A stretch of 63,327 nt of DNA, counting the filler, from an uncultured Methanosarcinales archaeon (GTDB lineage Archaea > Nanobdellota > Nanobdellia > Woesearchaeales > UBA12501), in the NCBI GenBank assembly GCA_964397315.1. It is 3 parts of 3 records of this genome, joined end to end, with 100 filler letters (N's around TTAATTAATTAA, not from the genome) between each part and the next. Parts side by side here need not be neighbours in the genome. Positions count along the whole stretch, not along the records: positions 49,104 to 63,327 come from CAYNHV010000029.1; 2 more parts are not named here. One strand, written 5' to 3'. Positions 1 to 63,327 of the stretch are shown here, piece after piece. The notes beneath the pieces were generated by a model. That model was not told where the DNA came from and made no database searches. It worked only from the letters and a program-made list of their open reading frames with translations. A program made the translations under genes and the position numbers. The number at the start of each line of letters is the position of its first letter. Position 1 is the first letter of the stretch.

Positions 1-250
1 GTGCTTTTCCAGAAGGTGTGAACCTGCTAAGCAGTTGTGCAGTAAGGGTGGGAAGTACCTGGAGCTATCAGCATTAACCCAGCCTCGCAAGGGAGGGAAT
101 TACCAGGAATAACAATCATAAACTCAATATTCCCAGGGAAGCATCAGGAATCATAATAATAAACAAACCTAAGGGAGAGTGGAATCTGGAGTTATTAAAA
201 CCAAAATATCAGCCTCAGAAGAGCTGGAATTACCAGTAATCATTAAGATC
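1..250 (+). repeat. Copy A (3' part) of a long dispersed non-coding repeat, ending in about five degenerate tandem units
   Basis: AACCTGCTAAGCAGTTGTGCAGTAAGGGTGGGAAGTACCTGGAG matches the 28110-28165 and 41530-41575 regions. Units such as GGGAATTACCAGGAATAACAATCATAAAC recur about every 45 nt. Confidence 0.8.
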
Positions 251-304
251 TCCCTGCTGCCTTGCAAAACATTTAAATACCTGTAAGGCCTCTATAGTGG
301 TAAG

Positions 305-457
305 ATGATAGACACTATTATAATGCTGGTTGTTGTGCTTGCAATAGTTCTCATAGCTGTGTCCATAATAAAGGCAACAGCCAAGTTCCTTCTGAAGCTG
401 GGGATATTCGCCCTGCTTGTCTTCCTGGCATTTGAGGTAATCCAGATGGTGAGATGA
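305..457 (+). CDS. Small membrane protein, 50 aa (below ORF-track cutoff)
   Basis: MIDTIIMLVVVLAIVLIAVSIIKATAKFLLKLGIFALLVFLAFEVIQMVR has two hydrophobic segments. TTTAAATA TATA-like box about 30 nt upstream. Confidence 0.6.
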   Translation: MIDTIIMLVVVLAIVLIAVSIIKATAKFLLKLGIFALLVFLAFEVIQMVR

Positions 458-473
458 CAGCCATTACAAAGGC

Positions 474-1061
474 TCACTCCTCCTCAACACATATTCCGTC
501 AGAGCACTTTCCGGGGCAGGTATGCTCTTCTGTCATGACCTCTCCATACTCGCCGTTGCTGCAGTACCTCTCAAGAAGCGTATTCTCGTCAGCGCACTTG
601 TCGGCCATCCTGTTCTTCATGGCGTCAGTGACCTCCCCCTTTACATCATAGTTCTTTCCATTGTCAGTGTCATCACAGGGCTCTTCAGCAATAACCAGGC
701 ACTTGCCGTCCCTGCAGAACTCCCTTGATGGCGAGCAAAGCTCCACCTTGTCATTGCTCTCCATTGTGCAGTATGATTTCACAGTCCCCTTGTTGTGGCA
801 GACAGGCTCGCTTCTCGGCGTTACAACACTTCCCTGGAAGCAGTAAGGCTCTTTTGAGCTAGGCTCTCCGCAGTCTGAGTCAGAATAGCACTTCACTTCA
901 GGAGCCTCCTGAACCTCAGCACCTGTGACTCCCCCTGTTTCATTGCCTGCCTCATCCCGGGATCCTGCGCTCAGGCTCCTCTCAGGCTGGGAGCATCCGC
1001 TTAAAAGAATCAGGATGCAGGTTATTATCATGCCTAACACAGCTTTTCTCACAATCATCAC
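474..1061 (-). CDS. Cys-rich secreted lipoprotein
   Basis: Lipobox LLSGC after a hydrophobic signal; many Cys; C-D-D-T-D-x-G motif typical of DPANN surface proteins. Confidence 0.7.
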   Translation of the reverse strand: MMIVRKAVLGMIITCILILLSGCSQPERSLSAGSRDEAGNETGGVTGAEVQEAPEVKCYSDSDCGEPSSKEPYCFQGSVVTPRSEPVCHNKGTVKSYCTMESNDKVELCSPSREFCRDGKCLVIAEEPCDDTDNGKNYDVKGEVTDAMKNRMADKCADENTLLERYCSNGEYGEVMTEEHTCPGKCSDGICVEEE

Positions 1062-1227
1062 CCCTGAATGCAGGCTGGGCTGTAATTATTTAAAGCTTTT
1101 GCTTTGCTTGTATTCCAGTGCAACAAAATTTATATAGCCATGCGTCTGTATTGTTGTGAAAAGAGGTGCGCATAAGCCGGGCTCTTGTCCGGCTTATGCT
1201 TATCAATCCTCCTGCAGGCCAGTAAAA

Positions 1228-1968
1228 ATGAGACTCCTTGACATGATAAAGGCGCTGATTGTGGCGGCTGTCTGCGCTGCTCTTCTCATCTCATGCAGCA
1301 ATGACGCGCCTGCCAGCACCACTGATGATAATGCAGGCAACACCACGCAAAAGGACAGTGTCCAGGGCATGGCATATGCGCCTCCTGATGACAACAGCAC
1401 ACTCCAGCAGGAAAGCGGGGCAGCAGAGAACATGACAGGCAGCAGCGCAAGCGGCAATTCTTCAGATAACAACAGCTCTTCAGAAGACATGAAAGAGACT
1501 GACGTGACGCTTGCTGACATCCCTGACTTCATAGGGGGGATGGATTTCATAGTGGGCAACAAGGCCCCCTCAGTTGACATAGTCACAATATCAGAGATAA
1601 AATCATCTCTCATGGAAAAAGGCATAGAAACAGGGAGCGCGAAACTGGCAGACAGCGTGGATGATTACACATCAGGCAATCACATAATAATAGGCAGCCC
1701 GTGCGACAACCCCGCTGCAGCAGAACTTCTGAAAAAGGAGATAAGTGAGGGGGGCGGCTGCGGCATATTTGAGGAGGGCACCGCAATGATAAGTCTGTTC
1801 AGGACATCAGGGGACAGCATCATCCTTTATGCAGGCGGAGGCACAGGCGCTGACACCAGAAAGGCTGGAAGGGTGCTCGCCAACTTTGACGATTACACTC
1901 TTGCAGGAGCTGCTGTTGAGGTAAAAGGCCCTGCTTCAGACCCTTCTGTGAGCCTGATGATAATCTGA
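1228..1968 (+). CDS. Lipoprotein with S-layer-protein-like domain
   Basis: Lipobox LLISC, then a low-complexity linker, then motifs VGNKAPSVD, IIIGSPCDN and AGGGTGADTRKA resembling Methanococcales-type S-layer N/C domains. Start moved to ATG 1228. Confidence 0.6.
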   Translation: MRLLDMIKALIVAAVCAALLISCSNDAPASTTDDNAGNTTQKDSVQGMAYAPPDDNSTLQQESGAAENMTGSSASGNSSDNNSSSEDMKETDVTLADIPDFIGGMDFIVGNKAPSVDIVTISEIKSSLMEKGIETGSAKLADSVDDYTSGNHIIIGSPCDNPAAAELLKKEISEGGGCGIFEEGTAMISLFRTSGDSIILYAGGGTGADTRKAGRVLANFDDYTLAGAAVEVKGPASDPSVSLMII

Positions 1969-1978
1969 GGCCGGAACA

Positions 1979-2170
1979 ATGGAATGCAGGAAGGAATCAA
2001 ACCTTGAGAAATGCCCTTGCACTTACCCGGGCTGCCCAAGGAAGGGCATATGCTGCGAGTGCATAAGGCATCATCTTGAGAGCAATGAGCTCCCTGCGTG
2101 CTGCTTCCCTCCTGAAGTGGAGAAGACATTTGACAGGAGCTTTGACAAGTTTGTTGAGATCAACAGGTAA
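1979..2170 (+). CDS. Small Cys-rich protein (DUF6485-like)
   Basis: CPCTYPGCPRKGICCECIRHH...LPACCF pattern. Confidence 0.7.
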   Translation: MECRKESNLEKCPCTYPGCPRKGICCECIRHHLESNELPACCFPPEVEKTFDRSFDKFVEINR

Positions 2171-2324
2171 AAGGCATATTTTCTTCCACCCTTACCCGCC
2201 CGCTTAATTTGACCACTCTGGAGTACTTAAATATAAGAAAAATTTAAATACACGCTGCTGGTATCACAAGGCTTGCTCTGCCCAGTGAGCAGAACAGCTG
2301 CACAAGCAGGCAAAGAGTGAGAAC

Positions 2325-3941
2325 ATGAGTGATGAAGATGAAAAAGGAATAAGCGCAGGCATGCCAGTGCTGGACAAAGGCTTTCCAGGAGAGGTGCTGA
2401 GGCTCGGCAATAAGAGGCTGGCCGATTCAGACATCATACCTCTTCTCAAGCCATTGCTTGCAGACACCCTTGACAAGCTTGACGAGCTGCTTCTCAGGGA
2501 GCCTGCTTGGGAGCCTTATGCAAGGCCGAAAAGAATGTTCTTTGAAAGGCACGGCAGTATTTACACCCCTGTCCTGAGGTGCGGCATAGCAAGGGGAACA
2601 GCAGAAAGGGGGGTGATAAGCAGCGAGGGTATTGAGGGCAAGATACACCGCCTGAGAGGGACTGACTTTGCAGAAGATGAGAAAGAGGTGATGGCTGAGG
2701 AGCTGGACAGGCTCGGCCTTACAGTAACAAGGCAGCAGCTTTATGAATGGATTGAAGGCAAGGTGGTTGCCCCACGAGACTGGAAGAACTACGCAGCCCT
2801 GTCAGAGATAAACAGCGTGTTCAGGGATTATTACACAGCAGAGAACAACACAATAATCCCCTCAAAAAGCATGCAGGAAGAGCTGAAAGTGTACAATGCA
2901 ATACGCAGCAGCATGATGAGGGCTGCAGAGGAGCTGAAAAACATCATATACAGCGAGCCGCAGCAGAGGGATGAGCTGCTGAGGCAGTTCAGGTCCCGCT
3001 GTAACGAAACAAACCACAATGGCATAGTCTCAGAGGGCATAGACCACATGATAGGCAAGCTCCCTGAGGAAGAGGTGAGGAGGAGCTTTGAATACATTGA
3101 ATGGGGAAAGGTAAGGGAGATGATAAAGAAAGGAGACAGGAGGACAAGGGAGAGGCTGAAGAAAACAATGGATGTCATAAGAAAGAGGCAGAGCCCTCCG
3201 GGAGTATCAATAAAAAACCCTAATGAGCTGTACCAGGACTTCCTGGTGCTCACCACCATGTTCGGGGAAGCGGTCAGCCTCTATGCCCTGAAAAAGAACT
3301 TCAGCCAGATCCTGGAGGCAGAGAGGAACAGCGAGTCATCCTACATCATAAGGGGAGTCACTGAAAAACTGATGCCAAAGGTGAACGCTGTTGTTGACAG
3401 GGGGCCTGCAGAAAAATTCACCTGCATGACAGAGGAGGCAAAGGAAAAATACTCCAGCCTGATATCAAGCATTGCAGGAGAGGGAACTGAGGGCATTGAC
3501 AGGGAGCTGGGCATTGACCCCTCATCTGGTTACAGCGTGACCAGCCTTGTCAGGGCATCAGAGAAGATAATAGACAGGCTCCCCCATGAGTTCAAGAAAT
3601 ACGTGGCCTACAGGAGAATCCTGAGAGAGGACAAGGCAGGCCCTGCCTCAAGGAAGAGGGGCTCTGAAAGGGCCCTCTCAAAGGATGAGAGAAAGCAGAT
3701 CCAGAAGACGGCTGGCCGGCTCAGGCAGGAGATACAGGAAAAGTACGGGTTCACGCCCTCTGACAATTTCAGCTATACAATTGACCTCAGGGAGCATACC
3801 AGCACACTGAGAGAATACTGCTTTGAGCCCTTGCTCAACAAGTGGGAAAAAACACTTATGAATTTTGAAGAGCAGCCAGGTCCAGGAGCCCGCCCTCTTT
3901 CATATAGCCCTGGGCAGGTTTGGAACGAGCCTTTTGATTAA
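2325..3941 (+). CDS. Hypothetical protein, 538 aa
   Basis: Long ORF with host-like codon usage and an upstream TATA-like box; no motif recognised. Confidence 0.7.
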   Translation: MSDEDEKGISAGMPVLDKGFPGEVLRLGNKRLADSDIIPLLKPLLADTLDKLDELLLREPAWEPYARPKRMFFERHGSIYTPVLRCGIARGTAERGVISSEGIEGKIHRLRGTDFAEDEKEVMAEELDRLGLTVTRQQLYEWIEGKVVAPRDWKNYAALSEINSVFRDYYTAENNTIIPSKSMQEELKVYNAIRSSMMRAAEELKNIIYSEPQQRDELLRQFRSRCNETNHNGIVSEGIDHMIGKLPEEEVRRSFEYIEWGKVREMIKKGDRRTRERLKKTMDVIRKRQSPPGVSIKNPNELYQDFLVLTTMFGEAVSLYALKKNFSQILEAERNSESSYIIRGVTEKLMPKVNAVVDRGPAEKFTCMTEEAKEKYSSLISSIAGEGTEGIDRELGIDPSSGYSVTSLVRASEKIIDRLPHEFKKYVAYRRILREDKAGPASRKRGSERALSKDERKQIQKTAGRLRQEIQEKYGFTPSDNFSYTIDLREHTSTLREYCFEPLLNKWEKTLMNFEEQPGPGARPLSYSPGQVWNEPFD

Positions 3942-3944
3942 AGC

Positions 3945-4144
3945 CTCGGGGAAACTCAGGCAGCTTCTAGTTGCTTTGCAACCAGAGCTCCCTTAGAATA
4001 GATTCATAGGAACCGTTTTTGCATTCTTTATTCGGAGGATTCCGAGCGAAGCGAGGATATCCTCCTTGATGGCCGGGTCAAGGAAGAAGACCCTTGTCGG
4101 GGAAACTCAGGCAGCTTCTAGTGCTTGCGCAGCGGAGCTCCCTT
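3945..4144. repeat. Two ~48-bp imperfect direct repeats flanking a hairpin
   Basis: TCGGGGAAACTCAGGCAGCTTCTAGT...GAGCTCCCTT near 3946-3994 and 4097-4144; hairpin GGAGGAT...ATCCTCC at 4034-4065. Confidence 0.8.
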
Positions 4145-4153
4145 CTTATTCCA

Positions 4154-4226
4154 TAGCCCGGGGCAGATTTGAACTGCCGTCACAGCTTCCAAAGAGCTGT
4201 ATCCTTGACCACTAGACGACCGGGCT
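4154..4226 (-). tRNA. tRNA-Gln(UUG), no intron, CCA not encoded
   Basis: The reverse complement AGCCCGGTCGTCTAGTGGTCAAGGATACAGCTCTTTGGAAGCTGTGACGGCAGTTCAAATCTGCCCCGGGCTA folds as a cloverleaf with anticodon arm CAGCT-CTTTGGA-AGCTG. Confidence 0.93.
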
Positions 4227-4322
4227 GCAGCCATAAGCCTGCTGTCTCGCTTTATAAAATTTGCTGTTGCTTATGCAAAAAATAAAAAAATATTTAAACC
4301 TCTTCCCTTTACTGGCCTTAAA

Positions 4323-4844
4323 ATGAAAAAAGCGGTAATCCTTGTATTCTCAGTTCTCCTTCTTATTAGTGTTGCTTCCTGCAGCGACGGCAATGGAAAC
4401 AATTCCAAAGTGGTCAAACCCGCAGTTCCTGCAGAGAAGAACGGAGACAATGACTCCTCACAGGACAGCGCAGATGAAAATACCTCTCCAGAGACTAAGA
4501 TAGACCTTGCTATTGTTGACGCTTACTTTTCCCCCACATACTCAAATCCAGGAGAGGATGTTGAGCTGAAGTTTCTTGTGAAGAACCAGGGCACTGAAGC
4601 AGCAGGCAGCTTTGACTACACTATAAAGATATATAAGGGAGACTCGCTCTGGAAAGAGGACACCTTCACCCTTGGAGAGGGCCTTGCAAAAGAGGAGACA
4701 ACAAAGGTGGCCAGGCCTTATGTATTCCAGGAGGCAGGAACTTACTCTGCAACAGTAAAGGTTGACTCAGGCAGCAGTATAAGCGAGCTTGTTGAGACCA
4801 ACAACGAGATGGAAGCAAAGGCTGACGCAATTGTCATAAAATAG
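4323..4844 (+). CDS. CARDB-domain lipoprotein
   Basis: Lipobox VASC; DLAI...VKNQG...G.Y...VKVD....ISELVETNN is the CARDB signature. Confidence 0.8.
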   Translation: MKKAVILVFSVLLLISVASCSDGNGNNSKVVKPAVPAEKNGDNDSSQDSADENTSPETKIDLAIVDAYFSPTYSNPGEDVELKFLVKNQGTEAAGSFDYTIKIYKGDSLWKEDTFTLGEGLAKEETTKVARPYVFQEAGTYSATVKVDSGSSISELVETNNEMEAKADAIVIK

Positions 4845-4942
4845 AGTCCCCTAGAATTCCTCTATTGTGACACAAACAGGCTCCTGCCCGTATATGCTTT
4901 TTCAAAACATTTAAATACTACTATTCTATAGGTTATCAAAAA

Positions 4943-7138
4943 ATGGTGAGCCAGGGAGAAGTTAAGACAGATGTAGACAGGCTTCTTGATTTTGTAAAGC
5001 AGAAGAAGGAGATTTCTATTGAGGACGCTGCAAAACAGCTTGGCATGCCTGCCAAGACTATTGAGGCTCTTGCTGACCTTTTGGAGGAGGAGGGAATGCT
5101 TCATCTCAAGTACAAGTTCACAACACCCTACCTCGCTTCTGAGATTCCCCAGAGCGAGAAGAAATCCCCCAAGGAGGAGAACAAGGAGTTCGTGGCTGAG
5201 AAGGAAGAGGAAAAGCCCAAAAAGGGGGAGAAGGAAGAGAAAGGGCCTGAGATAAAGGACAAGGGAACAGCAGAGGAGAAGAAAGAGGAAGGGAAACAGA
5301 AAGAGAAGGGGGAAGTGCCTCCTGAGAAGATAAAGCCGGAGTCCCCTGTAAAGAAAAAAGAGGAGATCCAGGTTCCTGAGACAGATGACATTGACCAGCT
5401 CATAGGAAAAGCGAATGAGTTCATATCAAGGGGCAACTTTGAGGCAGCGAGGAAGGTGTACCTGAAGATAAAGAGGCTCAAGCAGGACCTCCCGAAGAAG
5501 TTCATGGAAAAGGAAAAGAAGGTTGAGGAGGGGCTGGTGGAGGTTAATGAAAGCCTTGTTGGAGGGATTGACAAGGCAATCTCAACAGACTTTAGCAAGA
5601 AGATAAAGGACATAGAGTCTCTCTTTACAGAGGCGGACTCGCTCACGAAATCAGGAGGCGTAAAGAGCATTGACAGCCTCAAAAAGGTTGAGGACGTCTA
5701 TAGCAGGATAAAGGACATCTACCTTTCACTTCCTGCAGGCTTCATGGAAAAGAAGATGTCCATACAGGACAGGATGCTCAGCCTTTACAGGACAATCATA
5801 TCAAGCAGGAAAAGCCTGCTTGCAGAGGACTTCAGGTCAAAGTCAGACAGGATAGTCCAGCTCATGAACCAGCTCGCCCAGAAGCTGAAGGAGAACAGGA
5901 TTGACGAGGCAAACAAGATATTCAGGGACATAACCTCCACCTACAAGAGTCTGCCAAGGGGGTTTCTCAAGGAGAAGACAGACCTGCAGAAAAGAATACT
6001 CACCCTTTACCAGCAGATGATACTCAACAGGGAGGAGGTGTTCTCAAAAGAGATAAATGAAAAATCCGAAAAAATAAATGCGCTGCTCCACCAGGCCTCA
6101 AACCTTGCAGGCATGGGCAAGACAGGCAGGGCAAAAGCAATCTACAACAAGGCAACAGACCTCTACTCCTCGCTGCCTGAAGGGTTTTATGACATAAGGG
6201 CAGGCCTTGAGATAAAAATGCTTGACCTCCACCACCTCATAACACTGAAAGAGAGCAAGGAGTCGCTGCACGAGATGAAGGCAAAAGAGCAGGAGATAGA
6301 ATCCCTCATGCAGAGCGCCACCGGCTACATCAAGAACAGGGAGTTTGAGCTTGCAAAAGAAGCATACAAGGAGGTGGTGAAAGCCTACAACTCCATGCCA
6401 GAGGGATTCCTTGACAAGAACCTCAAGATAAGGGAAAAGATAGTCAGGCTCTACAAGGAGCTGCTGTCGCACGAGACCGAGCCCATGATAGGCGAGGCTG
6501 ACAGCGATACAGTGAAGACATACTCCCAGCTGCTCAAGCTGCTGGTGCAGATACATGATCACATCAAGAAGAAGGAGTTCAGCAGCATAAAGGACAAGTA
6601 CTTTGCCGCGTACAGGCTCTACCATCAGCTGCCCCTGAGCTTCCTTGAGAAAAAGACAAGCATATACAGGGAGATCTACAAGATATACGAGGAGCTCAAG
6701 CTTTACACCAGCGTGATGAAGCTTTCAGAATACGCAAACAATCAGGAATATGACCGGCTGAAGGAGCAGCTCAACATCCTCATAGACCATCACAAGTCAC
6801 TCAAGGAGAAATACCCTGAGGACATGGAGCTGTTCAGGTTTGTCCACAGCAAGATACTCATATACCTTGACATGGTAAAGGGGAAGAAGGCTGCGACAGG
6901 AAAGGATGTCAGGAAGAAGGTTGAGGATGCCAGCAGGCTGAAGAAAAAGGAGAGCATCAAAAAGCCTCCTGAGCTCAGCTCTCATGAGAAGGAGCAGGCC
7001 CGGCCAGAGCCTGCTGCAGCCGGAATGCCGGGAGTCCACCCCTCACAGGAAGAAGGGGGCGTTGAAAAGGCAGCCCCTGCCCAGGAAACATCAAGCGCCA
7101 TAGCATACTTAAAGAACAGGTACAAAAAGAGAGCATGA
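4943..7138 (+). CDS. Large helical-repeat protein with N-terminal winged-HTH-like segment, upstream of the pilus ATPase
   Basis: N-terminus ISIEDAAKQLG...LEEEG; charged linker; repeated Y-x-x-LP-x-GF-x-x-K motif about every 50-80 aa. Confidence 0.7.
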   Translation: MVSQGEVKTDVDRLLDFVKQKKEISIEDAAKQLGMPAKTIEALADLLEEEGMLHLKYKFTTPYLASEIPQSEKKSPKEENKEFVAEKEEEKPKKGEKEEKGPEIKDKGTAEEKKEEGKQKEKGEVPPEKIKPESPVKKKEEIQVPETDDIDQLIGKANEFISRGNFEAARKVYLKIKRLKQDLPKKFMEKEKKVEEGLVEVNESLVGGIDKAISTDFSKKIKDIESLFTEADSLTKSGGVKSIDSLKKVEDVYSRIKDIYLSLPAGFMEKKMSIQDRMLSLYRTIISSRKSLLAEDFRSKSDRIVQLMNQLAQKLKENRIDEANKIFRDITSTYKSLPRGFLKEKTDLQKRILTLYQQMILNREEVFSKEINEKSEKINALLHQASNLAGMGKTGRAKAIYNKATDLYSSLPEGFYDIRAGLEIKMLDLHHLITLKESKESLHEMKAKEQEIESLMQSATGYIKNREFELAKEAYKEVVKAYNSMPEGFLDKNLKIREKIVRLYKELLSHETEPMIGEADSDTVKTYSQLLKLLVQIHDHIKKKEFSSIKDKYFAAYRLYHQLPLSFLEKKTSIYREIYKIYEELKLYTSVMKLSEYANNQEYDRLKEQLNILIDHHKSLKEKYPEDMELFRFVHSKILIYLDMVKGKKAATGKDVRKKVEDASRLKKKESIKKPPELSSHEKEQARPEPAAAGMPGVHPSQEEGGVEKAAPAQETSSAIAYLKNRYKKRA

Positions 7139-7214
7139 CTCCTGTCCTGCTTATATCCTGATTCACTATCAAGCCCCGCAAGCGCGGCAAGCTCAGGGGA
7201 AAAAGAGGTGCAGA

Positions 7215-8702
7215 ATGCCGGAAGAGACAGAAGAAGATTCAGAAGTGCTTGACAATTACGAGATAAAGCTCGGCAACCTTGTCACAACAGTTGAAGTCTC
7301 CCAGAAGAAGGAGGATTTTGTCCCGAAATACCATATATCAGTGTCAAACATAAGCCCCACAACAAAGATAATTCTTGAGAAGATAAGAAAGGAGTTCATC
7401 TCCAGCGTGAACGTCTCAATGGAGGATGTCGGCGGAGAAAGGGGGGTTGACATAATAAAGAAGAAGTTTGAGAAAGAGATACAGGTCCTCATAAACAAGT
7501 ACTTCTCAAACCTTGACAAGGACACGACAGACGTGCTTGTCAGCTACATAATAAGGCAGAACCTGGGGCTGGGGGACATAGAGATACTGCTTAAGGACGC
7601 GAACCTTGAGGAGATTGTGATAAACAGCTCAAAAGAGCCTGTGTGGGTGTACCACAAGCACCACGGCTGGCTCAAGACAAACGTTATGATGCCCAGCGAG
7701 GCAAGGATAAGGCATTACGCCACAATGATAGCAAGGGATATTGGAAAGGAGATAACCCTGCTTAATCCGCTGCTTGACGCCCACCTTGAGTCAGGAGACA
7801 GGGTTAACGCCACCCTGAACCCCATATCCGACTTCGGAAACACCATAACCATAAGGAAGTTCGCTGAAAGGCCATGGACAATAACAGACTTCATAAGGGA
7901 AAAAACAATGTCATTTGATGCTGCAGCGCTCATATGGCTGGGCATACAGAACGAGCTCTCAACACTCATCGCAGGAGGCACTGGCTCTGGAAAGACATCA
8001 ACACTCAACGTGGTCTCAAACTTCTTCCCTCCCAACCAGAGGATAATAAGCATAGAGGACACCAGGGAACTCACCCTGCCGAAGCAGCTTCACTGGGTGG
8101 CCATGGCCACCAGGCTCCCAAACCCCGAGGGCAAGGGCGGAGTCAGCATGCTTGACCTTGTTGTCAACGCCCTGAGACAGAGGCCTGACAGGATTCTTGT
8201 GGGGGAGATAAGAAGGCAGAAGGAGGCTGAAGTTCTTTTTGAGGCCATGCACACAGGCCATTCAGTCTATGCCACAATACACGCCAACAACGCGAGGGAG
8301 ACAGTTGAGAGGCTTGTCAATCCTCCCATCAACATCCCTAAGAATGTCATATCAGCGCTGTCAATGCTTCTTGTGCAGAACAGGAACAGGAGGACAGGAA
8401 AGAGGAGGACCCTGCAGATAGCGGAGATAAAGGAGACAGGGGATCCTGATGTCGTGCTGCAGCTGAACGTGCAGTCTGACACGCTCAAAAAGCTGAAGGA
8501 GCCAAAGAGGGTCTTTGACACCCTTAACATGTACACCGGCATGAGCGAGGCAGAGATAAAGAAGGACCTGTCAAGAAAGGTTGAGATACTGAAGGCTCTT
8601 GTCAAGAACAATGTCAATGACGTGCATGACATAGGGTATATCATGGCAAAATACTACACAAAAGGCATTGACATTGACAGGGACATAGCAGGCAAGGGAT
8701 GA
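7215..8702 (+). CDS. Type II/IV secretion ATPase (CpaF/TadA/FlaI family)
   Basis: Walker A GGTGSGKTS; SIEDTREL; ALRQRPDRILVGEIR; AMHTGH..YATIHA. Confidence 0.95.
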   Translation: MPEETEEDSEVLDNYEIKLGNLVTTVEVSQKKEDFVPKYHISVSNISPTTKIILEKIRKEFISSVNVSMEDVGGERGVDIIKKKFEKEIQVLINKYFSNLDKDTTDVLVSYIIRQNLGLGDIEILLKDANLEEIVINSSKEPVWVYHKHHGWLKTNVMMPSEARIRHYATMIARDIGKEITLLNPLLDAHLESGDRVNATLNPISDFGNTITIRKFAERPWTITDFIREKTMSFDAAALIWLGIQNELSTLIAGGTGSGKTSTLNVVSNFFPPNQRIISIEDTRELTLPKQLHWVAMATRLPNPEGKGGVSMLDLVVNALRQRPDRILVGEIRRQKEAEVLFEAMHTGHSVYATIHANNARETVERLVNPPINIPKNVISALSMLLVQNRNRRTGKRRTLQIAEIKETGDPDVVLQLNVQSDTLKKLKEPKRVFDTLNMYTGMSEAEIKKDLSRKVEILKALVKNNVNDVHDIGYIMAKYYTKGIDIDRDIAGKG

Positions 8703-8751
8703 TATTATTCATTACCAGTGATTTTTTTAAGCGGCGCGCAGCCCCAGGAGG

Positions 8752-9573
8752 GTGATAATCATTGTCAGCATCTGGAAGATATACACCAAGAAGTTTCCCG
8801 GCATCAAGAGAAAGCTCAAGGTAGCCCATCTTGACAAGAAGCCTGAGGATTTTGTTGCGAGGTCTTTCAAGACAGCCCTGCTCCTGTCCCTGCTCCTGGC
8901 AATAACCTTCTTCTTCATACTCAGCAGCTTCGGCGCGCCCATAATCTATGCCCTAGCGTCCTTTCCGGTGCTTTTTGCGGCATTCTTCTTCTTCATGATG
9001 CACACTCCTGACGTCTACATAAGAAGGAGGCAGAGGGAGATTGAAAGGGAGGTGCTCTTTGCAGGAAGATTCATACTCGTGAAGCTGGAGTCAGGCGTTC
9101 CGTTCTTCAACGCATTGAGCGACGCGGCAGAGGCCCATGGTGTTGCAGGAAAATACTTCCAGGAGATAGTTGACAATGTCAAGCTCGGAACCCCTATTGA
9201 GAAGGCGCTTGAGAACGCGATTGACTTCACTCCCTCAGAGAGGTTCAGGAGGATACTCTGGCAGGTTACCAACTCCCTCAAGACAGGAATTGATGTTGCT
9301 GATACACTCAAGGGAATACTTGAACAGATAGCAGAGGAGCAGATAATAGAGATAAAGGAGTACGGCAAGAGGCTTAACTCAATGGCAATGTTCTACATGC
9401 TTCTCGGGGTTGTGGTTCCAGCCCTCGGAATAACCATGTTCATAATAATATCCAGCTTCCTTTCCATAAGCATATCATTTAGGTATCTCCTCTTTGCCGC
9501 TTTCATGATAGCATTCCTGCAGTTCATATTCATATCAATGTTCAAGTCAATAAGGCCCCTGGTGGAAATATGA
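8752..9573 (+). CDS. Type II secretion system F family (Tad-like) membrane platform protein
   Basis: ESGVPFFNAL...GTPIEKAL with three TM segments; follows the ATPase; GTG start after GGAGG. Confidence 0.88.
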   Translation: MIIIVSIWKIYTKKFPGIKRKLKVAHLDKKPEDFVARSFKTALLLSLLLAITFFFILSSFGAPIIYALASFPVLFAAFFFFMMHTPDVYIRRRQREIEREVLFAGRFILVKLESGVPFFNALSDAAEAHGVAGKYFQEIVDNVKLGTPIEKALENAIDFTPSERFRRILWQVTNSLKTGIDVADTLKGILEQIAEEQIIEIKEYGKRLNSMAMFYMLLGVVVPALGITMFIIISSFLSISISFRYLLFAAFMIAFLQFIFISMFKSIRPLVEI

Positions 9574-10622
9574 AGAAAAAAAGCAAGGTGTTCTTTCTTG
9601 AGGAGTGGGGCAAGGCCCTGGTGCCTGAAAGGGTCAGGCCGCACCTCAGGGATTACCTCCTCAAGGCGGGCATCACAGAGGTCAATTACAGGTTCTTCGG
9701 AGGCCTCTTCTACGCATGCCTGGCAATAGCCCTCATATTCTACTTCTACCTCCCTTACGGCTGGCTCAGCCAGAGGTCAGAAGGCATTGTTGACACGCTG
9801 CTGTATCTCGGCCTGGGCTCTTTCATAGTCGTGGCTGTGGTGCTGTTCGCACTCTCCCTCCTTGTCATGGCAATAGTCTACTTCTACATTGACCTGAAGA
9901 TATACCGGAGGACAAAGGAGATTGAGGAGATACTTCCGGAGTTCCTGCAGTTCGTGGCTGGAAACCTCAAGGGAGGGATGTCGTTTGACAGGGCATTGTG
10001 GAACGCTATAAGGCCGCGCTTCGGGGTTCTTGCAAACGAGGTTGAGATAGCTGCCAAAAGGGTTATGACAGGGGAGGATGTTGACCAGGCCCTCACAGAG
10101 TTCACAAAAAAATACGACTCCTCAATGGTCAGAAGGTCATTTGACCTCATAATAGAGGGCATGAAGAGCGGCGGAAAAATTGTTTATCTCATTGACAAGG
10201 TCATAGACAATATCAACGAGACAAAAACCCTGAAAAAGGAGATGTCAGCGTCAGTCACCTCATATGTGATATTCATAACATTCATAGTGCTTGTTGTTGC
10301 GCCGGGACTGTTCGCGCTCTCCTACCAGCTCCTCACCATAGTGAGCTCGTTCGCGGGCCAGCTCGGAGGAGCCACAACCGGAGCGTCGGGAATGCCCATA
10401 AAGCTGTCAGAGGTGTCCATAAACCCCAAGGATTTCATAGGCTTTGCGCAGCTGAGCGTGGGAATCATAGCGTTCTTCTCCTCAATGATACTCTCAATAA
10501 TAAGAAGCGGCGACATAAAAAGCGGGATAAAATACATCCCAATCTTTCTCGTGGTCTCCATTGTGGACTTCAAGATATTCATGTGGCTGCTCTCAAACAT
10601 ATTCTCTTTTATTGCAGTGTGA
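9570..10622 (+). CDS. Second T2SSF/TadC-like membrane platform protein
   Basis: IEEILPEFL...NLKGGMSFDRAL...GEDVDQAL; overlaps the previous gene by ATGA. Confidence 0.88.
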   Translation: MKKKSKVFFLEEWGKALVPERVRPHLRDYLLKAGITEVNYRFFGGLFYACLAIALIFYFYLPYGWLSQRSEGIVDTLLYLGLGSFIVVAVVLFALSLLVMAIVYFYIDLKIYRRTKEIEEILPEFLQFVAGNLKGGMSFDRALWNAIRPRFGVLANEVEIAAKRVMTGEDVDQALTEFTKKYDSSMVRRSFDLIIEGMKSGGKIVYLIDKVIDNINETKTLKKEMSASVTSYVIFITFIVLVVAPGLFALSYQLLTIVSSFAGQLGGATTGASGMPIKLSEVSINPKDFIGFAQLSVGIIAFFSSMILSIIRSGDIKSGIKYIPIFLVVSIVDFKIFMWLLSNIFSFIAV

Positions 10623-10782
10623 CACTATGAAAGTCCGGGCATAATGCGCGCTTTCAGGACTATTCACCAATCGGTCATGAATCCACTCCTTAGTGCTCAC
10701 ATCACAGTAAATTATTTATATCATCCCTCACTCTCACAGCAAAAAAGAGGCGACATTAATGCAGTGAGAGGGGGGTATTTGG

Positions 10783-13700
10783 TTGGCTCACAGGATAACT
10801 CATAGGATAGAAGTTGCTACTGAGGATGATGCAAGAGCCCATATTGCGCGGGAAAAGCTCGGCAGGGATTTTCCTGTGAGCAATGTCAGTATTATTGATG
10901 CCTATACTATTAATGAAGATCTTGGTTCTTCACAGCTTGAGATAATGGCTGAGCAGCTTTCCAATCCAGTGACGCAGACAGCTGCTGTGGACAGGCCGAA
11001 CTTTCCTGAATCTTTTGACTGGGCTGTTGAGGTAGGCTTTCTGCCCGGAGTGACAGACAATGTCGGCAGCACTGCAACAGAGATGACAGAGGATGCCCTG
11101 AAAATCTCCCTTGATGAGGGAAAGAGGGCTTTCAGCTCAAGGGTTTATCTAATCTCAGGAAACCTGACTGAGGAGGATGTAAGAGGCATAGTTGATGAGC
11201 TTCACAACCCCCTCATCCACAGGGCAGGCGTGAAGGATTATGAGACATTCATCAGGGAGAATGGAATGGACGTGGTTGCTCCTGAAGTAAGGCTGCTTTC
11301 AAAGCCGGAGACCTCTGTTGTGGACATCAACCTTGATGATGAAGCCCTGCAGAGGCTGGGCAGGCTCGGCATACCTGACCACCTGTCTGAGCTGGACAAG
11401 GCAGAATACGAGAAAAAGCTGGAGACCTACAAGGATGACCCTCTCAGGAGGGGGAACTTCATTGAGAAGGACGGAAAATTCTTTGAGGTTAAAAGAAGAG
11501 GGCCTCTTGCGCTGAGCGTTGATTATCTTCACGCAATACAGGATTACTTCAGAAAAGAAGGAAGAAAGCCAACTGACATTGAGCTTGAATCCCTGGCCCA
11601 GACCTGGTCAGAGCACTGCAAGCACACAATATTCGCAGATCCGATTGACGACATAGAGGAAGGGCTTTTCAGGCATTACATCAAAAGATCCACAGATGAG
11701 ATAAGAAGGAGGAAGGTTGAGAGGGGGGAGGAGGACATCTGCGTCTCTGTGTTCCACGACAATGCGGGAGTGATAATGTTTGACGAAAACAATTATGTGT
11801 GCTTAAAGGTTGAGACCCACAACTCTCCTTCTGCGCTTGACCCTTACGGGGGCTCGATAACAGGCATAGTGGGGGTTAACAGGGACCCTCTTGGGACAGG
11901 CATGGGATCACTGCCCGTGCTTAACCTTGCAGGCCCATACTGCGAGGGAGATCCTGAGGACAGGACACACCTGTACAAGGGGCCGAATTTCACCCAAAGA
12001 ATGCTGCCTACAGGCAGGATACTGTCAGGGATAATAGATGGAGTCAAGGACGGGGGGAACTGCTCAGGCATACCCACTGCATTCTTCAGCAACATCCATG
12101 AGAGGAGATACAAAGGGAAACCGCTTGTGTTCGTGGGCACAATAGGCCTCATGCCAAGGGAGGTGATGGGAGAGCCGTCAGAGAAGAAGGCTGCAAGACC
12201 CGGAGATTATATTGTGATGGCAGGAGGCAGGGTCGGCAAGGACGGAATACACGGGGCAACATTCTCCTCTGAAGGAATGGATGAGAGCAGCCCTGCCACA
12301 GCTGTTCAGATAGGGGATCCCATAACCCAGAAAAAGCTAAGCGACGCGCAGCAGGAGCTCATGCTCAAAGGGCTTTACAACAGCGTGACTGACAACGGCG
12401 CAGGAGGCCTGTCCTGCTCTGTTGCAGAGATGGCTGAGGAGTGCGGAGGATGCTCTGTCCAGCTTGCTGATGTTCCTCTGAAGTATCCCGGAATGATGCC
12501 ATGGGAGACTTGGATTTCAGAATCCCAGGAGAGAATGACCTACTCTGTGCCAAGGGAAAAATGGGATTCATTCAGGAAGCTAATGGACAAGCATGGGGTT
12601 GAGTCAACAGTCATAGGAGAGTTCAATGACTCAGGAAGGTGTGTGTCCAGCCACGGAAACAGGAAGGTCATGGACATTGACATGCGCTTCCTCCACCACG
12701 GGTTGCCTCCTGTGCAGCTTAAGACAAAGTATGACAGGCCGGAGCATGAGGAGCCCTCAATTGATGATGTTGCTGACCACAACTCGCTGCTGCTCGGCAT
12801 GATATCAAGAAAGAATATCGCAAGCCACGAATACATCAACCAGCAGTATGATCATGAGGTGCAGGGAGGCTCTGTGCTGAAGCCCCTCCAGGGAAGAGGA
12901 AGGGTCAACGGCGACGCAATGGTGGCAAGGCCTGTGCTTGAATCAGACAGGGGGGTTGTGGTATCGCAGGGAGTCAATCCAACTTATAGTGACATTGACA
13001 CATATCACATGGCAGCAAGCGCCATAGACACCGCAGTAAGAAAGGCGGTAGCCGCGGGAGCCGCCCTTGATCGCCTTGCGCTGCTGGACAACTTCTGCTG
13101 GTCAAGCTCTGACGACCCTCAGAGGCTGGGAGAGCTGAAGGAAGCGTGCAGGGCCTGCTATGAGGTCTCAACAGGATATGAGACTCCTTTTGTGTCAGGA
13201 AAGGACAGCATGTTCAATGACTTCAAGGGTTATGACGAGAACGGAGAGCCTGTCAAGATATCAGTGCCCCCCACCCTGCTGGTGACAGCAGTGGGTGTTA
13301 TGGACTCTGCAAATGTTGTATCTATTGATGCAAAAGCAGAGGGGGATCTTGTTTATGTTCTCGGCGAAACCAAAGATGAGACAGGAGCATCAGAATACTT
13401 TGCAATGGCTGGAGAGGATGAAAGGGGAGAGGCTTACACAGGCAATGCAGTGCCGCAGGTTGATGCGGGCAGGAACATCAGGCTATACAGGGCTGTTGAG
13501 CAGGCAGTAAAAGAAGGTGTTGTCGCATCTGCAAAGAGCGTTGACAGGGGAGGCCTTGGAGTTGCCCTGGCAAAGACTGCAATGGCAGGCAGGCTTGGAA
13601 TGGATGTCTCGCTTGAGGACCTTCCCGGAGACGCGTCAAGAGACGATTTTGCGCTTTATTCAGAAAGCCAGGGAAGAATGATTGTCACAATAGACCCGAA

Positions 13701-13896
13701 AGACAGGGAGAGGCTTGAGGAGATACTCAGCTGCAAGGGAGTCAGCAGCCAGTCATACTCTCAGATCGGGACAGTCACAGGAGGCTCAGCAGGAGGCGGA
13801 ATGTTCAATGTGAGAGGAAAAGAAGGGAACAGAATCATGAGCCTGGACGTGGACGAAATGCTGGACCGCTACAGGAGCACGTTTGAGGAATATTAA
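10783..13896 (+). CDS. purL: FGAM synthase PurL with N-terminal PurS-like region, no glutaminase domain
   Basis: LAQTWSEHCKH, KVETHNSPS, GKDGIHGATFSS, DNGAGG, ISESQERM, QYDHEVQ, SGKDSM; TTG start after GAGGGGGG. Confidence 0.95.
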   Translation: MAHRITHRIEVATEDDARAHIAREKLGRDFPVSNVSIIDAYTINEDLGSSQLEIMAEQLSNPVTQTAAVDRPNFPESFDWAVEVGFLPGVTDNVGSTATEMTEDALKISLDEGKRAFSSRVYLISGNLTEEDVRGIVDELHNPLIHRAGVKDYETFIRENGMDVVAPEVRLLSKPETSVVDINLDDEALQRLGRLGIPDHLSELDKAEYEKKLETYKDDPLRRGNFIEKDGKFFEVKRRGPLALSVDYLHAIQDYFRKEGRKPTDIELESLAQTWSEHCKHTIFADPIDDIEEGLFRHYIKRSTDEIRRRKVERGEEDICVSVFHDNAGVIMFDENNYVCLKVETHNSPSALDPYGGSITGIVGVNRDPLGTGMGSLPVLNLAGPYCEGDPEDRTHLYKGPNFTQRMLPTGRILSGIIDGVKDGGNCSGIPTAFFSNIHERRYKGKPLVFVGTIGLMPREVMGEPSEKKAARPGDYIVMAGGRVGKDGIHGATFSSEGMDESSPATAVQIGDPITQKKLSDAQQELMLKGLYNSVTDNGAGGLSCSVAEMAEECGGCSVQLADVPLKYPGMMPWETWISESQERMTYSVPREKWDSFRKLMDKHGVESTVIGEFNDSGRCVSSHGNRKVMDIDMRFLHHGLPPVQLKTKYDRPEHEEPSIDDVADHNSLLLGMISRKNIASHEYINQQYDHEVQGGSVLKPLQGRGRVNGDAMVARPVLESDRGVVVSQGVNPTYSDIDTYHMAASAIDTAVRKAVAAGAALDRLALLDNFCWSSSDDPQRLGELKEACRACYEVSTGYETPFVSGKDSMFNDFKGYDENGEPVKISVPPTLLVTAVGVMDSANVVSIDAKAEGDLVYVLGETKDETGASEYFAMAGEDERGEAYTGNAVPQVDAGRNIRLYRAVEQAVKEGVVASAKSVDRGGLGVALAKTAMAGRLGMDVSLEDLPGDASRDDFALYSESQGRMIVTIDPKDRERLEEILSCKGVSSQSYSQIGTVTGGSAGGGMFNVRGKEGNRIMSLDVDEMLDRYRSTFEEY

Positions 13897-13907
13897 GGAC
13901 AATTAAA

Positions 13908-14726
13908 ATGACAGAACCAAAGGTTGTTGTGCTGGACGGATACGGAATAAACTGCCCAAGGGAGACCAAGCACGCTTTTGAGAAGGCAGGGCTCCCTAAA
14001 GATAATGTTGAGAGGGTGCACATAAATGACCTCATCTCCGGAGAGAAGAGACTTAAGGATTACAGGATAATGGTGTTTCCCGGAGGATTCTCATTGGGGG
14101 ATGACACAGGAGCGGGCAATGCTCTCGCAAACAAGATAAGAAACAATATGTGGGAAGAGGTTTATGGTTTTATAGGTGATGAGAGGAATCTTGTGATAGG
14201 CATATGCAACGGCTTTCAAGTAATGGCCAATCTTGGCATTGTGCCCGCGCTGGAGGGAGAATACGGCATGGCCGAGGCTGCGCTCTCCTTCAACAACACA
14301 GCAAGATTCAAGAACAGGTGGGTGGACCTCAAGGCTGAGGGCAGCAGCCCGTGGCTGGCGGGAATAGAAAAGCTGGCAATGCCTGTGAGGCACGGAGAGG
14401 GACGCTTTTACGCCCGCCCTGATGTTCTGGAAAGCATAGAAGAGGGAGGCCATGTTGCGTTAAGGTATGACAATGGAGAGATATGCGACTTCCTTGGCTG
14501 CGAGGCAGATCCCAACGGCTCGCTTAATGGCATAGCAGGGATCACTGACGCGACAGGCAGGGTGCTGGGCATGATGCCCCACCCTGAGGCAGCCATCAAA
14601 ATCAGCCATGACCCGAGATATACTGCAATAAAGGACAGGTGCAGAAGGGACGGCACAGCCCTTCCTGCAGAAGGAACAGGGCTGCGGCTGATACGCAATG
14701 GAGTGGAATACTGCAGGAAATGCTGA
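13908..14726 (+). CDS. purQ: FGAM synthase glutaminase subunit PurQ
   Basis: GINC, PGGFSLGD, GICNGFQ, HGEGRF, GMMPHPE. Confidence 0.95.
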   Translation: MTEPKVVVLDGYGINCPRETKHAFEKAGLPKDNVERVHINDLISGEKRLKDYRIMVFPGGFSLGDDTGAGNALANKIRNNMWEEVYGFIGDERNLVIGICNGFQVMANLGIVPALEGEYGMAEAALSFNNTARFKNRWVDLKAEGSSPWLAGIEKLAMPVRHGEGRFYARPDVLESIEEGGHVALRYDNGEICDFLGCEADPNGSLNGIAGITDATGRVLGMMPHPEAAIKISHDPRYTAIKDRCRRDGTALPAEGTGLRLIRNGVEYCRKC

Positions 14727-14742
14727 TGCAGGAGGTGCAAGA

Positions 14743-16080
14743 ATGAAAGACAGAGTTTTGGTTGCTGGTTCAGGAGGAAGAGAGCACGCTCTGGCGTGGA
14801 AGATTGCGCAGAGCGGGCATGTTGACAGGGTGTACATTGCTCCGGGCAATGCCGGAACCGCGTTGGAGGAGAAATGCGAAAATGTCCCCATCAAGGCGGG
14901 AGACTTCAAGGGAATTGCTGATTTCGTGAAAAGCAGGGACATAGGGCTTACTGTTGTTGGGCCTGAGGACCCTCTTGCAGCAGGAATTGTTGACTTCTTT
15001 TATCAGGAGGGCCTGCCTCAGAACGGCCATAGCATCTTCGGCCCGACAGCTGAGGCTGCCAGGCTTGAGTCCAGCAAGGTGTGGGCAAAGGAATTCATGA
15101 AAAAGAACAGAATCCCGACAGCTGAGTTCCGCGCATATGACAACCATCATTCCCATAATGCGATTGACAGGGCTGAAGACCTTCTTGAAGAAGATGGGGG
15201 TGTTGTGATAAAGGCTGACGGGCTTGCAGCAGGAAAAGGCGCAATAGTCTGCAGCTCATCCACTGACATAGCATCTGCCATTGACAGGATAATGAAGAAA
15301 AAGGAGTTCGGCTCTGCAGGAGACAGGGTTGTTGTTGAGAGATTTATGAGGGGAGAGGAGGCGTCAATACTCGCGCTTACTGACGGCAGCAGCATAAGAT
15401 ATCTTGCCTCATCCCAGGACCACAAGCCTGTTTATGATGGAGACAAGGGGCCTAACACAGGAGGAATGGGAGCTTACTCTCCAGCCCCAATAGTCACTGA
15501 TGCTGTCATGGAAAAGGTGAAAAGCAGGATTGCAGAGCCCACAATAGAGGGTATGTCAGGGGCAGGAAGCCCCTTTAGGGGATGCCTTTACATGGGCTTG
15601 ATGATTGACAGGAACGGAGACCCGAATGTTGTGGAATACAACATAAGGTTTGGAGATCCGGAGGCGCAGCCTGTGCTGTCAGTTCTTGACTCTGACCTTT
15701 TTGAGCTGCTTCACGCTTGCAGCAATGGAAACCTTGGCAGTTATAATGTCAGGGAAAAGCAGGGAGCAGCGTGCTGCGTGGTGATGGCATCATCAGGCTA
15801 TCCAGGCAAATACCAGAAGGGTCTTCTGCTGGACGGGCTGGAAGAGGCGTCTGAGATGGAGGGCGTAAAGGTGTTTCATGCAGGCACAGCCAGAGATGAC
15901 AAAGGCAGAGTAAAAACAAGCGGGGGAAGGGTGCTTGGAGTGACAGGCTATTCTGGAGAGGGAATAGCAGAAGCCCAAAACCGTGCATACAAGGCAGTCG
16001 AGGAGATTGACAGGATGACACCGGATGTTTTCCACTACAGGAATGATATTGCCGACAAGGCAATAGGTGGCAGCAAATGA
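14743..16080 (+). CDS. purD: Phosphoribosylamine--glycine ligase
   Basis: GSGGREHAL, VVGPEDPL, LESSK, KADGLAAGKG, DHK, GPNTGGMGAY, RFGDPE, GGRVL; start set at ATG after GGAGGTG. Confidence 0.96.
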   Translation: MKDRVLVAGSGGREHALAWKIAQSGHVDRVYIAPGNAGTALEEKCENVPIKAGDFKGIADFVKSRDIGLTVVGPEDPLAAGIVDFFYQEGLPQNGHSIFGPTAEAARLESSKVWAKEFMKKNRIPTAEFRAYDNHHSHNAIDRAEDLLEEDGGVVIKADGLAAGKGAIVCSSSTDIASAIDRIMKKKEFGSAGDRVVVERFMRGEEASILALTDGSSIRYLASSQDHKPVYDGDKGPNTGGMGAYSPAPIVTDAVMEKVKSRIAEPTIEGMSGAGSPFRGCLYMGLMIDRNGDPNVVEYNIRFGDPEAQPVLSVLDSDLFELLHACSNGNLGSYNVREKQGAACCVVMASSGYPGKYQKGLLLDGLEEASEMEGVKVFHAGTARDDKGRVKTSGGRVLGVTGYSGEGIAEAQNRAYKAVEEIDRMTPDVFHYRNDIADKAIGGSK

Positions 16081-16937
16081 AAGGACAGAATATAGATCCC
16101 TTTTACGATCCTGAGAAGGCAATGCCCATGAATGTGGTGGCTTTCATGTCAGGCTCAGGCTCTAATGTAGAGAAGGTTCTTGAGCACCAGAAAAGGGCAG
16201 AAGAAAGAGGAATCCCTCCTTACAGGATTGTTGCAGTTTTCACTGACGAGCCATCAAGCCAGAAGTGCAATTACAAGAATATCGCAGGTGATTACAGCCT
16301 TCTTCCACTGGAGCACGGCAGCATTGATGATTTCTATGTTAAAAGAGGGTATCCAGACAAGAAGAGCGCGGGCAGGGAGGAGAAATTAAGGCTGAGGAAA
16401 GAATTTGATGAGGAGACTCTCCGGCTTCTCCGGGACTTCACAAAAGATTACGGGGTTGACATTCACTGCCTGATGCTGGGCGGCTACATGAGCTTTCTGA
16501 CCTCGCCTGTCATAGACAATTACCTGACAGTCAATGTCCACCCTGCAGACCTGAGAATAAGAACTGATGATGGCAGGAGGAAATACACAGGAGACAATGC
16601 TGTAAGGGATGAGATAGCAGCAGGAGAGAGTGAGATAAGATCAACAGTGCATGTTGCGGCAGAGAAGGTTGATTACGGGCCGATGCTCATGGTTTCAGGG
16701 CCCCTGGCTGTAGACCATCAAGGATTATCACTTGAGCAGCTCAGGAACTCACCTCAGAAGCTTGAGGAAGTGGCGGACTACAACCAGAATAGGCTGAAGG
16801 AGGCAGGAGACTGGGTGATATTCCCCAAGACTCTTGATTACATTGCAGAAGGAAGGTTCGGGCAGGACAGAGAGGGGAATGTTTTCCACAGGAATGAGAA
16901 AGGCGGATGGGCTGAAGGCCCCATAGTGCTTGATTGA
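16077..16937 (+). CDS. purN: Formyltransferase family protein (PurN-like GAR transformylase)
   Basis: FMSGSGSN, LGGYM, NVHPA, STVH...VDYGP; located between purD and purE. Confidence 0.8.
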   Translation: MKGQNIDPFYDPEKAMPMNVVAFMSGSGSNVEKVLEHQKRAEERGIPPYRIVAVFTDEPSSQKCNYKNIAGDYSLLPLEHGSIDDFYVKRGYPDKKSAGREEKLRLRKEFDEETLRLLRDFTKDYGVDIHCLMLGGYMSFLTSPVIDNYLTVNVHPADLRIRTDDGRRKYTGDNAVRDEIAAGESEIRSTVHVAAEKVDYGPMLMVSGPLAVDHQGLSLEQLRNSPQKLEEVADYNQNRLKEAGDWVIFPKTLDYIAEGRFGQDREGNVFHRNEKGGWAEGPIVLD

Positions 16938-16951
16938 CTGGAGGTGCAAGA

Positions 16952-17515
16952 ATGAAAGATGAAGGATTCAGAGAGGAGTTCTATGAAAAGGGTTACGGCG
17001 CTGTGATAATCGCTGGTTCAGGCAGTGATGACGAGCCAAAAATAAATCCGGCAACAGGAGAAGAGGGAGATTCCCACATAGGAGAGATTGTAAAGTCCCT
17101 GCAATTATATGAGATTCCCTGTGAGGTCAGGATAGGCTCGGGCCACAAGCAGCCGTATGATGTAATGGGGATGGTGAGTGAGTATAACCAGGCAGAAGGG
17201 GCGCTTGCGATGGTAACTGTTGCAGGCGGCACAGACGCGCTTTCAGGAATAGTTGCATACCACTCCATGTTCCCTGCAATCAGCTGCCCTCCTCCTTCAG
17301 AGGACGGGAGCCAGCACAATGAAAGCTGCCTTAACAACCCTCCTGGAAGCTCAAACGCTTATGTGAAAGAGCCTGCTAATGTAGGCAGGCTTGTTGCCCA
17401 GATGTTCTCACATCTTAACCCGGAATTGAGAAATGTCCTTTTGGAAAAGAACAAGAGCAAGATAAACTCACTGCATGGAGCAGACAAGAAAATAAACCGC
17501 AATTATGCAAGATGA
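16952..17515 (+). CDS. purE: AIR carboxylase family protein (class II-like PurE)
   Basis: IIAGSGSD, RIGSGHK, VAGGTDALSG, PAISCPP; start after GGAGGTG. Confidence 0.8.
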   Translation: MKDEGFREEFYEKGYGAVIIAGSGSDDEPKINPATGEEGDSHIGEIVKSLQLYEIPCEVRIGSGHKQPYDVMGMVSEYNQAEGALAMVTVAGGTDALSGIVAYHSMFPAISCPPPSEDGSQHNESCLNNPPGSSNAYVKEPANVGRLVAQMFSHLNPELRNVLLEKNKSKINSLHGADKKINRNYAR

Positions 17516-17525
17516 GGTGAATAGG

Positions 17526-18221
17526 ATGGGAAAGAACACAGTTACAGAAGTTGATAATCTGGTGCCGGTGAGGCACGCCCTTATGAGTGTGTCAGACAAG
17601 TCAGGACTTGAGGATTTCATTCCTCAGTTGGTTGAAGACTGCCCAGGTCTTGTGATATACTCAACAGGAGGAACATACAGCAGAATCAAGGAGATTCTCG
17701 GCAGCAGCGCAGAAGAAAGGCTGGTTCAGGTATCTGATTACACAGGCCAGCCAGAGACTCAAGGGGGGTTGGTCAAGACCCTTGACTTTAAGATATACCT
17801 GGGGATATTAACAGAGACTTACAACGAGGCCCATCAGGAGGATATGAGGAGGACAGGCGCAGTGCCTATTGACATGGTAGTGTGCAATCTTTACCCTTTT
17901 GAGGAGACGGTTTCCGAAGGTGCCACGCTTGAAGAGGCCAGAGCGAACATTGACATTGGAGGGCCCGCAATGATAAGGGCTGCGGCAAAAAATCACCTCA
18001 GGACAGCTTCTGTGGTGAGTCCGGACAGTTATGGCTTCCTTGCAGAACACATAAGGTCAAACAATGGCTGCACAGAGCTTCCGATAAGATTTGACCTTGC
18101 CAAAAAGGCATTTGCGCACACTGCAGGATATGACACTGCAATATCAGAGCATCTTAAGCCAATACCATTGGCGGATGTTTTAGAAGCATATCCTACAGTG
18201 CATGAGAGAGGAGGTGAGTGA
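17526..18221 (+). CDS. purH: Stand-alone IMP cyclohydrolase (N-terminal MGS-like domain of PurH)
   Basis: ALMSVSDKSGL, YSTGGT, GGLVKTL, VVCNLYPF, NIDIGGPAMIRAAAKN, AFAHTAGYD; SD GAGGTGA. Confidence 0.88.
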   Translation: MGKNTVTEVDNLVPVRHALMSVSDKSGLEDFIPQLVEDCPGLVIYSTGGTYSRIKEILGSSAEERLVQVSDYTGQPETQGGLVKTLDFKIYLGILTETYNEAHQEDMRRTGAVPIDMVVCNLYPFEETVSEGATLEEARANIDIGGPAMIRAAAKNHLRTASVVSPDSYGFLAEHIRSNNGCTELPIRFDLAKKAFAHTAGYDTAISEHLKPIPLADVLEAYPTVHERGGE

Positions 18222-18222
18222 G

Positions 18223-19479
18223 ATGGCAGGAGAAAAACCACTTAAAGATATGTACAGGACAATGTCAGATGACCCTTTCCCTCAGAAGATGGAGATAAGC
18301 TTTGTTGGAGATGACGGGAGCAGGCAGACACTTGCTTATGAGAAAGCAACATGGGAGATTGATGGGGAGAGGAAGGGCCTGAGGTATGGTGAGAATCCGG
18401 GCCAGCCTGCTGCGATGTACAGTCTGCTCAACGGCAACCTTGTTCTTGGCGGCGTGAGCACCATAGCTGCTGGAAACCATCTTGCGTCAGACATTGAGCT
18501 CCTGCAGTCAGGAAAGCACCCCGGCAAGACAAACATAACTGACATTGACAACGCGCTGAACATACTGAGATACCTTAATGAAGAGCCATGCGCTGTCATT
18601 GTAAAACACAACAACCCCTGCGGAGTGGCTCAGGATGAATCGCTGGAAACAGCCTATCATCGCGCATATATGGCTGACAGGGTGGCTTCTTTCGGCGGAG
18701 CCATTGCTCTCAACAGGCCTGTGGACAAGCCCACAGCAGAGGCAATAGCATCCCAATATGCTGAGGTTGTCGCAGCTCCGGAGTATGAAGAGGGAAGCTT
18801 TGACATACTCGCAGGAAGAAAGAACCTCAGGATAATGAGGATTGACAACATGGAGAGGCTTGAGGATTTTGTGGGGCAGAGGTTTGCTGAGTTCAAGAGC
18901 CTTATTGACGGCAGCCAGATAGTGCAGCTATCTTATGTTCCCAATCTTGCCATTGACAGGGAGAGCCTCTTTCTGGCAGAGACAATTCATAACGAGAAGA
19001 CTTACAGGGTTGAGAGGGAGCCAACCCAGAGAGAGCTTGATGACATGATATTCGGCTGGCTTGTGGAGGCAGGAGTCACGTCCAACTCAGTCCTTTATGT
19101 CAAGGACAAGTGCACAGTGGGCATAGGCACAGGAGAGCAGGACAGGGTTGGTGTTGCAGAGATCGCAAGGGACAAGGCCTACAGGAAGCTCGCTGACAGG
19201 CTGTGCTTTGAGAGTGAGGGAGTCCCGCTCAATGAGGCTGGAATGGCAGGGGCTGTATACAAAAACCAGGCAGCAGAGATGAAAGGAGGGCTTGAAGGCT
19301 CTGTCATGGTCTCAGACGCGTTCTTTCCATTCAGGGACGGCATTGATGTCGGGCTGAGAGAAGGGGTTACTGCAGTGATACAGCCCGGAGGAAGCGAGAG
19401 GGACTTTGAGTCAATAGAGGCCTGCAATGAATACAATGCAACAATGATGTTCACAGGCCAGAGAAGCTTCAAGCACTGA
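18223..19479 (+). CDS. purH: Stand-alone AICAR transformylase (C-terminal domain of PurH)
   Basis: LRYGENPGQ, IVKHNNPCG, SFGG, SNS, GEQDRV, SDAFFPFRD, IQPGGSERD; own SD GGAGGTGA. Confidence 0.88.
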   Translation: MAGEKPLKDMYRTMSDDPFPQKMEISFVGDDGSRQTLAYEKATWEIDGERKGLRYGENPGQPAAMYSLLNGNLVLGGVSTIAAGNHLASDIELLQSGKHPGKTNITDIDNALNILRYLNEEPCAVIVKHNNPCGVAQDESLETAYHRAYMADRVASFGGAIALNRPVDKPTAEAIASQYAEVVAAPEYEEGSFDILAGRKNLRIMRIDNMERLEDFVGQRFAEFKSLIDGSQIVQLSYVPNLAIDRESLFLAETIHNEKTYRVEREPTQRELDDMIFGWLVEAGVTSNSVLYVKDKCTVGIGTGEQDRVGVAEIARDKAYRKLADRLCFESEGVPLNEAGMAGAVYKNQAAEMKGGLEGSVMVSDAFFPFRDGIDVGLREGVTAVIQPGGSERDFESIEACNEYNATMMFTGQRSFKH

Positions 19480-19518
19480 AGAACCAATTCTTTCTTGTTT
19501 TTCTTTTTTTGATTCAGG

Positions 19519-21540
19519 CTACTTTACAGTGTAGAAGTAGATTGTGTCATAATAGCCTGTGTAATAGGGATCTGCTTCGCTACTTACTGTCGTGCTTATC
19601 TGTATCTTCTCTACAGCTCCAGTAGGTTCATCCAGAACTATGCATGGCTCCGGCTTTTTTGTGGGAGTTGAAAGGTCAATCTTGTTGAGCCTCCACTCGC
19701 TTGAGCTGGTTCTTGCTCTATAACCTCCATCTCTAAAGCTTCCGCCGGGATCCCCGCAAACATAATCTCCAACATAGTACCGTTTCTCAGGGCTGTGCAG
19801 CTCCAGAGCAGCCCAGATTGTCTCATCTTCCTTTTTGTTCTTTATGGCGTAGACAAGATACTCAGCCTCATCAAATGTGACTGAAGGAATCTGAGGTATA
19901 GCTGTCCATTTAGGGCCTGATTGTGCTTCAACTTCTAGAGAGTAAACTCCTGAGTATCTTTCCATGCCTGTTCTGCTGGCAGAAATTCCGCCACCAGAAA
20001 AGTATGTGTCAGGCCCATCATCCCACACCTTCCATATTCTCTCTATCTCAAGCCCGTCAGGGTCAAGGCTCTTTATGGGTGATTTTGAGACTGCAAGGTT
20101 CTCGCACCTTATCATTGAGTCTCCATCTCCATGCACTGGTGTTATCTCAACCCCGCGGGGCAGGCCTGTCTCAACAATGTTGAACTTCCCGCTTGCAGGG
20201 TCATCCATCATTTTGCTCCATACTCCTCCTGATTCCTTTGTGATGTTTACCTCATACTCTGAAGGGAGAAGACTGTCTGCGTCAGGATCCTCTGTTATGA
20301 CATCCCCCTCAAAATTGATCCTGCTGTTGAAGAAGTCTATGCTCTCAGGCTCGTTCATTGTGTAGCCTGTGCAGGCCTGCTTTACTACAAGCTCGTCTAT
20401 TTCCTGCTCTTCCTTAACATCATCATCTGCTGAAAGGGTTCCCACTATGTTCAGTTTATGAGGCGTGCTGTCCTCAGGAGGCATTACCTCTACAGTGATA
20501 ATCTCCCTGTATCCGTTAACAAGCGTGAAATCATTGTCACTGAATTCAACCTCAGGATTTGTTTCGCTCACATCCTCAAAGCTGAACTTAAACTCTCCTT
20601 CAAGCCCGCCCGTGTTTGACAGCTCTATTTCATACTCAGCAGGCTCTTCCTCAGTGGCGTATGCTGTTTTATGGGTTAAAAGGCGCATATTGAAGTCATA
20701 CTCAAGGCTTTCCACCACCCTTATAGCCTTTCGGGCAGTGGAAACCGCGTCCTCATCACTCTGGGAGACAGCTTTGATGTAGAGCATATATGAAACAGGT
20801 TCAGATTCTGGCCCGAGTTTTAGATGTTCTCCTGGAACATCGTGTGTGTAAGCTGATTCCCCTCCTGCTTCAGCTGACATTGTCTCATGCGCGCAGAAAT
20901 CAGGAACTTCGCATTCCTGGTCTTCAGCCGGCCTTGTATCACTCACATAAAGGTCGTATGTGTCGCCTGAAAACCCCTTGTTCCTCAGGATTATGTCAAA
21001 GCTCACACCTTCTTCCTGTGTTGTGTACATGGGCCCGGCAGGGTCAAGCTCAATCTCAAACTCAACAGGAGGAGCAGGAACCGTTGTTGCCTTTCCAGTC
21101 AGCTCTCCATAGAGGTCCTTTGACAATCCTGGGTCGTGGGTGTAATAATCCCCTTCCAGCTGCATGCTCACCTTGCCCCTCTCTGAGAGGCTCTCGCTGC
21201 AGTATAATGTTAGGCTGTCTGTATCTCCTGACGCTATCTTCACCTCACCTGAATACATTGAGCAGCTGAACTTGTCAGATGAGAGGCCTGTTATTGTAGC
21301 ATGGTCGCCAAGGTTGTTCTTGATCCTGAGCTGCACAGCTCCCCCTCCCCCATCATACCTCTGGACAGTGTGGTCAGTGCAGCTGAAGCCTGTCTTGAAA
21401 ATGCATTTCTCAGGTAAAAGGGATGATGGCTCAAGAACTCCAAAGTGCATCAGAGCTCCAATGACAACAATGACCGCGAGTATTATCCATCCATAATTAA
21501 GCAGAAATTCCATGGCTGCCTGGGACTTTCTTGAATTCAT
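19519..21540 (-). CDS. Class III signal peptide (pilin-like) protein with long extracellular beta-rich extension
   Basis: RKSQAAMEFLLNYGWIIL...FGVL..LLPEKC, followed by Ig-like segments (LRNKGFSGDTYDL, LSNTGG). Confidence 0.85.
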   Translation of the reverse strand: MNSRKSQAAMEFLLNYGWIILAVIVVIGALMHFGVLEPSSLLPEKCIFKTGFSCTDHTVQRYDGGGGAVQLRIKNNLGDHATITGLSSDKFSCSMYSGEVKIASGDTDSLTLYCSESLSERGKVSMQLEGDYYTHDPGLSKDLYGELTGKATTVPAPPVEFEIELDPAGPMYTTQEEGVSFDIILRNKGFSGDTYDLYVSDTRPAEDQECEVPDFCAHETMSAEAGGESAYTHDVPGEHLKLGPESEPVSYMLYIKAVSQSDEDAVSTARKAIRVVESLEYDFNMRLLTHKTAYATEEEPAEYEIELSNTGGLEGEFKFSFEDVSETNPEVEFSDNDFTLVNGYREIITVEVMPPEDSTPHKLNIVGTLSADDDVKEEQEIDELVVKQACTGYTMNEPESIDFFNSRINFEGDVITEDPDADSLLPSEYEVNITKESGGVWSKMMDDPASGKFNIVETGLPRGVEITPVHGDGDSMIRCENLAVSKSPIKSLDPDGLEIERIWKVWDDGPDTYFSGGGISASRTGMERYSGVYSLEVEAQSGPKWTAIPQIPSVTFDEAEYLVYAIKNKKEDETIWAALELHSPEKRYYVGDYVCGDPGGSFRDGGYRARTSSSEWRLNKIDLSTPTKKPEPCIVLDEPTGAVEKIQISTTVSSEADPYYTGYYDTIYFYTVK

Positions 21541-21714
21541 GGCGCACCGCTTTTTTGACAGATATCCATGTTTGCCTGACAGGCTATTTAAATTTTTTCA
21601 TTAGCAGGCTGCTGCACTGCATTGTGCAGCCCTGAATAAAAAGCGAAAGATTTAAATATAAAAACCATAATATTTGGCCATAGTAAAGATTTACACAGCA
21701 AACGAGGTGATTAG

Positions 21715-22197
21715 ATGAGAAAAAAAGGACAGGCTGCAATGGAGTTCTTGATGACCTATGGCTGGGCAATTCTTGTTGTTCTGGTCGTTATCGGAGCATT
21801 GGCTTATTTTGGTGTCCTAAGTCCCAAGAAGCTGCTTCCGGACAAGTGCTTGTTCGGGCCGGGAATAGGAACATGCACTGATTTTCAGGCTGATGGTAGT
21901 GCTGGTACACTGACATTAATATTAACCAATGGCTTTGGAGAGACTATAACCGTGCAGTCAGCGACAGCCGACGGAACTTATTGCACCGAAGTTGGTGCAG
22001 GTATAGTAGCAGATGGAGAAGCTTGGTCTGCAGGCGATACAAAAGAATTTATTTTTAGCTGCGGTGGAATAACATCTGATTCGGTAGGAGATAAGACACA
22101 GGAAGAAGTCACCATAACCTACACAAAAACAGGCACTGGTGGAACAGCTCTTACCCACTCAATAACCGGTCAGGTAGCCATAACAGTGCAGGAATAA
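21715..22197 (+). CDS. Archaeal type IV pilin (probable major pilin)
   Basis: MRKKGQAAMEFLMTYGWAILVVLVVIGALAYFGVLSP; T-rich tract after the stop. Confidence 0.9.
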   Translation: MRKKGQAAMEFLMTYGWAILVVLVVIGALAYFGVLSPKKLLPDKCLFGPGIGTCTDFQADGSAGTLTLILTNGFGETITVQSATADGTYCTEVGAGIVADGEAWSAGDTKEFIFSCGGITSDSVGDKTQEEVTITYTKTGTGGTALTHSITGQVAITVQE

Positions 22198-22268
22198 ACC
22201 TTTATTTTCTTTTTTCTTCTCTTTCTTTTGTGATTATCAGTAAATTTTTATAGTTCTCATCTCCTGAA

Positions 22269-23381
22269 ATGCCCATGGGAGAGCCTGCCAGAGGGTGGAT
22301 AAGGAGGGAGAACATAAAATGGCTTGTTCTGTTCTTCCTGCTTGCCTTTGCTGTCAGGGCCCTCATGTCAACAATGCACGTTCCCTCAGAGCTTGCCCCC
22401 ACAGACCAGGACAATTACCTGCAAATGAACAGGGACTTCTTTGAGCAGGGCATTGGCTGGAGCACAAGATGGACCACGTTTATAATGGCTCCCCTCATGC
22501 TGTTCTTCTCATGGTTCGGGTTCAGCTACCTCACCTCAACAATACTCGCGGGCTGCCTCATCTCATCCTTCACCATAATCCCCCTCTGGATGATTGCAGA
22601 GCATCTTAACATTAACCCTAAGCTCGTCTCCCTCCTTTACATCTTCTCAACATTTGAGCTCATAAGGATTCTCGCCATAGGCAGCTACACAACAGAATTC
22701 GGCATACTGTTCCTCACATTATATGTTCTCCTGATTCTGAAAGGCTATTACATTCTCGCGCCTTTTGCCTACATCATACCATTCTTCTCCCACAAGTCAA
22801 GCCCCCTATTTATATACCTGTTCCTTGCATTCGCGGGAATATACTCTGTCATAAGGCACAGGAGAATATTCAACATTGACGCGAGAAAATGGATAATCTG
22901 GAGCTGCGCAGTGTTTATCGTGTTCGGAGCCCTCAAGTTTGGAGTCATAGACCCGTCCATGATGAGCAGCAGCCAGACAGTGGTTTCAACAAATGCAGTT
23001 GAGAATGCAGCCAATATTAAGATGCAGTCATTCCATGACTATGTTGAGATAGGGGGGAGCTATATGCTTATCCTCGCCCTCCTCGGCATGGTTTCCTTCC
23101 TGAGAGAGAACAAGTCATTGCTCATGCGCTCATGGATGTTCGCCCCCCAGATTCTCTCTTTTGTTCCGCTGTTCACAAAAGTGGAGGTCTCTGCGAGGAT
23201 TGCAGCCTATGGAGCTCCCTCAATGGCCCTTCTCGCAGCCTACGCTTTCAGGAGCTGGAAGCAGAGGCACTGGCTCATGAAGGCCTTCCTCATCCTTATG
23301 GTCATAGGCACAATATACTACGCAGTAAGCTTTTCAATGTTCCAGTTCTACAGCCACTCTGTGGCAGTGTGGGGAGGATGA
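22269..23381 (+). CDS. Polytopic membrane protein, GT-C-fold glycosyltransferase-like
   Basis: About 10 TM segments; first loop carries PTDQDNY after AFAVR; SH..S motif; adjacent to pilins. Confidence 0.55.
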   Translation: MPMGEPARGWIRRENIKWLVLFFLLAFAVRALMSTMHVPSELAPTDQDNYLQMNRDFFEQGIGWSTRWTTFIMAPLMLFFSWFGFSYLTSTILAGCLISSFTIIPLWMIAEHLNINPKLVSLLYIFSTFELIRILAIGSYTTEFGILFLTLYVLLILKGYYILAPFAYIIPFFSHKSSPLFIYLFLAFAGIYSVIRHRRIFNIDARKWIIWSCAVFIVFGALKFGVIDPSMMSSSQTVVSTNAVENAANIKMQSFHDYVEIGGSYMLILALLGMVSFLRENKSLLMRSWMFAPQILSFVPLFTKVEVSARIAAYGAPSMALLAAYAFRSWKQRHWLMKAFLILMVIGTIYYAVSFSMFQFYSHSVAVWGG

Positions 23382-23382
23382 C

Positions 23383-23655
23383 ATGGCAGGCAGTAAAGAT
23401 TCAGGAGCGCGCAGAAGCAGGATGGAGAGAAGCGTTTTTATGCAGCTTACAGTGCTCAGCTTCATCATACTCTATATTGTCCCCCAGAACTTCCTCAGGA
23501 CATTATTGCCTCTTGTAGTTGTTCTCCTGCCCTTTGTTGTCTACGGCCTCTATGAGGAGCTTGGGAAGAAGCTGAGGTTCAGGAGGTGGGTTCACCTCCA
23601 GGCAGGCCTGCTCCTGATGATACTGCTCCTCTCTGCAATAAACGGGTTTGGATGA
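23383..23655 (+). CDS. Small membrane protein
   Basis: Three hydrophobic segments; GGAGG upstream. Confidence 0.55.
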   Translation: MAGSKDSGARRSRMERSVFMQLTVLSFIILYIVPQNFLRTLLPLVVVLLPFVVYGLYEELGKKLRFRRWVHLQAGLLLMILLLSAINGFG

Positions 23656-23664
23656 GACATGATC

Positions 23665-24080
23665 TTCTGGGATGTTGATTTCTTTTAATGAGAAAATGTC
23701 TAAGTTAATCACTCCTGGTACTTCCCTTTGGAAGGATGTGTTTTTGTTTATTGTTATTCATGGTGCTTCATGTTTTCTGTTTATTATGTTAATAACTCCT
23801 GGTGCTACCCACCCGTCACGCTTCTCTGGAATGCTTCTTGAAAGTGGCCTGTCCCGCCCATAATTTTGCTCGGGTGCGCTCAGGGCTTGGGGAGTTGGTG
23901 CTCTCACGTTGTGTATGGGGGATGGTGGGTGGGAAAACGCGATTGTAGAAGCAAGGAGGGTGGCGGTAAACTCTGGAGGAATGCTGATCACAGAATTATT
24001 ATCCATAAAATTATCTAAACAGGGAGGTGGCAAATCCTGGAGGAAAACATATCATAGAATGATTATTCACAAAATTCTCT
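23665..24080 (-). repeat. Copy B (inverted) of the long dispersed non-coding repeat
   Basis: The reverse complement contains CCATCCCCCATACAC..GCACCAACTCC..GGGCGGG..GGGTGGGTAGCACCAGGAGTTATTAAC..GGGAAGTACCAGGAG, collinear with 41400-41620. Confidence 0.7.
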
Positions 24081-24238
24081 GAACATGGCGGCGGCAATGT
24101 TTGGAGGGTCAAATAAGATTAGCCAGCAACACAATATAATACACTATCCTCTTGTCCTCGCCTGCTGTTCTCCTGCCTTTTAACCTCCTTCCGCCTCCCA
24201 AAACATTTATATACGAACAATCCCAACACTTCCCCAAA

Positions 24239-25525
24239 ATGCGCAAAAAAAGAGGCAGGAAGAGTTCTAGGCCCGCCCTCAAGCCCAAAAGGTCACAGGC
24301 AGCAATGGAATACCTTATGGTTGCGGGCATTGCATTTGTGATTATTGTGCCCATGATGTACGTGCTCTACCAGTACACTTCAGACATGGGGCAGGACGTG
24401 TCCGAGGCCAAGATAAAGAAGATAGGCGATGATATTGTGAACAGCGCAGAGCAGATATTCTACCTCGGAGAGCCCTCAAGGACAACACTGAGGTTTGACA
24501 TGCCTGATGGTGTCCACAGGATTTATGTCACAGGGGACAGGACGCTTGTGTTTGAGCTTGGAGACCAGTACAGCTCCAGGGAGGTGGCCATATTCTCAAA
24601 CGTTGACATTGTGCCCTATCTTATGCCGCAGGATTTTGCAAAGGGAAAGCACAATTACAAGGTAGAGGCTGAGAGAGGCCATGTTTCCATCTACACTGGA
24701 GACAAGAAGACTGCAATGCTGAAGGCCTACGCTTACAGGATATTCCACTCCTTCATGGACAATGCAGAGACTGTGCTGTCAGAGAAGAGCCTTATAACAG
24801 GCAGCGGCCTTGATTACACCATCAAGGAGACTGATGAGAATGACGTTGCCTATCTTTCAGCCTCTCTGGATGGGAGCAATGTTGACGTTTCTGCTGACAT
24901 AACATTCAATGAGCTTGAGGGATCTGCATACTTTTGGGTTGGAAGCAGCTCAGAAAAGAAGCTTCAAATTGAGGTTGATAAAGAAGCAGGATTCTTACTA
25001 TATGGGGATTCCACCGAAGGAGGGTCTCTTGATTTAAGGAAAGAATATACTCTTAACATAACCACTCTGGACACAGGAGATTACCAGCTTAAAGTTTCTG
25101 AGGGAGACAACAATGATGTGTCAACCACTGCATCAGGCGTTTCAATAGGGTCAGAAGACAAATGGTTCTTTGGAGATGATTCAGTCACTTCAGGCCAGCT
25201 TTCCTCTAAAGTCAGTGTAAGCGAGAAGAGCGGCATTGGCAGCATAACCACTGTGGAAGATAAGTCTGAAGAGATAACAAACCTTATAAACATGTCCTGG
25301 ACAGGCTTCCATGAGATTTCACTTAAGGGAAACAGCTTCTTCTTCAACATAAGCGCAAAGGATAAGAATGATGAGGAGATAGGCATTCCAGTCTCATTTG
25401 AGTCATACTATCCTGTGAGTGTGGGTGACAGGTTTTCAGGAGAGTATGAGAAGGGAGAGGAGTGCGAGTTCACCTTCACCAAGGAAGGCAATGGTGTTAA
25501 GATAGAAAAGGACAGCTGCACATAA
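24239..25525 (+). CDS. Class III signal peptide protein (minor pilin) with C-terminal extension
   Basis: KRSQAAMEYLMVAGIAFVII; SAEQIFYLGEPSRTTLRFDMP; start reset to ATG 24239 after TTTATATA. Confidence 0.85.
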   Translation: MRKKRGRKSSRPALKPKRSQAAMEYLMVAGIAFVIIVPMMYVLYQYTSDMGQDVSEAKIKKIGDDIVNSAEQIFYLGEPSRTTLRFDMPDGVHRIYVTGDRTLVFELGDQYSSREVAIFSNVDIVPYLMPQDFAKGKHNYKVEAERGHVSIYTGDKKTAMLKAYAYRIFHSFMDNAETVLSEKSLITGSGLDYTIKETDENDVAYLSASLDGSNVDVSADITFNELEGSAYFWVGSSSEKKLQIEVDKEAGFLLYGDSTEGGSLDLRKEYTLNITTLDTGDYQLKVSEGDNNDVSTTASGVSIGSEDKWFFGDDSVTSGQLSSKVSVSEKSGIGSITTVEDKSEEITNLINMSWTGFHEISLKGNSFFFNISAKDKNDEEIGIPVSFESYYPVSVGDRFSGEYEKGEECEFTFTKEGNGVKIEKDSCT

Positions 25526-25542
25526 ACAGCAGGCAATGCAAA

Positions 25543-27510
25543 ATGAGAGCAAAATCCCAGTCATCGCTTGAATTCCTGATCCTTGCAGGCGTGATGTTCT
25601 TCTTCTTTGTGGGAATAGTCACTGTGGTTGGCGGCAAGATAGTGGACCTGCAGAAGTCAAAAGACAGGCAGGAGGTGCATGACATAATGGATGTGGTGAC
25701 AGAGGAGGTCAAGCTCGCGCAGACATCATATGACGGCTACCACCGCAAGTTCAGGCTTCCCAAGACAATAAGCGGCAGGGATTACGAGCTGAGGCTCATA
25801 ACAGACGAGTCCACGAATGAGAACCTGCTCATAATATTATACAATGACCAGAGGTATGAGAGCTCGTTCAAAGGGAAAATAAGAAGCACTCCAACAAGTC
25901 CCGCGACAGTGTACAAGGGAGAGAATTTCATAACAAAGCAGGATGATGAGATTCACGTTGAGAGCGGGGACCCTTGCAGGGACCTGAGCTCAGGAGCCCA
26001 CTCATACTGCATCGGAGGAACGTGCTACTGCTTCAGGGGCTATTATGACAAGGAATGTGAGGAAGAGAATGATTTTATTGTGGATTACTGCGGAGGGCAG
26101 GCAAAACCTGATGGAGGAGTTTATGATTCAATAGACTGCGTCAAGGAAGATCCCTGCAATGAGCCTCCTGAGTTCACCAGCGAGCCTTCTGTTAAGGATC
26201 GGTATGAAAACGGAGCCACAATAAGTTTCACCTCCAACGAGAAGGTGGTGTCAACCATAGAATATAAGGAAGTATCTGAGGTTATGCTATGTGAGGAGAA
26301 CTTGTTTGCGGAGGATCCAGAGCCGGGCAGCCAGTCATTCACAACCTTTGAAAAGGATCATGAGGACACGCTCTCAGGCCTTGACCCTGAGAGAACATAC
26401 TGCTTTAGGGTGGAGATAAAGGATGAGAAGGGTGGAACAACTTTAAGTGATCCTTCACCGGATACAACATTCACAACAACAGATGATATGACAGCTCCTG
26501 TCATAGAGGGCATTGTCATAAATCCCAAGGACGGCTACATGGGCACTGCATTCTCTGTTGAGGCTGTTCTTTACGAGCCCTCAGGAATCAGGATTGCGAA
26601 TGCAACAATAAACAGGAGCGATTGGGACCGGAGCAGCATAGCAGAGTACGAGCTGAAGGAGAAAGACGGCAGCTATGCAGTAAGCTTCAATATTGAGGAG
26701 AACTTCACTGACGAAAACTCCTCATACGGGCTTGAGCCTGAAGAGGCTGCAAACACATTGTTCTACAGCACATTCAACACTCCTGAGCTTGAGGCGGAAT
26801 ACTCAAAAGGAGACTCTCAGCCTGTCCTTATACATAGTGGCACTTCTGTTGATGACGGAAGATTCCACAATGCAACATACATAGGGGTGGGAGACGGAAT
26901 AGATTATGCATTTAAGGATAACCTTAAGCTTGAGAAAGGAACAATAGAGTTCTGGGTCAACACAACATGGGGCAGTGATGACATGGGAACGCATTACTTT
27001 TTTGACGAGGGAACATTTGACAACAGGATGTCAATACTCAAGACAGGCAGCAGGATGTACTTCTTCATAAAGAGCAGCGAAAATGAAAAATCCTACAACA
27101 CCAACCTCACTATTGACGGCACCAACTGGAAATGGGAGGAAGGAAAATGGTATTTCATTGCAGCAGTGTGGAACCTGACAAGCGAGACTCCTGAGGAGAG
27201 AACCATGACACTCTATATTAACAAGAGGAGCAAGACAGGAAAGAAGGCTGTCAAGCCTGAGGACAGCTCAGAAAAATTTGCTATAGGATACAATATGATT
27301 CCTCAGGCGAAAGAGGATCCATGGGAGGCAGAGGCGCAGATTGACCATCTTGTGATATCAAAGGAGCCCAAGAACAAGAGCCAGATATTCTCAGACATGG
27401 CCCTGAGAAAAAACTACACTGTAGACCTCCATCTCATGGATGAAAAAGGCAATGAGCATTATTATCCAATGGTCCTCAACTTCACAGTCAATTACACAGA
27501 AGAGCCATGA
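25543..27510 (+). CDS. Class III signal peptide protein with FN3-like and LamG-like (ConA) domains; adhesin-like
   Basis: KSQSSLEFLIL; LSGLDPERTYCFRV (FN3-like); GTIEFWV...WYFIAAVW...TLYIN...IDHLVIS (LamG-like). Confidence 0.85.
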   Translation: MRAKSQSSLEFLILAGVMFFFFVGIVTVVGGKIVDLQKSKDRQEVHDIMDVVTEEVKLAQTSYDGYHRKFRLPKTISGRDYELRLITDESTNENLLIILYNDQRYESSFKGKIRSTPTSPATVYKGENFITKQDDEIHVESGDPCRDLSSGAHSYCIGGTCYCFRGYYDKECEEENDFIVDYCGGQAKPDGGVYDSIDCVKEDPCNEPPEFTSEPSVKDRYENGATISFTSNEKVVSTIEYKEVSEVMLCEENLFAEDPEPGSQSFTTFEKDHEDTLSGLDPERTYCFRVEIKDEKGGTTLSDPSPDTTFTTTDDMTAPVIEGIVINPKDGYMGTAFSVEAVLYEPSGIRIANATINRSDWDRSSIAEYELKEKDGSYAVSFNIEENFTDENSSYGLEPEEAANTLFYSTFNTPELEAEYSKGDSQPVLIHSGTSVDDGRFHNATYIGVGDGIDYAFKDNLKLEKGTIEFWVNTTWGSDDMGTHYFFDEGTFDNRMSILKTGSRMYFFIKSSENEKSYNTNLTIDGTNWKWEEGKWYFIAAVWNLTSETPEERTMTLYINKRSKTGKKAVKPEDSSEKFAIGYNMIPQAKEDPWEAEAQIDHLVISKEPKNKSQIFSDMALRKNYTVDLHLMDEKGNEHYYPMVLNFTVNYTEEP

Positions 27511-27589
27511 TGGAGATTTAAGACACTTCTGCAAAGCTGTTCTTCAGATGATATGAGCATTATGTGAAATTGCAACCCCGCAGAGCATT

Positions 27590-28225
27590 ATATCTCACAC
27601 TATTAATTCCTCCTGACTTTAATTTGATGAAGATAATAACTCCTCCTGATTTCTCCACCAGAACGGCGTTACTCTGTTCAAGCGCAGGCGGGATTTCCCT
27701 GCGCTCAATCCCACAAAATGCCCTTTAAGTGTTGAAGCACTGTGATTAAATCTCCTGTGTGTATTTTGGTTAATCCAGACTTAACCACCAGAACGGCATT
27801 ACTCCGTTCACGCGTAGGAAATTGAGCCTCCTCTAAATATGGTGGTTAATCCAGATTTCTCCACCGCCCTCATCACAGTTACAGATGGACAAATCCCGCC
27901 CTCCGTCCCCCTNNNNNNNNNNNNNNNNNNNNNNNNNNNNNNNNNNNNNNNNNNNNTTAATTAATTAANNNNNNNNNNNNNNNNNNNNNNNNNNNNNNNN
28001 NNNNNNNNNNNNCCCTTCAACAGCTTGAGCGCACCAATTCCACAGAGCGCTTTAAGCATATGATTGGGCGGGCTTATCTGGAGCAGGAGCAGGGAGTTGT
28101 GCTGCTGCAGAATCAGATAACCTGCTGAGTGGTTGTGCAGTAAGGGAGGGGAGTACCTGGAGTAATAATCATAAACAAGCCACTCCAAGGCGGGAATTAC
28201 TAAGAATTACAACCATAAGCGCATC
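27590..28225 (+). repeat. Copy C of the long dispersed non-coding repeat, spanning the assembly gap
   Basis: GAACGGCATTACTCCGTTCACGCGTAGGAAATTGAGCCTCCTC (27791) matches 41274 onward, with an internal duplicate at 27661. The post-gap part matches 41430-41620. Confidence 0.85.
27913..28012. other. Assembly gap with artificial TTAATTAATTAA spacer
   Basis: N-run around a spacer with stops in all six frames. Confidence 0.97.
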
Positions 28226-28295
28226 CCCTGGCAAAACCCAATACCCCACCAAAACCTTTATAAACCCCCTCTAAACCCTTTAAGCAGTGGTTTGA

Positions 28296-28835
28296 ATGGC
28301 AAGGCTCAGGAAATTTTGCGCTTACAGGAGGCTTGAAAGGCCTTATACAAGAAAGTCCAAGTTTACCGGAAAGGCTTTTGTAAAGGCCAATCCTAACCTG
28401 AAGATTGTCAGGTTTGAGATGGGCAACAACAAAAAGGCTTTCAATTATACCCTAAGGCTGAAATCTACTGCTGACATGCAGATAAGGCATGACTCAATTG
28501 AGTCTGCAAGGCAGACAAGCAACAGGCTTCTTGAGAGGACTCCAGGCAAGAGCTTCTATTTCATGAAGATACCAATATACCCCCACCATGTCCTGAGGGA
28601 GAATCCTCTTGCAGCAGGAGCAGGCGCTGACAGGATGAGCACCGGCATGAAAAAATCCTTTGGAAAGCCTATAGGGATGGCAGCCCAGGTGAGAAAGGGC
28701 CAGACATTGTTTGAGCTGAAGATCAACAAGCCCCATATTGAGACTGCCAAGAAGGCTCTGAAGAGAGCATCTTACAAGCTTCCATGCTCTGGAAGGATTG
28801 AGGTTATGGAGAGCGCGCCTGCAAAGGCTAACTGA
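28296..28835 (+). CDS. rpl10e: 50S ribosomal protein uL16 (L10e)
   Basis: RPYTR, QIRHDSIESAR, YPHHVLREN, GADRMSTGMKKSFGKPIG, ASYKLP. Confidence 0.97.
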   Translation: MARLRKFCAYRRLERPYTRKSKFTGKAFVKANPNLKIVRFEMGNNKKAFNYTLRLKSTADMQIRHDSIESARQTSNRLLERTPGKSFYFMKIPIYPHHVLRENPLAAGAGADRMSTGMKKSFGKPIGMAAQVRKGQTLFELKINKPHIETAKKALKRASYKLPCSGRIEVMESAPAKAN

Positions 28836-28861
28836 CCCCCTTCAACAGAAGGTCGCAAAAA

Positions 28862-30142
28862 ATGAGACAGCTTTTGCTGCCAGGCATCAAACTGAAGAGA
28901 TGGCTTCTTTTCCTTATTCTGGGAATCATAGGGCTGGCAGTATTCATCTCCATAACATTCGCAGGAGAGCTGGCTTCATTCTTTACCATACTCAGCAGGC
29001 AGCTTGCGGGCCTTGCCAGTACTCCTTTGTACAAGTACAGCCCAAAGCTCATCGCAGAGATATTCCTGTTCATCGCATCCCTTGCCCTGCTCATCCTTGG
29101 GGCAAGAGGGGTGATAATGTACCTTATTGACGCCCTTCTGCCTGAGAAGAAGGGCAGGATATGGGGGCTTCTGTCCAGGCACGCCAGGCTGTCAAAAGCC
29201 CCCAGGGTTGCGGTCATAGGGGGAGGAACAGGGCTTAACAGCATACTTTCCGGCCTGAAGAAGTACACCAACAACATAACAGCCATTGTCTCTGTATCAG
29301 ATGAAGGCGGAAGCTCAAAAAAGCTGAGGTATGAGTTCGGAATGCTGCCTCCAGGAGACATCAGGAACTGCATTGTTGCATTGTCTGACTCAGGCCCCCT
29401 TATGGCAAGGCTGCTTGAGTACAGGTTTGACAAGGGTAAGGGGCTCAAGGGCCACTCATTCGGAAACCTTCTCATAACAGCGCTCGCAAGGGTGACAGGC
29501 AGCTTCACAGAGGCGGTCAAGGAGACAGGCCACATCCTTGCGATGAGGGGCAAGGTGCTTCCTGTTACAATGCATCAGACAACACTCTGCGCAGAGCTTG
29601 AGAACGGCAGGACAATAACAAAAGAGCCTAATGTTGAGGAGCACAAGACAAAGTACAACTCAGAGATAAAAAAGCTGTTCCTGAAGCCAAGGAATGTTAA
29701 AGCCTATCCTGAGGCTTTGAAGGAGATAAAGAAGGCTGATGTTGTTGTTCTCGGTCCGGGCAGCCTTTACACCTCAATACTGCCCAACCTTCTTGTGAAG
29801 GGTGTTCCTGAAAGCATAAGGAAGTCAAGAGCAAGGAAGATTTATGTCTGCAATGTCATGACCCAGCCAGGAGAGACAGACAATTACACTGCATCACAGC
29901 ACGTTGAGAAAGTCGTAAAATATCTCGGCAGGAACGTGCTGGACAGTGTGGTGGTGAACAGCGAGAGGGCCCCTGAGAGCCTTTACAGGAAGTACAGGAA
30001 GAAGGGGGCCAAGAGGGTGAAGATGGATGAGGATAAGCTTGAGAAGCTCGGCGCGGGCCTGCTAAAGGTTGACCTTCTCACAAAGAAAAACCTCCTCAGG
30101 CATGACCCTGACAAGCTGGCTAGGGCTGTTCTTGGGGTTTAG
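28862..30142 (+). CDS. YvcK/CofD-like (gluconeogenesis factor) protein with N-terminal TM segments
   Basis: IGGGTGL, DEGGSS, PPGDIRNC, GHSFGNL, GPGSLYTSILPNL, NVMTQPGET, RHDP. Confidence 0.92.
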   Translation: MRQLLLPGIKLKRWLLFLILGIIGLAVFISITFAGELASFFTILSRQLAGLASTPLYKYSPKLIAEIFLFIASLALLILGARGVIMYLIDALLPEKKGRIWGLLSRHARLSKAPRVAVIGGGTGLNSILSGLKKYTNNITAIVSVSDEGGSSKKLRYEFGMLPPGDIRNCIVALSDSGPLMARLLEYRFDKGKGLKGHSFGNLLITALARVTGSFTEAVKETGHILAMRGKVLPVTMHQTTLCAELENGRTITKEPNVEEHKTKYNSEIKKLFLKPRNVKAYPEALKEIKKADVVVLGPGSLYTSILPNLLVKGVPESIRKSRARKIYVCNVMTQPGETDNYTASQHVEKVVKYLGRNVLDSVVVNSERAPESLYRKYRKKGAKRVKMDEDKLEKLGAGLLKVDLLTKKNLLRHDPDKLARAVLGV

Positions 30143-31566
30143 GAATAGCCGGAATTTGCTCTCTGTTTTATCTGTGGCTTGTGTATATCCAGATCATTCT
30201 CTAGTGTTTCGGTCAGGCTTCCTCTTCCCATCACTTTAGAGGAAGGGAAACAATCATCAAGATAAAACATATTCTTGTAACGGCTCTTCATTTCAGGGTC
30301 CAGCCTTTCGCTAGTCACACCATATAATTTGCCGCCTGTGTCCAGGTATCCTGCTTTCATCAAGTTAATGATTAAATTAGTTGTCTCCTGCCTTTTGTCC
30401 ACGTCCACTATTATTGCCCTGGGCTGATGTTCCATGGCAGCTTCAAAGGCTTCGCCTGTCCTCACTGTCATCGGCATGATAGCTGTTCTGTTGAGGAGCC
30501 TGGCTATAGCATCTGAAACCTGCGAGTTGCTGTTTGCTATCAGGACCTTTTTCTTGCAATAGTTGATGATTTGCTGGCGGGCTTCATATGTTCTTATACC
30601 CGCGTATTTGGCGAATGTGCGGCAGATCTCTTCCTCCTGCGGCGTGAACTGGTTGTCGTCATACGCCTTGCTGAGCACGTTCATGAATGTGTTTATGTAA
30701 TTCTTGGCTTTCTGCTCCGCATCAGTGCGGGCTTCTATTTTGTCAAGCTTTGAAAGCTGCCGAGCGAATTTTTCTACTGCCTCGTTCTCCTCAAACATCT
30801 CCTCTTTCATTTCTTCTATTTCGTCAGGTCTGAATCTGAAAATTATGTCACCGTAAGCATAATTCATTGTAATCTCAGTGCTGTCCAGCCGACCGTCATT
30901 TTTCCAGCAGTCATAGGTGAATGCTTTCATTACTTTCCTGCTCAATTCAGACTCCTTGCTGAATATTATCCTTGGCTCATTTCTCTTAATATCTGTTTTC
31001 ATTATTGCCTCAACAACATAGCCGATATCCAGCTTGTTGTCCTGCTTTACAAGATAGCCGAGGGTCGGGTTAAAATCAAAAAGAAGGTTTCCAAAAAGCC
31101 CGTAGTGTTTGTCGTCAAGCCAGCATTCTGATATCCTTCCTGTGAAATCCACAAGTGCGAGCCTTGAGGGATGGGCGTTTATAACTCCCTGGATAAGATT
31201 TATCCTTGCAGCATCGAGGTTTTCTGTTTCAGAATCATCCTGTCTGAGTATCTTATCATATTCCTCATTGCGCTCTCTGAGGCCACTGATTATAAGATCA
31301 TGCTGCTCATTCACCTTTGAAAAATTATTATCTTTAATTTTAACAAGCTGGTTTGTTGCGTGTTTTATTATTTCCAGCTCTTCATGCTCTTTATCGCCTC
31401 TTAACCCTCTTTTCCAGTCATCAATAACAGCCGCATCAAGCATTTCAGGAATTGCCCTTCTAGATACAAGGTAGCGGTCAGAATACTCTGGATCATCCCT
31501 TATTCTGCGGAGTACTTCCCTAATATCCCTTCCATTAGAGCTCCCACTACTGTCTTTTCCTGCCAT
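30139..31566 (-). CDS. Hypothetical protein with possible C-terminal receiver-like domain
   Basis: KKVLIANSNSQVSDAIARLL...TGEAFEAAMEHQPRAIIVD resembles a degenerate REC fold. Confidence 0.6.
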   Translation of the reverse strand: MAGKDSSGSSNGRDIREVLRRIRDDPEYSDRYLVSRRAIPEMLDAAVIDDWKRGLRGDKEHEELEIIKHATNQLVKIKDNNFSKVNEQHDLIISGLRERNEEYDKILRQDDSETENLDAARINLIQGVINAHPSRLALVDFTGRISECWLDDKHYGLFGNLLFDFNPTLGYLVKQDNKLDIGYVVEAIMKTDIKRNEPRIIFSKESELSRKVMKAFTYDCWKNDGRLDSTEITMNYAYGDIIFRFRPDEIEEMKEEMFEENEAVEKFARQLSKLDKIEARTDAEQKAKNYINTFMNVLSKAYDDNQFTPQEEEICRTFAKYAGIRTYEARQQIINYCKKKVLIANSNSQVSDAIARLLNRTAIMPMTVRTGEAFEAAMEHQPRAIIVDVDKRQETTNLIINLMKAGYLDTGGKLYGVTSERLDPEMKSRYKNMFYLDDCFPSSKVMGRGSLTETLENDLDIHKPQIKQRANSGYS

Positions 31567-31714
31567 AGAGGCGAAGGTGTCCTATGCATTTATAAATCTT
31601 TCGCTTTTTCACCATTATTTAGTGGTGTATATGTGATTGTTTTCATATATGATATGCTGTAAAGCAGGCATGAGAAGATTTTTATATAATCCCTGCAGTA
31701 GCTTAAGCCTGCCA

Positions 31715-32032
31715 ATGAAACAAAAAATATCCTCATTCAGGTGCAGGCACTGCGGCTACTGCTGCACCCAGATAGTTGTGCTGAGCAGGAAGGATATTGA
31801 GAGGATAAAGAAGCTGGGATACAATGAGAGAGATTTCGCTGAAGAAGACCACCTTGGCAGGAAAAGGATTAAAATACCCAGCTACTACTGCTACTTTCTC
31901 GGGCTGAGGGACGGGAAGACCTTCTGCAGGATATATGAGGCAAGGCCTGAAACGTGCAGGAAGTACCCATTCTTTGAGGGCTACACAGCAGAATGCATGC
32001 CCCCAAAGCTGTTTGATGACGGGATAATATAG
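31715..32032 (+). CDS. YkgJ/FliB-family Cys-cluster protein
   Basis: FRCRHCGYCC...CYFL...CRIYEARPETCRKYPF. Confidence 0.9.
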   Translation: MKQKISSFRCRHCGYCCTQIVVLSRKDIERIKKLGYNERDFAEEDHLGRKRIKIPSYYCYFLGLRDGKTFCRIYEARPETCRKYPFFEGYTAECMPPKLFDDGII

Positions 32033-32324
32033 GATATATGCGATTTATGATTGCTCTGTTATGGTGGTGTTCTCCCATGGCACTGTATGCTAATGTATGT
32101 GTCTGACTGAAGGGCCAATACAAAGACTCAGAATGGGCCATAAAAGACAAAAAACAGTGAGGGGGAGTGATGGAGGGGTCTAGATCAGAGATTTGTTCAA
32201 AATGAGGGGTTTTCTGGTGCTTTTTCTGAAAAAGAAATGGTGGGGCTTGTAAGAGGGAGCGTGTTATTTCTATTGGTCACTGGACAAAAGTGTGCGTAAT
32301 ATTTATAAATGTGGGGGCTTATAT

Positions 32325-32453
32325 CTAGGAAGAAAGCTGACTAAATGATATCCTTTTTGTAACAGGAGGATTTATCAACAATATATCGAGTTCTGATTTC
32401 TTATTCAATATATCCTCAAATGGTCGTAATCTAATAATCTCTCTCCCCCTCAC
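32325..32453 (-). pseudogene. 42-aa N-terminal gene remnant, possibly of a B12-binding radical SAM protein
   Basis: GTG-started MRGREIIRLRPFEDILNKKSELDILLINPPVTKRISFSQLSS lies behind the duplicated promoter; (D)ILLINPP is a typical N-terminal motif of that family. Confidence 0.35.
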
Positions 32454-32473
32454 TTAAGCTAGCAAAGCAGATA

Positions 32474-32578
32474 ATATATATAAATATTTCTCTTTCTTAG
32501 TTACTCTTTAGTGATTATGCTCCGGAAGATTTCCGGCTCAAGAATCAGCCTTTTATCTCATCATCAACCTGCTTCTGC
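32474..32578. repeat. Left copy of ~105-bp direct repeat bounding the low-GC island
   Basis: 39-bp identity 32540-32578 = 37419-37457, plus a shared TCCGGAAGATTTCCGG palindrome and TATA region. Confidence 0.9.
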
Positions 32579-32642
32579 CTGAGGGGTCTTTTTCCGCGAA
32601 ATCCTTCTCTTTGTAACCCAGACTTTTTATCCTTTTAATATG
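32550..32642 (-). pseudogene. Internal fragment of a second YkgJ-like gene
   Basis: Translates to IKRIKSLGYKEKDFAEKDPSGRSRL, versus IERIKKLGYNERDFAEEDHLGRKRI in 31715-32032. Confidence 0.7.
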
Positions 32643-32802
32643 TCAGAAATATACCACTGGTTTATTTAACCAGTGGACAAAGTCCACAAAGGCATATCCG
32701 CAGAGGGTATATTTCTGAGCATGCTCAAAAACCACAGGTCAATAAAGAATGAGAATGAAGCTTTCGCTTCATGCCACCGGTCTCTGACCGGTGGTTTTTG
32801 AC
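32641..32802. repeat. Two-armed palindromic REP/MITE-like element
   Basis: TGTCAGAAATATACC...GGTATATTTCTGA-GCATGC-TCAAAAACCAC...GTGGTTTTTGACA with nested hairpins. Confidence 0.75.
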
Positions 32803-33059
32803 AAGAATTAAATGAAATCAAGTGTTATCTGAAGGCGTTTGATAATCCTCATACTCCAAGTTCTAAGAAGCGAAAGAAGAATAGAAACATTTAAATAGCA
32901 AGCAAACCATAATATAACCTTATGGGAGCTCCAATTCCGCCATTGGAAGTAGTATCTAATCAGTACTTTAGGGAGTTAAAGCCCTATTATGACAAGGTTC
33001 ATAGCCGCGAGCCTCTTGATGAGGCAGAATTAGATAAGATTTTTGGAATAAAGAATAAG

Positions 33060-34337
33060 GCTTCTTCTGCAATTTTGATGAAGATTTAAAAACCTCAAAT
33101 TGCCCCTAAGGGCAAAATGAGGCTCCAAAACACTAAATTTCGGTTTAGGGATTTGTATAATTTCAAAGCTTTTAAATTTTTTGATAGTTTTGTTGAAAAT
33201 GACAGCATTTTAGTTGTTCTGAGAAGGACTGGTAAGACAGGGAAATGTCCTTGTTGTGGTAAGCGTTGCAGATATATTCATAGGCGTAGGAATCGTAGAA
33301 TCAGGGATTTGGATGTTGCCAATTCTAAAGTATACATGTGCTTTTTGGAATATGATATCTCCTGTAAATGCGGTTATGGAGGGAAGGAAGAGCTTGAATT
33401 TGTTCAAGATTATTCCCGTTATACCAGGCGTTTTGAGGAGAAAGTTGTTACTTTATGCCTTTGCATGTGCATTAAAGATGTGACAAATGAAATGAGAATT
33501 GGTTGGAAGAGTGTTAAAAATATTGATAAGCGCAATGCAAGAAAATATATCATAGACTTGGAGACAGTTAATCCAAAAAGAATTGGTGTTGATGAAATAG
33601 CTTATGAGAAAGGGCATAAGTATCTGACTGTTGTAAGAGATATTGACTTGGGCAAGGTTATTTGGGTTGGCAAAGCAAGAAAAAAAGAAACTCTTGACAG
33701 GTTCTTCAGAGAGTTGGGCGTGAAGAAAAGCTGGGCTATAAAGGTTGCGGTGAGTGATATGTGGGATCCTTACATTGCCAGCATTAAGGCAAACACTGAT
33801 GCAGCAATAGTCTTTGACAAGTTCCATATTGCTAAAGTAATCACAGAAGCAGTGGATAATGTGAGAAAGAAAGAGTTTGCCAAAGCAGACAAGGAAGAAC
33901 GCAAGAGGATGAAGAAGAAAAGATTTCTGATCCTGTCAAGACAGAAGCGTCTTGATGACAAGAAAAAAGAAACACTTTTTGATTTGTTTGATATAAACAA
34001 AAATCTTTATTCTGCATACGTTCTCAAAGAACAAGCACTTGACATATTTGAAGAGACTAATGAAAAGATTGCAGTGAAAAGACTTAACAAATGGCTGAAT
34101 AATATCTCCAAAGCAGGAATAGACCAGTTCAACAAAGTATCAAACAGGATTAAGAGTTACATGTACGGCATACTCAATTATTTCCATTACAAACTTACTA
34201 ATGCGCAAAGTGAGGGATTCAATACTAAGATAAATGTAATCAAAAGAAAAGCATACGGCTTCAGAGATTTAGAGTATTTTAAGCTGAAAATACTCCAAAC
34301 ATGCGGATTAATGAATCATCAAAATGGCTGAAGAGCC
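33060..34337 (+). mobile_element. ISL3-family insertion sequence, 1278 bp
   Basis: Imperfect 22-bp terminal inverted repeats GCTTCTTCTGCAATTTTGATGA / reverse complement GGCTCTTCAGCCATTTTGATGA; 8-bp TSD AGAATAAG at 33052-33059 and 34338-34345. Confidence 0.92.
33117..34331 (+). CDS. ISL3 family transposase
   Basis: CPCCG zinc finger, IGVDEIA, SDMWDPY, FDKFHI, TNAQSEGFNTKINVIKRKAYGFR. Confidence 0.95.
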   Translation: MRLQNTKFRFRDLYNFKAFKFFDSFVENDSILVVLRRTGKTGKCPCCGKRCRYIHRRRNRRIRDLDVANSKVYMCFLEYDISCKCGYGGKEELEFVQDYSRYTRRFEEKVVTLCLCMCIKDVTNEMRIGWKSVKNIDKRNARKYIIDLETVNPKRIGVDEIAYEKGHKYLTVVRDIDLGKVIWVGKARKKETLDRFFRELGVKKSWAIKVAVSDMWDPYIASIKANTDAAIVFDKFHIAKVITEAVDNVRKKEFAKADKEERKRMKKKRFLILSRQKRLDDKKKETLFDLFDINKNLYSAYVLKEQALDIFEETNEKIAVKRLNKWLNNISKAGIDQFNKVSNRIKSYMYGILNYFHYKLTNAQSEGFNTKINVIKRKAYGFRDLEYFKLKILQTCGLMNHQNG

Positions 34338-34772
34338 AGAATAAGTTAAGTGGAATGTATCATCCAGATGCGCTTAAAAAATCTGAAATTATGAAGTACA
34401 TACATCATATATTGGGCAGAAATGGTACAGTATCAACAGAAATAGAAAATGAAATGCTGGACAATGAATTCAGGCAATTGGGTCTTGATTTAAGAGACAA
34501 ACCTCTTACTCCCAAACAAAGAGAAACTATTGAAACGCGCAGAGAAGATATCTGCAGGACATTATATCCTGAATACCATCCCCCTACTCCATGAGTTTTT
34601 TGATAAATAGAGGCACCATTGTATTTGTAATTTCTTTAACCCCAAAGTCATAATCTGACATAAAGGCCACAATTCTGTCTTTATCATGGTAGGTTCCATG
34701 CTCTCCTCTGGGCAGCTCCCCTCCACGTAAGCACATAGAATTAGATACCTTATCTCTAACATCCCTTTTAAT

Positions 34773-35376
34773 GCGAGCGTAGCGAGCATTGGGGTTTAAT
34801 TCCCCGACCTTTAGGTCGTATTTCTTAGAAAAATTTTGTTGCGGCTTCGCCGCAGAGTGTTCTGCGGGCGAAGCTGCGCAATCATAGTCCATTCAAACTA
34901 GCGTGAGCTTTGTTCGCGGAGGGCGAACAAAATGTTGAAGCATTACAGCCATAAGGTCGGCACAAATTTCTGGCACATTGAATTTGCAACAAAGTACAGA
35001 TACAAGATGCTTGGCAAATTCAAGCAGCAAAGTATAGCTGATGCCTCAATCCGTAAGGTATGTGCAAGGCATAATATAAAAATCCATCGATTATTTGTCA
35101 TGCCAGAGCATGTGCACATGCTCATAACATTGCCTCATAACATAACTGAATCAAAAGGCATGCAGCTTATCAAAGGCGGATCAGCATACCACTTCTTCAA
35201 AAACCATCAAAAAAGCAGATTGAGATTGCCTCAAGGTCACTTGTGGAGTGCAGGTGGTTGTGCAACAACCGTAGGATACAATGAATACACTACAGTAGAC
35301 AACTATATCAGGAATCAGGCAGAACACCACGCACTGGCCTGAGATACCCCAACCTTTAGGTTGGGGAGAAGGTCAT
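34773..35376 (+). mobile_element. IS200/IS605-family element (tnpA only, no tnpB)
   Basis: Subterminal hairpins CGACCTTTAGGTCG and CCCCAACCTTTAGGTTGGGG; inserted 3' of TTAAT, right end TCAT, no TSD. Boundaries are ambiguous by 1 nt. Confidence 0.85.
34932..35342 (+). CDS. tnpA: Y1 (HUH) transposase TnpA
   Basis: HIEFATKYR, MPEHVHML (HUH motif), IKGGSA, LWSAG, YIRNQ (catalytic Tyr). Confidence 0.95.
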   Translation: MLKHYSHKVGTNFWHIEFATKYRYKMLGKFKQQSIADASIRKVCARHNIKIHRLFVMPEHVHMLITLPHNITESKGMQLIKGGSAYHFFKNHQKSRLRLPQGHLWSAGGCATTVGYNEYTTVDNYIRNQAEHHALA

Positions 35377-35441
35377 ATTATATATTCTGCCCTCCTTAAA
35401 CATTATGAGATTTCTGTAGTTCAAGATCTCTGAAAAATGGA

Positions 35442-35939
35442 TTAAACTATTTCCATTGCATCAACCAATGTTTCCCCTCTCACACCTTTATTTTTATAGA
35501 ATTCAGAATCGGGAGGAGCATATATTGTATCTGGCAATGGCCTTAATCTTATAAGCTTTCTTGCATTAATCTTGACTGAATGGAAATCAGCCTTGCCTTT
35601 TGCATATTGAGCCAGCACTTCCATATATTCTTTAACAACAGACAATTCCTCTTCACTAAGCCTACTTGTAATATCAAGAGCATTTCCATCATAATCTTGT
35701 TCTTGACTTATTTTTAGTTTCTCTGCATGCTTCAATATCTTCATATAACCACCCGGATTTTCACGCAAAAACTCAACAACATAATCAAGATTCTCAGCAA
35801 AACCGGTGCCTTGGGAACTAACATAGTCTGCCAGTTCCCTTCTTTTGGCTTCCAATGCTGGATATACAGGTTTTTGCCCTTCCATTTCCCATACATCATA
35901 TAGGTTTTTAATCCATAAACCACTACCTTGCCACTGCAA
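35442..35939 (-). CDS. Hypothetical protein, paralog of 35971-36423 (start uncertain)
   Basis: Shares DY..SQ...AE.L.Y.V..LR, HA.KL, EL.VV..Y and L.P.PD...PD..F.K with its neighbour. Confidence 0.7.
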   Translation of the reverse strand: MQWQGSGLWIKNLYDVWEMEGQKPVYPALEAKRRELADYVSSQGTGFAENLDYVVEFLRENPGGYMKILKHAEKLKISQEQDYDGNALDITSRLSEEELSVVKEYMEVLAQYAKGKADFHSVKINARKLIRLRPLPDTIYAPPDSEFYKNKGVRGETLVDAMEIV

Positions 35940-35970
35940 CGATGATAGTGGGTTAAAGCAGCATATAGAT

Positions 35971-36423
35971 TCAAACTTCTTCTACCATATCAGCCAATCT
36001 TCTGCCAGGCCTGCCTTTGAAGAAATATGGGTCAGGGCGTGCCCTTTCAGGGTCAGGCATTGGTTTTAAATCTATTATGTCATCCAGAGCTTTGTCTACA
36101 TATTCAGAATCTTTTTCTCCTTTCAGATATGGGGTTATGACTTTTTTAAAATAATCTTCAACCACTGGCAGCTCTGCCCCCTCAAACCTGTATGCAATTT
36201 CTGCAACATTATATGTTCTCTGAACTTCCAATGACGGCAGTTTCATGGCATGATCTTTGAGCTCTACAAAAGGAATCTCCCCGCGCAAGTAACGGACGAT
36301 ATACCCAAGATGTTCAGCAACTTTGGGCTCTTGGGACACAATATAATCTACAAAAGACCCCATCTTATCCTCATGATTTTTGGTTTTAGGTTCCATTTTC
36401 CTATGTAATATATAGGCTTCCAT
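35971..36423 (-). CDS. Hypothetical protein, paralog of 35442-35939
   Basis: Shared motifs as above; starts 1 nt after the upstream gene ends. Confidence 0.7.
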   Translation of the reverse strand: MEAYILHRKMEPKTKNHEDKMGSFVDYIVSQEPKVAEHLGYIVRYLRGEIPFVELKDHAMKLPSLEVQRTYNVAEIAYRFEGAELPVVEDYFKKVITPYLKGEKDSEYVDKALDDIIDLKPMPDPERARPDPYFFKGRPGRRLADMVEEV

Positions 36424-36424
36424 C

Positions 36425-37330
36425 TTATTTAAACCTTTCTGTTATCTTCTCCACTATTCCCAATGGCGCAGGAGGTTGCCATAACTCCTCATTTTTGCCG
36501 AATTTGCTTGTCCAATATTCTTTAAATTTGCAGTGGATATCAAGCCATAACTTTTGCAATTTTGTTTCATAATCATTTGTAAAGCCAAAGACCCCTGGTT
36601 TCCATCTAAATTCTGGATTAACATAATACCCTAAATCCCTGTTTTTATTGTGTCTTTCTTCAAAAGGCAAAGTTCTTTCTTCAAACCATATGCGTGTGGG
36701 TGCTGTAACTTTGTCATAAAAAGATTCAATAAAGTAATCATTTAATTCATGCACTCCTTGACGTTCAACAATTCTTCTTATAAGTTTGGGATTATTAAAA
36801 AGATGGTGGGGTGTGTCTCCTTTTTCTCTATGTTCAGACCTTTCTCTATGCGTCTGAACAGCTGTGTGTAAGTCAGTTATCATCTGATAGAGGAATAACT
36901 CATCTTTTGTCCCGTTGTGCGTTTCATACCCGCATTTTCTCATCCAGTCCCTGTGGATATTTCTTTCCCATATTTCTATGGCAAGTTTCATGTATTTTAC
37001 TGTATCTTCTTCAGAGAGAGTCTCAAAAACAGGTAGTTCATAATCATATCTTATATGGCCATATCCATATAAGCAGGTTAATCCTGCCCTTAAGGGGCCG
37101 TCCTCAAAATTTTGAATTTTAAGGTCGTATAATGTGTTATTGTATTTGATTTTTATTTCTGTCTGGTTTTTTGTTTTGTTTAGAAAAGCAATCTCTGCCA
37201 TGTCATCAAGCCATAATCCAGCGTGCCTCTCAGGCAATGGGATGCCCTTTAATTCAAGTTCCCTGACAACTGACTTTCTTAACTTTTCTCCCTTGATGAT
37301 ATCATCCAACTCTATGCTGATTTTAACCAC
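36425..37330 (-). CDS. Hypothetical protein, 301 aa, low GC
   Basis: Open frame behind a TTTATATA box that lies in the duplicated segment. Confidence 0.7.
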   Translation of the reverse strand: MVKISIELDDIIKGEKLRKSVVRELELKGIPLPERHAGLWLDDMAEIAFLNKTKNQTEIKIKYNNTLYDLKIQNFEDGPLRAGLTCLYGYGHIRYDYELPVFETLSEEDTVKYMKLAIEIWERNIHRDWMRKCGYETHNGTKDELFLYQMITDLHTAVQTHRERSEHREKGDTPHHLFNNPKLIRRIVERQGVHELNDYFIESFYDKVTAPTRIWFEERTLPFEERHNKNRDLGYYVNPEFRWKPGVFGFTNDYETKLQKLWLDIHCKFKEYWTSKFGKNEELWQPPAPLGIVEKITERFK

Positions 37331-37350
37331 CCTAATACTTTGGCAATATA

Positions 37351-37457
37351 TCTAAATATATAAATCTTTCTATTTTTAGTTACTAATTAGTAGTTACATT
37401 CCGGAAGATTTCCGGACAAAGAATCAGCCTTTTATCTCATCATCAACCTGCTTCTGC
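37351..37457. repeat. Right copy of the island-bounding direct repeat
   Basis: Matches 32474-32578. Confidence 0.9.
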
Positions 37458-37769
37458 GCTTCTTCTATCTCCTTATCAAGCTGCTGCTCAAAAGACGGCT
37501 TTCTGGGAGGCTTCTTTTCCTCTTTCCCTGGCTTTTCCTTGCTCTTGGGCTCTTCCCCTGCATTCTCCTTTTTTTCAGGCTTTTCCTCTTTAGCAGGCTC
37601 AGGTTTCTTCTTACTCTTGTCATCAGAAGTTTTCTTACCTCCCTGGGCAGGCTGCTGCAAGTGCAGAGATGCCTGTTGCGTAGAGAAAGCTCCTTCTTGT
37701 GAAGGTATTTGGAGTAGTAGAAAGTCCCAAAGCGCTGTTGAGAATGCTCTCAAGCTTTCCAAACATCAT
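37424..37769 (-). pseudogene. Frameshifted twin-arginine lipoprotein gene
   Basis: ATG 37769 after GGTGG gives MMFGKL...TRRSFLYATGISALAAAC, then a stop at 37635. Deleting one base at 37645-37647 continues into GGKKTSDDK...DEIKG. Confidence 0.65.
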
Positions 37770-37921
37770 AAACCACCTTGCAAGACCTGTAAGGTATTAC
37801 TCCTATTTAAAGCTTTCGGTTGTCGTCATTAGAGAGTGGTGGTGGCTGTATCCTGAAGTACAGAAACATTTAAATATGTGCAGTGAATTATACAAATTCA
37901 AGCGAATTTGTTCAATAGAAA

Positions 37922-39208
37922 ATGGATTACAAAAGCATAATCGTCCAATGGATGGAATTCAGGATTCCAGAAACCATGCCAAGAGAGCAGACCGCAAGCC
38001 TGGAACCTGATTTTATAACAACAATAACAGGCTCAAGAAGGTCCGGCAAGACCTACTTCTGCTTCCAGCTGATGAGCCAGCTGATGAAGGAAGGCCTCCC
38101 AAAAGATAACATACTGTACATAAACTTTGAGGACAACAGGCTCATCGGAGCAGAAGCAAAGGACCTGGATGAGCTTCTGAACGCTTTCTATGAACTCTCC
38201 GAGACAGACAGGAAAAAGAAGATATATCTCTTCCTGGACGAGATACAGGTAGCGAAGAACTGGGATGCCTGGGCAAGAAGAATACATGACACAAAAAAGA
38301 ACATAAAACTGATACTCACAGGATCATCATCAAAATTATTAAGCAAGGACATCTCTACAAAACTGAGAGGAAGAACTATCAATATAGAGATATATCCGCT
38401 GAGCTTCAGGGAATTCCTGGACTGGAAGAACATCAAATACAGCAAAAAAACGCTGCCTTACAGCGAAGACAGGCTTGAAATAAAAAAGCAATTCTCCAAA
38501 TACCTCACTGAAGGAGGGTATCCCGCAATACTGACCAGCAAGAGCCAGCATGAAACAATACTCAAAAACTATTTTGAGTCCATGATATTCAAGGACATCG
38601 TGGAAAGATACAATATAAGCAACATAAAAAGGCTGAAAGTGATTGCAGGGCTGTTATTTGAATCAACAGCCAGCGAGATGTCCTACACAAAAACAACCAA
38701 CAAGCTGAAATCCATAGGATTCCCCCTCAGCAAGAACACTCTCATAGAATACATATCCTATTTTGAAGATGCATACCTCTTCTTCCAGAACATGAAATAT
38801 GAATATTCCCTCACTAAACAGATGGGTTCCATAAAAAAGATCTACTGCATAGACAACGGCCTGCTGAACGCAGTAAGCTTCAAATTCTCAGAGAACAAGG
38901 GAAAACTGCTTGAAAACCTGGCATACCTAGAATTAAAAAGAAGGAACAAGGAAGTTTACTACCACAGGAAAAACAATGAATGCGACCTCCTCATAAAAGA
39001 GAAAAACAGGATTGTTTCCGCAATCCAGGTCTGCGAAGAACTCACCGAAGAAAATGAAAAGAGAGAAACACGCGGGCTCCTTGAAGCATTATCAGCCCAC
39101 AACCTAAAAGAAGGCCTCATACTGACACTTGATCAGGAAGACACAAAGCATATTGAAGGAAAGAAAATAAGCATAATACCTGCATGGAGATGGCTTCTGG
39201 ACAGCTAA
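37922..39208 (+). CDS. AAA_14 / DUF4143 ATP-binding protein
   Basis: GSRRSGKT, YINFED, FLDEIQ, LTGSSS, GGYP, KIYCIDNG, LENL, ECD. Confidence 0.92.
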   Translation: MDYKSIIVQWMEFRIPETMPREQTASLEPDFITTITGSRRSGKTYFCFQLMSQLMKEGLPKDNILYINFEDNRLIGAEAKDLDELLNAFYELSETDRKKKIYLFLDEIQVAKNWDAWARRIHDTKKNIKLILTGSSSKLLSKDISTKLRGRTINIEIYPLSFREFLDWKNIKYSKKTLPYSEDRLEIKKQFSKYLTEGGYPAILTSKSQHETILKNYFESMIFKDIVERYNISNIKRLKVIAGLLFESTASEMSYTKTTNKLKSIGFPLSKNTLIEYISYFEDAYLFFQNMKYEYSLTKQMGSIKKIYCIDNGLLNAVSFKFSENKGKLLENLAYLELKRRNKEVYYHRKNNECDLLIKEKNRIVSAIQVCEELTEENEKRETRGLLEALSAHNLKEGLILTLDQEDTKHIEGKKISIIPAWRWLLDS

Positions 39209-39355
39209 CCCTAAACATCTCATCATAAAAGAGGGGGAACAAACTCTTTCCTACCAAAACCTTTATAAATAAACCCCAAAAACCTCATGAACAGCTGAGG
39301 CATCCCTATATGGACAAGCCATGATGAAATGGCCTAAGCCTCGGGAGGATTGAAA

Positions 39356-40069
39356 ATGGAACTTAAACTGGTTATTTCTGACCCAAAGACAGGAAAGAGC
39401 CTGCAGAGAGAGCTTCAGGCAGAGGCTGGAAAGGCCCTCAAGGGGCTGAAGGTGGGTGACTCCTTAAAAGGCGAGCTGATAGGCATGGCAGGCTATGAGT
39501 TCACCATCACAGGAGGATCTGACAGCGCAGGCTTTCCAATGAGAAATGACGCTCCAGGAACCGGAAGGAAGAGGATTCTCGCGGTCAAGGGTGTGGGAGT
39601 CAGCAACAAGAAGAAGTACAGGGGAAAAGACAAGAAGGGAATGAGGACAATGGAAGGAATGAAGCAGAGGAAGACCGTGGCAGGCAACACAATATATCCC
39701 GGAACCGCCCAGGTCAATGTCACTATAACAAAAGCAGGCAAGGAGAACCTTTTTGCAGAAAAGCCTGCAGAGGGGGAAGCTCCAAAAGAGGAGGCAAAGC
39801 AGGGGGAGAAAGCAGAAGCCCCAAAAGAAGAGGAAAAGGAGAAAACTGCAGAGCCTGAGAAAAAAGAAGAGAAGAAAGAGGAGCCAAAGGAGAACAAAGA
39901 GGCAAAGAAGGAAAAGCCAAAGGCTGAAGAGAAAACAGCAGAGAAGAAAGAAGATACAAAGCAAGAGAAGGCAGAACCAGAAAGCAAGAAGGAGGGGGCT
40001 GAAGCAGGGAAGAATAAGGAGCAGAAAGAAGAGCCCCTGAACAAAGAGCCTGCAGAAGAGAAGCAGTAA
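39356..40069 (+). CDS. rps6e: 30S ribosomal protein eS6 with long Glu/Lys-rich tail
   Basis: KLVISDPKTG, ITGGSDSAGFPMR, RKTVAGN, QVN. Confidence 0.95.
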   Translation: MELKLVISDPKTGKSLQRELQAEAGKALKGLKVGDSLKGELIGMAGYEFTITGGSDSAGFPMRNDAPGTGRKRILAVKGVGVSNKKKYRGKDKKGMRTMEGMKQRKTVAGNTIYPGTAQVNVTITKAGKENLFAEKPAEGEAPKEEAKQGEKAEAPKEEEKEKTAEPEKKEEKKEEPKENKEAKKEKPKAEEKTAEKKEDTKQEKAEPESKKEGAEAGKNKEQKEEPLNKEPAEEKQ

Positions 40070-40555
40070 TCAATTCTTTGATTTTTTGCCTTTATCAGCA
40101 GAGCCAGCTATCCCCAGCCCGAAACTCCTGGCTTTGCTGAGGTCATCCTTGTCAGGCTTCCCCTTGCCAACTCCTCCTATGAGCTTCAAAGGCCCGAAAT
40201 TATCAAACCCCCTGCAGGAGAATGATCCTTTTAATGAGAAGCCCTTTTTCTCCAGCTTTTTCCTTAGTGAGTTCAGGAACCTGTCCCAGCCAAATCCGCT
40301 GGTTGAGAAGGTGAAAGCCTTCTTTCCCTTATAAGCTGGCAGGGATTCAACAAACCTGTCAAGCTGGCTGCTGTGCCTTAATCCGTAGACGCCTGAGCCA
40401 AAGCCGGCGATGTCAGCGCCTGCAACATCCTTCTTTGATGCCTTCTCAACAGGAAGAAGCCTCACATTAACCCTTTTCCTCATCCCCCTGGCGATTGCCT
40501 CAGCAACCTTCCTCGTGTTGCCTGTGCCGCTGAAATAGATTATGACAGCGTTCAT
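40070..40555 (-). CDS. Flavodoxin family protein
   Basis: YFSGTGNTRKVAEAI, GSGVY, FSTSG. Confidence 0.9.
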   Translation of the reverse strand: MNAVIIYFSGTGNTRKVAEAIARGMRKRVNVRLLPVEKASKKDVAGADIAGFGSGVYGLRHSSQLDRFVESLPAYKGKKAFTFSTSGFGWDRFLNSLRKKLEKKGFSLKGSFSCRGFDNFGPLKLIGGVGKGKPDKDDLSKARSFGLGIAGSADKGKKSKN

Positions 40556-41139
40556 CTCTTGTCTCCTGAACCGGTCTCTGAGCTCTTGTCTCCTGAACCG
40601 GTCTCTGAGCTTTTCCTCTGCGCATGGGATCTCCTCTGGCTTTTTATGACAAACCTTCTCGGGTTCTTGTCCATGTCAACAAACAGGTCAGCCTCATTCT
40701 TGAGCTTGGATGACGCTGCTTTTCCGAATGCAATGACTTCTGTCCTGCACCCAAGAGCAGAAGCGTGCTCAAGAAGATCCTGGAAGTCTCCGTCACCTGA
40801 TACAAGCACTATGAGATCAAGCTTTCCAGCCATCTTCATTATGTCCATTGCAATGCCCACGTCCCAGTCCCCCTTTTTCGCTCCGCCGTAGAATGTCTGC
40901 AGGTCTTTTGACTTAACCTCATAACCTATCTTCTCCAGTGCCTCAAAGAAAGAGTTCTTGTCCTCCTGAAGGTCTGCCTTTACAACATAGGCTATCGCCC
41001 TTATTAGCTGCCTGCTCTTGACAGCCTCCTTGAGTATGTTGGAGAAATTTACTTTTGCGTGGTGCAGGTGCCTTGCGGAATAATACATGTTCTGAACGTC
41101 AACAAAAACACCCACTCTCTGCGCTTTGTGCTGTGTCAT
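40552..41139 (-). CDS. NYN domain (LabA/DUF88) protein
   Basis: VFVDVQN, KGDWDVGIAMD, LVSGDGDF, ADLFVD. Confidence 0.92.
   Translation of the reverse strand: MTQHKAQRVGVFVDVQNMYYSARHLHHAKVNFSNILKEAVKSRQLIRAIAYVVKADLQEDKNSFFEALEKIGYEVKSKDLQTFYGGAKKGDWDVGIAMDIMKMAGKLDLIVLVSGDGDFQDLLEHASALGCRTEVIAFGKAASSKLKNEADLFVDMDKNPRRFVIKSQRRSHAQRKSSETGSGDKSSETGSGDKR
40556..40609. repeat. Perfect 27-bp tandem duplication in the NYN gene tail
   Basis: CTCTTGTCTCCTGAACCGGTCTCTGAG twice, encoding SSETGSGDK twice. Confidence 0.95.
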
Positions 41140-41204
41140 TATATCACCCTCTTGGAATTAAAAGAATGAATAAGAAGCCCGCTTTAAAAAGATTTTGGTG
41201 CGCA

Positions 41205-41635
41205 AGGCGATTGTTAATGTCTCCCCAGGGATTACCTGATATGAAGTTATTAAATCTTTTGATGTTGCCGCTGGAACGGCATTACTCTGTTCAAGCGTAG
41301 GAAATTGAGCCTCCTCCAAATATTGTGGTTAATCCAGGCCTGCTCCTTGTAAAAAAGGAATTCCTCCTGAGTTCTCCCCCTCCCTTGTCGCGATTACAAA
41401 CTGATTTTTCCCTCCCTCCATCCCCCTCACACATGCTTAGCGCACCAACTCCAACAGAGCGCTTTAAGCAAATTAAGGGGCGGGCTTATTGGAGGCAGAA
41501 GAGGAAAGTTGTGCGGAGACAGAAGGTGTAAGCCTGCTAAGTGGTTGTGCAGAAAGGGTGGGAAGTACCATGATTTATTATCATAAACAAGCCACTCTAA
41601 AGGCGGGAAGTACCATGAAAATCAGCAAGAACATC
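41205..41635 (+). repeat. Copy D of the long dispersed non-coding repeat (complete, no gap)
   Basis: Collinear with copy C from GAACGGCATTACTC to GGCGGGAAGTACC. Confidence 0.85.
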
Positions 41636-41767
41636 TTTTCAGGAGCGAGCTGCGCTCTGAAAGACTAACAAAACAAGGAAACGCTCTTTGTTTCACAAAG
41701 ATTAGTATGGAGTATGACCTCTTGAGGGTAACAAAGGCTTAAAAATAAGCAAATCTATAAACAATAT

Positions 41768-42007
41768 ATGGCTGACAAAGAAGAAACAGACTTGGAAATG
41801 GGAAGGAGTATTACCAAAATCATTGAAGAAGCTTCACATCCAAGAAAGAGAAATGAAGTTTTAATCGCTGCTGAAAATAGCGTTAAAGTTCCATCTGAAA
41901 CAGGCAGTGGCTCAGAAAGTGATATCAACCCGCCGCAGCCAGGAGTTGGTTATGGCAAATATTCTGAGGAAGAGTTTTATAAGGGATTAGAGCATATTAA
42001 GGACTGA
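41768..42007 (+). CDS. Small hypothetical protein
   Basis: 79-aa ATG ORF filling the space between the repeat and trxB. Confidence 0.45.
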   Translation: MADKEETDLEMGRSITKIIEEASHPRKRNEVLIAAENSVKVPSETGSGSESDINPPQPGVGYGKYSEEEFYKGLEHIKD

Positions 42008-42024
42008 AATTACTGGTACAAAGC

Positions 42025-42948
42025 TCACTCATACTTCTCCACTTTCTTCTTTTTCAGGTGCTGGTAAGCTGAGAAAGCAGCTATTGCGCCGTCAGAGGCT
42101 GCAGTAACCGCCTGCCTCATTGGAGTGTCTGTCCCGTCGCCAGCAGCATACACTCCCTCAACATTTGTCCTTTTCTCCCTGTCAACAAGTATGAAGTTGT
42201 TATTGTCAAGCTTAACCCCAAGCTGCTCTGCTATGAGGGTTGAGGGTACTGAGCCTATCTCTATGAACAGGCCGTCAAGAGGGAACTCAGTGATTCCATT
42301 GTAAGGCTTGTCAAGCACTGCTGCAGTGAGCTTGTCATCCCCTTTCAGCTCAACAACATTGGTCTCTGGTATTATCTCAATCTTGTCGCTCTCCTCAACC
42401 GCCTTCTTGTTTATGGGCTCTGCCCTTATCTCCGCCCTCCTGTAGATTATGAAGACCTTTTTCGCGTACTGCTCAAGCAGAAGCGCAGCGAGAGCCGCTG
42501 AATCAGAGCCTCCGACAACACCCACTGTCCTGTCCCTGAAGAATGCAGCATCGCAGGTGTAGCAGTAGCTCACTCCCTTTCCTATGTACTTCTCCTCTCC
42601 CGGAATGTTCATGTGCCTTCTCTGCAGGCCCATTGCAAGAATGACTGCCCTTGCCTCAAACTCCTTATCCTTTGTAAAAACACTGAATGCATCCCCCTTC
42701 TTCTCTGCCTTCTGGACCTCCTCAAACATGAACTCAACACCAAGGGATTCTGCCTGCTCCTTGAACTTTGTCATGAGCTCAAAGCCTGATATCTCCCTGT
42801 AGCCTGGGTAATTGCACACCTTGTGGGCCTCATTAAGGGTGCCCCCAACCTCCTTGGAGACAACCAGGACCTTAAGGTTGTACCTGGCCGCGTATATTGC
42901 TGCTGTGAGGCCTCCGCAGCCCCCTCCGATTATTATAAGGTCGTGCAT
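42025..42948 (-). CDS. trxB: Thioredoxin-disulfide reductase
   Basis: IIGGG.GGLTAAIY, GVSYCYTCD, VVGGSDSA, YAAGD. Confidence 0.93.
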   Translation of the reverse strand: MHDLIIIGGGCGGLTAAIYAARYNLKVLVVSKEVGGTLNEAHKVCNYPGYREISGFELMTKFKEQAESLGVEFMFEEVQKAEKKGDAFSVFTKDKEFEARAVILAMGLQRRHMNIPGEEKYIGKGVSYCYTCDAAFFRDRTVGVVGGSDSAALAALLLEQYAKKVFIIYRRAEIRAEPINKKAVEESDKIEIIPETNVVELKGDDKLTAAVLDKPYNGITEFPLDGLFIEIGSVPSTLIAEQLGVKLDNNNFILVDREKRTNVEGVYAAGDGTDTPMRQAVTAASDGAIAAFSAYQHLKKKKVEKYE

Positions 42949-43060
42949 ACAAGGGCAAAGCAACACAGGTCATTTATAAAGATATTGATGAACTGCACAT
43001 CCTTTTTAAAAAGGCGGGCACACAAACCTTTAAATATCTCAGGCCTTATAAACCCAGTAT

Positions 43061-45523
43061 ATGGCCAGGATACAGTTTTACCCCCTGGATGCCACATACA
43101 GGGTTAGGGATGACAAGCCCCACATACTGCTGTTCGGCAGGACAGCAGAGGGAGGCACAATCACACTAGTTGACAGCTCATTCCTGCCCTGCTTCTGGGT
43201 TGTTCTGAAGAAGGGCATGGACCCAAAGAGCTTCTGCAAGGCAGTGGAGGGCCTTTCTGAGAAGAAAGATGATGCAACACTGAGGGTTGAGGGAGCAGAG
43301 GCTGAGAAAAAGACGTACCTGGGAGAGGAGACAGAGGCTATAAGGGTGACTGTCAATCAGCCAAAGTCAGTTGTGCATTTCAGGGAGGTGATGAGGGAGA
43401 AAGAGGAGGTTAAGCTCGTTCTTGAAGCTGACATAAAGTTTGTCAGGAGATACCTCATTGACAAGGGCATAGTTCCCATGACGCTGCATGAGGTTGAGGG
43501 GGAGGAAACAAGGGAGAAGGTAAAGACAGACTATGCTGTAAAGGCGGAAAGCATAAGGCAGGTGAGCGACGACACCATAAAGCCGAGAATACTGGCTTTT
43601 GACATTGAGACTTACAATCCAGCTGGAAAGAATGTTGACGCAAAAAAGAACCCGATTGTCATGCTCTCGCTCTATGGGGAGAGCATGAAAAAAGTGATCA
43701 CCTGGAAGAGGTTCCGTACAAAGCACGATTACATAGAGTTTGTGGATGGGGAGGCAGAGCTCATAAGCGCTTTCAAGGATGCTGTTGAGGAGTACAATCC
43801 TGACATGCTTGTGGGCTATTACTCAGACGGTTTTGACCTGCCTTACATAAGGACAAGGGCTGAGAAGTACAGGATAAGCCTGGACATTGGGTGGGACTAC
43901 TCCCAGCCGAGGATGTCAAAAGGGGCAGCGCCTTCTGTGAGCACAAGGGGCATGGCGCACATAGACATATTCAGGTTCATAAAGTTCATACTCGGAGGAT
44001 CGCTTGAGACAGACTACTTTGACCTCACGTCAGTGGCGAGCGAGCTTCTTGAGGAGAAAAAGATTGACGTGGACCTTGACGGGCTGTCAGAGGCGTGGGA
44101 CAGGAACTCTGACAGGCTTGAGCTCTTCTGCGAGTACAACCTTCATGATTCCGCGCTCACTTACAGGCTCTGCGAGAGGGTGATGCCCAACATAACAGAG
44201 CTGGTAAAGATAGTGTCCCTGCCTGTGTCAGACGTGAGCAGGATGAGATTCAGCCAGCTTGTTGAGTCATACCTGATAAGGCACGCGCCTGCAAGGAATG
44301 TTCTCGCGCCCAACAAGCCCACTCATGACGAGATTGGGGGAAGGCTTGACAGGACGTACCAGGGAGCTTTCGTTTTTGAGCCAAAGGCAGGCCTGTACAA
44401 GGATGTTGTGGTGTTTGACTTCAGGAGCCTCTACCCCACAATAATAGCTTCCCACAACATATCTCCTGAGAACCTCAACAGGAAAGACTGTGATGAGGAG
44501 AAGAGGGAGCATGTGCCTTTTGAGGACAGCAGCAGGAAAACGTGGTTCTGCAGGGACAGGAAGTTCTTCATACCACGGATGATTGAGGAGCTCATAACAA
44601 GAAGGATGAGGATAAAGGAGATAACAAGAAAAAACCCTGACAAGATGCTGGAAGCAAGGGCATACTCCCTCAAGATACTTGCCAATGCGTTCTACGGCTA
44701 TCTGGGGTTCTACGCGTCAAGATGGTACTCTTATGAGTGCGCTGAGTCAGTCACTGCATGGGGGAGGCATTACATCCACAAGGTCATTGACAAGGCAGGC
44801 AAGCAGGGATTCAGGGTGATATACTCTGACACTGACAGCATATTCCTCACTCTTGACGGCAGGAGCAAGAAAGAGGCTCTCGGATTTGCAGAGAGGATAA
44901 ACAACGAGCTGCCCGAGCTTATGGAGCTGGAGTTTGAGGGCTTCTACCCCAGGGGGATATTCGTGTCTGCAAGGCTGACAGGAACAGGAGCGAAAAAGAA
45001 GTATTCCCTTATTGACGAGAACGGAAAGATAACAATAAAAGGGTTTGAGACAGTGAGGAGGAACTGGAGCCCTATTGCCAAGGGGGTGCAGGAGGAGGTG
45101 CTGGGCATAATACTCAGGGAGAATGACATTGACAAGGCAGTAAAGCACGTCCAGGACATAGTGGGGAAGCTGAGGAAAAGGGAGATAGGCATTGAGAAAG
45201 TGACCATATTCACCCAGCTCCAGAAGGCCATCTCAGAGTACGAGGCAGAGGGCCCTCATGTTGCAGCGGCAAAAAGGATGGAATCAAAGGGAATGCCCCT
45301 GGGGCCTGGCACAATGATAGAGTATGTCATCATAGCCGGAAAGGACAAGATAAGGGACAGGGCAAGGCTTCCTGAAGAGGTCGGCCAGGAGGATTACGAC
45401 CCTGAGTATTACATCAACAACCAGGTGCTTCCCGCTGTTGACAAGATATTCCAGGTGCTCGGCCGTGACATAAGGGACATTGTCATGAACAAGGACCAGT
45501 CAAAGCTGGGGGAGTTTTTCTGA
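43061..45523 (+). CDS. polB: Family B DNA polymerase with 3'-5' exonuclease, no intein
   Basis: FDIET, FDLPY, YNLHD, DFRSLYPTII, KILANAFYGY, YSDTDS, KKKY. Confidence 0.97.
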   Translation: MARIQFYPLDATYRVRDDKPHILLFGRTAEGGTITLVDSSFLPCFWVVLKKGMDPKSFCKAVEGLSEKKDDATLRVEGAEAEKKTYLGEETEAIRVTVNQPKSVVHFREVMREKEEVKLVLEADIKFVRRYLIDKGIVPMTLHEVEGEETREKVKTDYAVKAESIRQVSDDTIKPRILAFDIETYNPAGKNVDAKKNPIVMLSLYGESMKKVITWKRFRTKHDYIEFVDGEAELISAFKDAVEEYNPDMLVGYYSDGFDLPYIRTRAEKYRISLDIGWDYSQPRMSKGAAPSVSTRGMAHIDIFRFIKFILGGSLETDYFDLTSVASELLEEKKIDVDLDGLSEAWDRNSDRLELFCEYNLHDSALTYRLCERVMPNITELVKIVSLPVSDVSRMRFSQLVESYLIRHAPARNVLAPNKPTHDEIGGRLDRTYQGAFVFEPKAGLYKDVVVFDFRSLYPTIIASHNISPENLNRKDCDEEKREHVPFEDSSRKTWFCRDRKFFIPRMIEELITRRMRIKEITRKNPDKMLEARAYSLKILANAFYGYLGFYASRWYSYECAESVTAWGRHYIHKVIDKAGKQGFRVIYSDTDSIFLTLDGRSKKEALGFAERINNELPELMELEFEGFYPRGIFVSARLTGTGAKKKYSLIDENGKITIKGFETVRRNWSPIAKGVQEEVLGIILRENDIDKAVKHVQDIVGKLRKREIGIEKVTIFTQLQKAISEYEAEGPHVAAAKRMESKGMPLGPGTMIEYVIIAGKDKIRDRARLPEEVGQEDYDPEYYINNQVLPAVDKIFQVLGRDIRDIVMNKDQSKLGEFF

Positions 45524-45885
45524 TGGAACGAAAGATCAGGGAGTTTTACGGCTCAGTAAAGAAGGACAGGGCAAACTCAGAATGGGCCAAAAAGCACAGC
45601 CTTGAGACAAGGCATGAAGAGCTCAGGAAAGAGGTGGAGGAGCTGGGAGAGGCAATAAGAGAGGGCAGCGCTCGTGACATAAAGGATGAGATGGGGGATG
45701 TACTGTTTGACTTCATGGCCTGCGCTGTTATTGCAGAAGAAGCAGGCATTTTTGACATCAAGGACGTGATGGAGCACGCCAATGCAAAGCTGAAGCGAAG
45801 GAAGCCATGGGTGTTTGACGGAAGGAAGCTAAGCCAGGAGGAGGAAAGAGACGAGTACAAGAAGATTAAGAGGAGGGAGAGATAA
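45523..45885 (+). CDS. MazG-like NTP pyrophosphohydrolase
   Basis: EVEEL...DEMGDVLF...KLKRRKPWVF. Confidence 0.88.
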   Translation: MERKIREFYGSVKKDRANSEWAKKHSLETRHEELRKEVEELGEAIREGSARDIKDEMGDVLFDFMACAVIAEEAGIFDIKDVMEHANAKLKRRKPWVFDGRKLSQEEERDEYKKIKRRER

Positions 45886-45891
45886 AGAGGT

Positions 45892-46470
45892 TCACATTTT
45901 ACCATCTGCAATTTCCATGGCCTCAAGCTGTGCTCCGAGAATGAGCTTTGCTGCCTTGTATTTCCTCTCCGCGAGCCTCTTTGACTCCTTAAAGTGCATC
46001 TTGTTGTTCCAGTCCCTCTCAAGTTTTGCATCCAGCCATTCAACTGCCTTCCTGAGATCATTATCATGCTTCTTAAGGCTCGTCTTCAGCAGTTCCGGAA
46101 CAGAATCAAAATGTGATAATGCATCTGCATCCCTTATTATCATGGCGATTTTTGAGCTTTTCTTGAATTCCCCGCTTGCCCTGTGGTTTCTTATGCAATC
46201 CTTTACTTCCTCAACCACATCATCAGGATAATCAAGCTTTTTGAGGATTCTTTCTGCTTCAGGAATTCCTGTAATCTCGTGCTTATCTCCTCCATGCACG
46301 AATCTTCCTATGTCATGCAGCAGTGCGCCAAGCTCTGCAATACCCTCATCCTCGTTCTCTGACTTTGCAAGATGCCTCGCGTACTTGACAACAAGAGAGA
46401 TATGCATCCTCTTGTGCTCAGAATCAGCGTGCTTCATCACCTCGTTCCTTACTTTGTCAGGATTTGTCAT
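45892..46470 (-). CDS. HD-domain phosphohydrolase
   Basis: H...V, ALLHDIG, HE, HR, DAD. Confidence 0.88.
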   Translation of the reverse strand: MTNPDKVRNEVMKHADSEHKRMHISLVVKYARHLAKSENEDEGIAELGALLHDIGRFVHGGDKHEITGIPEAERILKKLDYPDDVVEEVKDCIRNHRASGEFKKSSKIAMIIRDADALSHFDSVPELLKTSLKKHDNDLRKAVEWLDAKLERDWNNKMHFKESKRLAERKYKAAKLILGAQLEAMEIADGKM

Positions 46471-46571
46471 CTCAAAACCTCAATAGGCTTCAGGGCCCGC
46501 TCCTTTACATTCGGAATCAGCTCTTCTTTCTCAATCTCATCTTTTGAAAACCATTTACGCGGTATGGTCAT
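46467..46571 (-). pseudogene. 34-aa possible C-terminal remnant (Nudix-like tail)
   Basis: KWFSKDEIEKEELIPNVKERALK resembles Nudix C-termini; its stop overlaps the HD gene start (ATGA). Confidence 0.3.
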
Positions 46572-46627
46572 CGCTTTCCTCCAGCCCTGCCTAAGTGGCT
46601 GTGCATTTATATATTTTTCCAGAAGCC

Positions 46628-47071
46628 TCACAAGGGTATTATCCCCTCAGCCTCCTTCCATGAGGACACCTCATGATCCGGCATTTCCCCCTCATGGCCG
46701 GGCCTGACATCAGAGTATTTTCCGTGCCTGAACCATATGGTCCTGCAGCCCAGCTGCTTTCCCACTGCAATCTCTGTCTTCACCTTATCCCCTATAACCC
46801 ATGTCTTTTCAGCAGTAAAGCCTGTCTTTTCCATCGCCTCCCTGAACTCGTCAAGGCCCTTCTTGTCCCTGATTATGGCAAGCTCAAAGTGATGGTCTAT
46901 TCCCAGCTTCCTGAGATGCTCTGCCCTGTCATCATCATCCCTCTTGCTTATGAGGGCAAGCTTGTAGCTCTTTCCGTATTTCTCAAGGAATTCAACAGCG
47001 CCGTGGTGCAGCCTCTCATTATCCTTGTTATACAAAGTCCTTGAGAAGTCAAGTATTATCAGGCCTTTCAT
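46628..47071 (-). CDS. HAD-family hydrolase
   Basis: LDFSRTLY, VIGD....EI..G..LG. Confidence 0.85.
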   Translation of the reverse strand: MKGLIILDFSRTLYNKDNERLHHGAVEFLEKYGKSYKLALISKRDDDDRAEHLRKLGIDHHFELAIIRDKKGLDEFREAMEKTGFTAEKTWVIGDKVKTEIAVGKQLGCRTIWFRHGKYSDVRPGHEGEMPDHEVSSWKEAEGIIPL

Positions 47072-47262
47072 GATACAGAAGTCAGGCCGCTCATTTATAA
47101 ATCTTGCTGAGAAAAATATTTGTCAAAAACTGCCCTGCACCCTGCTGCATGGCAAAAACAAAAGGCTTTTTCAGCAGGCTAAAGGCCAGGGCGAAAAAGA
47201 AAAGCTGCAGCTGCTGTGATCGCGGGAAATAAGGCGGCATTGGCGCCCTGATACACAACTAC

Positions 47263-47565
47263 GTGCCTGAATCCCTTATATCTGACGTAATAGGCAGTGG
47301 AGGGGTACTCACAATCCCCCTGGCAGTAATAGTGGGAGTGCCCATGTACGCGAGCTGCGCTGCAATAATCCCTGTCGCAGCAGCTCTTTTTGGAAAGGGA
47401 ATGCCCCTTGGCGCTGTGCTGGCGTTTGCAATGGCAACATCCGCGCTGAGCATTCCTGAGGCAGTCATACTGAGAAGGGCGATGAGGCTGAAGCTTATAG
47501 GCATTTTCTTCGGGATTGTTGCGCTGGGAATAATGATTATGGGATGGATGTTCAGTCTAGCCTGA
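47263..47565 (+). pseudogene. C-terminal fragment of a DUF318/ArsP-type permease
   Basis: GVPMYASCAAIIP...KGMPLGAVLAF...LSIPE; the N-terminal two thirds are absent. Confidence 0.75.
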
Positions 47566-47932
47566 GAACAAGGTCCACAACATCCTCGCTCCAGCCAGCC
47601 TCCATAAGGGTTTCTTTCAGCGCCTCTTTTGAGTCGCCCTTCATGAGCCTGCTGTCAGCATACTGCTGCAGCTTCTCAAGGCTGTTGTCAGGCTTTTTGG
47701 CCTCATGCATCGCAAGCTCAACAACGTGCTCGTCCCACCCTGAGCCAGAAAGCTTTTCTATGATCTCATCCTCTTTAAGGCCCTGTTTTCTGAGCTTTTT
47801 TATGAGCTTCTCCAGTGTCTTAAGGTCCTTCTGTGTCTTTGTGGGCTTTTCCTTCCTGCTGAAGAACGAGAACAGGGCTATGATTGTTGCTATTCCTGAG
47901 AAAACACCTAAACCTGAAGCAAAGACCTCCAT
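47552..47932 (-). CDS. Small protein with one TM segment and two helical repeats
   Basis: G..E..I.E.L...GW....V occurs twice; start after GAGGTG. Confidence 0.7.
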   Translation of the reverse strand: MEVFASGLGVFSGIATIIALFSFFSRKEKPTKTQKDLKTLEKLIKKLRKQGLKEDEIIEKLSGSGWDEHVVELAMHEAKKPDNSLEKLQQYADSRLMKGDSKEALKETLMEAGWSEDVVDLVLRLD

Positions 47933-48041
47933 TTTGCACCTCTTTAAACCTGTTATGGCACAAAGCATATTTAAAATTTTCCTTAACAAGGTGCAGGGGT
48001 ATATAGAAAACTATTTAAATGCCTTATAAGGATTATATCTC

Positions 48042-48887
48042 ATGGCAGTTCTCAACCAGTTCAAGACAGTGCTCCTGCTGGGAGCCCTGACAGGCATACT
48101 CCTTGGAGCAGGGTATTACATGGGGGGAACAGTAGGTCTCACAATAGCCATTGTGATATCGCTGGCCATGAATCTTGGGAGCTATTACTTCTCTGACAAG
48201 ATAGTGCTGAAGATGTACAAGGCAAAAGAGGCAAAAAAGTCAGAGTATCCGCACCTCCATGAGATGGTCGCAGAGGTGGCGAAGAAAGCAGGCATACCAA
48301 AGCCAAGGGTTTTCATAGTTCCCACAGAAACTCCCAATGCATTCGCAACAGGAAGGAATCCTGACAATGCTGTTGTAGCCTGCACCAACGGAATAATGAG
48401 CCTTCTCAGCAGGGAGGAGCTGAGGGGGGTCATAGCTCATGAGATGAGCCACATAAAGAACAGGGACATTCTTGTCCAGACAATAGCAGCGACAATAGCG
48501 GGAGTGATAGCATACCTTGCGATGATGGCGAGGTTCGCTGCAATATTCGGCGGAGGCAGAGACCAGGACTCAGGAGAGCTTTTTTACATTATTGCCCTGA
48601 GCATAATAACGCCTTTGATAGCTACAATGGTGCAGCTCGCGATATCAAGGAGCAGGGAGTACCTTGCTGACGAGACAGGGGCCAGGACAATAGGCGATCC
48701 TGCTGTGCTTGCAAGCGCGCTTCAGAAGCTTCACAATGGAGTTAAGGCAAAGCCTTTCAGAGGCGGAAGCCCTGCCACATCCTCTCTCTTCATAGTCAAT
48801 CCATTCTCTGCAAGAGGTGTTGCAAGGCTGTTAAGCACCCACCCTCCAATGGAGGAGAGGGTCAAAAGGCTTAAGGCAATGAGATGA
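48042..48887 (+). CDS. htpX: Zinc metalloprotease HtpX
   Basis: PNAFATGRNP, HEMSH, SRSREYLAD, STHPP. Confidence 0.96.
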   Translation: MAVLNQFKTVLLLGALTGILLGAGYYMGGTVGLTIAIVISLAMNLGSYYFSDKIVLKMYKAKEAKKSEYPHLHEMVAEVAKKAGIPKPRVFIVPTETPNAFATGRNPDNAVVACTNGIMSLLSREELRGVIAHEMSHIKNRDILVQTIAATIAGVIAYLAMMARFAAIFGGGRDQDSGELFYIIALSIITPLIATMVQLAISRSREYLADETGARTIGDPAVLASALQKLHNGVKAKPFRGGSPATSSLFIVNPFSARGVARLLSTHPPMEERVKRLKAMR

Positions 48888-48953
48888 GATAGGGACTCTG
48901 GTTTAATAAAGATGACAATTCCTCAGGGTATTGCCGCAGCCCTTGTCTTTTAA

Positions 48954-49156
48954 GTCAAACAAAAATATAGTTGAGCGGCTACCACCGGTGGAACACCGGA
49001 TGGNNNNNNNNNNNNNNNNNNNNNNNNNNNNNNNNNNNNNNNNNNNNTTAATTAATTAANNNNNNNNNNNNNNNNNNNNNNNNNNNNNNNNNNNNNNNNN
49101 NNNATGCCATCCGGTGTTCCACCGGTGGTAGCCGCTCAACTATATTTTTGTTTGAC
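48954..49156. repeat. Perfect 50-bp inverted repeat flanking the second assembly gap
   Basis: 48954-49003 is the exact reverse complement of 49107-49156. Confidence 0.85.
49004..49103. other. Assembly gap with artificial TTAATTAATTAA spacer
   Basis: N-run with a six-frame stop spacer. Confidence 0.97.
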
Positions 49157-49204
49157 AAAGCGCAGCTGCTTCTTGATCTGCTTATATCTGCTCACGCCAC
49201 TCTG

Positions 49205-51457
49205 TTAATGGTCATAGTCATCATTAAGAACTCTATGGATGTCCTCTGCCTTTTTCTTTCCTATCTTTTCAACGCTCTGCATCTCTTCAGGAGACGCGTT
49301 TATCACATTCCTTACAGAACCCATGCTTTTTAGCATGGGCCTTGCCAGCGTAGATCCCACCCCTGGGAGGGAGGATATTATGTATTCCTGCTGCTCTTTG
49401 AGAGTTAGATGCTTTTTTTCATTGTGCACGCTGAATCCTTTCCCTGTCTCCTCCTGTTCCCTTTTGGCAATAACAGCAAGCAGGCTGGCGGTTTCCCTGA
49501 AATCCCTTGTCTGCAGAACAGGGACTCCATAACTTACTGCCACTGTAGCGAGCATACCCCTTACTGCATTAGGGTGCACATTTCTTTGTGAGTAGATGTC
49601 TTCCTGGCCTTCAACTATAAGAACTGGCTTTTCATAATTACTCTTGAGGGCTCTCACCTGCTGAAGAAGCCTTCCGTCTACTATGGAATCCACAAAGTCA
49701 GGCACTCTCTTGTATTCCGCAGCGCACCTGCCTGACAGGACAAAATCCCCTGTCTCAAGCCTCTTTAAGCTGATGTTCACCCCCCTATCCACAAGCTCCC
49801 TCATGACTCCGCTTCCCTTCTCCCTGTCATCCGCGAAAATCCTTATGGTTTCGCTCTCCTCCTGGCCATCATCTTTTGCTGCCTTTTTCCCAAAAAAGCT
49901 GTCCAGGCGGTTCTCATTTTCCTCTCTTTTCTCTTCTATATTGTTCATCAGGAATTTCTTCTTCAGGTCCTTGAGCGTGACTTCCATCCTTTTTTCCTTG
50001 TGGAAAGCGCTCCACCTGTATCCCTCGTCTCTTGTCCCTTTTGCAAAGAGCACATACACCTTTCCCTTCTCAAGCCTTCCTGTCCTTCCCTTTCTTTGTA
50101 TGTGCCTTATGGCAGAGGGTATTGGCTCGTAGAATATTACTACATCCACTTTAGGGATGTCCAGTCCCTCCTCTGCAACTGATGTTGCCACCATAACATT
50201 GAATCCTCCTGAGGAAAACTCTTCAATAAGCTCTTTCTGCTTCTTCTGGCTCATCCCTGTTGTTCCCTTTTTGGCCTGGCCGAAGAAGGTTTTTGCCCTT
50301 ATTCCCTTAATGCTGCTGAGTTTCTCCTCTATCTTTGAGGCTGAATCCCTGAACTGAGTGAAGATGAGCAGTTTTACGCCGGCAGCATTCTCTTTTTCAG
50401 CTATCCTTTTCAGCTCCTCCAGCTTGGGGTGCTCCACGCCTGCCTCATAAAGGCTTTTTGCTTTTATGAATGCTGATTTAAAATTAGCGTCAGCAGCAAG
50501 ATTCTTTACTGCTTTGGTGGATGTTTTTACAGAGCTTTCAATGATGCCTTCCATGTACCTGTGCAGGGATGTTATGCCCTGTGTCTCCAGCAGCTCAAGC
50601 GCGTGCTGCACTTTCATTGCTTCTGCAGCAAGAGATATGGATTTCAGAATGCTGAAGTCCTTGTTGCCTTTTGAGACTTCTGAATGGAGCTCTCCCTGAA
50701 GCCGGAGCAGGTCTGTCTTCCCTATAAACCTTCTTTTTTTCTCGTTAAGGAAGCCGTGCTTGTTTATCTCTTTTATCTTTGAGTTAAATGACTCATTGAG
50801 GTATTTTTGCACAGCCCTGAAAGAATGCGGGAGGCTGACCTCAACCCAGTTTATTTTGACATCCTGTATGTAAGGCTTAACATCAGGATCCTTCTGGGAG
50901 CGTATCTCCACATCATCAATATACAGGTTTGAGCACACCTCATTGATCTTTTCAAGCTCTGATCCCGGGCTGGCAGTAAGCCCCAGTATCCGGGGGTATT
51001 TTGCTTTCTTTTTGTATTGTTTTGCAATAAAAGCGTATGAATAATCCCCCACTGCCCTGTGGGCCTCGTCAAAAACAAGCAGGGACACATCCTCAAGGGA
51101 TATTCTTCCTGAGATCATGTCATTCTCAAGCCCCTGGGGTGTTGAGAAGATGATTTTTGACCTGCTCCAGAGCTCCTGCCTTTTCTGGGGGCTTACAAAG
51201 CCTGTAAAAACAGCCATGCTTCCCTCGTCAATGCATGTGTGCTTCAGGAAAGAGCTTTTGTGCTGCTCTGCCAGCGGCCTGGTCGGAGCCAATACCAGCA
51301 CTTTTGATTTGGGAAAATGCTTCAGCCTGTGCATTGAAAGCATCAGGGCTATGCTTGTCTTTCCCATGCCTGTGGGCAGGACAACAAGGGTGTTCTCTTT
51401 TATGCAGGTGTCAAGGATGGTCTCCTGGTAAAGCCTTGGCTTAAAATTTCTGAGCAT
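49205..51457 (-). CDS. hef: Hef helicase-nuclease (DEAH helicase + ERCC4 nuclease + HhH)
   Basis: LPTGMGKT, DEAH, TASPG, ATSVAEEGLDIP, QRKGRTGR, ADDRE, GDF...EYK, LPGVG. Confidence 0.95.
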   Translation of the reverse strand: MLRNFKPRLYQETILDTCIKENTLVVLPTGMGKTSIALMLSMHRLKHFPKSKVLVLAPTRPLAEQHKSSFLKHTCIDEGSMAVFTGFVSPQKRQELWSRSKIIFSTPQGLENDMISGRISLEDVSLLVFDEAHRAVGDYSYAFIAKQYKKKAKYPRILGLTASPGSELEKINEVCSNLYIDDVEIRSQKDPDVKPYIQDVKINWVEVSLPHSFRAVQKYLNESFNSKIKEINKHGFLNEKKRRFIGKTDLLRLQGELHSEVSKGNKDFSILKSISLAAEAMKVQHALELLETQGITSLHRYMEGIIESSVKTSTKAVKNLAADANFKSAFIKAKSLYEAGVEHPKLEELKRIAEKENAAGVKLLIFTQFRDSASKIEEKLSSIKGIRAKTFFGQAKKGTTGMSQKKQKELIEEFSSGGFNVMVATSVAEEGLDIPKVDVVIFYEPIPSAIRHIQRKGRTGRLEKGKVYVLFAKGTRDEGYRWSAFHKEKRMEVTLKDLKKKFLMNNIEEKREENENRLDSFFGKKAAKDDGQEESETIRIFADDREKGSGVMRELVDRGVNISLKRLETGDFVLSGRCAAEYKRVPDFVDSIVDGRLLQQVRALKSNYEKPVLIVEGQEDIYSQRNVHPNAVRGMLATVAVSYGVPVLQTRDFRETASLLAVIAKREQEETGKGFSVHNEKKHLTLKEQQEYIISSLPGVGSTLARPMLKSMGSVRNVINASPEEMQSVEKIGKKKAEDIHRVLNDDYDH

Positions 51458-51523
51458 AAATAAAAATAAGATATTATCGTTTAAATATTTTTTCGGTGTT
51501 CATGTCCAGTGGGGAGTGGAAAT

Positions 51524-51531
51524 ATTTATAT
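51524..51531 (+). promoter_or_regulatory. TATA box for the aroF leader transcript
   Basis: TTTATATA-type box about 25-30 nt before ATG 51557. Confidence 0.55.
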
Positions 51532-51556
51532 ATCAGATGTTCTTTCCCCTCAGGTT

Positions 51557-51634
51557 ATGAAAGCGCTGGCAGGCTCAAAAAAAGGAGTTTCTGCTAGCTT
51601 GAGAACCGGATTCTCATTTTACTTTTTTTGGTAG
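51557..51634 (+). CDS. Putative leader peptide 1: MKALAGSKKGVSASLRTGFSFYFFW
   Basis: 25-codon ORF ending F-S-F-Y-F-F-W-stop, upstream of DAHP synthase. Confidence 0.6.
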   Translation: MKALAGSKKGVSASLRTGFSFYFFW

Positions 51635-51777
51635 TTGCCTTGCTTGGCTTAGCTGAGTAAGGGCAATGCATGACCCCTCTGCTTGGCTAAGTTCTAAGGT
51701 TTGGCTTGAATCCGGTATTAAACAGCACTAAAGACAGGAGACTCAAATACTATGCAAAGCATTAAGGAGGCCGGAAA

Positions 51778-51918
51778 ATGGAAAGCAAAAAAATGAAACC
51801 TGGAGCATTAAAGCAGCAGAGAGGAATTACAGCAAACGTCAGCGGTTCAAGTGGCAGTCATTCGTGTTATCGCAATCAATATTTTTTTTGGCAGTCAAAA
51901 ATCTTTGGAGGTGCCTGA
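51778..51918 (+). CDS. Putative leader peptide 2, 46 aa, containing YFFW
   Basis: GGAGG SD; MESKKMKPGALKQQRGITANVSGSSGSHSCYRNQYFFWQSKIFGGA; stop 1 nt before the aroF ATG. Confidence 0.55.
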   Translation: MESKKMKPGALKQQRGITANVSGSSGSHSCYRNQYFFWQSKIFGGA

Positions 51919-51919
51919 A

Positions 51920-53083
51920 ATGATAATAAAGATGATGGAGAAAGCAACGGAACAAGAGGCGAGAGATGTTATTAAGCAGATAAAAGAGCTGGGTTATGCA
52001 GCTAACATAAGCGGTGAAAGCAGGAGGATTATAGGGATTATAGGAAACACAGGCAGCATTGATCCTGATGTATTCACCAGGCTGGATGGTGTTGATGATG
52101 TGGAGACTATCACCGAGAAGTACAAGCTGGTGAACAGGAAGTTCCATCCTAATCCGAGGCATATTCCACTAAACGGCTCATACATAGGAGAGGGACAGCC
52201 GAAGGTAATCATAGCAGGACCCTGCTCTGTTGAGGGCCTTGATATCATGCTGGAGACAGGAGATGCAGTGAGAGATGCAGGGGCTCATGCCTTCAGGGCG
52301 GGAGCTTACAAGCCCAGGACAGCAATCATGGACTTCCAGGGTTACGGCCTTCTGGGGCTTCAGCGCCTGGACAAGGTAAGAGAAAGAACCGGCCTGCCGA
52401 TCGTGACAGAAGCCACAGGCTCCCACCATCATGTGGTTGCTGATGTTAATGGAGAGATACCAGAGGAGGTAACAGATGACATGATTGCAGTCTCCAAGGA
52501 TGACAGATCCCTGCCTTATTTCATGGCTCAGGGAAGGTACGGGAGAAGTGAGTGTTTTGAAACAGAATCATCTGTCACCCATGTCAACAGGCACGCTGAT
52601 GTCCTGCAGGTGGGAACCAGAAATGCTCAGGCGTATGGGACGCTGCAAACAATAGCGGCGACCACAAGGGAAAGTGAGAATCCCGGAAAGAGCCAGCCTG
52701 TGCTGTTGAAGAGAGGAATGTCCTCCACACTGAAGGAGATGGTAAACTGCGCTGAATATATAGCCTCCTTTGGCAATCCCAATGTGATTCTTTGCTTGAG
52801 AGGAACCCAGCCTGCAAAAGAAGGGCTTAGGAACAATCCAGACTATGATCAGATTCCTATGTTGAGAGAGATGACTAACCTTCCAATAGTTTTTGACCCC
52901 AGCCACGCTTACGGAAGGAGGGATTACGTGCCTGCCGGAGCCAAGGCAGCACTGGATCACGGGGCAGACGGGCTGTTAATAGAGGCTCATGTGAATCCTG
53001 CAAAGGCATTGACTGACGGGCGCCAGACAATAAGCCCCATGGAGCTGGAGAAGATTGTAAAAACTGCAGAGGCTTACAGGTGA
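51920..53083 (+). CDS. aroF: DAHP synthase type I-beta with N-terminal ferredoxin-like regulatory domain
   Basis: IAGPCSVE, GAYKPRT, LQVGTRN, PVLLKRG, DPSH, GLLIEAH..P..ALTD; ATG after GGAGGTG. Confidence 0.92.
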   Translation: MIIKMMEKATEQEARDVIKQIKELGYAANISGESRRIIGIIGNTGSIDPDVFTRLDGVDDVETITEKYKLVNRKFHPNPRHIPLNGSYIGEGQPKVIIAGPCSVEGLDIMLETGDAVRDAGAHAFRAGAYKPRTAIMDFQGYGLLGLQRLDKVRERTGLPIVTEATGSHHHVVADVNGEIPEEVTDDMIAVSKDDRSLPYFMAQGRYGRSECFETESSVTHVNRHADVLQVGTRNAQAYGTLQTIAATTRESENPGKSQPVLLKRGMSSTLKEMVNCAEYIASFGNPNVILCLRGTQPAKEGLRNNPDYDQIPMLREMTNLPIVFDPSHAYGRRDYVPAGAKAALDHGADGLLIEAHVNPAKALTDGRQTISPMELEKIVKTAEAYR

Positions 53084-53107
53084 TGGTTTAATATTCTTGT
53101 TCTTTTA

Positions 53108-53761
53108 TTACCTTGACTTTCTCACTCCAGCCATTCTGCAGTACCCTCTTATAGCGCACCTGCTGCACCAGGGGCTTACAGGAGTGCATATATTCTGCCC
53201 CCATATCACGAGAAGGTCATTGTAGATTATCCAGTGCTTTTTTGGCAGCTTCTTTCTGAGGGCGCGCTCTGTCTGCTCAGGGGTTTTTGTCCTGACATAA
53301 CCCAGCCTGTTGCTTATCCTGTGCACGTGAGTGTCAACGCATATGCCCGGCTTTCCATAGCCGAGAGTGACCACCAGGTTGGCTGTTTTCCTCCCAACCC
53401 CCTTGAGCTTAAGAAGCTCGTCAATATCATCAGGAACTCTCCCATCATATTTCTCCACCAGAACCCTTGCTGTTTCCCTGAGTCTTCTTGCTTTTGTCTT
53501 GTAAAACCCGACAGGATAGATTGCTCTCTCAATCCTCTCTTTGTCAAGATTCATCAGCTGTGAGGGGCGTTCAGCAACCTCTGTTAATCTTCTGAACGCC
53601 TGCGCTGTTGTCTTGTCTTTTGTCCTGAGGCTGAGCAGGCAGGACACCAGAACATGAAAAGGGTCTTTTCTCCAGGAGACTTCTGTGACTATGGGAACCA
53701 TGTATTCTTTCACTTCCCTCTTTAATATTCTCATTACCCTGTTAACGTTGGTGTTGTCCAT
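53108..53761 (-). CDS. nth: Endonuclease III
   Basis: LKGVGRKTAN, VDTHVHRISNRLG, C-x6-C-x2-C-x5-C. Confidence 0.95.
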   Translation of the reverse strand: MDNTNVNRVMRILKREVKEYMVPIVTEVSWRKDPFHVLVSCLLSLRTKDKTTAQAFRRLTEVAERPSQLMNLDKERIERAIYPVGFYKTKARRLRETARVLVEKYDGRVPDDIDELLKLKGVGRKTANLVVTLGYGKPGICVDTHVHRISNRLGYVRTKTPEQTERALRKKLPKKHWIIYNDLLVIWGQNICTPVSPWCSRCAIRGYCRMAGVRKSR

Positions 53762-53826
53762 GCAGCAGAGCATTCATACCCTAATTTATTAATGTTGCTG
53801 GCCTTCTGCCTTCCTGAGAGAATAAT

Positions 53827-53945
53827 AAAAATTTGACCATTATTTAATAAGCAAGTTTTTAGATGGTCAAATTTTTAGTCTTGAAAACCCTCAGAAATTG
53901 AAAATTTCTGGGGTGCCAAAAATGCAGGGCATTTTTGAGCATGGC
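53827..53945. repeat. Cluster of palindromes (REP-like)
   Basis: 14-bp perfect inverted repeat AAAAATTTGACCAT/ATGGTCAAATTTTT, then CAGAAATT/AATTTCTG and CAAAAATGC/GCATTTTTG followed by AGCATG. Confidence 0.7.
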
Positions 53946-54051
53946 TTTGCACCATTTTCAATAACATTTATAAGTCCTGCCTTACACCGGACCAGCTGTC
54001 ACAAGGGCTTTTCAGCTGTTGATGTTTATGCTGTTGTTTGCGGGCCGGTGA

Positions 54052-54561
54052 TTGAGGCTTATTGAAACAAGAGGTGAAACAATCACGAAACCGATTGATT
54101 ATCTGGCTGAGTGGATGTTGAGATTCCTGAAGAACAAGGACCTCCTACTCAGGAGAACAACAGACATAACACACCAGACAGAAGAGGGCATGATAATAGC
54201 AAGCATGAAAGACGGTACAAAGCATGCCTACCTCCTGATTCCCTTTATGGAAAATTCTGATGTAAGCACAGCCCTGAAAACCCTTTCCCCCTATGAGGCG
54301 TGCTCCCTTGTGCTTTACAACACGCGGAAGAACTTTGATGTAATGCTCAGCAACTGGAAGAAGCTGGCCGGTTTCAGGAGAAATTTCAGCCTTAATTTCA
54401 TAAACCCCTTCTCCAGGACAGAGAAGAGGTGGGTCGTCTATCCCTCAACACACGAGCTTGTGACTGACAAGCCAAAGCTTAGGCAGAGCCTGAAAGTCCT
54501 GTTCTCAAAAGTGGAGCCCTTGACAGAGGATGAGCTTGAAAAGATACTCAAGGAACAATAA
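54052..54561 (+). CDS. Hypothetical protein (start uncertain)
   Basis: Open frame with host-like codons. An SD-like GAGGTGA near 54071 is not followed by a canonical start. Confidence 0.7.
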   Translation: MRLIETRGETITKPIDYLAEWMLRFLKNKDLLLRRTTDITHQTEEGMIIASMKDGTKHAYLLIPFMENSDVSTALKTLSPYEACSLVLYNTRKNFDVMLSNWKKLAGFRRNFSLNFINPFSRTEKRWVVYPSTHELVTDKPKLRQSLKVLFSKVEPLTEDELEKILKEQ

Positions 54562-55432
54562 GCCTCAGAGCCTTTGGAAACACTTTAATCTTCACAGGCG
54601 TCTTTCCAATGACCTCGCAGTCAACGTGGCAGAGAACTTTAGGCCTTGAGTCAATGAATATCTCCTTTGCCTGGTGATATTCTATGTCTGAGAATTTTAT
54701 GTGCCTTCTTGTAATGGAGCCTATGGCATACCTTATGAAGCTCAGAAGGTCGTTTCCCTTGAAAACGCATATGTCAAGGAGGCCGTCGTCAATCCTTGCC
54801 TCTGAGGTTATCTTAAGCATGCCTCCATAAAGCCGTGTGTTGCCCACCACCACAAAGCTTCCCCTCACAGTTGTCTTGTTGTCTATTCTTGTCGTGATGT
54901 TGGCGTGCTTGTACCTGAATATTTCATTCCATGCTGCAATAGGGTATGCTGCGCTTCCCAGCATTCTCTTGATGACCGGCCTGACCTTTGTTGCCACATG
55001 GGCATCAAATCCTATTCCTGCCATAAGCACAAAGTATCTTTTTCCTGCTCTTCCAACATCAATAAGCCTTGGCTTTCTGCTGAGAATAAGCTTTGCCGCA
55101 TTCATGGTCTTTAGGGGGATTCCTGTCTCCTGGGCCAGCACATTCTCTGTGCCAAGGGGGAGTATTGCAAAATCCTGTTTTTTCCCCCTTCCAGAAAGCA
55201 TTATTCCATTGACAACCTCATTGACTGTGCCGTCACCCCCTGATGCAGCTATTATTCTGTGCCTGCCTGACATGGCGGCTTTTTTTGCAGCGCGTGTGGC
55301 ATCTCCCGGCCCTTTTGTAATGTAGACTTCTGTTCTCACATTGTTCTTTTCAAGAAATTCCTTTACTTTGGGCATTCTCCTGCCTGCAGCTCCCTTGCCT
55401 GATTTCGGGTTTGCTATTATAATCACGTTCAT
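54548..55432 (-). CDS. Diacylglycerol kinase family (YegS/BmrU-like) lipid kinase
   Basis: NPKSG, GGDGTVNEV, PLGTEN, GIGFDA, DDGLLD. Confidence 0.92.
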   Translation of the reverse strand: MNVIIIANPKSGKGAAGRRMPKVKEFLEKNNVRTEVYITKGPGDATRAAKKAAMSGRHRIIAASGGDGTVNEVVNGIMLSGRGKKQDFAILPLGTENVLAQETGIPLKTMNAAKLILSRKPRLIDVGRAGKRYFVLMAGIGFDAHVATKVRPVIKRMLGSAAYPIAAWNEIFRYKHANITTRIDNKTTVRGSFVVVGNTRLYGGMLKITSEARIDDGLLDICVFKGNDLLSFIRYAIGSITRRHIKFSDIEYHQAKEIFIDSRPKVLCHVDCEVIGKTPVKIKVFPKALRLIVP

Positions 55433-55467
55433 CTTCTGCCCCTCATCCTTATCATCTCTCCTTTCCC

Positions 55468-56187
55468 TCACTTTTTTGCCGCATCCCATAGCATTTCAAA
55501 ATATCTTCTGTACCCTTCTGCAATGTCCTTTTCTTTTATTAATATTCCCACAGGCTCTTCTGACCACAGGATTATTGCTGCCCTGTCTCTGTATACATTG
55601 ATTGCAAGAGGGGATGAGTGACGGTCAGGCAGGTATCTTATCTCAGCAAGAGGTATTCTCCTTACATAGTCACTGTGGCGGGCTGACTCTCTAAAGATTA
55701 TCCTGACTCTTATGTTCTTTCTCTTTCTCTCCCTGTCATAATGGGAAAAGTAATACCCCATTATCTCGTTCACGTTCTCAGAGCCCCCCAGAACCAGAAC
55801 ATCATCTCCCTGTTCTATCTGGTCGTTGAATATTGACTTTAGCGCCTGCCTGCCCTTGTAAAAGAGGGTTTCCTTGTGTTCCAGGGCCGTGTTCCTCATT
55901 GCCTGCAGCTCTGGAAGTACAGAGTCAATTGCTGCCTCTTTTTCCCTTAACATGTCAGCTATCCTCCTTGGATCCTCAGCCTGAAAGTTTCTTCTGTTGT
56001 TCATTTTTATCTGGGAGACAAGCCCCTTCTCCATGAGCCTGTCAAGCGAGTCATATACCGACCTCCTGTGCAGGCCTGTCTCTTTTGTTATTGCTCCTGC
56101 AGGGGCTGAGCCTGATTTAAGAAGCATGATGTACACCCTGGCTTCTGTATGTGTCAGGCCCGCATTTTCCAGTATTTTGGTATCCAT
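55468..56187 (-). CDS. TrmB-family transcriptional regulator
   Basis: GLTHTEARVYIML...HRRSVYDSLDRLMEKGLV; C-terminus YFEMLW. Confidence 0.88.
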   Translation of the reverse strand: MDTKILENAGLTHTEARVYIMLLKSGSAPAGAITKETGLHRRSVYDSLDRLMEKGLVSQIKMNNRRNFQAEDPRRIADMLREKEAAIDSVLPELQAMRNTALEHKETLFYKGRQALKSIFNDQIEQGDDVLVLGGSENVNEIMGYYFSHYDRERKRKNIRVRIIFRESARHSDYVRRIPLAEIRYLPDRHSSPLAINVYRDRAAIILWSEEPVGILIKEKDIAEGYRRYFEMLWDAAKK

Positions 56188-56281
56188 AACTGTGTTTAGA
56201 TGATTAGAATATATAAATCTTATGTTGTGGTGAAAAGCATCACCACACTAATTATTATATTCTGAATGAAATCTAATAACC

Positions 56282-57664
56282 ATGGCAGTAAAAGAACCTG
56301 AGATACCTGAGACAAATATTGTGCTTCCGAGGAATTATGGCATTGTAATAAGGCAGAGACCAAAAATCCGGAAGGAGCCTTTTTATGAGGATGAATCAGG
56401 CCTGAATCTGCTGTTCTATGATGCTGCCCGCCATGCAATAGGGTATGTTTCAGCGCTTCCACGCTCTGAGCTTAGGGGCATGCTCAGGGCATGGCAGGAT
56501 TTCAAGAAGAAAGAGACTCAAAAAGCAGAAGAGGGAGATCTACAGTACGGGCCGAGATTCCCCGGCCAGAGCATTGATGACCTTTTTTGCTGCGACTGGA
56601 GAGAAGCAGAAGAGGCCATACTTGAAAGCGTACAAAAGGCAGAAGGAACATCTGAACTATGGACTGTGGGAGGCAAAAATAGTATAAAGAATGCAAAGCT
56701 GTACAAAGGAGGTCTTCATGCAAGCGCAAAATCAAAGGCAGAAGGCCATTATTCTGTTTTCATATCAAACCCCTTCCTTTCAGAGGGGATGATACAGCAC
56801 AAAAGGCTGGGCTGTACAGAGCCTGGCCAGAATTACGAGACAGGAGCTAAAAGGCTTATGAGCATGTGCAGCCATATTGCTCAGCTGGAAAATGCCCACT
56901 TCCTTCAGCTCACGGGCAGGAGGAATTTTGGGATTGAGTATGGCAGAAGAAATCTTAAGAATGTGAATCCTGCCCTTGTTTTTGACTTTATAACAGCGCA
57001 GGAACTGTCTAATCTTATTATGGATGTGATTATTGCAAGGTATGTGAAAGGGGAGGGCCTCTATGATATAAACAGGAAGCTGCTTGACGGTAAGATACGT
57101 GACGCGATATTCAGCAGAGGGCTGGATAACACGGCTCATGTAGGCAGGGCAAGATATGGTGTCATGAGACAGAGGTCAGGTAAGCAGTCAAGGGGAGAAT
57201 CGTACCACACATCTGAGAACCAGTGGCTCAGGAAAGTAAGAGGCAGGCTAAAGGAAAGGGGTTATTCAAGAATGCCCTTTTACACTGTCGCTTTCATGGG
57301 GGGCCCCTATGAGACAATAGCAGAGAGATGGGAGAACAGTAACAGGGCGGTTGAGATAGCAGCAGACGGGAGCGACGCGCCGCTGATAATAAGAAAGGAC
57401 ATTGATCCTGAAGGCATGGTCAGGTTTCACAACACACCCCTCTCTTATAATGAAAATCCTTACCTGAACATGGGCAAGGAGCAGAGTTCCTTTGATGCCT
57501 GCACCTCCATTGATTGCACAGAAAAGGTGCTGGGAATGCCAGAGCTTCATGATTTCATAGGGATGTCACAGAGGATGCAGCAGGCTTACAGGGGCAGCAT
57601 AGAAAGGGCAAGAACAGGAGAAAGGGAAAAACAAAGGCCAGAACAGATTTCACTGCCTTTTTAG
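56282..57664 (+). CDS. Hypothetical protein, possible SWIM-like metal site
   Basis: 460-aa ORF with Y.V.I...LGCTE...MCSHI. Confidence 0.65.
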   Translation: MAVKEPEIPETNIVLPRNYGIVIRQRPKIRKEPFYEDESGLNLLFYDAARHAIGYVSALPRSELRGMLRAWQDFKKKETQKAEEGDLQYGPRFPGQSIDDLFCCDWREAEEAILESVQKAEGTSELWTVGGKNSIKNAKLYKGGLHASAKSKAEGHYSVFISNPFLSEGMIQHKRLGCTEPGQNYETGAKRLMSMCSHIAQLENAHFLQLTGRRNFGIEYGRRNLKNVNPALVFDFITAQELSNLIMDVIIARYVKGEGLYDINRKLLDGKIRDAIFSRGLDNTAHVGRARYGVMRQRSGKQSRGESYHTSENQWLRKVRGRLKERGYSRMPFYTVAFMGGPYETIAERWENSNRAVEIAADGSDAPLIIRKDIDPEGMVRFHNTPLSYNENPYLNMGKEQSSFDACTSIDCTEKVLGMPELHDFIGMSQRMQQAYRGSIERARTGEREKQRPEQISLPF

Positions 57665-57942
57665 GATTTATCGCTTTCCTCTTCATCAGGGTTATAGCTG
57701 GGCATTGCTGACTTGCTTATTATCATTATGTCTCCGATGGATTTCACCAGCTGGTGCGGGACAATAACGCCTTTTGCCGAGCCGAGAACCTTTGCAAGGT
57801 AAGAATTCTTTGTTGCCTTGACCCTCCAGCCGAAAACTTTTGTCTTGGTCTGGATGTTCTCCTCAATATCCCCGAAATACTCTCCGTTGTCAGTAAATAC
57901 TTTCATGTCATATGTGTTGGAAAGCTTCTGCATCTTAAGCAT
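57661..57942 (-). CDS. PRC-barrel domain protein (CdpB-like)
   Basis: MKVFTDNGEYFGDIEE...VIVPHQLVKSIGDIMII. Confidence 0.85.
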   Translation of the reverse strand: MLKMQKLSNTYDMKVFTDNGEYFGDIEENIQTKTKVFGWRVKATKNSYLAKVLGSAKGVIVPHQLVKSIGDIMIISKSAMPSYNPDEEESDKS

Positions 57943-58058
57943 TATAATCCCTCCCTTTTACGAGATAGCTCTCATCTAACAGTTTAACTATTTAAAGGTT
58001 TCGAAACCTCTCCAGGAAGCGCACTAAATTTTTAAATAAAAGCCTCCAGAACTGGATT

Positions 58059-58784
58059 ATGAGGTACAGGAATCTTACACTGATAGGCACGAGCCACATA
58101 GCCAGACAGAGCGTAAACCAGGTCAGGGAGGCCATAAAAAACATCAGCCCCTCAGTTGTTGCCGTGGAGCTGGACAAGAGCAGGTACCACTCCCTCAAGG
58201 ACACAAGCAGGTCAAGAATAAAGATGAGGGACATTCTTGATGTGGGCATTGTTGGATTCCTTTTCGCTGTACTGGGAAGGTGGGCCCAGAAGAAAATGGG
58301 CAGGCTTGTGGGCATAATGCCCGGAGAAGAGATGCTGACTGCTGTAAGAGAGGCAAGAAAGAGCGGAGCAGGGATAAGATTCATAGACCAGGACATGGGC
58401 ATAACCCTGAGAAAGCTGTCTAAGGCAATAACATGGAGGGAAAAGGCAAGATTCTTCACTGACATAATAAAATCAATAATATTCAGGAAAAGGGAGATGA
58501 AAAGGCTGGGCATAGAGACGCTTGATCTCACAAAGGTGCCTGAAAGAAAGCTGATAAGAAAGCTCACTAAAGAGATGAAAAAGAATTACCCCAACGCGTA
58601 CAGGGTTCTTGTTGATGAGAGGAACCATGTAATGGCTGAAAGGCTTGCGCACATAATGGATGAGAACCCGGACAGCGAGATCGTGGCTGTCATAGGGGCT
58701 GGCCACGAGGAGGAGATGCTCGGCCTTGTTAAGGAGAGCCTCAACAGAGAGGATATAACCTACTCTTTTTCTGTAAGCCCATGA
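58059..58784 (+). CDS. TraB/PrgY/GumN family protein
   Basis: IGTSH, VAVELD..R, PGEEM, IDQD, LVDERN, VIGAGH. Confidence 0.9.
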   Translation: MRYRNLTLIGTSHIARQSVNQVREAIKNISPSVVAVELDKSRYHSLKDTSRSRIKMRDILDVGIVGFLFAVLGRWAQKKMGRLVGIMPGEEMLTAVREARKSGAGIRFIDQDMGITLRKLSKAITWREKARFFTDIIKSIIFRKREMKRLGIETLDLTKVPERKLIRKLTKEMKKNYPNAYRVLVDERNHVMAERLAHIMDENPDSEIVAVIGAGHEEEMLGLVKESLNREDITYSFSVSP

Positions 58785-58882
58785 GCGAGTCCCTGAATTA
58801 TCCCCTGAATCAGTGAGGGAGATTGGTGGATTTTCTTGTTTAATAAAAAACTATTTAAATAAAGGAGGCTTGAGCAGGCATT

Positions 58883-59632
58883 ATGGGAAACCCCATTGAC
58901 ACGTTTGCAAGCCTCTGGTATGACATCAAGAAATACTACGGGTTTGACAGGCACGAGCTGAAAGGCATAGCGGTCTCCATAATTGTTCTTGCGTTCATAG
59001 TGTCGTTCAACGAGTGGGGGGTGGAGAAGTTTGATTTCTTCTACGGCCTGAGGAATTACATAAACGCGGCGCTCATACTCACCCTAACTTTTCTTGTTTA
59101 CCAGTCAGCCCAGAGGATTACAGCTCTAAAGAGCGGCTTCAAGGCAGAATGGAGGGTGTGGACTTACGGCCTGCTTATAGGTCTTGTGCTGGCGTTTGTC
59201 TCAAGAGGCCAGCTTTGGTTCCTTGCTCCTGGAGGCATGATTGTTTATCACATGGCAGGCCACAGGATAACCTCCTTCAGGTACGGCCTTAACTATTGGC
59301 CCATGGGGGTGTCTGCCCTGGCAGGGCCTGTCTCCTGCGCTTTCCTGGCGCTTTTGTTCAAGCTCCTCTCAGGCGTGTTTCCCGCAAATCTCCTCATAAT
59401 AAAGGCCATGAAGATAAACATCTGGTTTGCCATAATAAACCTCCTGCCCATACCTCCCATGGACGGAAGCAATATGTTCTTTGCATCCAGGCTGTTTTAT
59501 GTCTTTGCTTTTGCAACCCTAGTGGGATTCCTGCTTTCGCTGTTGTTCTTCAGCGTGCTTGTCTCACTGCTAATAGGCCTTTTGATGGGAGTGATATTCT
59601 GGCAGGCAATGTTCTGGCTTGTTGAGAGGTGA
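58883..59632 (+). CDS. Site-2 protease (M50)-like membrane protein lacking HExxH
   Basis: LAGP and NLLPIPPMDG are present, but YQSAQ occupies the HExxH position. Confidence 0.75.
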   Translation: MGNPIDTFASLWYDIKKYYGFDRHELKGIAVSIIVLAFIVSFNEWGVEKFDFFYGLRNYINAALILTLTFLVYQSAQRITALKSGFKAEWRVWTYGLLIGLVLAFVSRGQLWFLAPGGMIVYHMAGHRITSFRYGLNYWPMGVSALAGPVSCAFLALLFKLLSGVFPANLLIIKAMKINIWFAIINLLPIPPMDGSNMFFASRLFYVFAFATLVGFLLSLLFFSVLVSLLIGLLMGVIFWQAMFWLVER

Positions 59633-59639
59633 TCAAATA

Positions 59640-59981
59640 ATGGGAAGAATGAAAAAGATTGCGAGGTCAAGAAAAGGCATTGAATTCCTGGACAAGTGGG
59701 TTGAGCTTCTCTTCTTCACGCTTCTTGTGATAGGATTTGTGATATCCATCAGCCTGGGCAGCGCTTTCTTCAGCTATATTGTGATATTCCTATTTGGCCT
59801 CATGGGTGGCAGGTTCCTCCAGATGAGAAAGGGGATGGTTCCTTTTTATCTGATTGTGCTTGGGCTTCTTATAGGCTACATACTCGGCTCAAGGTACGGC
59901 AACTGGAAGATTATCGTGTTCTGCTTCATAGTGGGCACTGCCATAAGCTGGTATGCGCATGAAAAAGAATATATAAGATAA
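59640..59981 (+). CDS. Small four-TM membrane protein
   Basis: Hydrophobic; SD GAGGTGA. Confidence 0.7.
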   Translation: MGRMKKIARSRKGIEFLDKWVELLFFTLLVIGFVISISLGSAFFSYIVIFLFGLMGGRFLQMRKGMVPFYLIVLGLLIGYILGSRYGNWKIIVFCFIVGTAISWYAHEKEYIR

Positions 59982-59998
59982 AATCACCCTATTTTTTT

Positions 59999-60580
59999 AT
60001 GGAAGTGAACAAGATAGCTGACAATGTGTGGAAGTTCACAGGCACAGACAAGGTCAACCTCTATTTCATTGATTTTGGGAATGATGGAGGCAGGGCAGTC
60101 ATTGACACAGGGAACAGGGCGGACAGGCAGGACATTATCCGGCTTTTGGGCAGCCTCACTGACCTGTCAAAAGTAGGCAGGGTGATATTCACCCACCTGC
60201 ACCATGACCACACAGGAAATTTTGATCTCTTCCCCAATGCGGAATTCTACGCTTCAGAGAGGGAGATAAAGGACTTCAAGAGGAACAGGGAGGAGACAGT
60301 GCTTGGCAGTGAGATTGCAGACAGACTCAATATTGAGCTGAAGCCGCTTCCTGCTAAGGTAGGGCCTCTTGAGGTTATCAACACCCCTGGCCACACAGCA
60401 GGCTCAGTTTGCATCTTATATCCTGAAAAGAAAATACTCTTCACAGGAGACACCCTCTTCCCAAAAAAGCAGCTTGGCAGGACAGACCTCCCCACATCTG
60501 TTCCGTCAGAGATGAACAACAGCCTGATAAGGCTGCTTGACTATGACTTCAAGATACTTGCTCCAGGACATGACTACTGA
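59999..60580 (+). CDS. Metallo-beta-lactamase fold hydrolase
   Basis: THLHHDH, TPGHT, FTGD, PGH. Confidence 0.93.
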   Translation: MEVNKIADNVWKFTGTDKVNLYFIDFGNDGGRAVIDTGNRADRQDIIRLLGSLTDLSKVGRVIFTHLHHDHTGNFDLFPNAEFYASEREIKDFKRNREETVLGSEIADRLNIELKPLPAKVGPLEVINTPGHTAGSVCILYPEKKILFTGDTLFPKKQLGRTDLPTSVPSEMNNSLIRLLDYDFKILAPGHDY

Positions 60581-60647
60581 ACCCTCCACAACCCACTGGA
60601 CACTTGCGGGCAAAACACTTATCTAAGACCTTGAGGGCATTATAATC

Positions 60648-61436
60648 ATGATAAGGGAGTCATTCATATTCCTTGACAGGATAGGCCTGAGGTCAGAGAA
60701 GAACATCTGGAGCCAGGGGATTGAAGACTGGCAGTCGTTCATCGGCGCTGGCAGGATAAGGGGTATCGGCAGAAGAAAGGCTTTCTATGACAGGCAGATA
60801 AGACGCTTTGAGAGGGAGCTTTACAGCAGCAGAATGAGCTGTCTTAAAAGGTCGCTCCCATCTTCTGAGGCGTGGAGACTTTACGATTTCTTCAGGGAAG
60901 AGGCGGTCTTCCTTGACATTGAGACAGCGCATTATTACGGAGGCATAACCCTTATAGGCCTTTTTGACGGTTATGACACAAAGATGATGGTGAAAGGCAT
61001 CAACCTTGACAAACAAGCCCTGAAGAGGGAGCTTGAGAGGTACAAGATTATAGTGACATTCAACGGAAGCTCGTTTGACCTTCCTGTTATTGAAAGGTAC
61101 TTCCAGGGAATTGTTCCTGAAATACCTCACATTGATCTCATGCACGTCTGCTCAAGAATAGGCCTCAAAGGGGGCCTGAAGAGCATTGAGAAGGAGCTCG
61201 GCATTAAGAGATTGCCTGAGCTGAAGCACGTTACAGGAGAGGATGCTGCAGAGCTCTGGAGGGCTTTCAGGGCAACAGGGGATGAGTATTATCTTGACCT
61301 GCTGATAAAATATAATGAAGAGGACATAGTAAACCTCAAGCCGATTGCCGAGCACGCTGTAATGGAGTTGTGGAAAAGGACAAGGGGCATGCAGGATCAG
61401 GAGCCTGTTCAGCACAAACCGGATGTTGCATATTAA
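60648..61436 (+). CDS. YprB-like RNase H-fold exonuclease
   Basis: FLDIET, TFNGSSFDLP, HIDL, GLKSIE, YNEED. Confidence 0.9.
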   Translation: MIRESFIFLDRIGLRSEKNIWSQGIEDWQSFIGAGRIRGIGRRKAFYDRQIRRFERELYSSRMSCLKRSLPSSEAWRLYDFFREEAVFLDIETAHYYGGITLIGLFDGYDTKMMVKGINLDKQALKRELERYKIIVTFNGSSFDLPVIERYFQGIVPEIPHIDLMHVCSRIGLKGGLKSIEKELGIKRLPELKHVTGEDAAELWRAFRATGDEYYLDLLIKYNEEDIVNLKPIAEHAVMELWKRTRGMQDQEPVQHKPDVAY

Positions 61437-61439
61437 ATA

Positions 61440-62642
61440 TTAAAGAAGAAGATTAAAAACAAATCCCATTATGAGTATCTGGGGCACTGTTATTATTGGC
61501 AGCCAGATTGCCGCTCTCTTTCCAATGTTGCTCCAGATAAGCCCAATCTCAGTATAATCAGTAGCCACCCCTGCCATGAGAAAAACAAAGCTGTTGCCAA
61601 ATGCTCCTGTCTGCTTGAATATTTCAAACGCCATTGGCGAGCTTCCTTCAGAGCAAACCTCTATTATGGTGGCGAGCGCGAGAGTAACTATAAGGCCAAT
61701 TGCTGTTGCTCCCATATAGGTCATGAAGAAATCCTGAGGGACAAATGCCCTTGCAAAGCTCGCAAGTATCATTCCAATTAGTATCCACCAGAGCACCATC
61801 TTTGACAATGACCATGAGCCTGCAGAGATTCCCTTGATATCCTGCCATGCTGTGTGTCCTGTAATCCTCTTCTTTCTCCATCTGTTTCTTATGTCAGCCC
61901 ACACTTTCAGCTTTTTATGCACTTCCTTGTCTTCTCCCTTATTGCATGAGTTGCACTCAACCATTCCTTTTCTCTCAAGCACCTGGTATATGAGGCCGGT
62001 TATTATGGCTATGATTATAGCAGAAAATATCAGGAAAAGAGCCTTTACCCCGAAAAAGCTTATCAGGAGGACTGTTATTGGGAGGTTGGCCCATGGAGAG
62101 GCGAGAAGGAAGGCAACAACAGATGAGGTGTTGGCTCCTTTTTTGTACAGCTCTATTGCAAGAGCGAGTATTCCATGGGAGCAGGCGGACATCAGAAAGC
62201 CGAAGACTACAGAGTAGAGTATGGTTCTCTTCCTGTGCCTGGAGAGGTACTTCTCAATATACTCCCTTGGTATGTAATGGTCTATTATTCCTCCCAGCAG
62301 GAAGCCGAGGAGTATAGCCCACCATATCAGCTTAAGGTAATCCAAAAGAGCGTCAAAAACAGGGTTGAGGGGCTTGAACATGTAGGTTATGATAAAAAGG
62401 GCTATGGTGAGGATCAGGAATATGTAGAATGGCTGCCTGTACCATCCTTTTCCCTTGCTCACCCTGCAGGTTGGGCAGTATCTGTCCTCACTGCTTAGGT
62501 TGTGCTTTTTCTCATATTTTTCTATGCATGTTTCTGAGCAGAAATAGTGGTTATGGGCTCTTATGCTACCCTTCATCCCGCATATAGGGTCTGTCCTGTC
62601 CTCTTTGGCAGGCTTTTTCCTGGGTGTTGCCGCAGCCATCAT
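61440..62642 (-). CDS. DUF318/ArsP-type permease with N-terminal YHS/TRASH metal-binding motif
   Basis: DPICGM...YFCSETC; SACSHG; FLLASP; EVCSEG. Confidence 0.85.
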   Translation of the reverse strand: MMAAATPRKKPAKEDRTDPICGMKGSIRAHNHYFCSETCIEKYEKKHNLSSEDRYCPTCRVSKGKGWYRQPFYIFLILTIALFIITYMFKPLNPVFDALLDYLKLIWWAILLGFLLGGIIDHYIPREYIEKYLSRHRKRTILYSVVFGFLMSACSHGILALAIELYKKGANTSSVVAFLLASPWANLPITVLLISFFGVKALFLIFSAIIIAIITGLIYQVLERKGMVECNSCNKGEDKEVHKKLKVWADIRNRWRKKRITGHTAWQDIKGISAGSWSLSKMVLWWILIGMILASFARAFVPQDFFMTYMGATAIGLIVTLALATIIEVCSEGSSPMAFEIFKQTGAFGNSFVFLMAGVATDYTEIGLIWSNIGKRAAIWLPIITVPQILIMGFVFNLLL

Positions 62643-63211
62643 TCCTCATGGTTCTCTCTTGATATCCTGCTCGCGCTGGGATCTTTCTGGCCCTGGTATT
62701 TTGAGCCCTTTCTCTTGTTGTAAGGGTTCTCTGCCGGGCTGCTCATCCTCTCAAATGTCAGCTGGCATATTCTTGAGCCGGGCCAGAGCTTTACCGGAAC
62801 CTTGCTTATGTTGGCCATCTCAAGCGTGAGCTTTCCCTCAAATCCGGGATGGACCGAGCCCGCTGTTGAGTGTATCACTATTCCGAGCCTTCCCCACGAA
62901 CTTCTTCCGTCAAGCCTTGCTATCATGTTGTCAGGAACTTTAACATACTCTCTTGTTGTTGCCAGAATGAACTCTCCTGGGTGTATTATGAACGCGTCCT
63001 TATCCTCTTTTTTGACAAGCTCCATGAGGTGGTCAAACTTACCCTCTCTTGGATCAATATGCGTGACTTCAGAATGCTTGAATATCCTGAACTCACTGCC
63101 CAGGCTGAGATCAACAGAAGAAGGGCCTATCTGATCTTCTGAAATGCCTTCTATGGATATGCTGCCCTTTTTTATCTCATCCTTTATGTCCCTGTCGCTT
63201 AACACAACCAT
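62639..63211 (-). CDS. dcd: dCTP deaminase
   Basis: LSDRDI, PSSVDL, GRSSWGRLG, GFEGKLTLE, ICQL, SKYQGQ. Confidence 0.95.
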   Translation of the reverse strand: MVVLSDRDIKDEIKKGSISIEGISEDQIGPSSVDLSLGSEFRIFKHSEVTHIDPREGKFDHLMELVKKEDKDAFIIHPGEFILATTREYVKVPDNMIARLDGRSSWGRLGIVIHSTAGSVHPGFEGKLTLEMANISKVPVKLWPGSRICQLTFERMSSPAENPYNKRKGSKYQGQKDPSASRISRENHEE

Positions 63212-63327
63212 GTGAAAAACCCCTCAACCAAAAAGAATGATTGGTGCTTGGTATAAAAGGTTTTTGGTGGATTGGCTCCCCAGAAACCCCCTATATAAAA
63301 AACCATAAGTTTCCCATTTCTTTAGAG

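Follow-up and report, generated by a model that had tools for sequence, protein, structure and literature searches.

Known leader-peptide systems and the aroF leader

Leader-peptide attenuation is a textbook bacterial mechanism, and the pheA leader is a further ribosome-mediated attenuator of a bacterial amino-acid operon. In translational attenuation of the ermC/cat type, a ribosome stalled on the leader peptide frees the Shine-Dalgarno (SD) sequence of the regulated gene from a hairpin. The RNA polymerase of Archaea terminates at U-tracts without hairpins, and an archaeal sensor would therefore need a different wiring from a bacterial one. The E. coli trp leader is presented as a ribosome-mediated transcription attenuator in the relevant section of PMC4007540, and erm induction depends on stalling in a uORF according to the account in PMC5499644. 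In Haloferax volcanii, coupling by termination-reinitiation fades by 30-40 nt, as summarized in PMC12548453. Full-text literature searches found no example of archaeal leader-peptide attenuation; in the passages of two archaeal Ribo-seq papers that concern them, 5'-UTR small ORFs (sORFs) are called just "reminiscent" of leader peptides (PMC10117724, PMC11456600).

The locus considered here lies in a window of 63,327 nt (the whole stretch of DNA analyzed), which consists of three contigs joined by N44-TTAATTAATTAA-N44 linkers at 27913-28012 and 49004-49103; the aroF leader is entirely in the third contig, 49104-63327. The aroF gene (51920..53083, + strand) encodes a 387-aa DAHP synthase whose N-terminus carries a ferredoxin-like regulatory domain. 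Its identification as DAHP synthase in the preliminary description is upheld by a match to PF00793 (E 2e-51), and among PDB entries it matches 1rzm, 3pg9, and 1vr6 best by sequence (E ~4e-66). The gene is monocistronic, with a divergent Hef gene on one side (ATG 51457, - strand; identified by the Pfam domains ERCC4, DEAD, and Helicase_C) and a convergent EndoIII-like gene on the other. The aroF frame is also open upstream (GTG 51851 in the window, a 405-aa form, P0002, in L001, and a 415-aa form in L002). These N-terminal extensions were rejected, since the Pfam regulatory domain PF18152 starts at residue 1 of the product read from ATG 51920 (MIIK) and an invariant TGGAGG precedes the MIIK ATG in all three sequences; the aroF SD is GGAGGTG (51907..51913, + strand).

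The comparative set comprises the window and the related loci L001 and L002 (n = 3, one lineage). A protein search found only two clade members above 44% identity, and a contig scan of genomes led to the same two loci, L001 and L002, which are labelled Nanoarchaeota and Nanoarchaeia, consistent with a DPANN origin. The aroF genes of both relatives are 68-70% identical, and the order Hef / aroF / EndoIII-like gene is the same in both. Further aro, trp, or phe genes were absent among the 59 ORFs scanned in the window and these loci.

We suggest, at a probability of roughly 0.55, that the aroF leader (~365 nt) senses charged aromatic tRNAs in cis, by means of two translated uORFs and a two-state RNA. 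This reading is supported by the function of aroF itself, which encodes the enzyme at the entry to the pathway whose products are precisely Phe, Tyr, and Trp. Present in three related DPANN archaea, the leader appears to be an archaeal equivalent of bacterial attenuation, and, judging from sequence and modelling, it is a credible candidate for a new form of the known leader-peptide mechanism.

Like the trp and pheA attenuators, the aroF leader places before a biosynthetic gene a short ORF whose last codons specify end products of the pathway, and the end and stop of this ORF reach into the first helix of a mutually exclusive set. Unlike them, it is archaeal, lacks a GC hairpin followed by a U-run, begins with a probably leaderless uORF1, has codons for three amino acids in one peptide, and has a second putative sensing uORF abutting the structural gene. 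The Deinococcus deserti leaders, as outlined in PMC4007540, share with its predicted organization an AUG-first transcript and a short cognate-rich peptide before amino-acid biosynthesis or tRNA synthetase genes, and this precedent for a leaderless leader peptide supports the sensor reading. Unlike the aroF leader, they are bacterial, have a single uORF, and are given predicted classical terminators in that account. As in the ermC/cat systems, the end of uORF2 covers the SD of the gene under control, and a modelled stall would open the aroF SD-AUG in two of the three sequences; whereas a drug or nascent peptide causes the stall in those systems, tRNA supply would do so here. The uORF2 stop is close to the aroF ATG (+1 to +22 nt), like the stops of the coupled gene pairs of H. 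volcanii, and these gaps fall in the range described for termination-reinitiation there (PMC12548453), which also supports the sensor reading. The pairs treated in that work are subunit genes coupled for stoichiometry, not sensors. Set beside the aCPSF1/FttA U-tract terminators of PMC8716108, for which that account describes no regulated use, the T7 and T8 tracts are like those at transcription-unit ends of the window, but they are located inside the 5' leader and encode Phe. The aroF leader also differs from the known Rfam leader families, none of which it matches in sequence or structure.

Promoter region and upstream reading frames

The segment from the Hef ATG to the TATA box of the leader transcript shows a pairwise identity of 73-85%, whereas the spacer 3' of the TATA box reaches only 42-52%. 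Within it, the TTTAAATA box of the divergent Hef gene (51480..51487, - strand) corresponds to an invariant GTTTAAATA block in all three sequences; from its position, this box would be the Hef promoter element and the left edge of a shared promoter region. Directly 5' of the TATA box, the block TGTCCAGTGG..AGTG.AAA (51502..51524, + strand), which is nearly invariant in the three-way alignment, is a candidate BRE and/or transcription-factor site. The TATA octamer TTTATATA (51525..51532, + strand) is identical in the window, L001, and L002, and its distance to the uORF1 ATG is 32, 32, and 33 nt, respectively, despite an identity of only 42-52% over the 24-25 nt in between. Given this distance, uORF1 is probably leaderless.

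The first reading frame, uORF1 (51557..51634, + strand; 25 codons plus TAG), encodes MKALAGSKKGVSASLRTGFSFYFFW, and its aromatic tail at 51611-51631, TTC TCA TTT TAC TTT TTT TGG, reads FSFYFFW before the stop. Its homologues are located at 2601-2675 in L001 (MKTLANSSTGVSASPKAGIYYFFM, tail IYYFFM) and at 1266-1340 in L002 (MERLADSNVGNQASSKTRFFYFYW). The ATG and frame are kept in all three sequences, across a 3-nt indel, and the stops TAG, TGA, and TAA share one alignment column. In each sequence the tail is richest in aromatic codons when read in the uORF frame (6, 4, and 6; the other two frames give 3, 1, 2 and 1, 2, 0). In L002 a T-to-A change interrupts the T-tract, turning TTT into TAT (Tyr), and no T run exceeds 4; the stretch is still aromatic and reads FFYFYW. 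An aromatic residue is kept at three independent TTT/TAT differences, in L001 uORF1, L002 uORF1, and L002 uORF2. The retention of the ATG-TATA distance, the frame, and the aromatic phase in all three sequences supports the sensor reading. Counted by eye between the uORF1 of the window and that of L001, the differences number 6, 8, and 9 at the first, second, and third codon positions; this lack of a third-position excess counts against the sensor reading, and the case for uORF1 translation is thus made by position and phase only.

The second frame, uORF2 (51778..51918, + strand; 46 codons plus TGA), encodes a peptide ending in SHSCYRNQYFFWQSKIFGGA. Its aromatic cluster at 51880-51891 is TAT TTT TTT TGG, with a T8 run at 51882-51889. 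Its SD, GGAGG (51766..51770, + strand), lies 7 nt before the ATG; only six of the 51 window ORFs taken as genes have GGAGG at most 25 nt upstream. The combination of GGAGG and ATGGAA is present in all three sequences, and in L001, L002 ORF157, and L002 uORF2b the distance from GGAGG to the homologous ATGGAA is 6-7 nt; ORF157 has no Pfam match at E up to 1, and the Atlas leads for it are weak. At the other end, uORF2 spans the aroF SD, and its stop TGA (51916-51918) is 1 nt before the aroF ATG (51920). The homologue in L002 (1956-2096, ending in QLYFWQSAKIVGGR) also stops 1 nt before aroF, and the gap in L001 (2798-2887, ending in KCFFGQ) is +22 nt; an alternative MFFW mini-ORF in L001 overlaps the aroF start as ATGA.

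All three uORF2 sequences read the T-tract in the same phase, as YFFW in the window, CFFG in L001, and LYFW in L002. The 5' body is just 53-54% identical and 34, 24, and 33 codons long, and is still open and in phase at the T-tract. After shuffling, the chance of an open frame is 0.10, 0.19, and 0.12; the product with two 1-in-3 phase matches is ~2.5e-4 on the assumption that the three are independent, and less extreme otherwise. As far as the alignment tells, uORF2 is maintained as an ORF across the three sequences, and the retention of its start signals and open phase in all of them supports the sensor reading.

The elements listed in the preliminary description, namely both uORFs, the TATA box, GGAGG, the overlap with the aroF SD, and the 1-nt gap, were all found in place, and the Tyr codons of the two YFFW motifs differ synonymously as it reported (TAC at 51620, TAT at 51880). 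Its view that leader peptides rich in end-product codons precede the pathway entry enzyme gains support from the comparison of three sequences: starts and frames of the homologous leaders are kept for uORF1 in 3/3 and for uORF2 in 3/3, and no leader retains the T-tract without the frame.

On both strands of the 63,327 nt, the 9-mer TTTTTTTGG occurs twice, both times in uORF1/uORF2, and the 12-mer TAYTTTTTTTGG also occurs twice, both times in the aroF leader. The window contains 14 six-frame runs of at least four aromatic residues, two of them inside the 462-nt spacer, where ~0.1 would be expected (Poisson P ~0.005, by arithmetic from the counts); T runs of at least 7 number just nine on its + strand. 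A YFFW-type motif is thus essentially unique to the aroF spacer, which supports the sensor reading and agrees with the earlier expectation that it would not be common before unrelated genes: TTTTTTTGG is found nowhere else in the window, and a covariance model of the leader RNA detects no second copy. It is highly improbable that two T-rich stretches of an AT-rich spacer merely happen to read YFFW. Short ORFs do often open by accident, and the shuffled uORF1 body is open with a probability of 0.31-0.41, but TAYTTTTTTTGG is confined to these two sites in 63 kb, and the same two ORFs, with the same starts and phase, are present in both relatives, for which near-clonality with the window is excluded by spacer identities of 42-54%.

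The composition of the clusters points partly the other way. Phe is encoded by TTT five times and by TTC once in the two window clusters, whereas the 51 ORFs contain 438 TTC and 299 TTT codons; this TTT excess, contrary to the general preference, fits selection for U-runs as such and counts against the sensor reading. The same is true of the loss of Trp codons from both L001 uORFs (W to M and W to G), the second of which retains only FF. The original proposal that all three charged aromatic tRNAs are sensed lacks support in that form: Phe alone is invariant in both uORFs, Tyr is so in uORF1 but not in uORF2, and Trp is absent from the L001 uORFs. Two A7 runs, one per window uORF (51577-51583 and 51787-51793), were considered as pairing partners of the T-tracts and dropped, being absent from L001 and L002.

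A two-state RNA domain at the end of uORF1

The best-conserved part of the leader is a bistable RNA domain after uORF1, absent from the preliminary description. Its conformation X (51605..51716, + strand) is a closed three-way domain that starts within the uORF1 aromatic codons. On the + strand, helix P1 pairs 51605-51613 with 51708-51716, helix P2 pairs 51619-51623 with 51630-51634 and has the U-tract in its loop, and P3 is a long hairpin formed by 51637-51663 and 51675-51705. In the window the domain has an MFE of -44 kcal/mol and a z of -4.0, with 0 of 200 shuffles as stable; z is -4.3 in L001 and -3.4 in L002. The whole 381-nt leader is no stabler than its shuffles (z +0.40), and only the 51600-51725 domain is. 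Of the 143 cells of X, 94.4% are paired, and three pairs are changed on both sides, including a P1 G-C to A-U replacement in L002; the covariation statistics are weak with n = 3, the observed values being reached by 29 and 13 of 500 shuffles, and this counts against the sensor reading. The 83-nt part of X after the uORF1 stop is 72-79% identical (67-79% for the aroF coding sequence). An additional hairpin, P0 (51565..51598, + strand), is present in the RNAalifold consensus of the non-aromatic 5' half of uORF1 and contains two helices with 11 pairs in total, two of them changed on both sides.

The competing conformation Y is a local hairpin, S1:S2 (51634..51667, + strand), that starts from the final nucleotide of the uORF1 stop and excludes P3, because it uses the P3 5' arm. 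Both X and Y are compatible with all three sequences. Y is found in the MFE structures of all three full-length leaders, with 91% of its 45 cells paired, and the ensemble energies with X or Y enforced differ by just 2.6-5.3 kcal/mol. In these folding models, the uORF1 end within the mutually exclusive helices X/Y is an attenuator layout; a stable domain at this point with an exclusive alternative starting from the stop codon supports the sensor reading. The uORF1 stop column is also part of P2, which demands just U-purine-purine, and stop codons are three of the four such triplets. Since P2 pairing accounts for the column, the conserved uORF1 stop carries little weight.

Among 4227 Rfam models run over the window, the sole gathering-level match is a tRNA at 4154-4226. 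From Rfam, T-box included, nothing relevant came up in 51400-52000 (E up to 10) or in the two relatives (E up to 1); weak matches to snoR15, MESTIT1_1, RAGATH-30, and mir-27 (E 0.58-5.3) fall far under the gathering scores and were dismissed. A T-box was rejected as well, for there is no model match and the conserved UUC of the P3 3' arm is base-paired, not in a specifier loop. The covariance model of X, applied to 76,353 nt for second copies, matches only its three training sequences. This model also gave a weak reverse-strand self-match in L001 (25 bits).

A terminator scan of 51300-52100 found no hairpin-plus-U terminator on the + strand, and a bacterial promoter scan of the same interval gave nothing useful on that strand. 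P3 is followed by GGUUUGG, AUGG, or GUUCUGG, with no U-run. This lack of a terminator and of a U-tract after P3 counts against the sensor reading, and the earlier label of an attenuator, taken in the bacterial sense, lacks support: between each uORF and aroF there is no GC hairpin with a U-tract behind it.

In the window, T6-T7 tracts follow transcription-unit ends, and T7 tracts occur 20, 25, and 11 nt past the stops at 8702, 19479, and 59981. The uORF1 end, with its T7 tract and stop, resembles these T7-terminated genes. The TATA box, uORF1, and T7 could then form a separate unit for a 25-aa micropeptide or an sRNA ending at the U-tract, with aroF a mere neighbour expressed from elsewhere; archaeal sORFs in 5' regions are indeed described as common in the Ribo-seq surveys (PMC10117724, PMC11456600). 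We consider such an independent small gene improbable. The segment 51635-51716 is more conserved than uORF1 and pairs back to it via P1 with a compensatory change, so that a read-through RNA must exist. Furthermore, reading of the three-sequence alignment reveals no conserved TATA-like box in 51717-51777, and both aroF and uORF2 have strong SDs, as internal cistrons do.

The same tracts bear on a second alternative, a structured cis-regulatory RNA (bound by protein, ligand, or tRNA) with two U-tract premature terminators, the uORFs being incidental or translated without sensing codon supply. We regard it as doubtful, though deserving serious attention. It would account for a strongly stable RNA domain being the best-conserved part of the leader, for T-tracts of the type seen after transcription units, for TTT over-use relative to the preferred TTC, and, through P2, for the stop-codon column. 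As U-tracts, the window leader has U7 and U8, that of L001 has U6 and U7, and that of L002 has U4+U4 and U5; aCPSF1 binds U-tracts with a minimum of two U4, according to the part of PMC8716108 devoted to this, and the broken L002 uORF1 tail retains two U4. However, an RNA-only leader leaves unexplained the constant spacing between the TATA box and the uORF1 ATG, the GGAGG and ATG with an open, in-phase uORF2 over a diverged body of 24-34 codons, and the fact that all interruptions of the L002 uORF1 T-run fall in an aromatic-compatible codon phase. Nor does any Rfam family match the leader (E up to 10 in the window and up to 1 in L001 and L002).

Proposed sensing mechanism and its implications

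The comparison shows the layout of the leader, its conservation, the two competing folds, and the upkeep of both reading frames. Under the sensor reading, we infer translation of the uORFs, stalling, the identity of the "on" state, and a relay from X/Y to uORF2 and aroF, as follows. Transcription would start ~25-30 nt past the conserved TATA box, so that uORF1 would be read from a 5'-terminal AUG. Its first 18 codons would require no aromatic tRNA, and the last five to seven are nearly all for Phe, Tyr, or Trp. With an ample supply, the ribosome would reach the uORF1 stop and cover S1, so that S2 would pair with S3 and the closed X (P1-P2-P3) would form. With a scarce supply, it would stall on the aromatic codons 5' of S1, holding the P1 5' strand; the fast local S1:S2 hairpin (Y) would then form, and S3 and the P1 3' strand would be free. 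The X/Y state would be relayed to uORF2, with its own SD, second aromatic cluster, and end at the aroF start. A ribosome stalled on the uORF2 cluster would hold the aroF SD and AUG open, as in ermC-type translational attenuation, and unstalled uORF2 ribosomes would provide basal aroF expression by termination-reinitiation. Reinitiation coupling alone would lower aroF translation during stalling, which makes the sign of the response ambiguous.

Simulated ribosomes agree with the last step in two sequences. A mask on the uORF2 cluster raises the predicted aroF SD-AUG openness from 0.33 to 0.52-0.80 in the window and from 0.42 to 0.72-0.90 in L002, which supports the sensor reading; in L001 it has no effect (0.51 to 0.51-0.52). 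The alifold consensus of the uORF2-aroF start region is weak (-3.8 kcal/mol), and there is no strong conserved sequestering hairpin. As modelled in the three sequences, uORF1 ribosome masks of 30 nt (placed from start coordinates 1 nt off in L001 and L002, a negligible shift at this length) cause no consistent change in uORF2 SD openness, and enforcing X or Y shifts it by small amounts in the same direction (0.04-0.13). These slight or inconsistent effects, together with the null L001 uORF2 mask, count against the sensor reading.

A bolder variant, which we consider unlikely, is hairpin-free archaeal attenuation, in which the Phe codons themselves would be the signal for U-tract termination and recognition by aCPSF1/FttA. 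The position of the ribosome, on or just behind two successive UUU-rich clusters, would decide whether the polymerase and the message reach aroF, and the bistable X/Y would pass the first decision to the second. If true, this would give Archaea their first leader peptide system that senses amino acids, and transcription-translation coupling in Archaea would be put to direct regulatory use.

The aroF leader offers a concrete test case for the coupling of translation, RNA folding, and termination in Archaea. If the sensor reading is true, a DPANN lineage would control the entry into aromatic synthesis at the RNA level, on top of the enzyme's own regulatory domain.

The aroF leader and its counterparts in related archaea

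The product of aroF is a DAHP synthase (Pfam PF00793, E 2e-51) with a ferredoxin-like regulatory domain (PF18152) whose alignment begins at residue 1. The solved structures closest to it by sequence are 1rzm, 3pg9 and 1vr6, which we take to be the Thermotoga maritima enzyme, where the N-terminal domain mediates Tyr/Phe feedback. The gene is monocistronic and flanked by the divergent Hef helicase-nuclease gene (49205-51457, minus strand) and a convergent EndoIII-like gene (53108-53773, minus strand). No further aromatic-pathway genes were found among the 59 Pfam-scanned ORFs of the window and the related loci (22 and 37, respectively). Among the 120 matches listed in the protein search, only P0002 (70% identity) and P0003 (68%) are clade members; the remaining ones show at most 44% identity and most are without a name, those named bearing bacterial labels (Chloroflexi/Chloroflexota, Anaerolineae and related, Eisenbacteria). 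The three DPANN DAHP synthases have in common some 35 inserted residues (the HHHVV...RHADVLQVG region; aroF residues about 170-225, 52430-52600), which split the Pfam match in two and are missing from P0004, the nearest other homologue.

The preliminary description had placed a TATA box and two short upstream reading frames (uORF1 and uORF2) before aroF; all the features it claimed were found in the sequence, on the plus strand. The TATA octamer TTTATATA (51525-51532) is followed by uORF1 (51557-51634), which starts with ATG and encodes MKALAGSKKGVSASLRTGFSFYFFW in 25 codons. A GGAGG motif (51766-51770) precedes uORF2 (51778-51918; 46 codons, product ending in CYRNQYFFWQSKIFGGA), which crosses the aroF Shine-Dalgarno (SD) sequence GGAGGTG (51907-51913) and stops 1 nt upstream of the aroF ATG at 51920. 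Only six of the 51 non-nested ORFs among the 80 window ORFs of at least 120 aa have a complete GGAGG in the 25 nt before their start; uORF2 and aroF each have one. Near the 5' ends of the uORFs lie A7 runs (51577-51583 and 51787-51793), two of the nine A runs of at least 7 in the entire window; they might base-pair with the U-tracts (U7 and U8) and are not kept in the relatives.

A genome scan for related loci gave two, L001 (Candidatus Nanoarchaeia archaeon) and L002 (Nanoarchaeota archaeon), which share with the window the gene order Hef, leader, aroF, EndoIII; this comparison considerably strengthens the initial observation. The TATA octamer is identical in the three sequences and lies 32 nt (window and L001) or 33 nt (L002) from the uORF1 ATG, across a spacer of mere 42-52% identity. 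Since this distance is fixed and the archaeal TATA box is usually at about -26/-27, uORF1 is predicted to be leaderless or near-leaderless. Its counterparts encode MKTLANSSTGVSASPKAGIYYFFM in L001 and MERLADSNVGNQASSKTRFFYFYW in L002; the frame is kept across a 3-nt indel, and the stops TAG, TGA, and TAA share one alignment column, 2 nt upstream of an invariant GCCTT. In L001, uORF2 (2798-2887) has a GGAGG 7 nt before ATGGAA and a product ending in SCNNSYDSKCFFGQ; in L002 (1956-2096), the spacing is 6 nt, the start again ATGGAA, the product ends in GCNNAHYHVQLYFWQSAKIVGGR, and the stop is again 1 nt before the aroF ATG.

Further reading frames were observed in both relatives. L002 has a 157-codon ORF (1467-1940) between the structured leader and its uORF2. 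The ORF begins with an SD and ATGGAA homologous to the L001 uORF2 start, and its end, HNSYNPD, resembles the CNNSYDS segment of L001 uORF2, which suggests a duplication or expansion of uORF2 in L002. A Pfam search of this ORF at E up to 1 found nothing, and its Atlas leads are weak (DUF6571, score 0.92, low recognition). L001 keeps F-F-W in a frame different from uORF2, via an alternative 14-codon ORF (2869-2913, MFFWAMKEGWRQAK) in the third frame, whose ATG is directly 5' of the T7 tract and whose TGA overlaps the aroF ATG (ATGA); no SD was seen upstream of it.

Between two divergent TATA-like boxes lies a near-invariant block, TGTCCAGTGG..AGTG.AAA (51502-51524; L001 2546-2568, L002 1210-1232), which may be a transcription-factor site for aroF, Hef, or both. 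A TrmB-family regulator gene (55468-56187, minus strand) is on the same contig as aroF.

The leader lies inside the third contig (49104-63327, 14,224 nt). The linkers N44-TTAATTAATTAA-N44 at 27913-28012 and 49004-49103 carry stops in six frames and join the three contigs artificially, so gene neighbourhood across them is meaningless; about 60 nt flanking the second are mutually reverse-complementary (48947-49003 and 49104-49160), as expected of assembly-graph ends. Elsewhere, a purine biosynthesis cluster (10783-19479: FGAM synthase domains, GATase, GARS, formyltransferase, AIR carboxylase, and an AICARFT/IMPCHase split into two ORFs) represents more biosynthetic capacity than is usual in DPANN genomes. 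Two transposases, one of the ISL3 family (33117-34331) and one IS200-like Y1 (34932-35342), are encoded in the stretch 32000-38000, where GC is low (0.38-0.39 vs about 0.47 elsewhere).

Aromatic codon clusters and U-tracts

Both strands of the window together contain TTTTTTTGG, also as a 12-mer with the Tyr codon before it, at only two sites, both in this leader. Two of the 14 six-frame aromatic runs of at least 4 residues in the window fall in the 462-nt aroF spacer, where by our own arithmetic from the window counts about 0.1 would be expected. The only other intergenic one, YFYW (32265-32276, plus strand), is inside the low-GC stretch. Three of the nine T runs of at least 7 on the plus strand sit 11-25 nt past plus-strand gene stops (ends 8702, 19479, and 59981), so these three act like U-tract terminators in the organism.

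Selection on codons has to be weighed against retention of bare T-tracts. Four observations count for the former. At the uORF1 tail, the uORF frame is the richest in aromatic codons in the window, L001, and L002 (6, 4, and 6, versus 3, 1, 2 and 1, 2, 0 in the other two frames). The three TTT/TAT differences between the sequences each retain an aromatic residue. The L002 tail, TTC TTT TAC TTT TAT TGG, has T-runs of at most 4, yet holds six consecutive aromatic codons. Finally, the uORF2 body has diverged (53-54% identity; 34, 24, and 33 codons in the window, L001, and L002), but stays open in all three (shuffle probabilities of an open frame 0.10, 0.19, and 0.12) and enters the T-tract in equal phase.

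Other observations are neutral or point the other way. Trp is lost from both L001 uORFs (TGG to ATG and TGG to GGG); the uORF1 stop column is also within an RNA helix, P2, where U-purine-purine suffices; and L002 retains two U4 tracts, the minimum binding signal of aCPSF1 in the available text of PMC8716108. TTT makes up five of the six Phe codons in the window clusters, and the genome prefers TTC, 438 to 299. Counted by eye on the alignment, uORF1 differs between the window and L001 at 6, 8, and 9 sites in codon positions 1, 2, and 3; therefore the peptide as such is not conserved, as would be expected of a leader peptide, but this lends no positive support to translation.

Two alternative RNA structures and a predicted relay

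A stable RNA domain after uORF1 went unnoticed in the preliminary description. Folding of 51600-51725 gives -44 kcal/mol (z -4.0; none of 200 shuffles folds as well), and the same domain has z -4.3 in L001 and -3.4 in L002. This closed domain, X (51605-51716, plus strand), comprises the closing helix P1 (51605-51613 with 51708-51716), whose 5' strand is the uORF1 codons T-G-F; the small hairpin P2, with the U-tract as its loop and the Tyr codon paired with the Trp and stop codons; and the long hairpin P3 (51637-51663 with 51675-51705). On the three-way alignment, 94.4% of 143 cells are paired, three pairs are changed on both sides (for instance, G-C to A-U in P1 of L002), and nine of the 21 pairs in the principal helix of P3 show a one-sided change. 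Out of 500 shuffles, 29 pair as fully as the real alignment and 13 score as high for covariation, weak statistics from three sequences. The RNA after the uORF1 stop is 72-79% identical among the three, the aroF coding sequence equally or less so (67-79%). The fold is strand-specific (covariance model, 113-126 bits vs 25 bits on the reverse strand); the leader matched no Rfam family, and a search with the model over the window and loci (76 kb) yielded no further copy.

The full-leader minimum-energy fold of all three sequences holds instead a local hairpin, Y (S1:S2, 51634-51667; 91% paired), which begins at the last base of the uORF1 stop codon and takes the 5' arm of P3. When X and Y are enforced, their ensemble energies are 2.6-5.3 kcal/mol apart. 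The leader resembles the classical attenuator scheme: regulatory codons and a stop are followed by successive segments S1, S2, and S3, with S1:S2 and S2:S3 (P3) mutually exclusive. A ribosome at the uORF1 stop codon would cover S1, letting P3 and then X form; one halted on the aromatic codons would leave S1 free and hold the 5' strand of P1, so that Y would form.

The scan of the leader region found no bacterial-type terminator. P3 has no U-run after it, the next U-tract downstream being the T8 within uORF2. Polymerase normally runs far enough ahead of the lead ribosome to be past the uORF1 T7 before the ribosome meets the aromatic codons; therefore uORF1 stalling cannot exert its control at this T7. 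Thermodynamic models of the leader offer a hint at most: in all three sequences, X leaves the uORF2 SD slightly more open than Y does (differences 0.04-0.13); ribosome masks on uORF1 had no consistent effect; and masking the uORF2 cluster frees the aroF SD-AUG in two of the three (window and L002), L001 showing no such response. In view of the missing terminator and U-run and these model outcomes, our preferred reading is a two-stage, mainly translational relay, at the end of which stalling would open the aroF ribosome-binding site; basal termination-reinitiation may operate beneath this. As an extra layer or an alternative to this relay, transcription may end prematurely at the U-tracts.

Relation to known leader-peptide systems

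In the openly accessible literature searched, we found no report of an archaeal leader-peptide attenuator. The terms "attenuation", "attenuator", and "leader peptide" are absent from the available text of a review of archaeal transcription-translation coupling (PMC8116511), and in the available portions of two bacterial comparative papers (PMC1262725, PMC2965389) archaea appear only in passing or in reference lists. Archaeal Ribo-seq studies, in the parts available, regard 5'-UTR sORFs as possible uORFs (PMC10117724, PMC11456600). We provisionally consider the aroF system unpublished. The interpretation first proposed, an archaeal aromatic attenuator, is supported in part; the terminator that marks the bacterial attenuator family is lacking. 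The aroF leader fits best as a new, archaeal form of leader-peptide sensing, with a predicted switch.

Follow-up and report, generated by a model that had tools for sequence, protein, structure and literature searches.

A candidate two-stage, ribosome-read aromatic amino-acid sensor in the leader of a woesearchaeal DAHP synthase gene

The locus and its leader

The window (the whole stretch of DNA analysed, 63,327 nucleotides with filler) comes from a tiny, uncultured archaeon of the Woesearchaeales (DPANN) whose genome is present in microbial-mat samples, and positions 51557-51919 are the control leader of its DAHP synthase gene. DAHP synthase is the first gene of aromatic amino-acid synthesis, and the remaining shikimate pathway is also encoded in the genome. 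We refer to the genome under study as G000 and to its relatives as G001, G002, G003, G007 and G028, the last of which belongs to another family. Contigs of the locus from four DNA runs comprised three identical ones (X1-X3) and a partial relative (X4), and showed no variants. The leader contains two upstream open reading frames (uORF1 and uORF2), and its genes and signals are as follows.

51525..51532, + strand: TATA-like box TTTATATA, 24 nt upstream of the uORF1 ATG
51557..51634, + strand: uORF1, 25 codons, MKALAGSKKGVSASLRTGFSFYFFW, stop TAG at 51632-51634
51611..51631, + strand: aromatic sensor tail of uORF1, TTC TCA TTT TAC TTT TTT TGG (F S F Y F F W), which holds the T7 run 51623-51629
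51778..51918, + strand: uORF2, 46 codons, stop TGA at 51916-51918, preceded by GGAGG at 51766-51770
51907..51913, + strand: Shine-Dalgarno sequence GGAGGTG of DAHP synthase, inside the end of uORF2
51920..53083, + strand: DAHP synthase with an N-terminal ferredoxin-like regulatory domain (PF00793, 2.3e-51; PF18152, 9.8e-15)

Inspection of the sequence upstream of uORF1 found no Shine-Dalgarno element. The distance from the TATA box to the ATG is 23-24 nt in all five close leaders (G000, G002, G001, G007 and G028), and in the wider class of leaders described below, a TATA-like octamer lies 19-28 nt upstream of the ATG in 28 of 35 cases, compared to 44 of 605 (7.3%) for all ATGs of the same regions. 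Such spacing would place the transcript start at the ATG or a few bases from it, which suggests that uORF1 is leaderless. The aromatic ending recurs in the homologues of uORF1 (G002: AGIYYFFM, G001: TGFYYYFFW, G007: TGFYYFFW, G028: TGYFYFFW). The open lengths of the -1 and +1 frames past the uORF1 U-run, read from the sequences, differ greatly among the relatives, and frameshifting on the U-runs was set aside on that ground.

Competing pairings in the leader RNA

The following pairings were located in the leader.

51565..51598, + strand: hairpin inside uORF1, GCTGGCAGGCTC / GTTTCTGCTAGC (RNAalifold columns 29-40 with 60-71)
51605..51613, + strand: P1 5' arm ACCGGATTC, uORF1 codons 17-19 (T17-G18-F19), exact reverse complement of GAATCCGGT
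51618..51635, + strand: small hairpin TTTACT / GGTAGT, in which the U-run forms the loop (RNAalifold columns 91-96 with 103-108)
51635..51666, + strand: hairpin H1 (regions 1:2), TTGCCTTGCTTGGC 51635-51648 / GCTGAGTAAGGGCAA 51652-51666, beginning at the first base past the uORF1 stop
51643..51698, + strand: helix 2:3, 51643-51663 with 51677-51698, mutually exclusive with H1 (RNAalifold consensus, 21 pairs)
51708..51716, + strand: P1 3' arm GAATCCGGT, pairing with 51605-51613

A preliminary description of this DNA had noted the complementarity of the two P1 arms, a hairpin that starts right after the uORF1 stop and the lack of a classic hairpin-plus-U terminator behind the uORFs, and on all three points we agree: the arms are exact 9-nt reverse complements, H1 runs from 51635, and a search of 51400-52000 returned 0 hairpin-plus-T terminators (shuffles mean 0.5). 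None of the five close leaders has a T run past H1 or past P1. The description had also counted a recurring word three times; the repeats are real, but GCTTGGCT occurs as two exact copies (51642 and 51681) and two near copies with one mismatch each (51647 and 51699). It did not mention the helix 2:3 that competes with H1, nor that uORF1 probably starts without a leader and that the architecture is widespread.

In a single sequence these pairings do not stand out. Shuffling the 316-nt stretch 2000 times yields a perfect 9-nt inverted repeat in 285 cases, so that the repeat is not significant by itself, and the predicted fold of the leader as a whole (51555-51925) is no more stable than those of its shuffles (z +0.29). 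The features rise above chance because relatives conserve them and because leaders of unrelated sequence throughout the order share the architecture. uORF1 with its YFFW or YFFM ending, H1, P1 and 2:3 are all kept in four relatives (G002, G001, G007 and G028). In the five sequences, 93% of cells are paired for P1 (one A-U to G-C double change in G002, one G-U in G001, and a shorter helix in G028), 90.3% for H1 and 95.1% for 2:3 (double changes at one pair, seen in two sequences), and sliding the partners against each other lowers paired cells to 22-51%, compared to 93% for P1, 90% for H1 and 95% for 2:3. The small hairpin around the U-run has 90% of cells paired and two pairs changed on both sides, and the hairpin inside uORF1 only 72.7%, its pairing being kept mainly within the genus. 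The duplex of region 2 with downstream sequence scores z -2.3 in G000, -3.2 in G002 and -1.95 in G007. The expectation that homologs would preserve the pairings is thus borne out by their retention in five sequences but not by covariation, which is no higher than in the shuffle control (167/500 and 79/500 shuffles reach that level); conservation of the sequence alone could account for the persistence of P1, H1 and 2:3.

Folding with a ribosome footprint, which the preliminary description had recommended, gave a divided answer. Blocking the tail or the stop removes H1 or P1 and leaves 2:3 in place; on the other hand, the predicted free-state minimum-energy fold of all four leaders that were folded is already 2:3 plus P1 (the small U-run hairpin is also present in all four), and the openness of the uORF2 Shine-Dalgarno sequence shows no consistent change with the stage-1 footprint, that is, a ribosome on the uORF1 tail. 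Since the free-state fold already contains 2:3 and P1, an H1 state would have to be kinetic and arise co-transcriptionally.

The second reading frame and the start of DAHP synthase

uORF2 encodes Y-F-F-W at 51880-51891 (TAT TTT TTT TGG), with a T8 run at 51882-51889, and its stop lies 1 nt upstream of the DAHP synthase ATG; the layout is alike in G003. Counterparts end in aromatic-containing peptides of varied form (G003: QLYFWQSAKIVGGR, G002: CFFGQ, G007: YRFFW, G028: FSQYRWQ, G001: HLFGWQ). Reading uORF2 of G002 in its -1 frame brings back F-F-W together with a stop that overlaps the ATG of the gene, and the T7 at this place is agreed by two assemblies.

Modelling a ribosome on the uORF2 W codon increases the predicted unpaired probability of the DAHP synthase Shine-Dalgarno sequence from 0.64 to 0.96 in G000, and with a ribosome on the uORF2 tail of G003 the predicted openness rises from 0.07 to 0.52 for the Shine-Dalgarno sequence and from 0.05 to 0.69 for the AUG. 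These predictions fit a purely translational control, in which transcription would be constitutive, uORF1 and the structured domain would only set the number of ribosomes that reach uORF2, and DAHP synthase would be translated by termination-reinitiation or by a stall-dependent opening of its start, in the manner of erm or of the mycobacterial polycysteine leaders. The placing of the uORF2 stop 1 nt before the ATG and of the Shine-Dalgarno sequence inside uORF2, both shared by G003, speaks for it as well, as does the lack of any terminator-like element in the stretch that separates uORF1 from the gene here; the mycobacterial precedent, as set out in 10.1101/834739, unmasks a ribosome-binding site. 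However, footprint folding of G002, G028 and G007 found no consistent opening of the Shine-Dalgarno sequence or AUG when a ribosome was set on the uORF2 tail, and the Shine-Dalgarno sequence of G028 would itself lie under a ribosome that occupied the W codon. The uORF2 Shine-Dalgarno sequence is unresponsive to the stage-1 footprint, neither the tail nor the H1 5' arm is complementary to the next ribosome-binding site (mean z about 0 in 34 leaders), and most members of the class have a single uORF, 66-360 nt from the gene. We consider it unlikely that translation alone is controlled. A separate idea, that an anti-Shine-Dalgarno element against the next ribosome-binding site is supplied by region 3, by the tail or by the 5' arm of H1, was unsupported by both footprint folding and duplex scores.

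Spread of the architecture across the order

The defining feature of the class is an aromatic tail immediately upstream of the stop, for which we took an ATG ORF of 8-70 aa with at least four F, Y or W among its last 7 residues. Such ORFs precede DAHP synthase in 34 of the 74 upstream regions of the order, compared to 1 of 74 for the reverse complement and a mean of 1.1 (maximum 4) in shuffles. A hairpin starts within 3 nt of the stop in 30 of these 34 leaders, with a mean z of -2.0 against shuffles. Among the close relatives, one and the same leader stands ahead of two types of DAHP synthase whose mutual identity is only about 30%, and one leader of the class lies upstream of a chorismate mutase-DAHP synthase pair (PF01817). 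A significant 2:3 alternative was found in only 7 of the 34 (mean z -0.3), and a general 2:3 switch across the class was rejected on that count.

Similarity at the nucleotide level is confined to a few loci. When the leader DNA was compared with 401 genomes of the order, only G001 and G028 gave significant matches (the others were short, with E above 5e-4); the pattern scan of the genome collection returned 6 loci, of which 4 are true leaders, and that of metagenomes 61 loci, of which the only true leader (L072) equals G002 over 460 nt, the others being chance matches.

Many class members carry a CA-plus-U-rich patch past H1 (T about 50% at +6 to +10), which is absent at the present locus. A CAYYRTY motif occurs within 18 nt past H1 in 9 of the 34 leaders, compared to 0.3 expected. 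As a genome-wide 3'-end signal, the post-H1 form CATYGTT was rejected: of its 368 occurrences, 72 follow a hairpin, and almost all fall within coding sequence. The CAYYRTY motif is common to the aromatic leaders and to a second type, in which a probably leaderless, Ile-rich uORF is followed by the same post-stop hairpin and motif; this type is kept in G000, G003 and G007, and in G003 it precedes an HMGL-like (citramalate/isopropylmalate-synthase-like) gene. No further aromatic-type leader with TATA spacing was found in G000.

The sharing of the post-H1 motif by both types of leader points to a common platform that is independent of the amino acid, and it gives some support to a reading without ribosome sensing, in which the leader would be a protein- or ligand-binding RNA domain, or the uORFs would make micropeptides whose aromatic tails are hydrophobic peptide features. 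The G-V-S-A-S stretch in the N-terminal part of uORF1, which is also kept among close relatives, could be taken in the same sense. Against this, the residue of the tail fits the pathway (F, Y and W with DAHP synthase and chorismate mutase, Ile/Leu with the HMGL-like synthase), the uORF peptides otherwise diverge freely, and the tail always adjoins the stop and the hairpin, a geometry that matters for a ribosome but has no bearing on a peptide. Nor did Rfam match any leader or riboswitch family (cmscan of 51300-52100, E up to 10); the four matches that were returned are all far under their gathering scores, and none is a leader family. We judge an RNA without ribosome sensing to be very improbable.

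U-tracts in the sensor codons

The preliminary description had read the leader as an attenuator in which the aromatic codons and the terminator are the same nucleotides. The first half of that proposal, a ribosome-read sensor with alternative pairings, is favoured by conservation in four relatives and by the count of 34/74 compared to 1/74; the second half, the U-tract as terminator, fares less well. In it, the Phe-codon tracts (T7 and T8) would be the termination signal, and a stalled ribosome would mask the tract or an aCPSF1/FttA site. The tracts were correctly described: T7 at 51623-51629 and T8 at 51882-51889 both derive from TTT TTT TGG. The stretch TAC TTT TTT TGG TA is identical in four of the five close leaders, synonymous sites included, and a run of T6-T7 is present in all five of their uORF1s. 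The genome encodes FttA/aCPSF1 (TIGR03675, 871.7 bits against a cut-off of 580.2; G000:C6:12586-14463), which binds U-tracts and U-rich RNA through KH domains according to PMC8716108; a coupled ribosome has been proposed to exclude the termination factor (PMC11616081). In addition, sense T-runs are depleted in ORFs of at least 200 aa of G000 relative to synonymous shuffles (T6+ 0.80, T7+ 0.67, T8+ 0.36; for A-runs, A6+ 1.27 and A7+ 1.00). A weak hint comes from the sequence past H1, where T5 or longer occurs within 20 nt in 6 of 21 leaders with a tail run below T6 and in 0 of 14 with T6 or more (one-sided Fisher p 0.033, the leaders being non-independent kin).

Against a terminator made of sensor codons, the longest T run in the tail reaches at least T6 in only 14 of 35 leaders, is T5 in 7 and does not exceed T4 (longest run 4) in 14. 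The tails of G018, G036 and G005 use TTC or alternating F and Y codons, and in uORF2 the runs vary likewise (G000: 8, G003: 5, G002: 7, G007: 7, G028: 4, G001: 5), G028 having none above T4. Selection for TTTTTT in FF pairs was rejected, as 13 of 30 pairs are of this form and 13.9 are expected from the tails' own codon use. In ordinary genes of G000, 218 of 1206 FF pairs are TTTTTT and 66 runs of T7 or longer lie inside ORFs of at least 200 aa; full-length expression is therefore compatible with such runs. The U-richness of the tails follows from Phe being UUY and Tyr UAY in AT-rich genomes, and the T7 and T8 runs appear from their sequence to reflect mainly TTT Phe codons and not a conserved terminator. 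The timing is also awkward. In intrinsic termination, the polymerase would still be on the tract before a ribosome could occupy those codons, the leading ribosome presumably being at least about 9 codons behind; an upstream stall would uncouple the two and should, if it had any effect, promote termination, the opposite of what a biosynthetic gene requires. We therefore hold the identity of sensor and terminator to be distinctly unlikely, while the masking of an aCPSF1/FttA binding site by the ribosome seems possible for the close subfamily.

Proposed mechanism

In the reading that we prefer, ribosomes sense the supply of aromatic amino acids in two stages and thereby control DAHP synthase; we assign it a probability of roughly 0.5. 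In the first stage, the transcript would probably start at the uORF1 ATG, and the first ribosome would read 25 codons to reach F-S-F-Y-F-F-W-stop. Where charged Phe-, Tyr- or Trp-tRNA is scarce, it would stall on the tail with its footprint over the P1 5' arm, region 1 (the 5' half of H1) or both, and region 2 would be left to pair with region 3. On departure of the ribosome, P1 could shut the 112-nt domain into one long stem in which the untranslated spacer is fully paired. With good supply, early termination and release of the ribosome would allow H1 (1:2) to form first. That would leave about 60 nt of U-rich RNA, comprising region 3 and the 3' arm, single-stranded, and this exposed RNA may be where FttA/aCPSF1, or decay, ends the transcript ahead of uORF2. 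In the second stage, a ribosome stalled on the Y-F-F-W of uORF2 may open the start region of DAHP synthase.

A more specific and rather doubtful version would make these leaders archaeal leader-peptide attenuators that act through a termination factor and not through a terminator hairpin. An entry and cleavage site for FttA/aCPSF1 would be made up of the U-rich aromatic codons, of the hairpin abutting the stop, and of the CA-plus-U-rich patch or the exposed region 3, and a hungry ribosome on the tail would hide or refold this site; the same design would have been reused for Ile.

Comparison with known systems

Leader-peptide attenuation is a textbook bacterial mechanism, and in attenuators such as E. 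coli trpL and pheL, a run of codons for the end product in a leader ORF is combined with exclusive hairpins that are chosen by the position of the ribosome. The present leader resembles these in having codons for the pathway end products ahead of a biosynthetic gene and in the exclusive 1:2 and 2:3 pairings. It differs in its archaeal host, its archaeal TATA promoter and a probably leaderless uORF; in the location of the sensor codons at the very end of the ORF with the first hairpin right past the stop; in having no 3:4 hairpin-plus-U terminator and no match to an Rfam leader family; and in its second sensor uORF, which is coupled to the gene. In tnaC of the E. coli tryptophanase operon, a ribosome at the end of the leader ORF hides a Rho entry site that adjoins the stop codon. 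This provides a precedent for the masking idea, although the stall in tnaC is caused by free tryptophan acting on the nascent peptide and not by hunger, and the factor is Rho and not FttA. Archaea couple transcription and translation, and termination by the archaeal polymerase is unlike that in bacteria, which raises the question of how a ribosome could steer an archaeal polymerase or its factor. A compact architecture that is as widespread as this one (34/74 in one DPANN order, with an Ile-type sibling) makes that question testable.

Among the bacterial systems, the closest in enzyme is the aroR leader peptide that precedes aroF (DAHP synthase) in Corynebacterium glutamicum (Neshat et al. 2014, as cited in PMC11802643). 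Both have a mixed aromatic sensor (Phe-Tyr-Phe there, F-Y-F-F-W here), but aroR, as described there, is a bacterial attenuator with an intrinsic terminator, which the archaeal leader lacks. The mycobacterial polycysteine sORFs (the "ribulon"; 10.1101/834739) are leaderless attenuators in which a stalled ribosome unmasks the next ribosome-binding site. They share with our class a leaderless first cistron (here predicted), a run of codons specific to an amino acid and a design common to several loci and pathways; in contrast, unmasking of a ribosome-binding site is absent from the uORF1 folds and is predicted for uORF2 only in G000 and G003. For archaeal aCPSF1/FttA terminators, U-tracts of at least 4 are the recognised signal (PMC8716108 and PMC11616081). 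The known tracts are found within operons or at the ends of genes and operons, whereas the present ones lie inside translated codons. Neither of the two papers mentions attenuation, and our literature search on archaeal attenuators and leader peptides found no report of an archaeal leader-peptide attenuator, a wider search returning only bacterial or general papers.

The leader indicates that genome-reduced, uncultured symbionts keep fine metabolic control over the few biosynthetic pathways that they retain. If the factor-based version were true, these would be the first archaeal leader-peptide attenuators, and the reuse for Ile would give DPANN archaea a ribosome-directed regulon, in which the logic of tna and Rho would have been reinvented with a CPSF73 homologue.

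Leader and locus

The leader (51557-51919) lies between a divergent Hef-like gene and a DAHP synthase gene. DAHP synthase is the entry step of a pathway present in the organism, since chorismate synthase, EPSP synthase and prephenate dehydratase genes are clustered on another contig of the window's genome (G000; 61 contigs, 1.47 Mb, completeness 93%). The leader sits on contig C29; the window joins several contigs, and only its 1-27912 maps to C19. An N run at ~48990-49060 shows up as X in the translated ORFs of either strand.

Features of the locus
49205-51457, minus: Hef-like helicase-nuclease gene (ERCC4 + DEAD), divergent, flanking the leader
51502-51519: ATGTCCAGTGGGGAGTGG, immediately 5' of the TATA box
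51557-51634: uORF1, aromatic-tailed
51605-51613 with 51708-51716: ACCGGATTC and GAATCCGGT, arms of long-range helix P1
51623-51629: T7, within TAC TTT TTT TGG TAG
51635-51648 / 51652-51666: hairpin H1 (regions 1:2)
51643-51663 with 51677-51698: regions 2 and 3, alternative helix 2:3
51667-51676: CAYYRTY motif
51778-51918: uORF2
51882-51889: T8, within TAT TTT TTT TGG
51920 (ATG) to 53083: DAHP synthase gene (PF00793, 2.3e-51; ferredoxin-like regulatory domain PF18152, 9.8e-15)

The two T runs, the exact complementarity of the P1 arms and a hairpin beginning at base 1 past the uORF1 stop are all as the preliminary description had them, and a hairpin-plus-T terminator is, as it said, absent. Words like GCTTGGCT, which it counted three times, do recur, as two exact copies and two with one mismatch. 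Taken alone, the pairings are not beyond chance: shuffling the 316-nt stretch 2000 times produced a perfect 9-nt inverted repeat in 285 cases, and the leader as a whole shows no folding advantage over its shuffles (z +0.29). ATGTCCAGTGGGGAGTGG has counterparts in G002 (ATGTCCAGTGGGTAGTG), G001 (ATGTCCAGTGTACAGTG) and G007 (ATGTCCAGTGGTCCACTG), is not conserved in G028, and may be a transcription-factor site common to the leader and the divergent Hef-like gene.

Conservation in close relatives

When 401 genomes of the order were searched at the DNA level, the leader was recovered from G001 (E 1.4e-19) and from G028, a member of another family (E 1.5e-13). A protein search added two members of the G000 genus, G002 and G003; G007 came from pattern scanning of the species collection, and a metagenome scan gave a single copy, identical to that of G002. 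Among sequencing runs, the locus turned up in DNA contigs and in no RNA run. uORF1 is conserved in four of these relatives.

uORF1 peptides
Window (G000): MKALAGSKKGVSASLRTGFSFYFFW
G002: MKTLANSSTGVSASPKAGIYYFFM
G001: MKSLADSNTGNPASLKTGFYYYFFW
G007: ...DFASPKTGFYYFFW
G028: MKMASGAKKEVSASQKTGYFYFFW

In all five leaders TTTATATA stands 23-24 nt 5' of the uORF1 ATG, and none has a Shine-Dalgarno sequence before uORF1. Because this spacing matches the usual archaeal TATA-box-to-start distance, we infer that uORF1 is leaderless. In G001 and G007 this leader stands before DAHP synthases with only ~30% identity to that of the window, which ties the leader to function and not to one gene lineage.

G003 keeps uORF2 and is missing uORF1. 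In G002 (L003, minus, ~2700-2662) uORF2 terminates early (…CFFGQ, T7); its -1 frame would resemble the window, reading F-F-W and then a TGA that overlaps the start codon of DAHP synthase. Two assemblies agree on this T7, and the case is therefore a real 1-nt homopolymer difference or a slippage site. G028, which shares the leader, belongs by taxonomy to the same order as the Woesearchaeota relatives; its public title, uncultured Methanosarcinales archaeon, is probably a mislabel.

Aromatic-tailed leaders across the order

PF18152, the family of the N-terminal domain, occurs in 67 of 401 sampled genomes, a tally that counts three unpublished genomes whose sequences were unused. We took 74 upstream regions (60 fetched, 14 added), leaving out of the fetch three places in the unpublished G147, G222 and G386, two near contig ends and three weak ones. 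An ATG ORF of 8-70 aa with at least four F/Y/W in its last seven residues is present in 34 of the 74 regions, against 1 of 74 on the reverse complement and a mean of 1.1 (maximum 4) in shuffles; at a threshold of five F/Y/W the counts are 29, 0 and 0.2. Examples of tails are FYFYFW, SFYYFSY, FYFFGYYF, FFYYYFQ and FYYFFW, and G036, not part of the 74 regions, has ...SSYFYYFM. One region yields two leaders, giving 35, and these are not independent, since they include kin and several come from a single genus.

The class uORFs have 15-53 codons, mostly 20-27. A TATA-like octamer lies 19-28 nt 5' of the ATG in 28 of the 35 leaders, compared with 44 of 605 for all ATGs of the same regions; of the seven leaders without one, two or more come from regions truncated at the ATG. 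The hairpin that follows the stop codon starts within 3 nt of it in 30 of 34 leaders and has a mean z of -2.0 against dinucleotide shuffles (17/34 below -2). The sequences of these hairpins are unrelated across the class, and they therefore outweigh the five-sequence alignment (see below) as support.

Downstream of one leader, in G117, lies a chorismate mutase (PF01817, 1.2e-19)-DAHP synthase pair. Small ORFs without a Pfam match stand between the aromatic leader and DAHP synthase in G001, G264 and G081 (160, 84 and 101 aa), the position that the chorismate mutase occupies in G117:
L033 (G001), 1724-2206
L152, 58-312, minus
L157, 58-363, minus

Isoleucine-type leaders and the post-hairpin motif

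Scanning G000 genome-wide for short ORFs with TATA spacing and a one-sided tail returned uORF1 and MASGKISRASVLSIILIAIIIL on contig C35. The latter is a second, probably leaderless leader ORF with an Ile/Leu-rich tail; directly past its stop come a hairpin and then CGCGCATTGTTAAAAAAC. G003 (…SILSISLIAIII) and G007 (…CIISISLIAIIL) retain the element, with hairpin position and following motif unchanged:
L193 (G000, C35), 1592-1735
L199 (G003), ~1470-1640
L198 (G007), minus

It precedes an HMGL-like/homocitrate-synthase-like gene (isopropylmalate/citramalate synthase family) in G003 and an ORF of ~129 aa without a Pfam match in G000 and G007.

Among the aromatic leaders, 9 of 34 have CAYYRTY 1-18 nt past the post-stop hairpin (e.g. 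L141-L192) against 0.3 expected, often as CATTGTT or CATCGTT and frequently C-rich before and T- or A-rich after. As the Ile-type leaders have it too, the motif is common to leaders of different amino acids. The layout, a stem-loop and then CA, is reminiscent of cleavage sites of CPSF73-type nucleases. As a general 3'-end signal the motif was rejected for G000.

Competing RNA pairings

RNAalifold on the five-sequence leader alignment retains P1, proposed in the preliminary description, and in place of H1, also proposed there, prefers the 21-pair helix 2:3; a small hairpin with the U-run as its loop is predicted as well. H1 and 2:3 are mutually exclusive because both use region 2. Pairs form in 93% of cells for P1 (a single double change, from A-U to G-C, and a single G-U), 90% for H1 and 95% for 2:3 (double changes at one pair, seen in two sequences), and in 22-51% when the partners are slid by 1-3 columns. 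Covariation in the five sequences does not exceed the shuffle control, being reached by 167/500 and 79/500 shuffles. What the alignment shows is conservation of the pairings, not covariation.

Folding was run on four leaders (G000, G002, G007 and G028), each truncated just 3' of the uORF2 start. In all four the free-state minimum is P1 plus 2:3 plus the small U-loop hairpin, and H1 would thus have to be an earlier, co-transcriptional fold. Adding a ribosome footprint, the check proposed in the preliminary description, does shift the predicted fold with ribosome position: a 30-nt block around the A-site on Tyr removes P1 and one around the Trp or stop codon removes region 1, while 2:3 survives every position. 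The uORF2 Shine-Dalgarno sequence shows no consistent change in openness with the uORF1 footprint in these four, and neither the tail nor the 5' arm of H1 is complementary to the next ribosome-binding site (mean z ~0, 34 leaders). With a ribosome on the uORF2 tail, predicted openness rises in G000 (Shine-Dalgarno 0.64 to 0.96, AUG 0.32 to 0.54) and G003 (0.07 to 0.52, 0.05 to 0.69); this opening of the DAHP synthase start is not seen in G002, G028 or G007.

Are the U-tracts the terminator?

The preliminary description suggested that the U-tracts within the aromatic codons could be the terminator itself. G000 uses TTT for 43% of Phe and TTTTTT for 218 of 1206 FF pairs, so that two T-flanked TTTTTT pairs are mildly unusual. 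T-runs are depleted on the sense strand of its genes relative to synonymous shuffling (T6+ 0.80; T7+ 0.67, z -3.8; T8+ 0.36; for comparison A6+ 1.27, A7+ 1.00), TAC TTT TTT TGG TA is identical in four of the five close leaders, and aCPSF1 binds U-tracts (PMC8716108). Across the class the picture is different: T6+ occurs in only 14 of 35 tails, the longest run being 4 in 14 leaders, 5 in 7, 6 in 5, 7 in 8 and 8 in 1, and the uORF2 runs of six genomes are 8, 7, 7, 5, 5 and 4. Tail codons are mixed (Phe TTT 87, TTC 41; Tyr TAT 60, TAC 20; regions average 37% G+C), and tail FF pairs (TTTTTT 13, TTC TTT 11, TTT TTC 4, TTC TTC 2) contain TTTTTT about as expected (13.9).

Timing and sign also argue against intrinsic termination. 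Such a terminator would act with the polymerase on the tract, before the leading ribosome reaches the codons, and a ribosome stalled further upstream would uncouple and favour termination, the wrong sign. What remains is the version in which the ribosome hides an aCPSF1 binding site. A weak hint in favour of that version is a T5+ tract within 20 nt past the hairpin in 6 of 21 leaders with short tail runs against 0 of 14 with T6+ (p 0.033, with non-independent kin). In tnaC a ribosome at the stop codon hides a Rho site; the masking version is alike, with an aCPSF1 site in place of the Rho site.

Proposed mechanism

We give about an even chance (0.5) to the leader being a two-stage ribosome-read aromatic sensor. 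The leader's anatomy, conservation and gene link are shown, whereas its leaderless start, the stalling, the folding order and the factor step are inferred; a general role of the U-tracts as terminator is not supported. A ribosome stalled on the uORF1 tail would occlude the P1 arm and region 1 during synthesis of regions 2 and 3, so that the whole spacer would afterwards be paired, as 2:3 and P1. If the ribosome instead finished early, H1 would form, and region 3 together with the 3' arm, ~60 nt, would stay single-stranded; there FttA/aCPSF1 or decay might end the transcript. This universal archaeal KH/beta-CASP factor is encoded in G000 (871.7 bits, cut-off 580.2), and steric competition between termination factor and coupled ribosome has been proposed for archaea (PMC11616081). 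uORF2 would be an additional translational gate at the DAHP synthase start. For the output, control at translation alone is just as possible.

Relation to known systems

Archaeal leader-peptide attenuation was not found in the literature searched, where coverage is incomplete and matches were bacterial or general; attenuation goes unmentioned in the reviews and papers examined on archaeal coupling and termination, including PMC8716108 and PMC11616081. Classical attenuators have a 3:4 terminator, which this leader lacks, and it has no Rfam match; for both reasons it belongs to no described family, although it would work like an attenuator. Nearest to it in function is the aroR leader peptide (Phe-Tyr-Phe) of C. 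glutamicum, which precedes aroF (PMC11802643); nearest in architecture are the leaderless polycysteine sORFs of mycobacteria (10.1101/834739).
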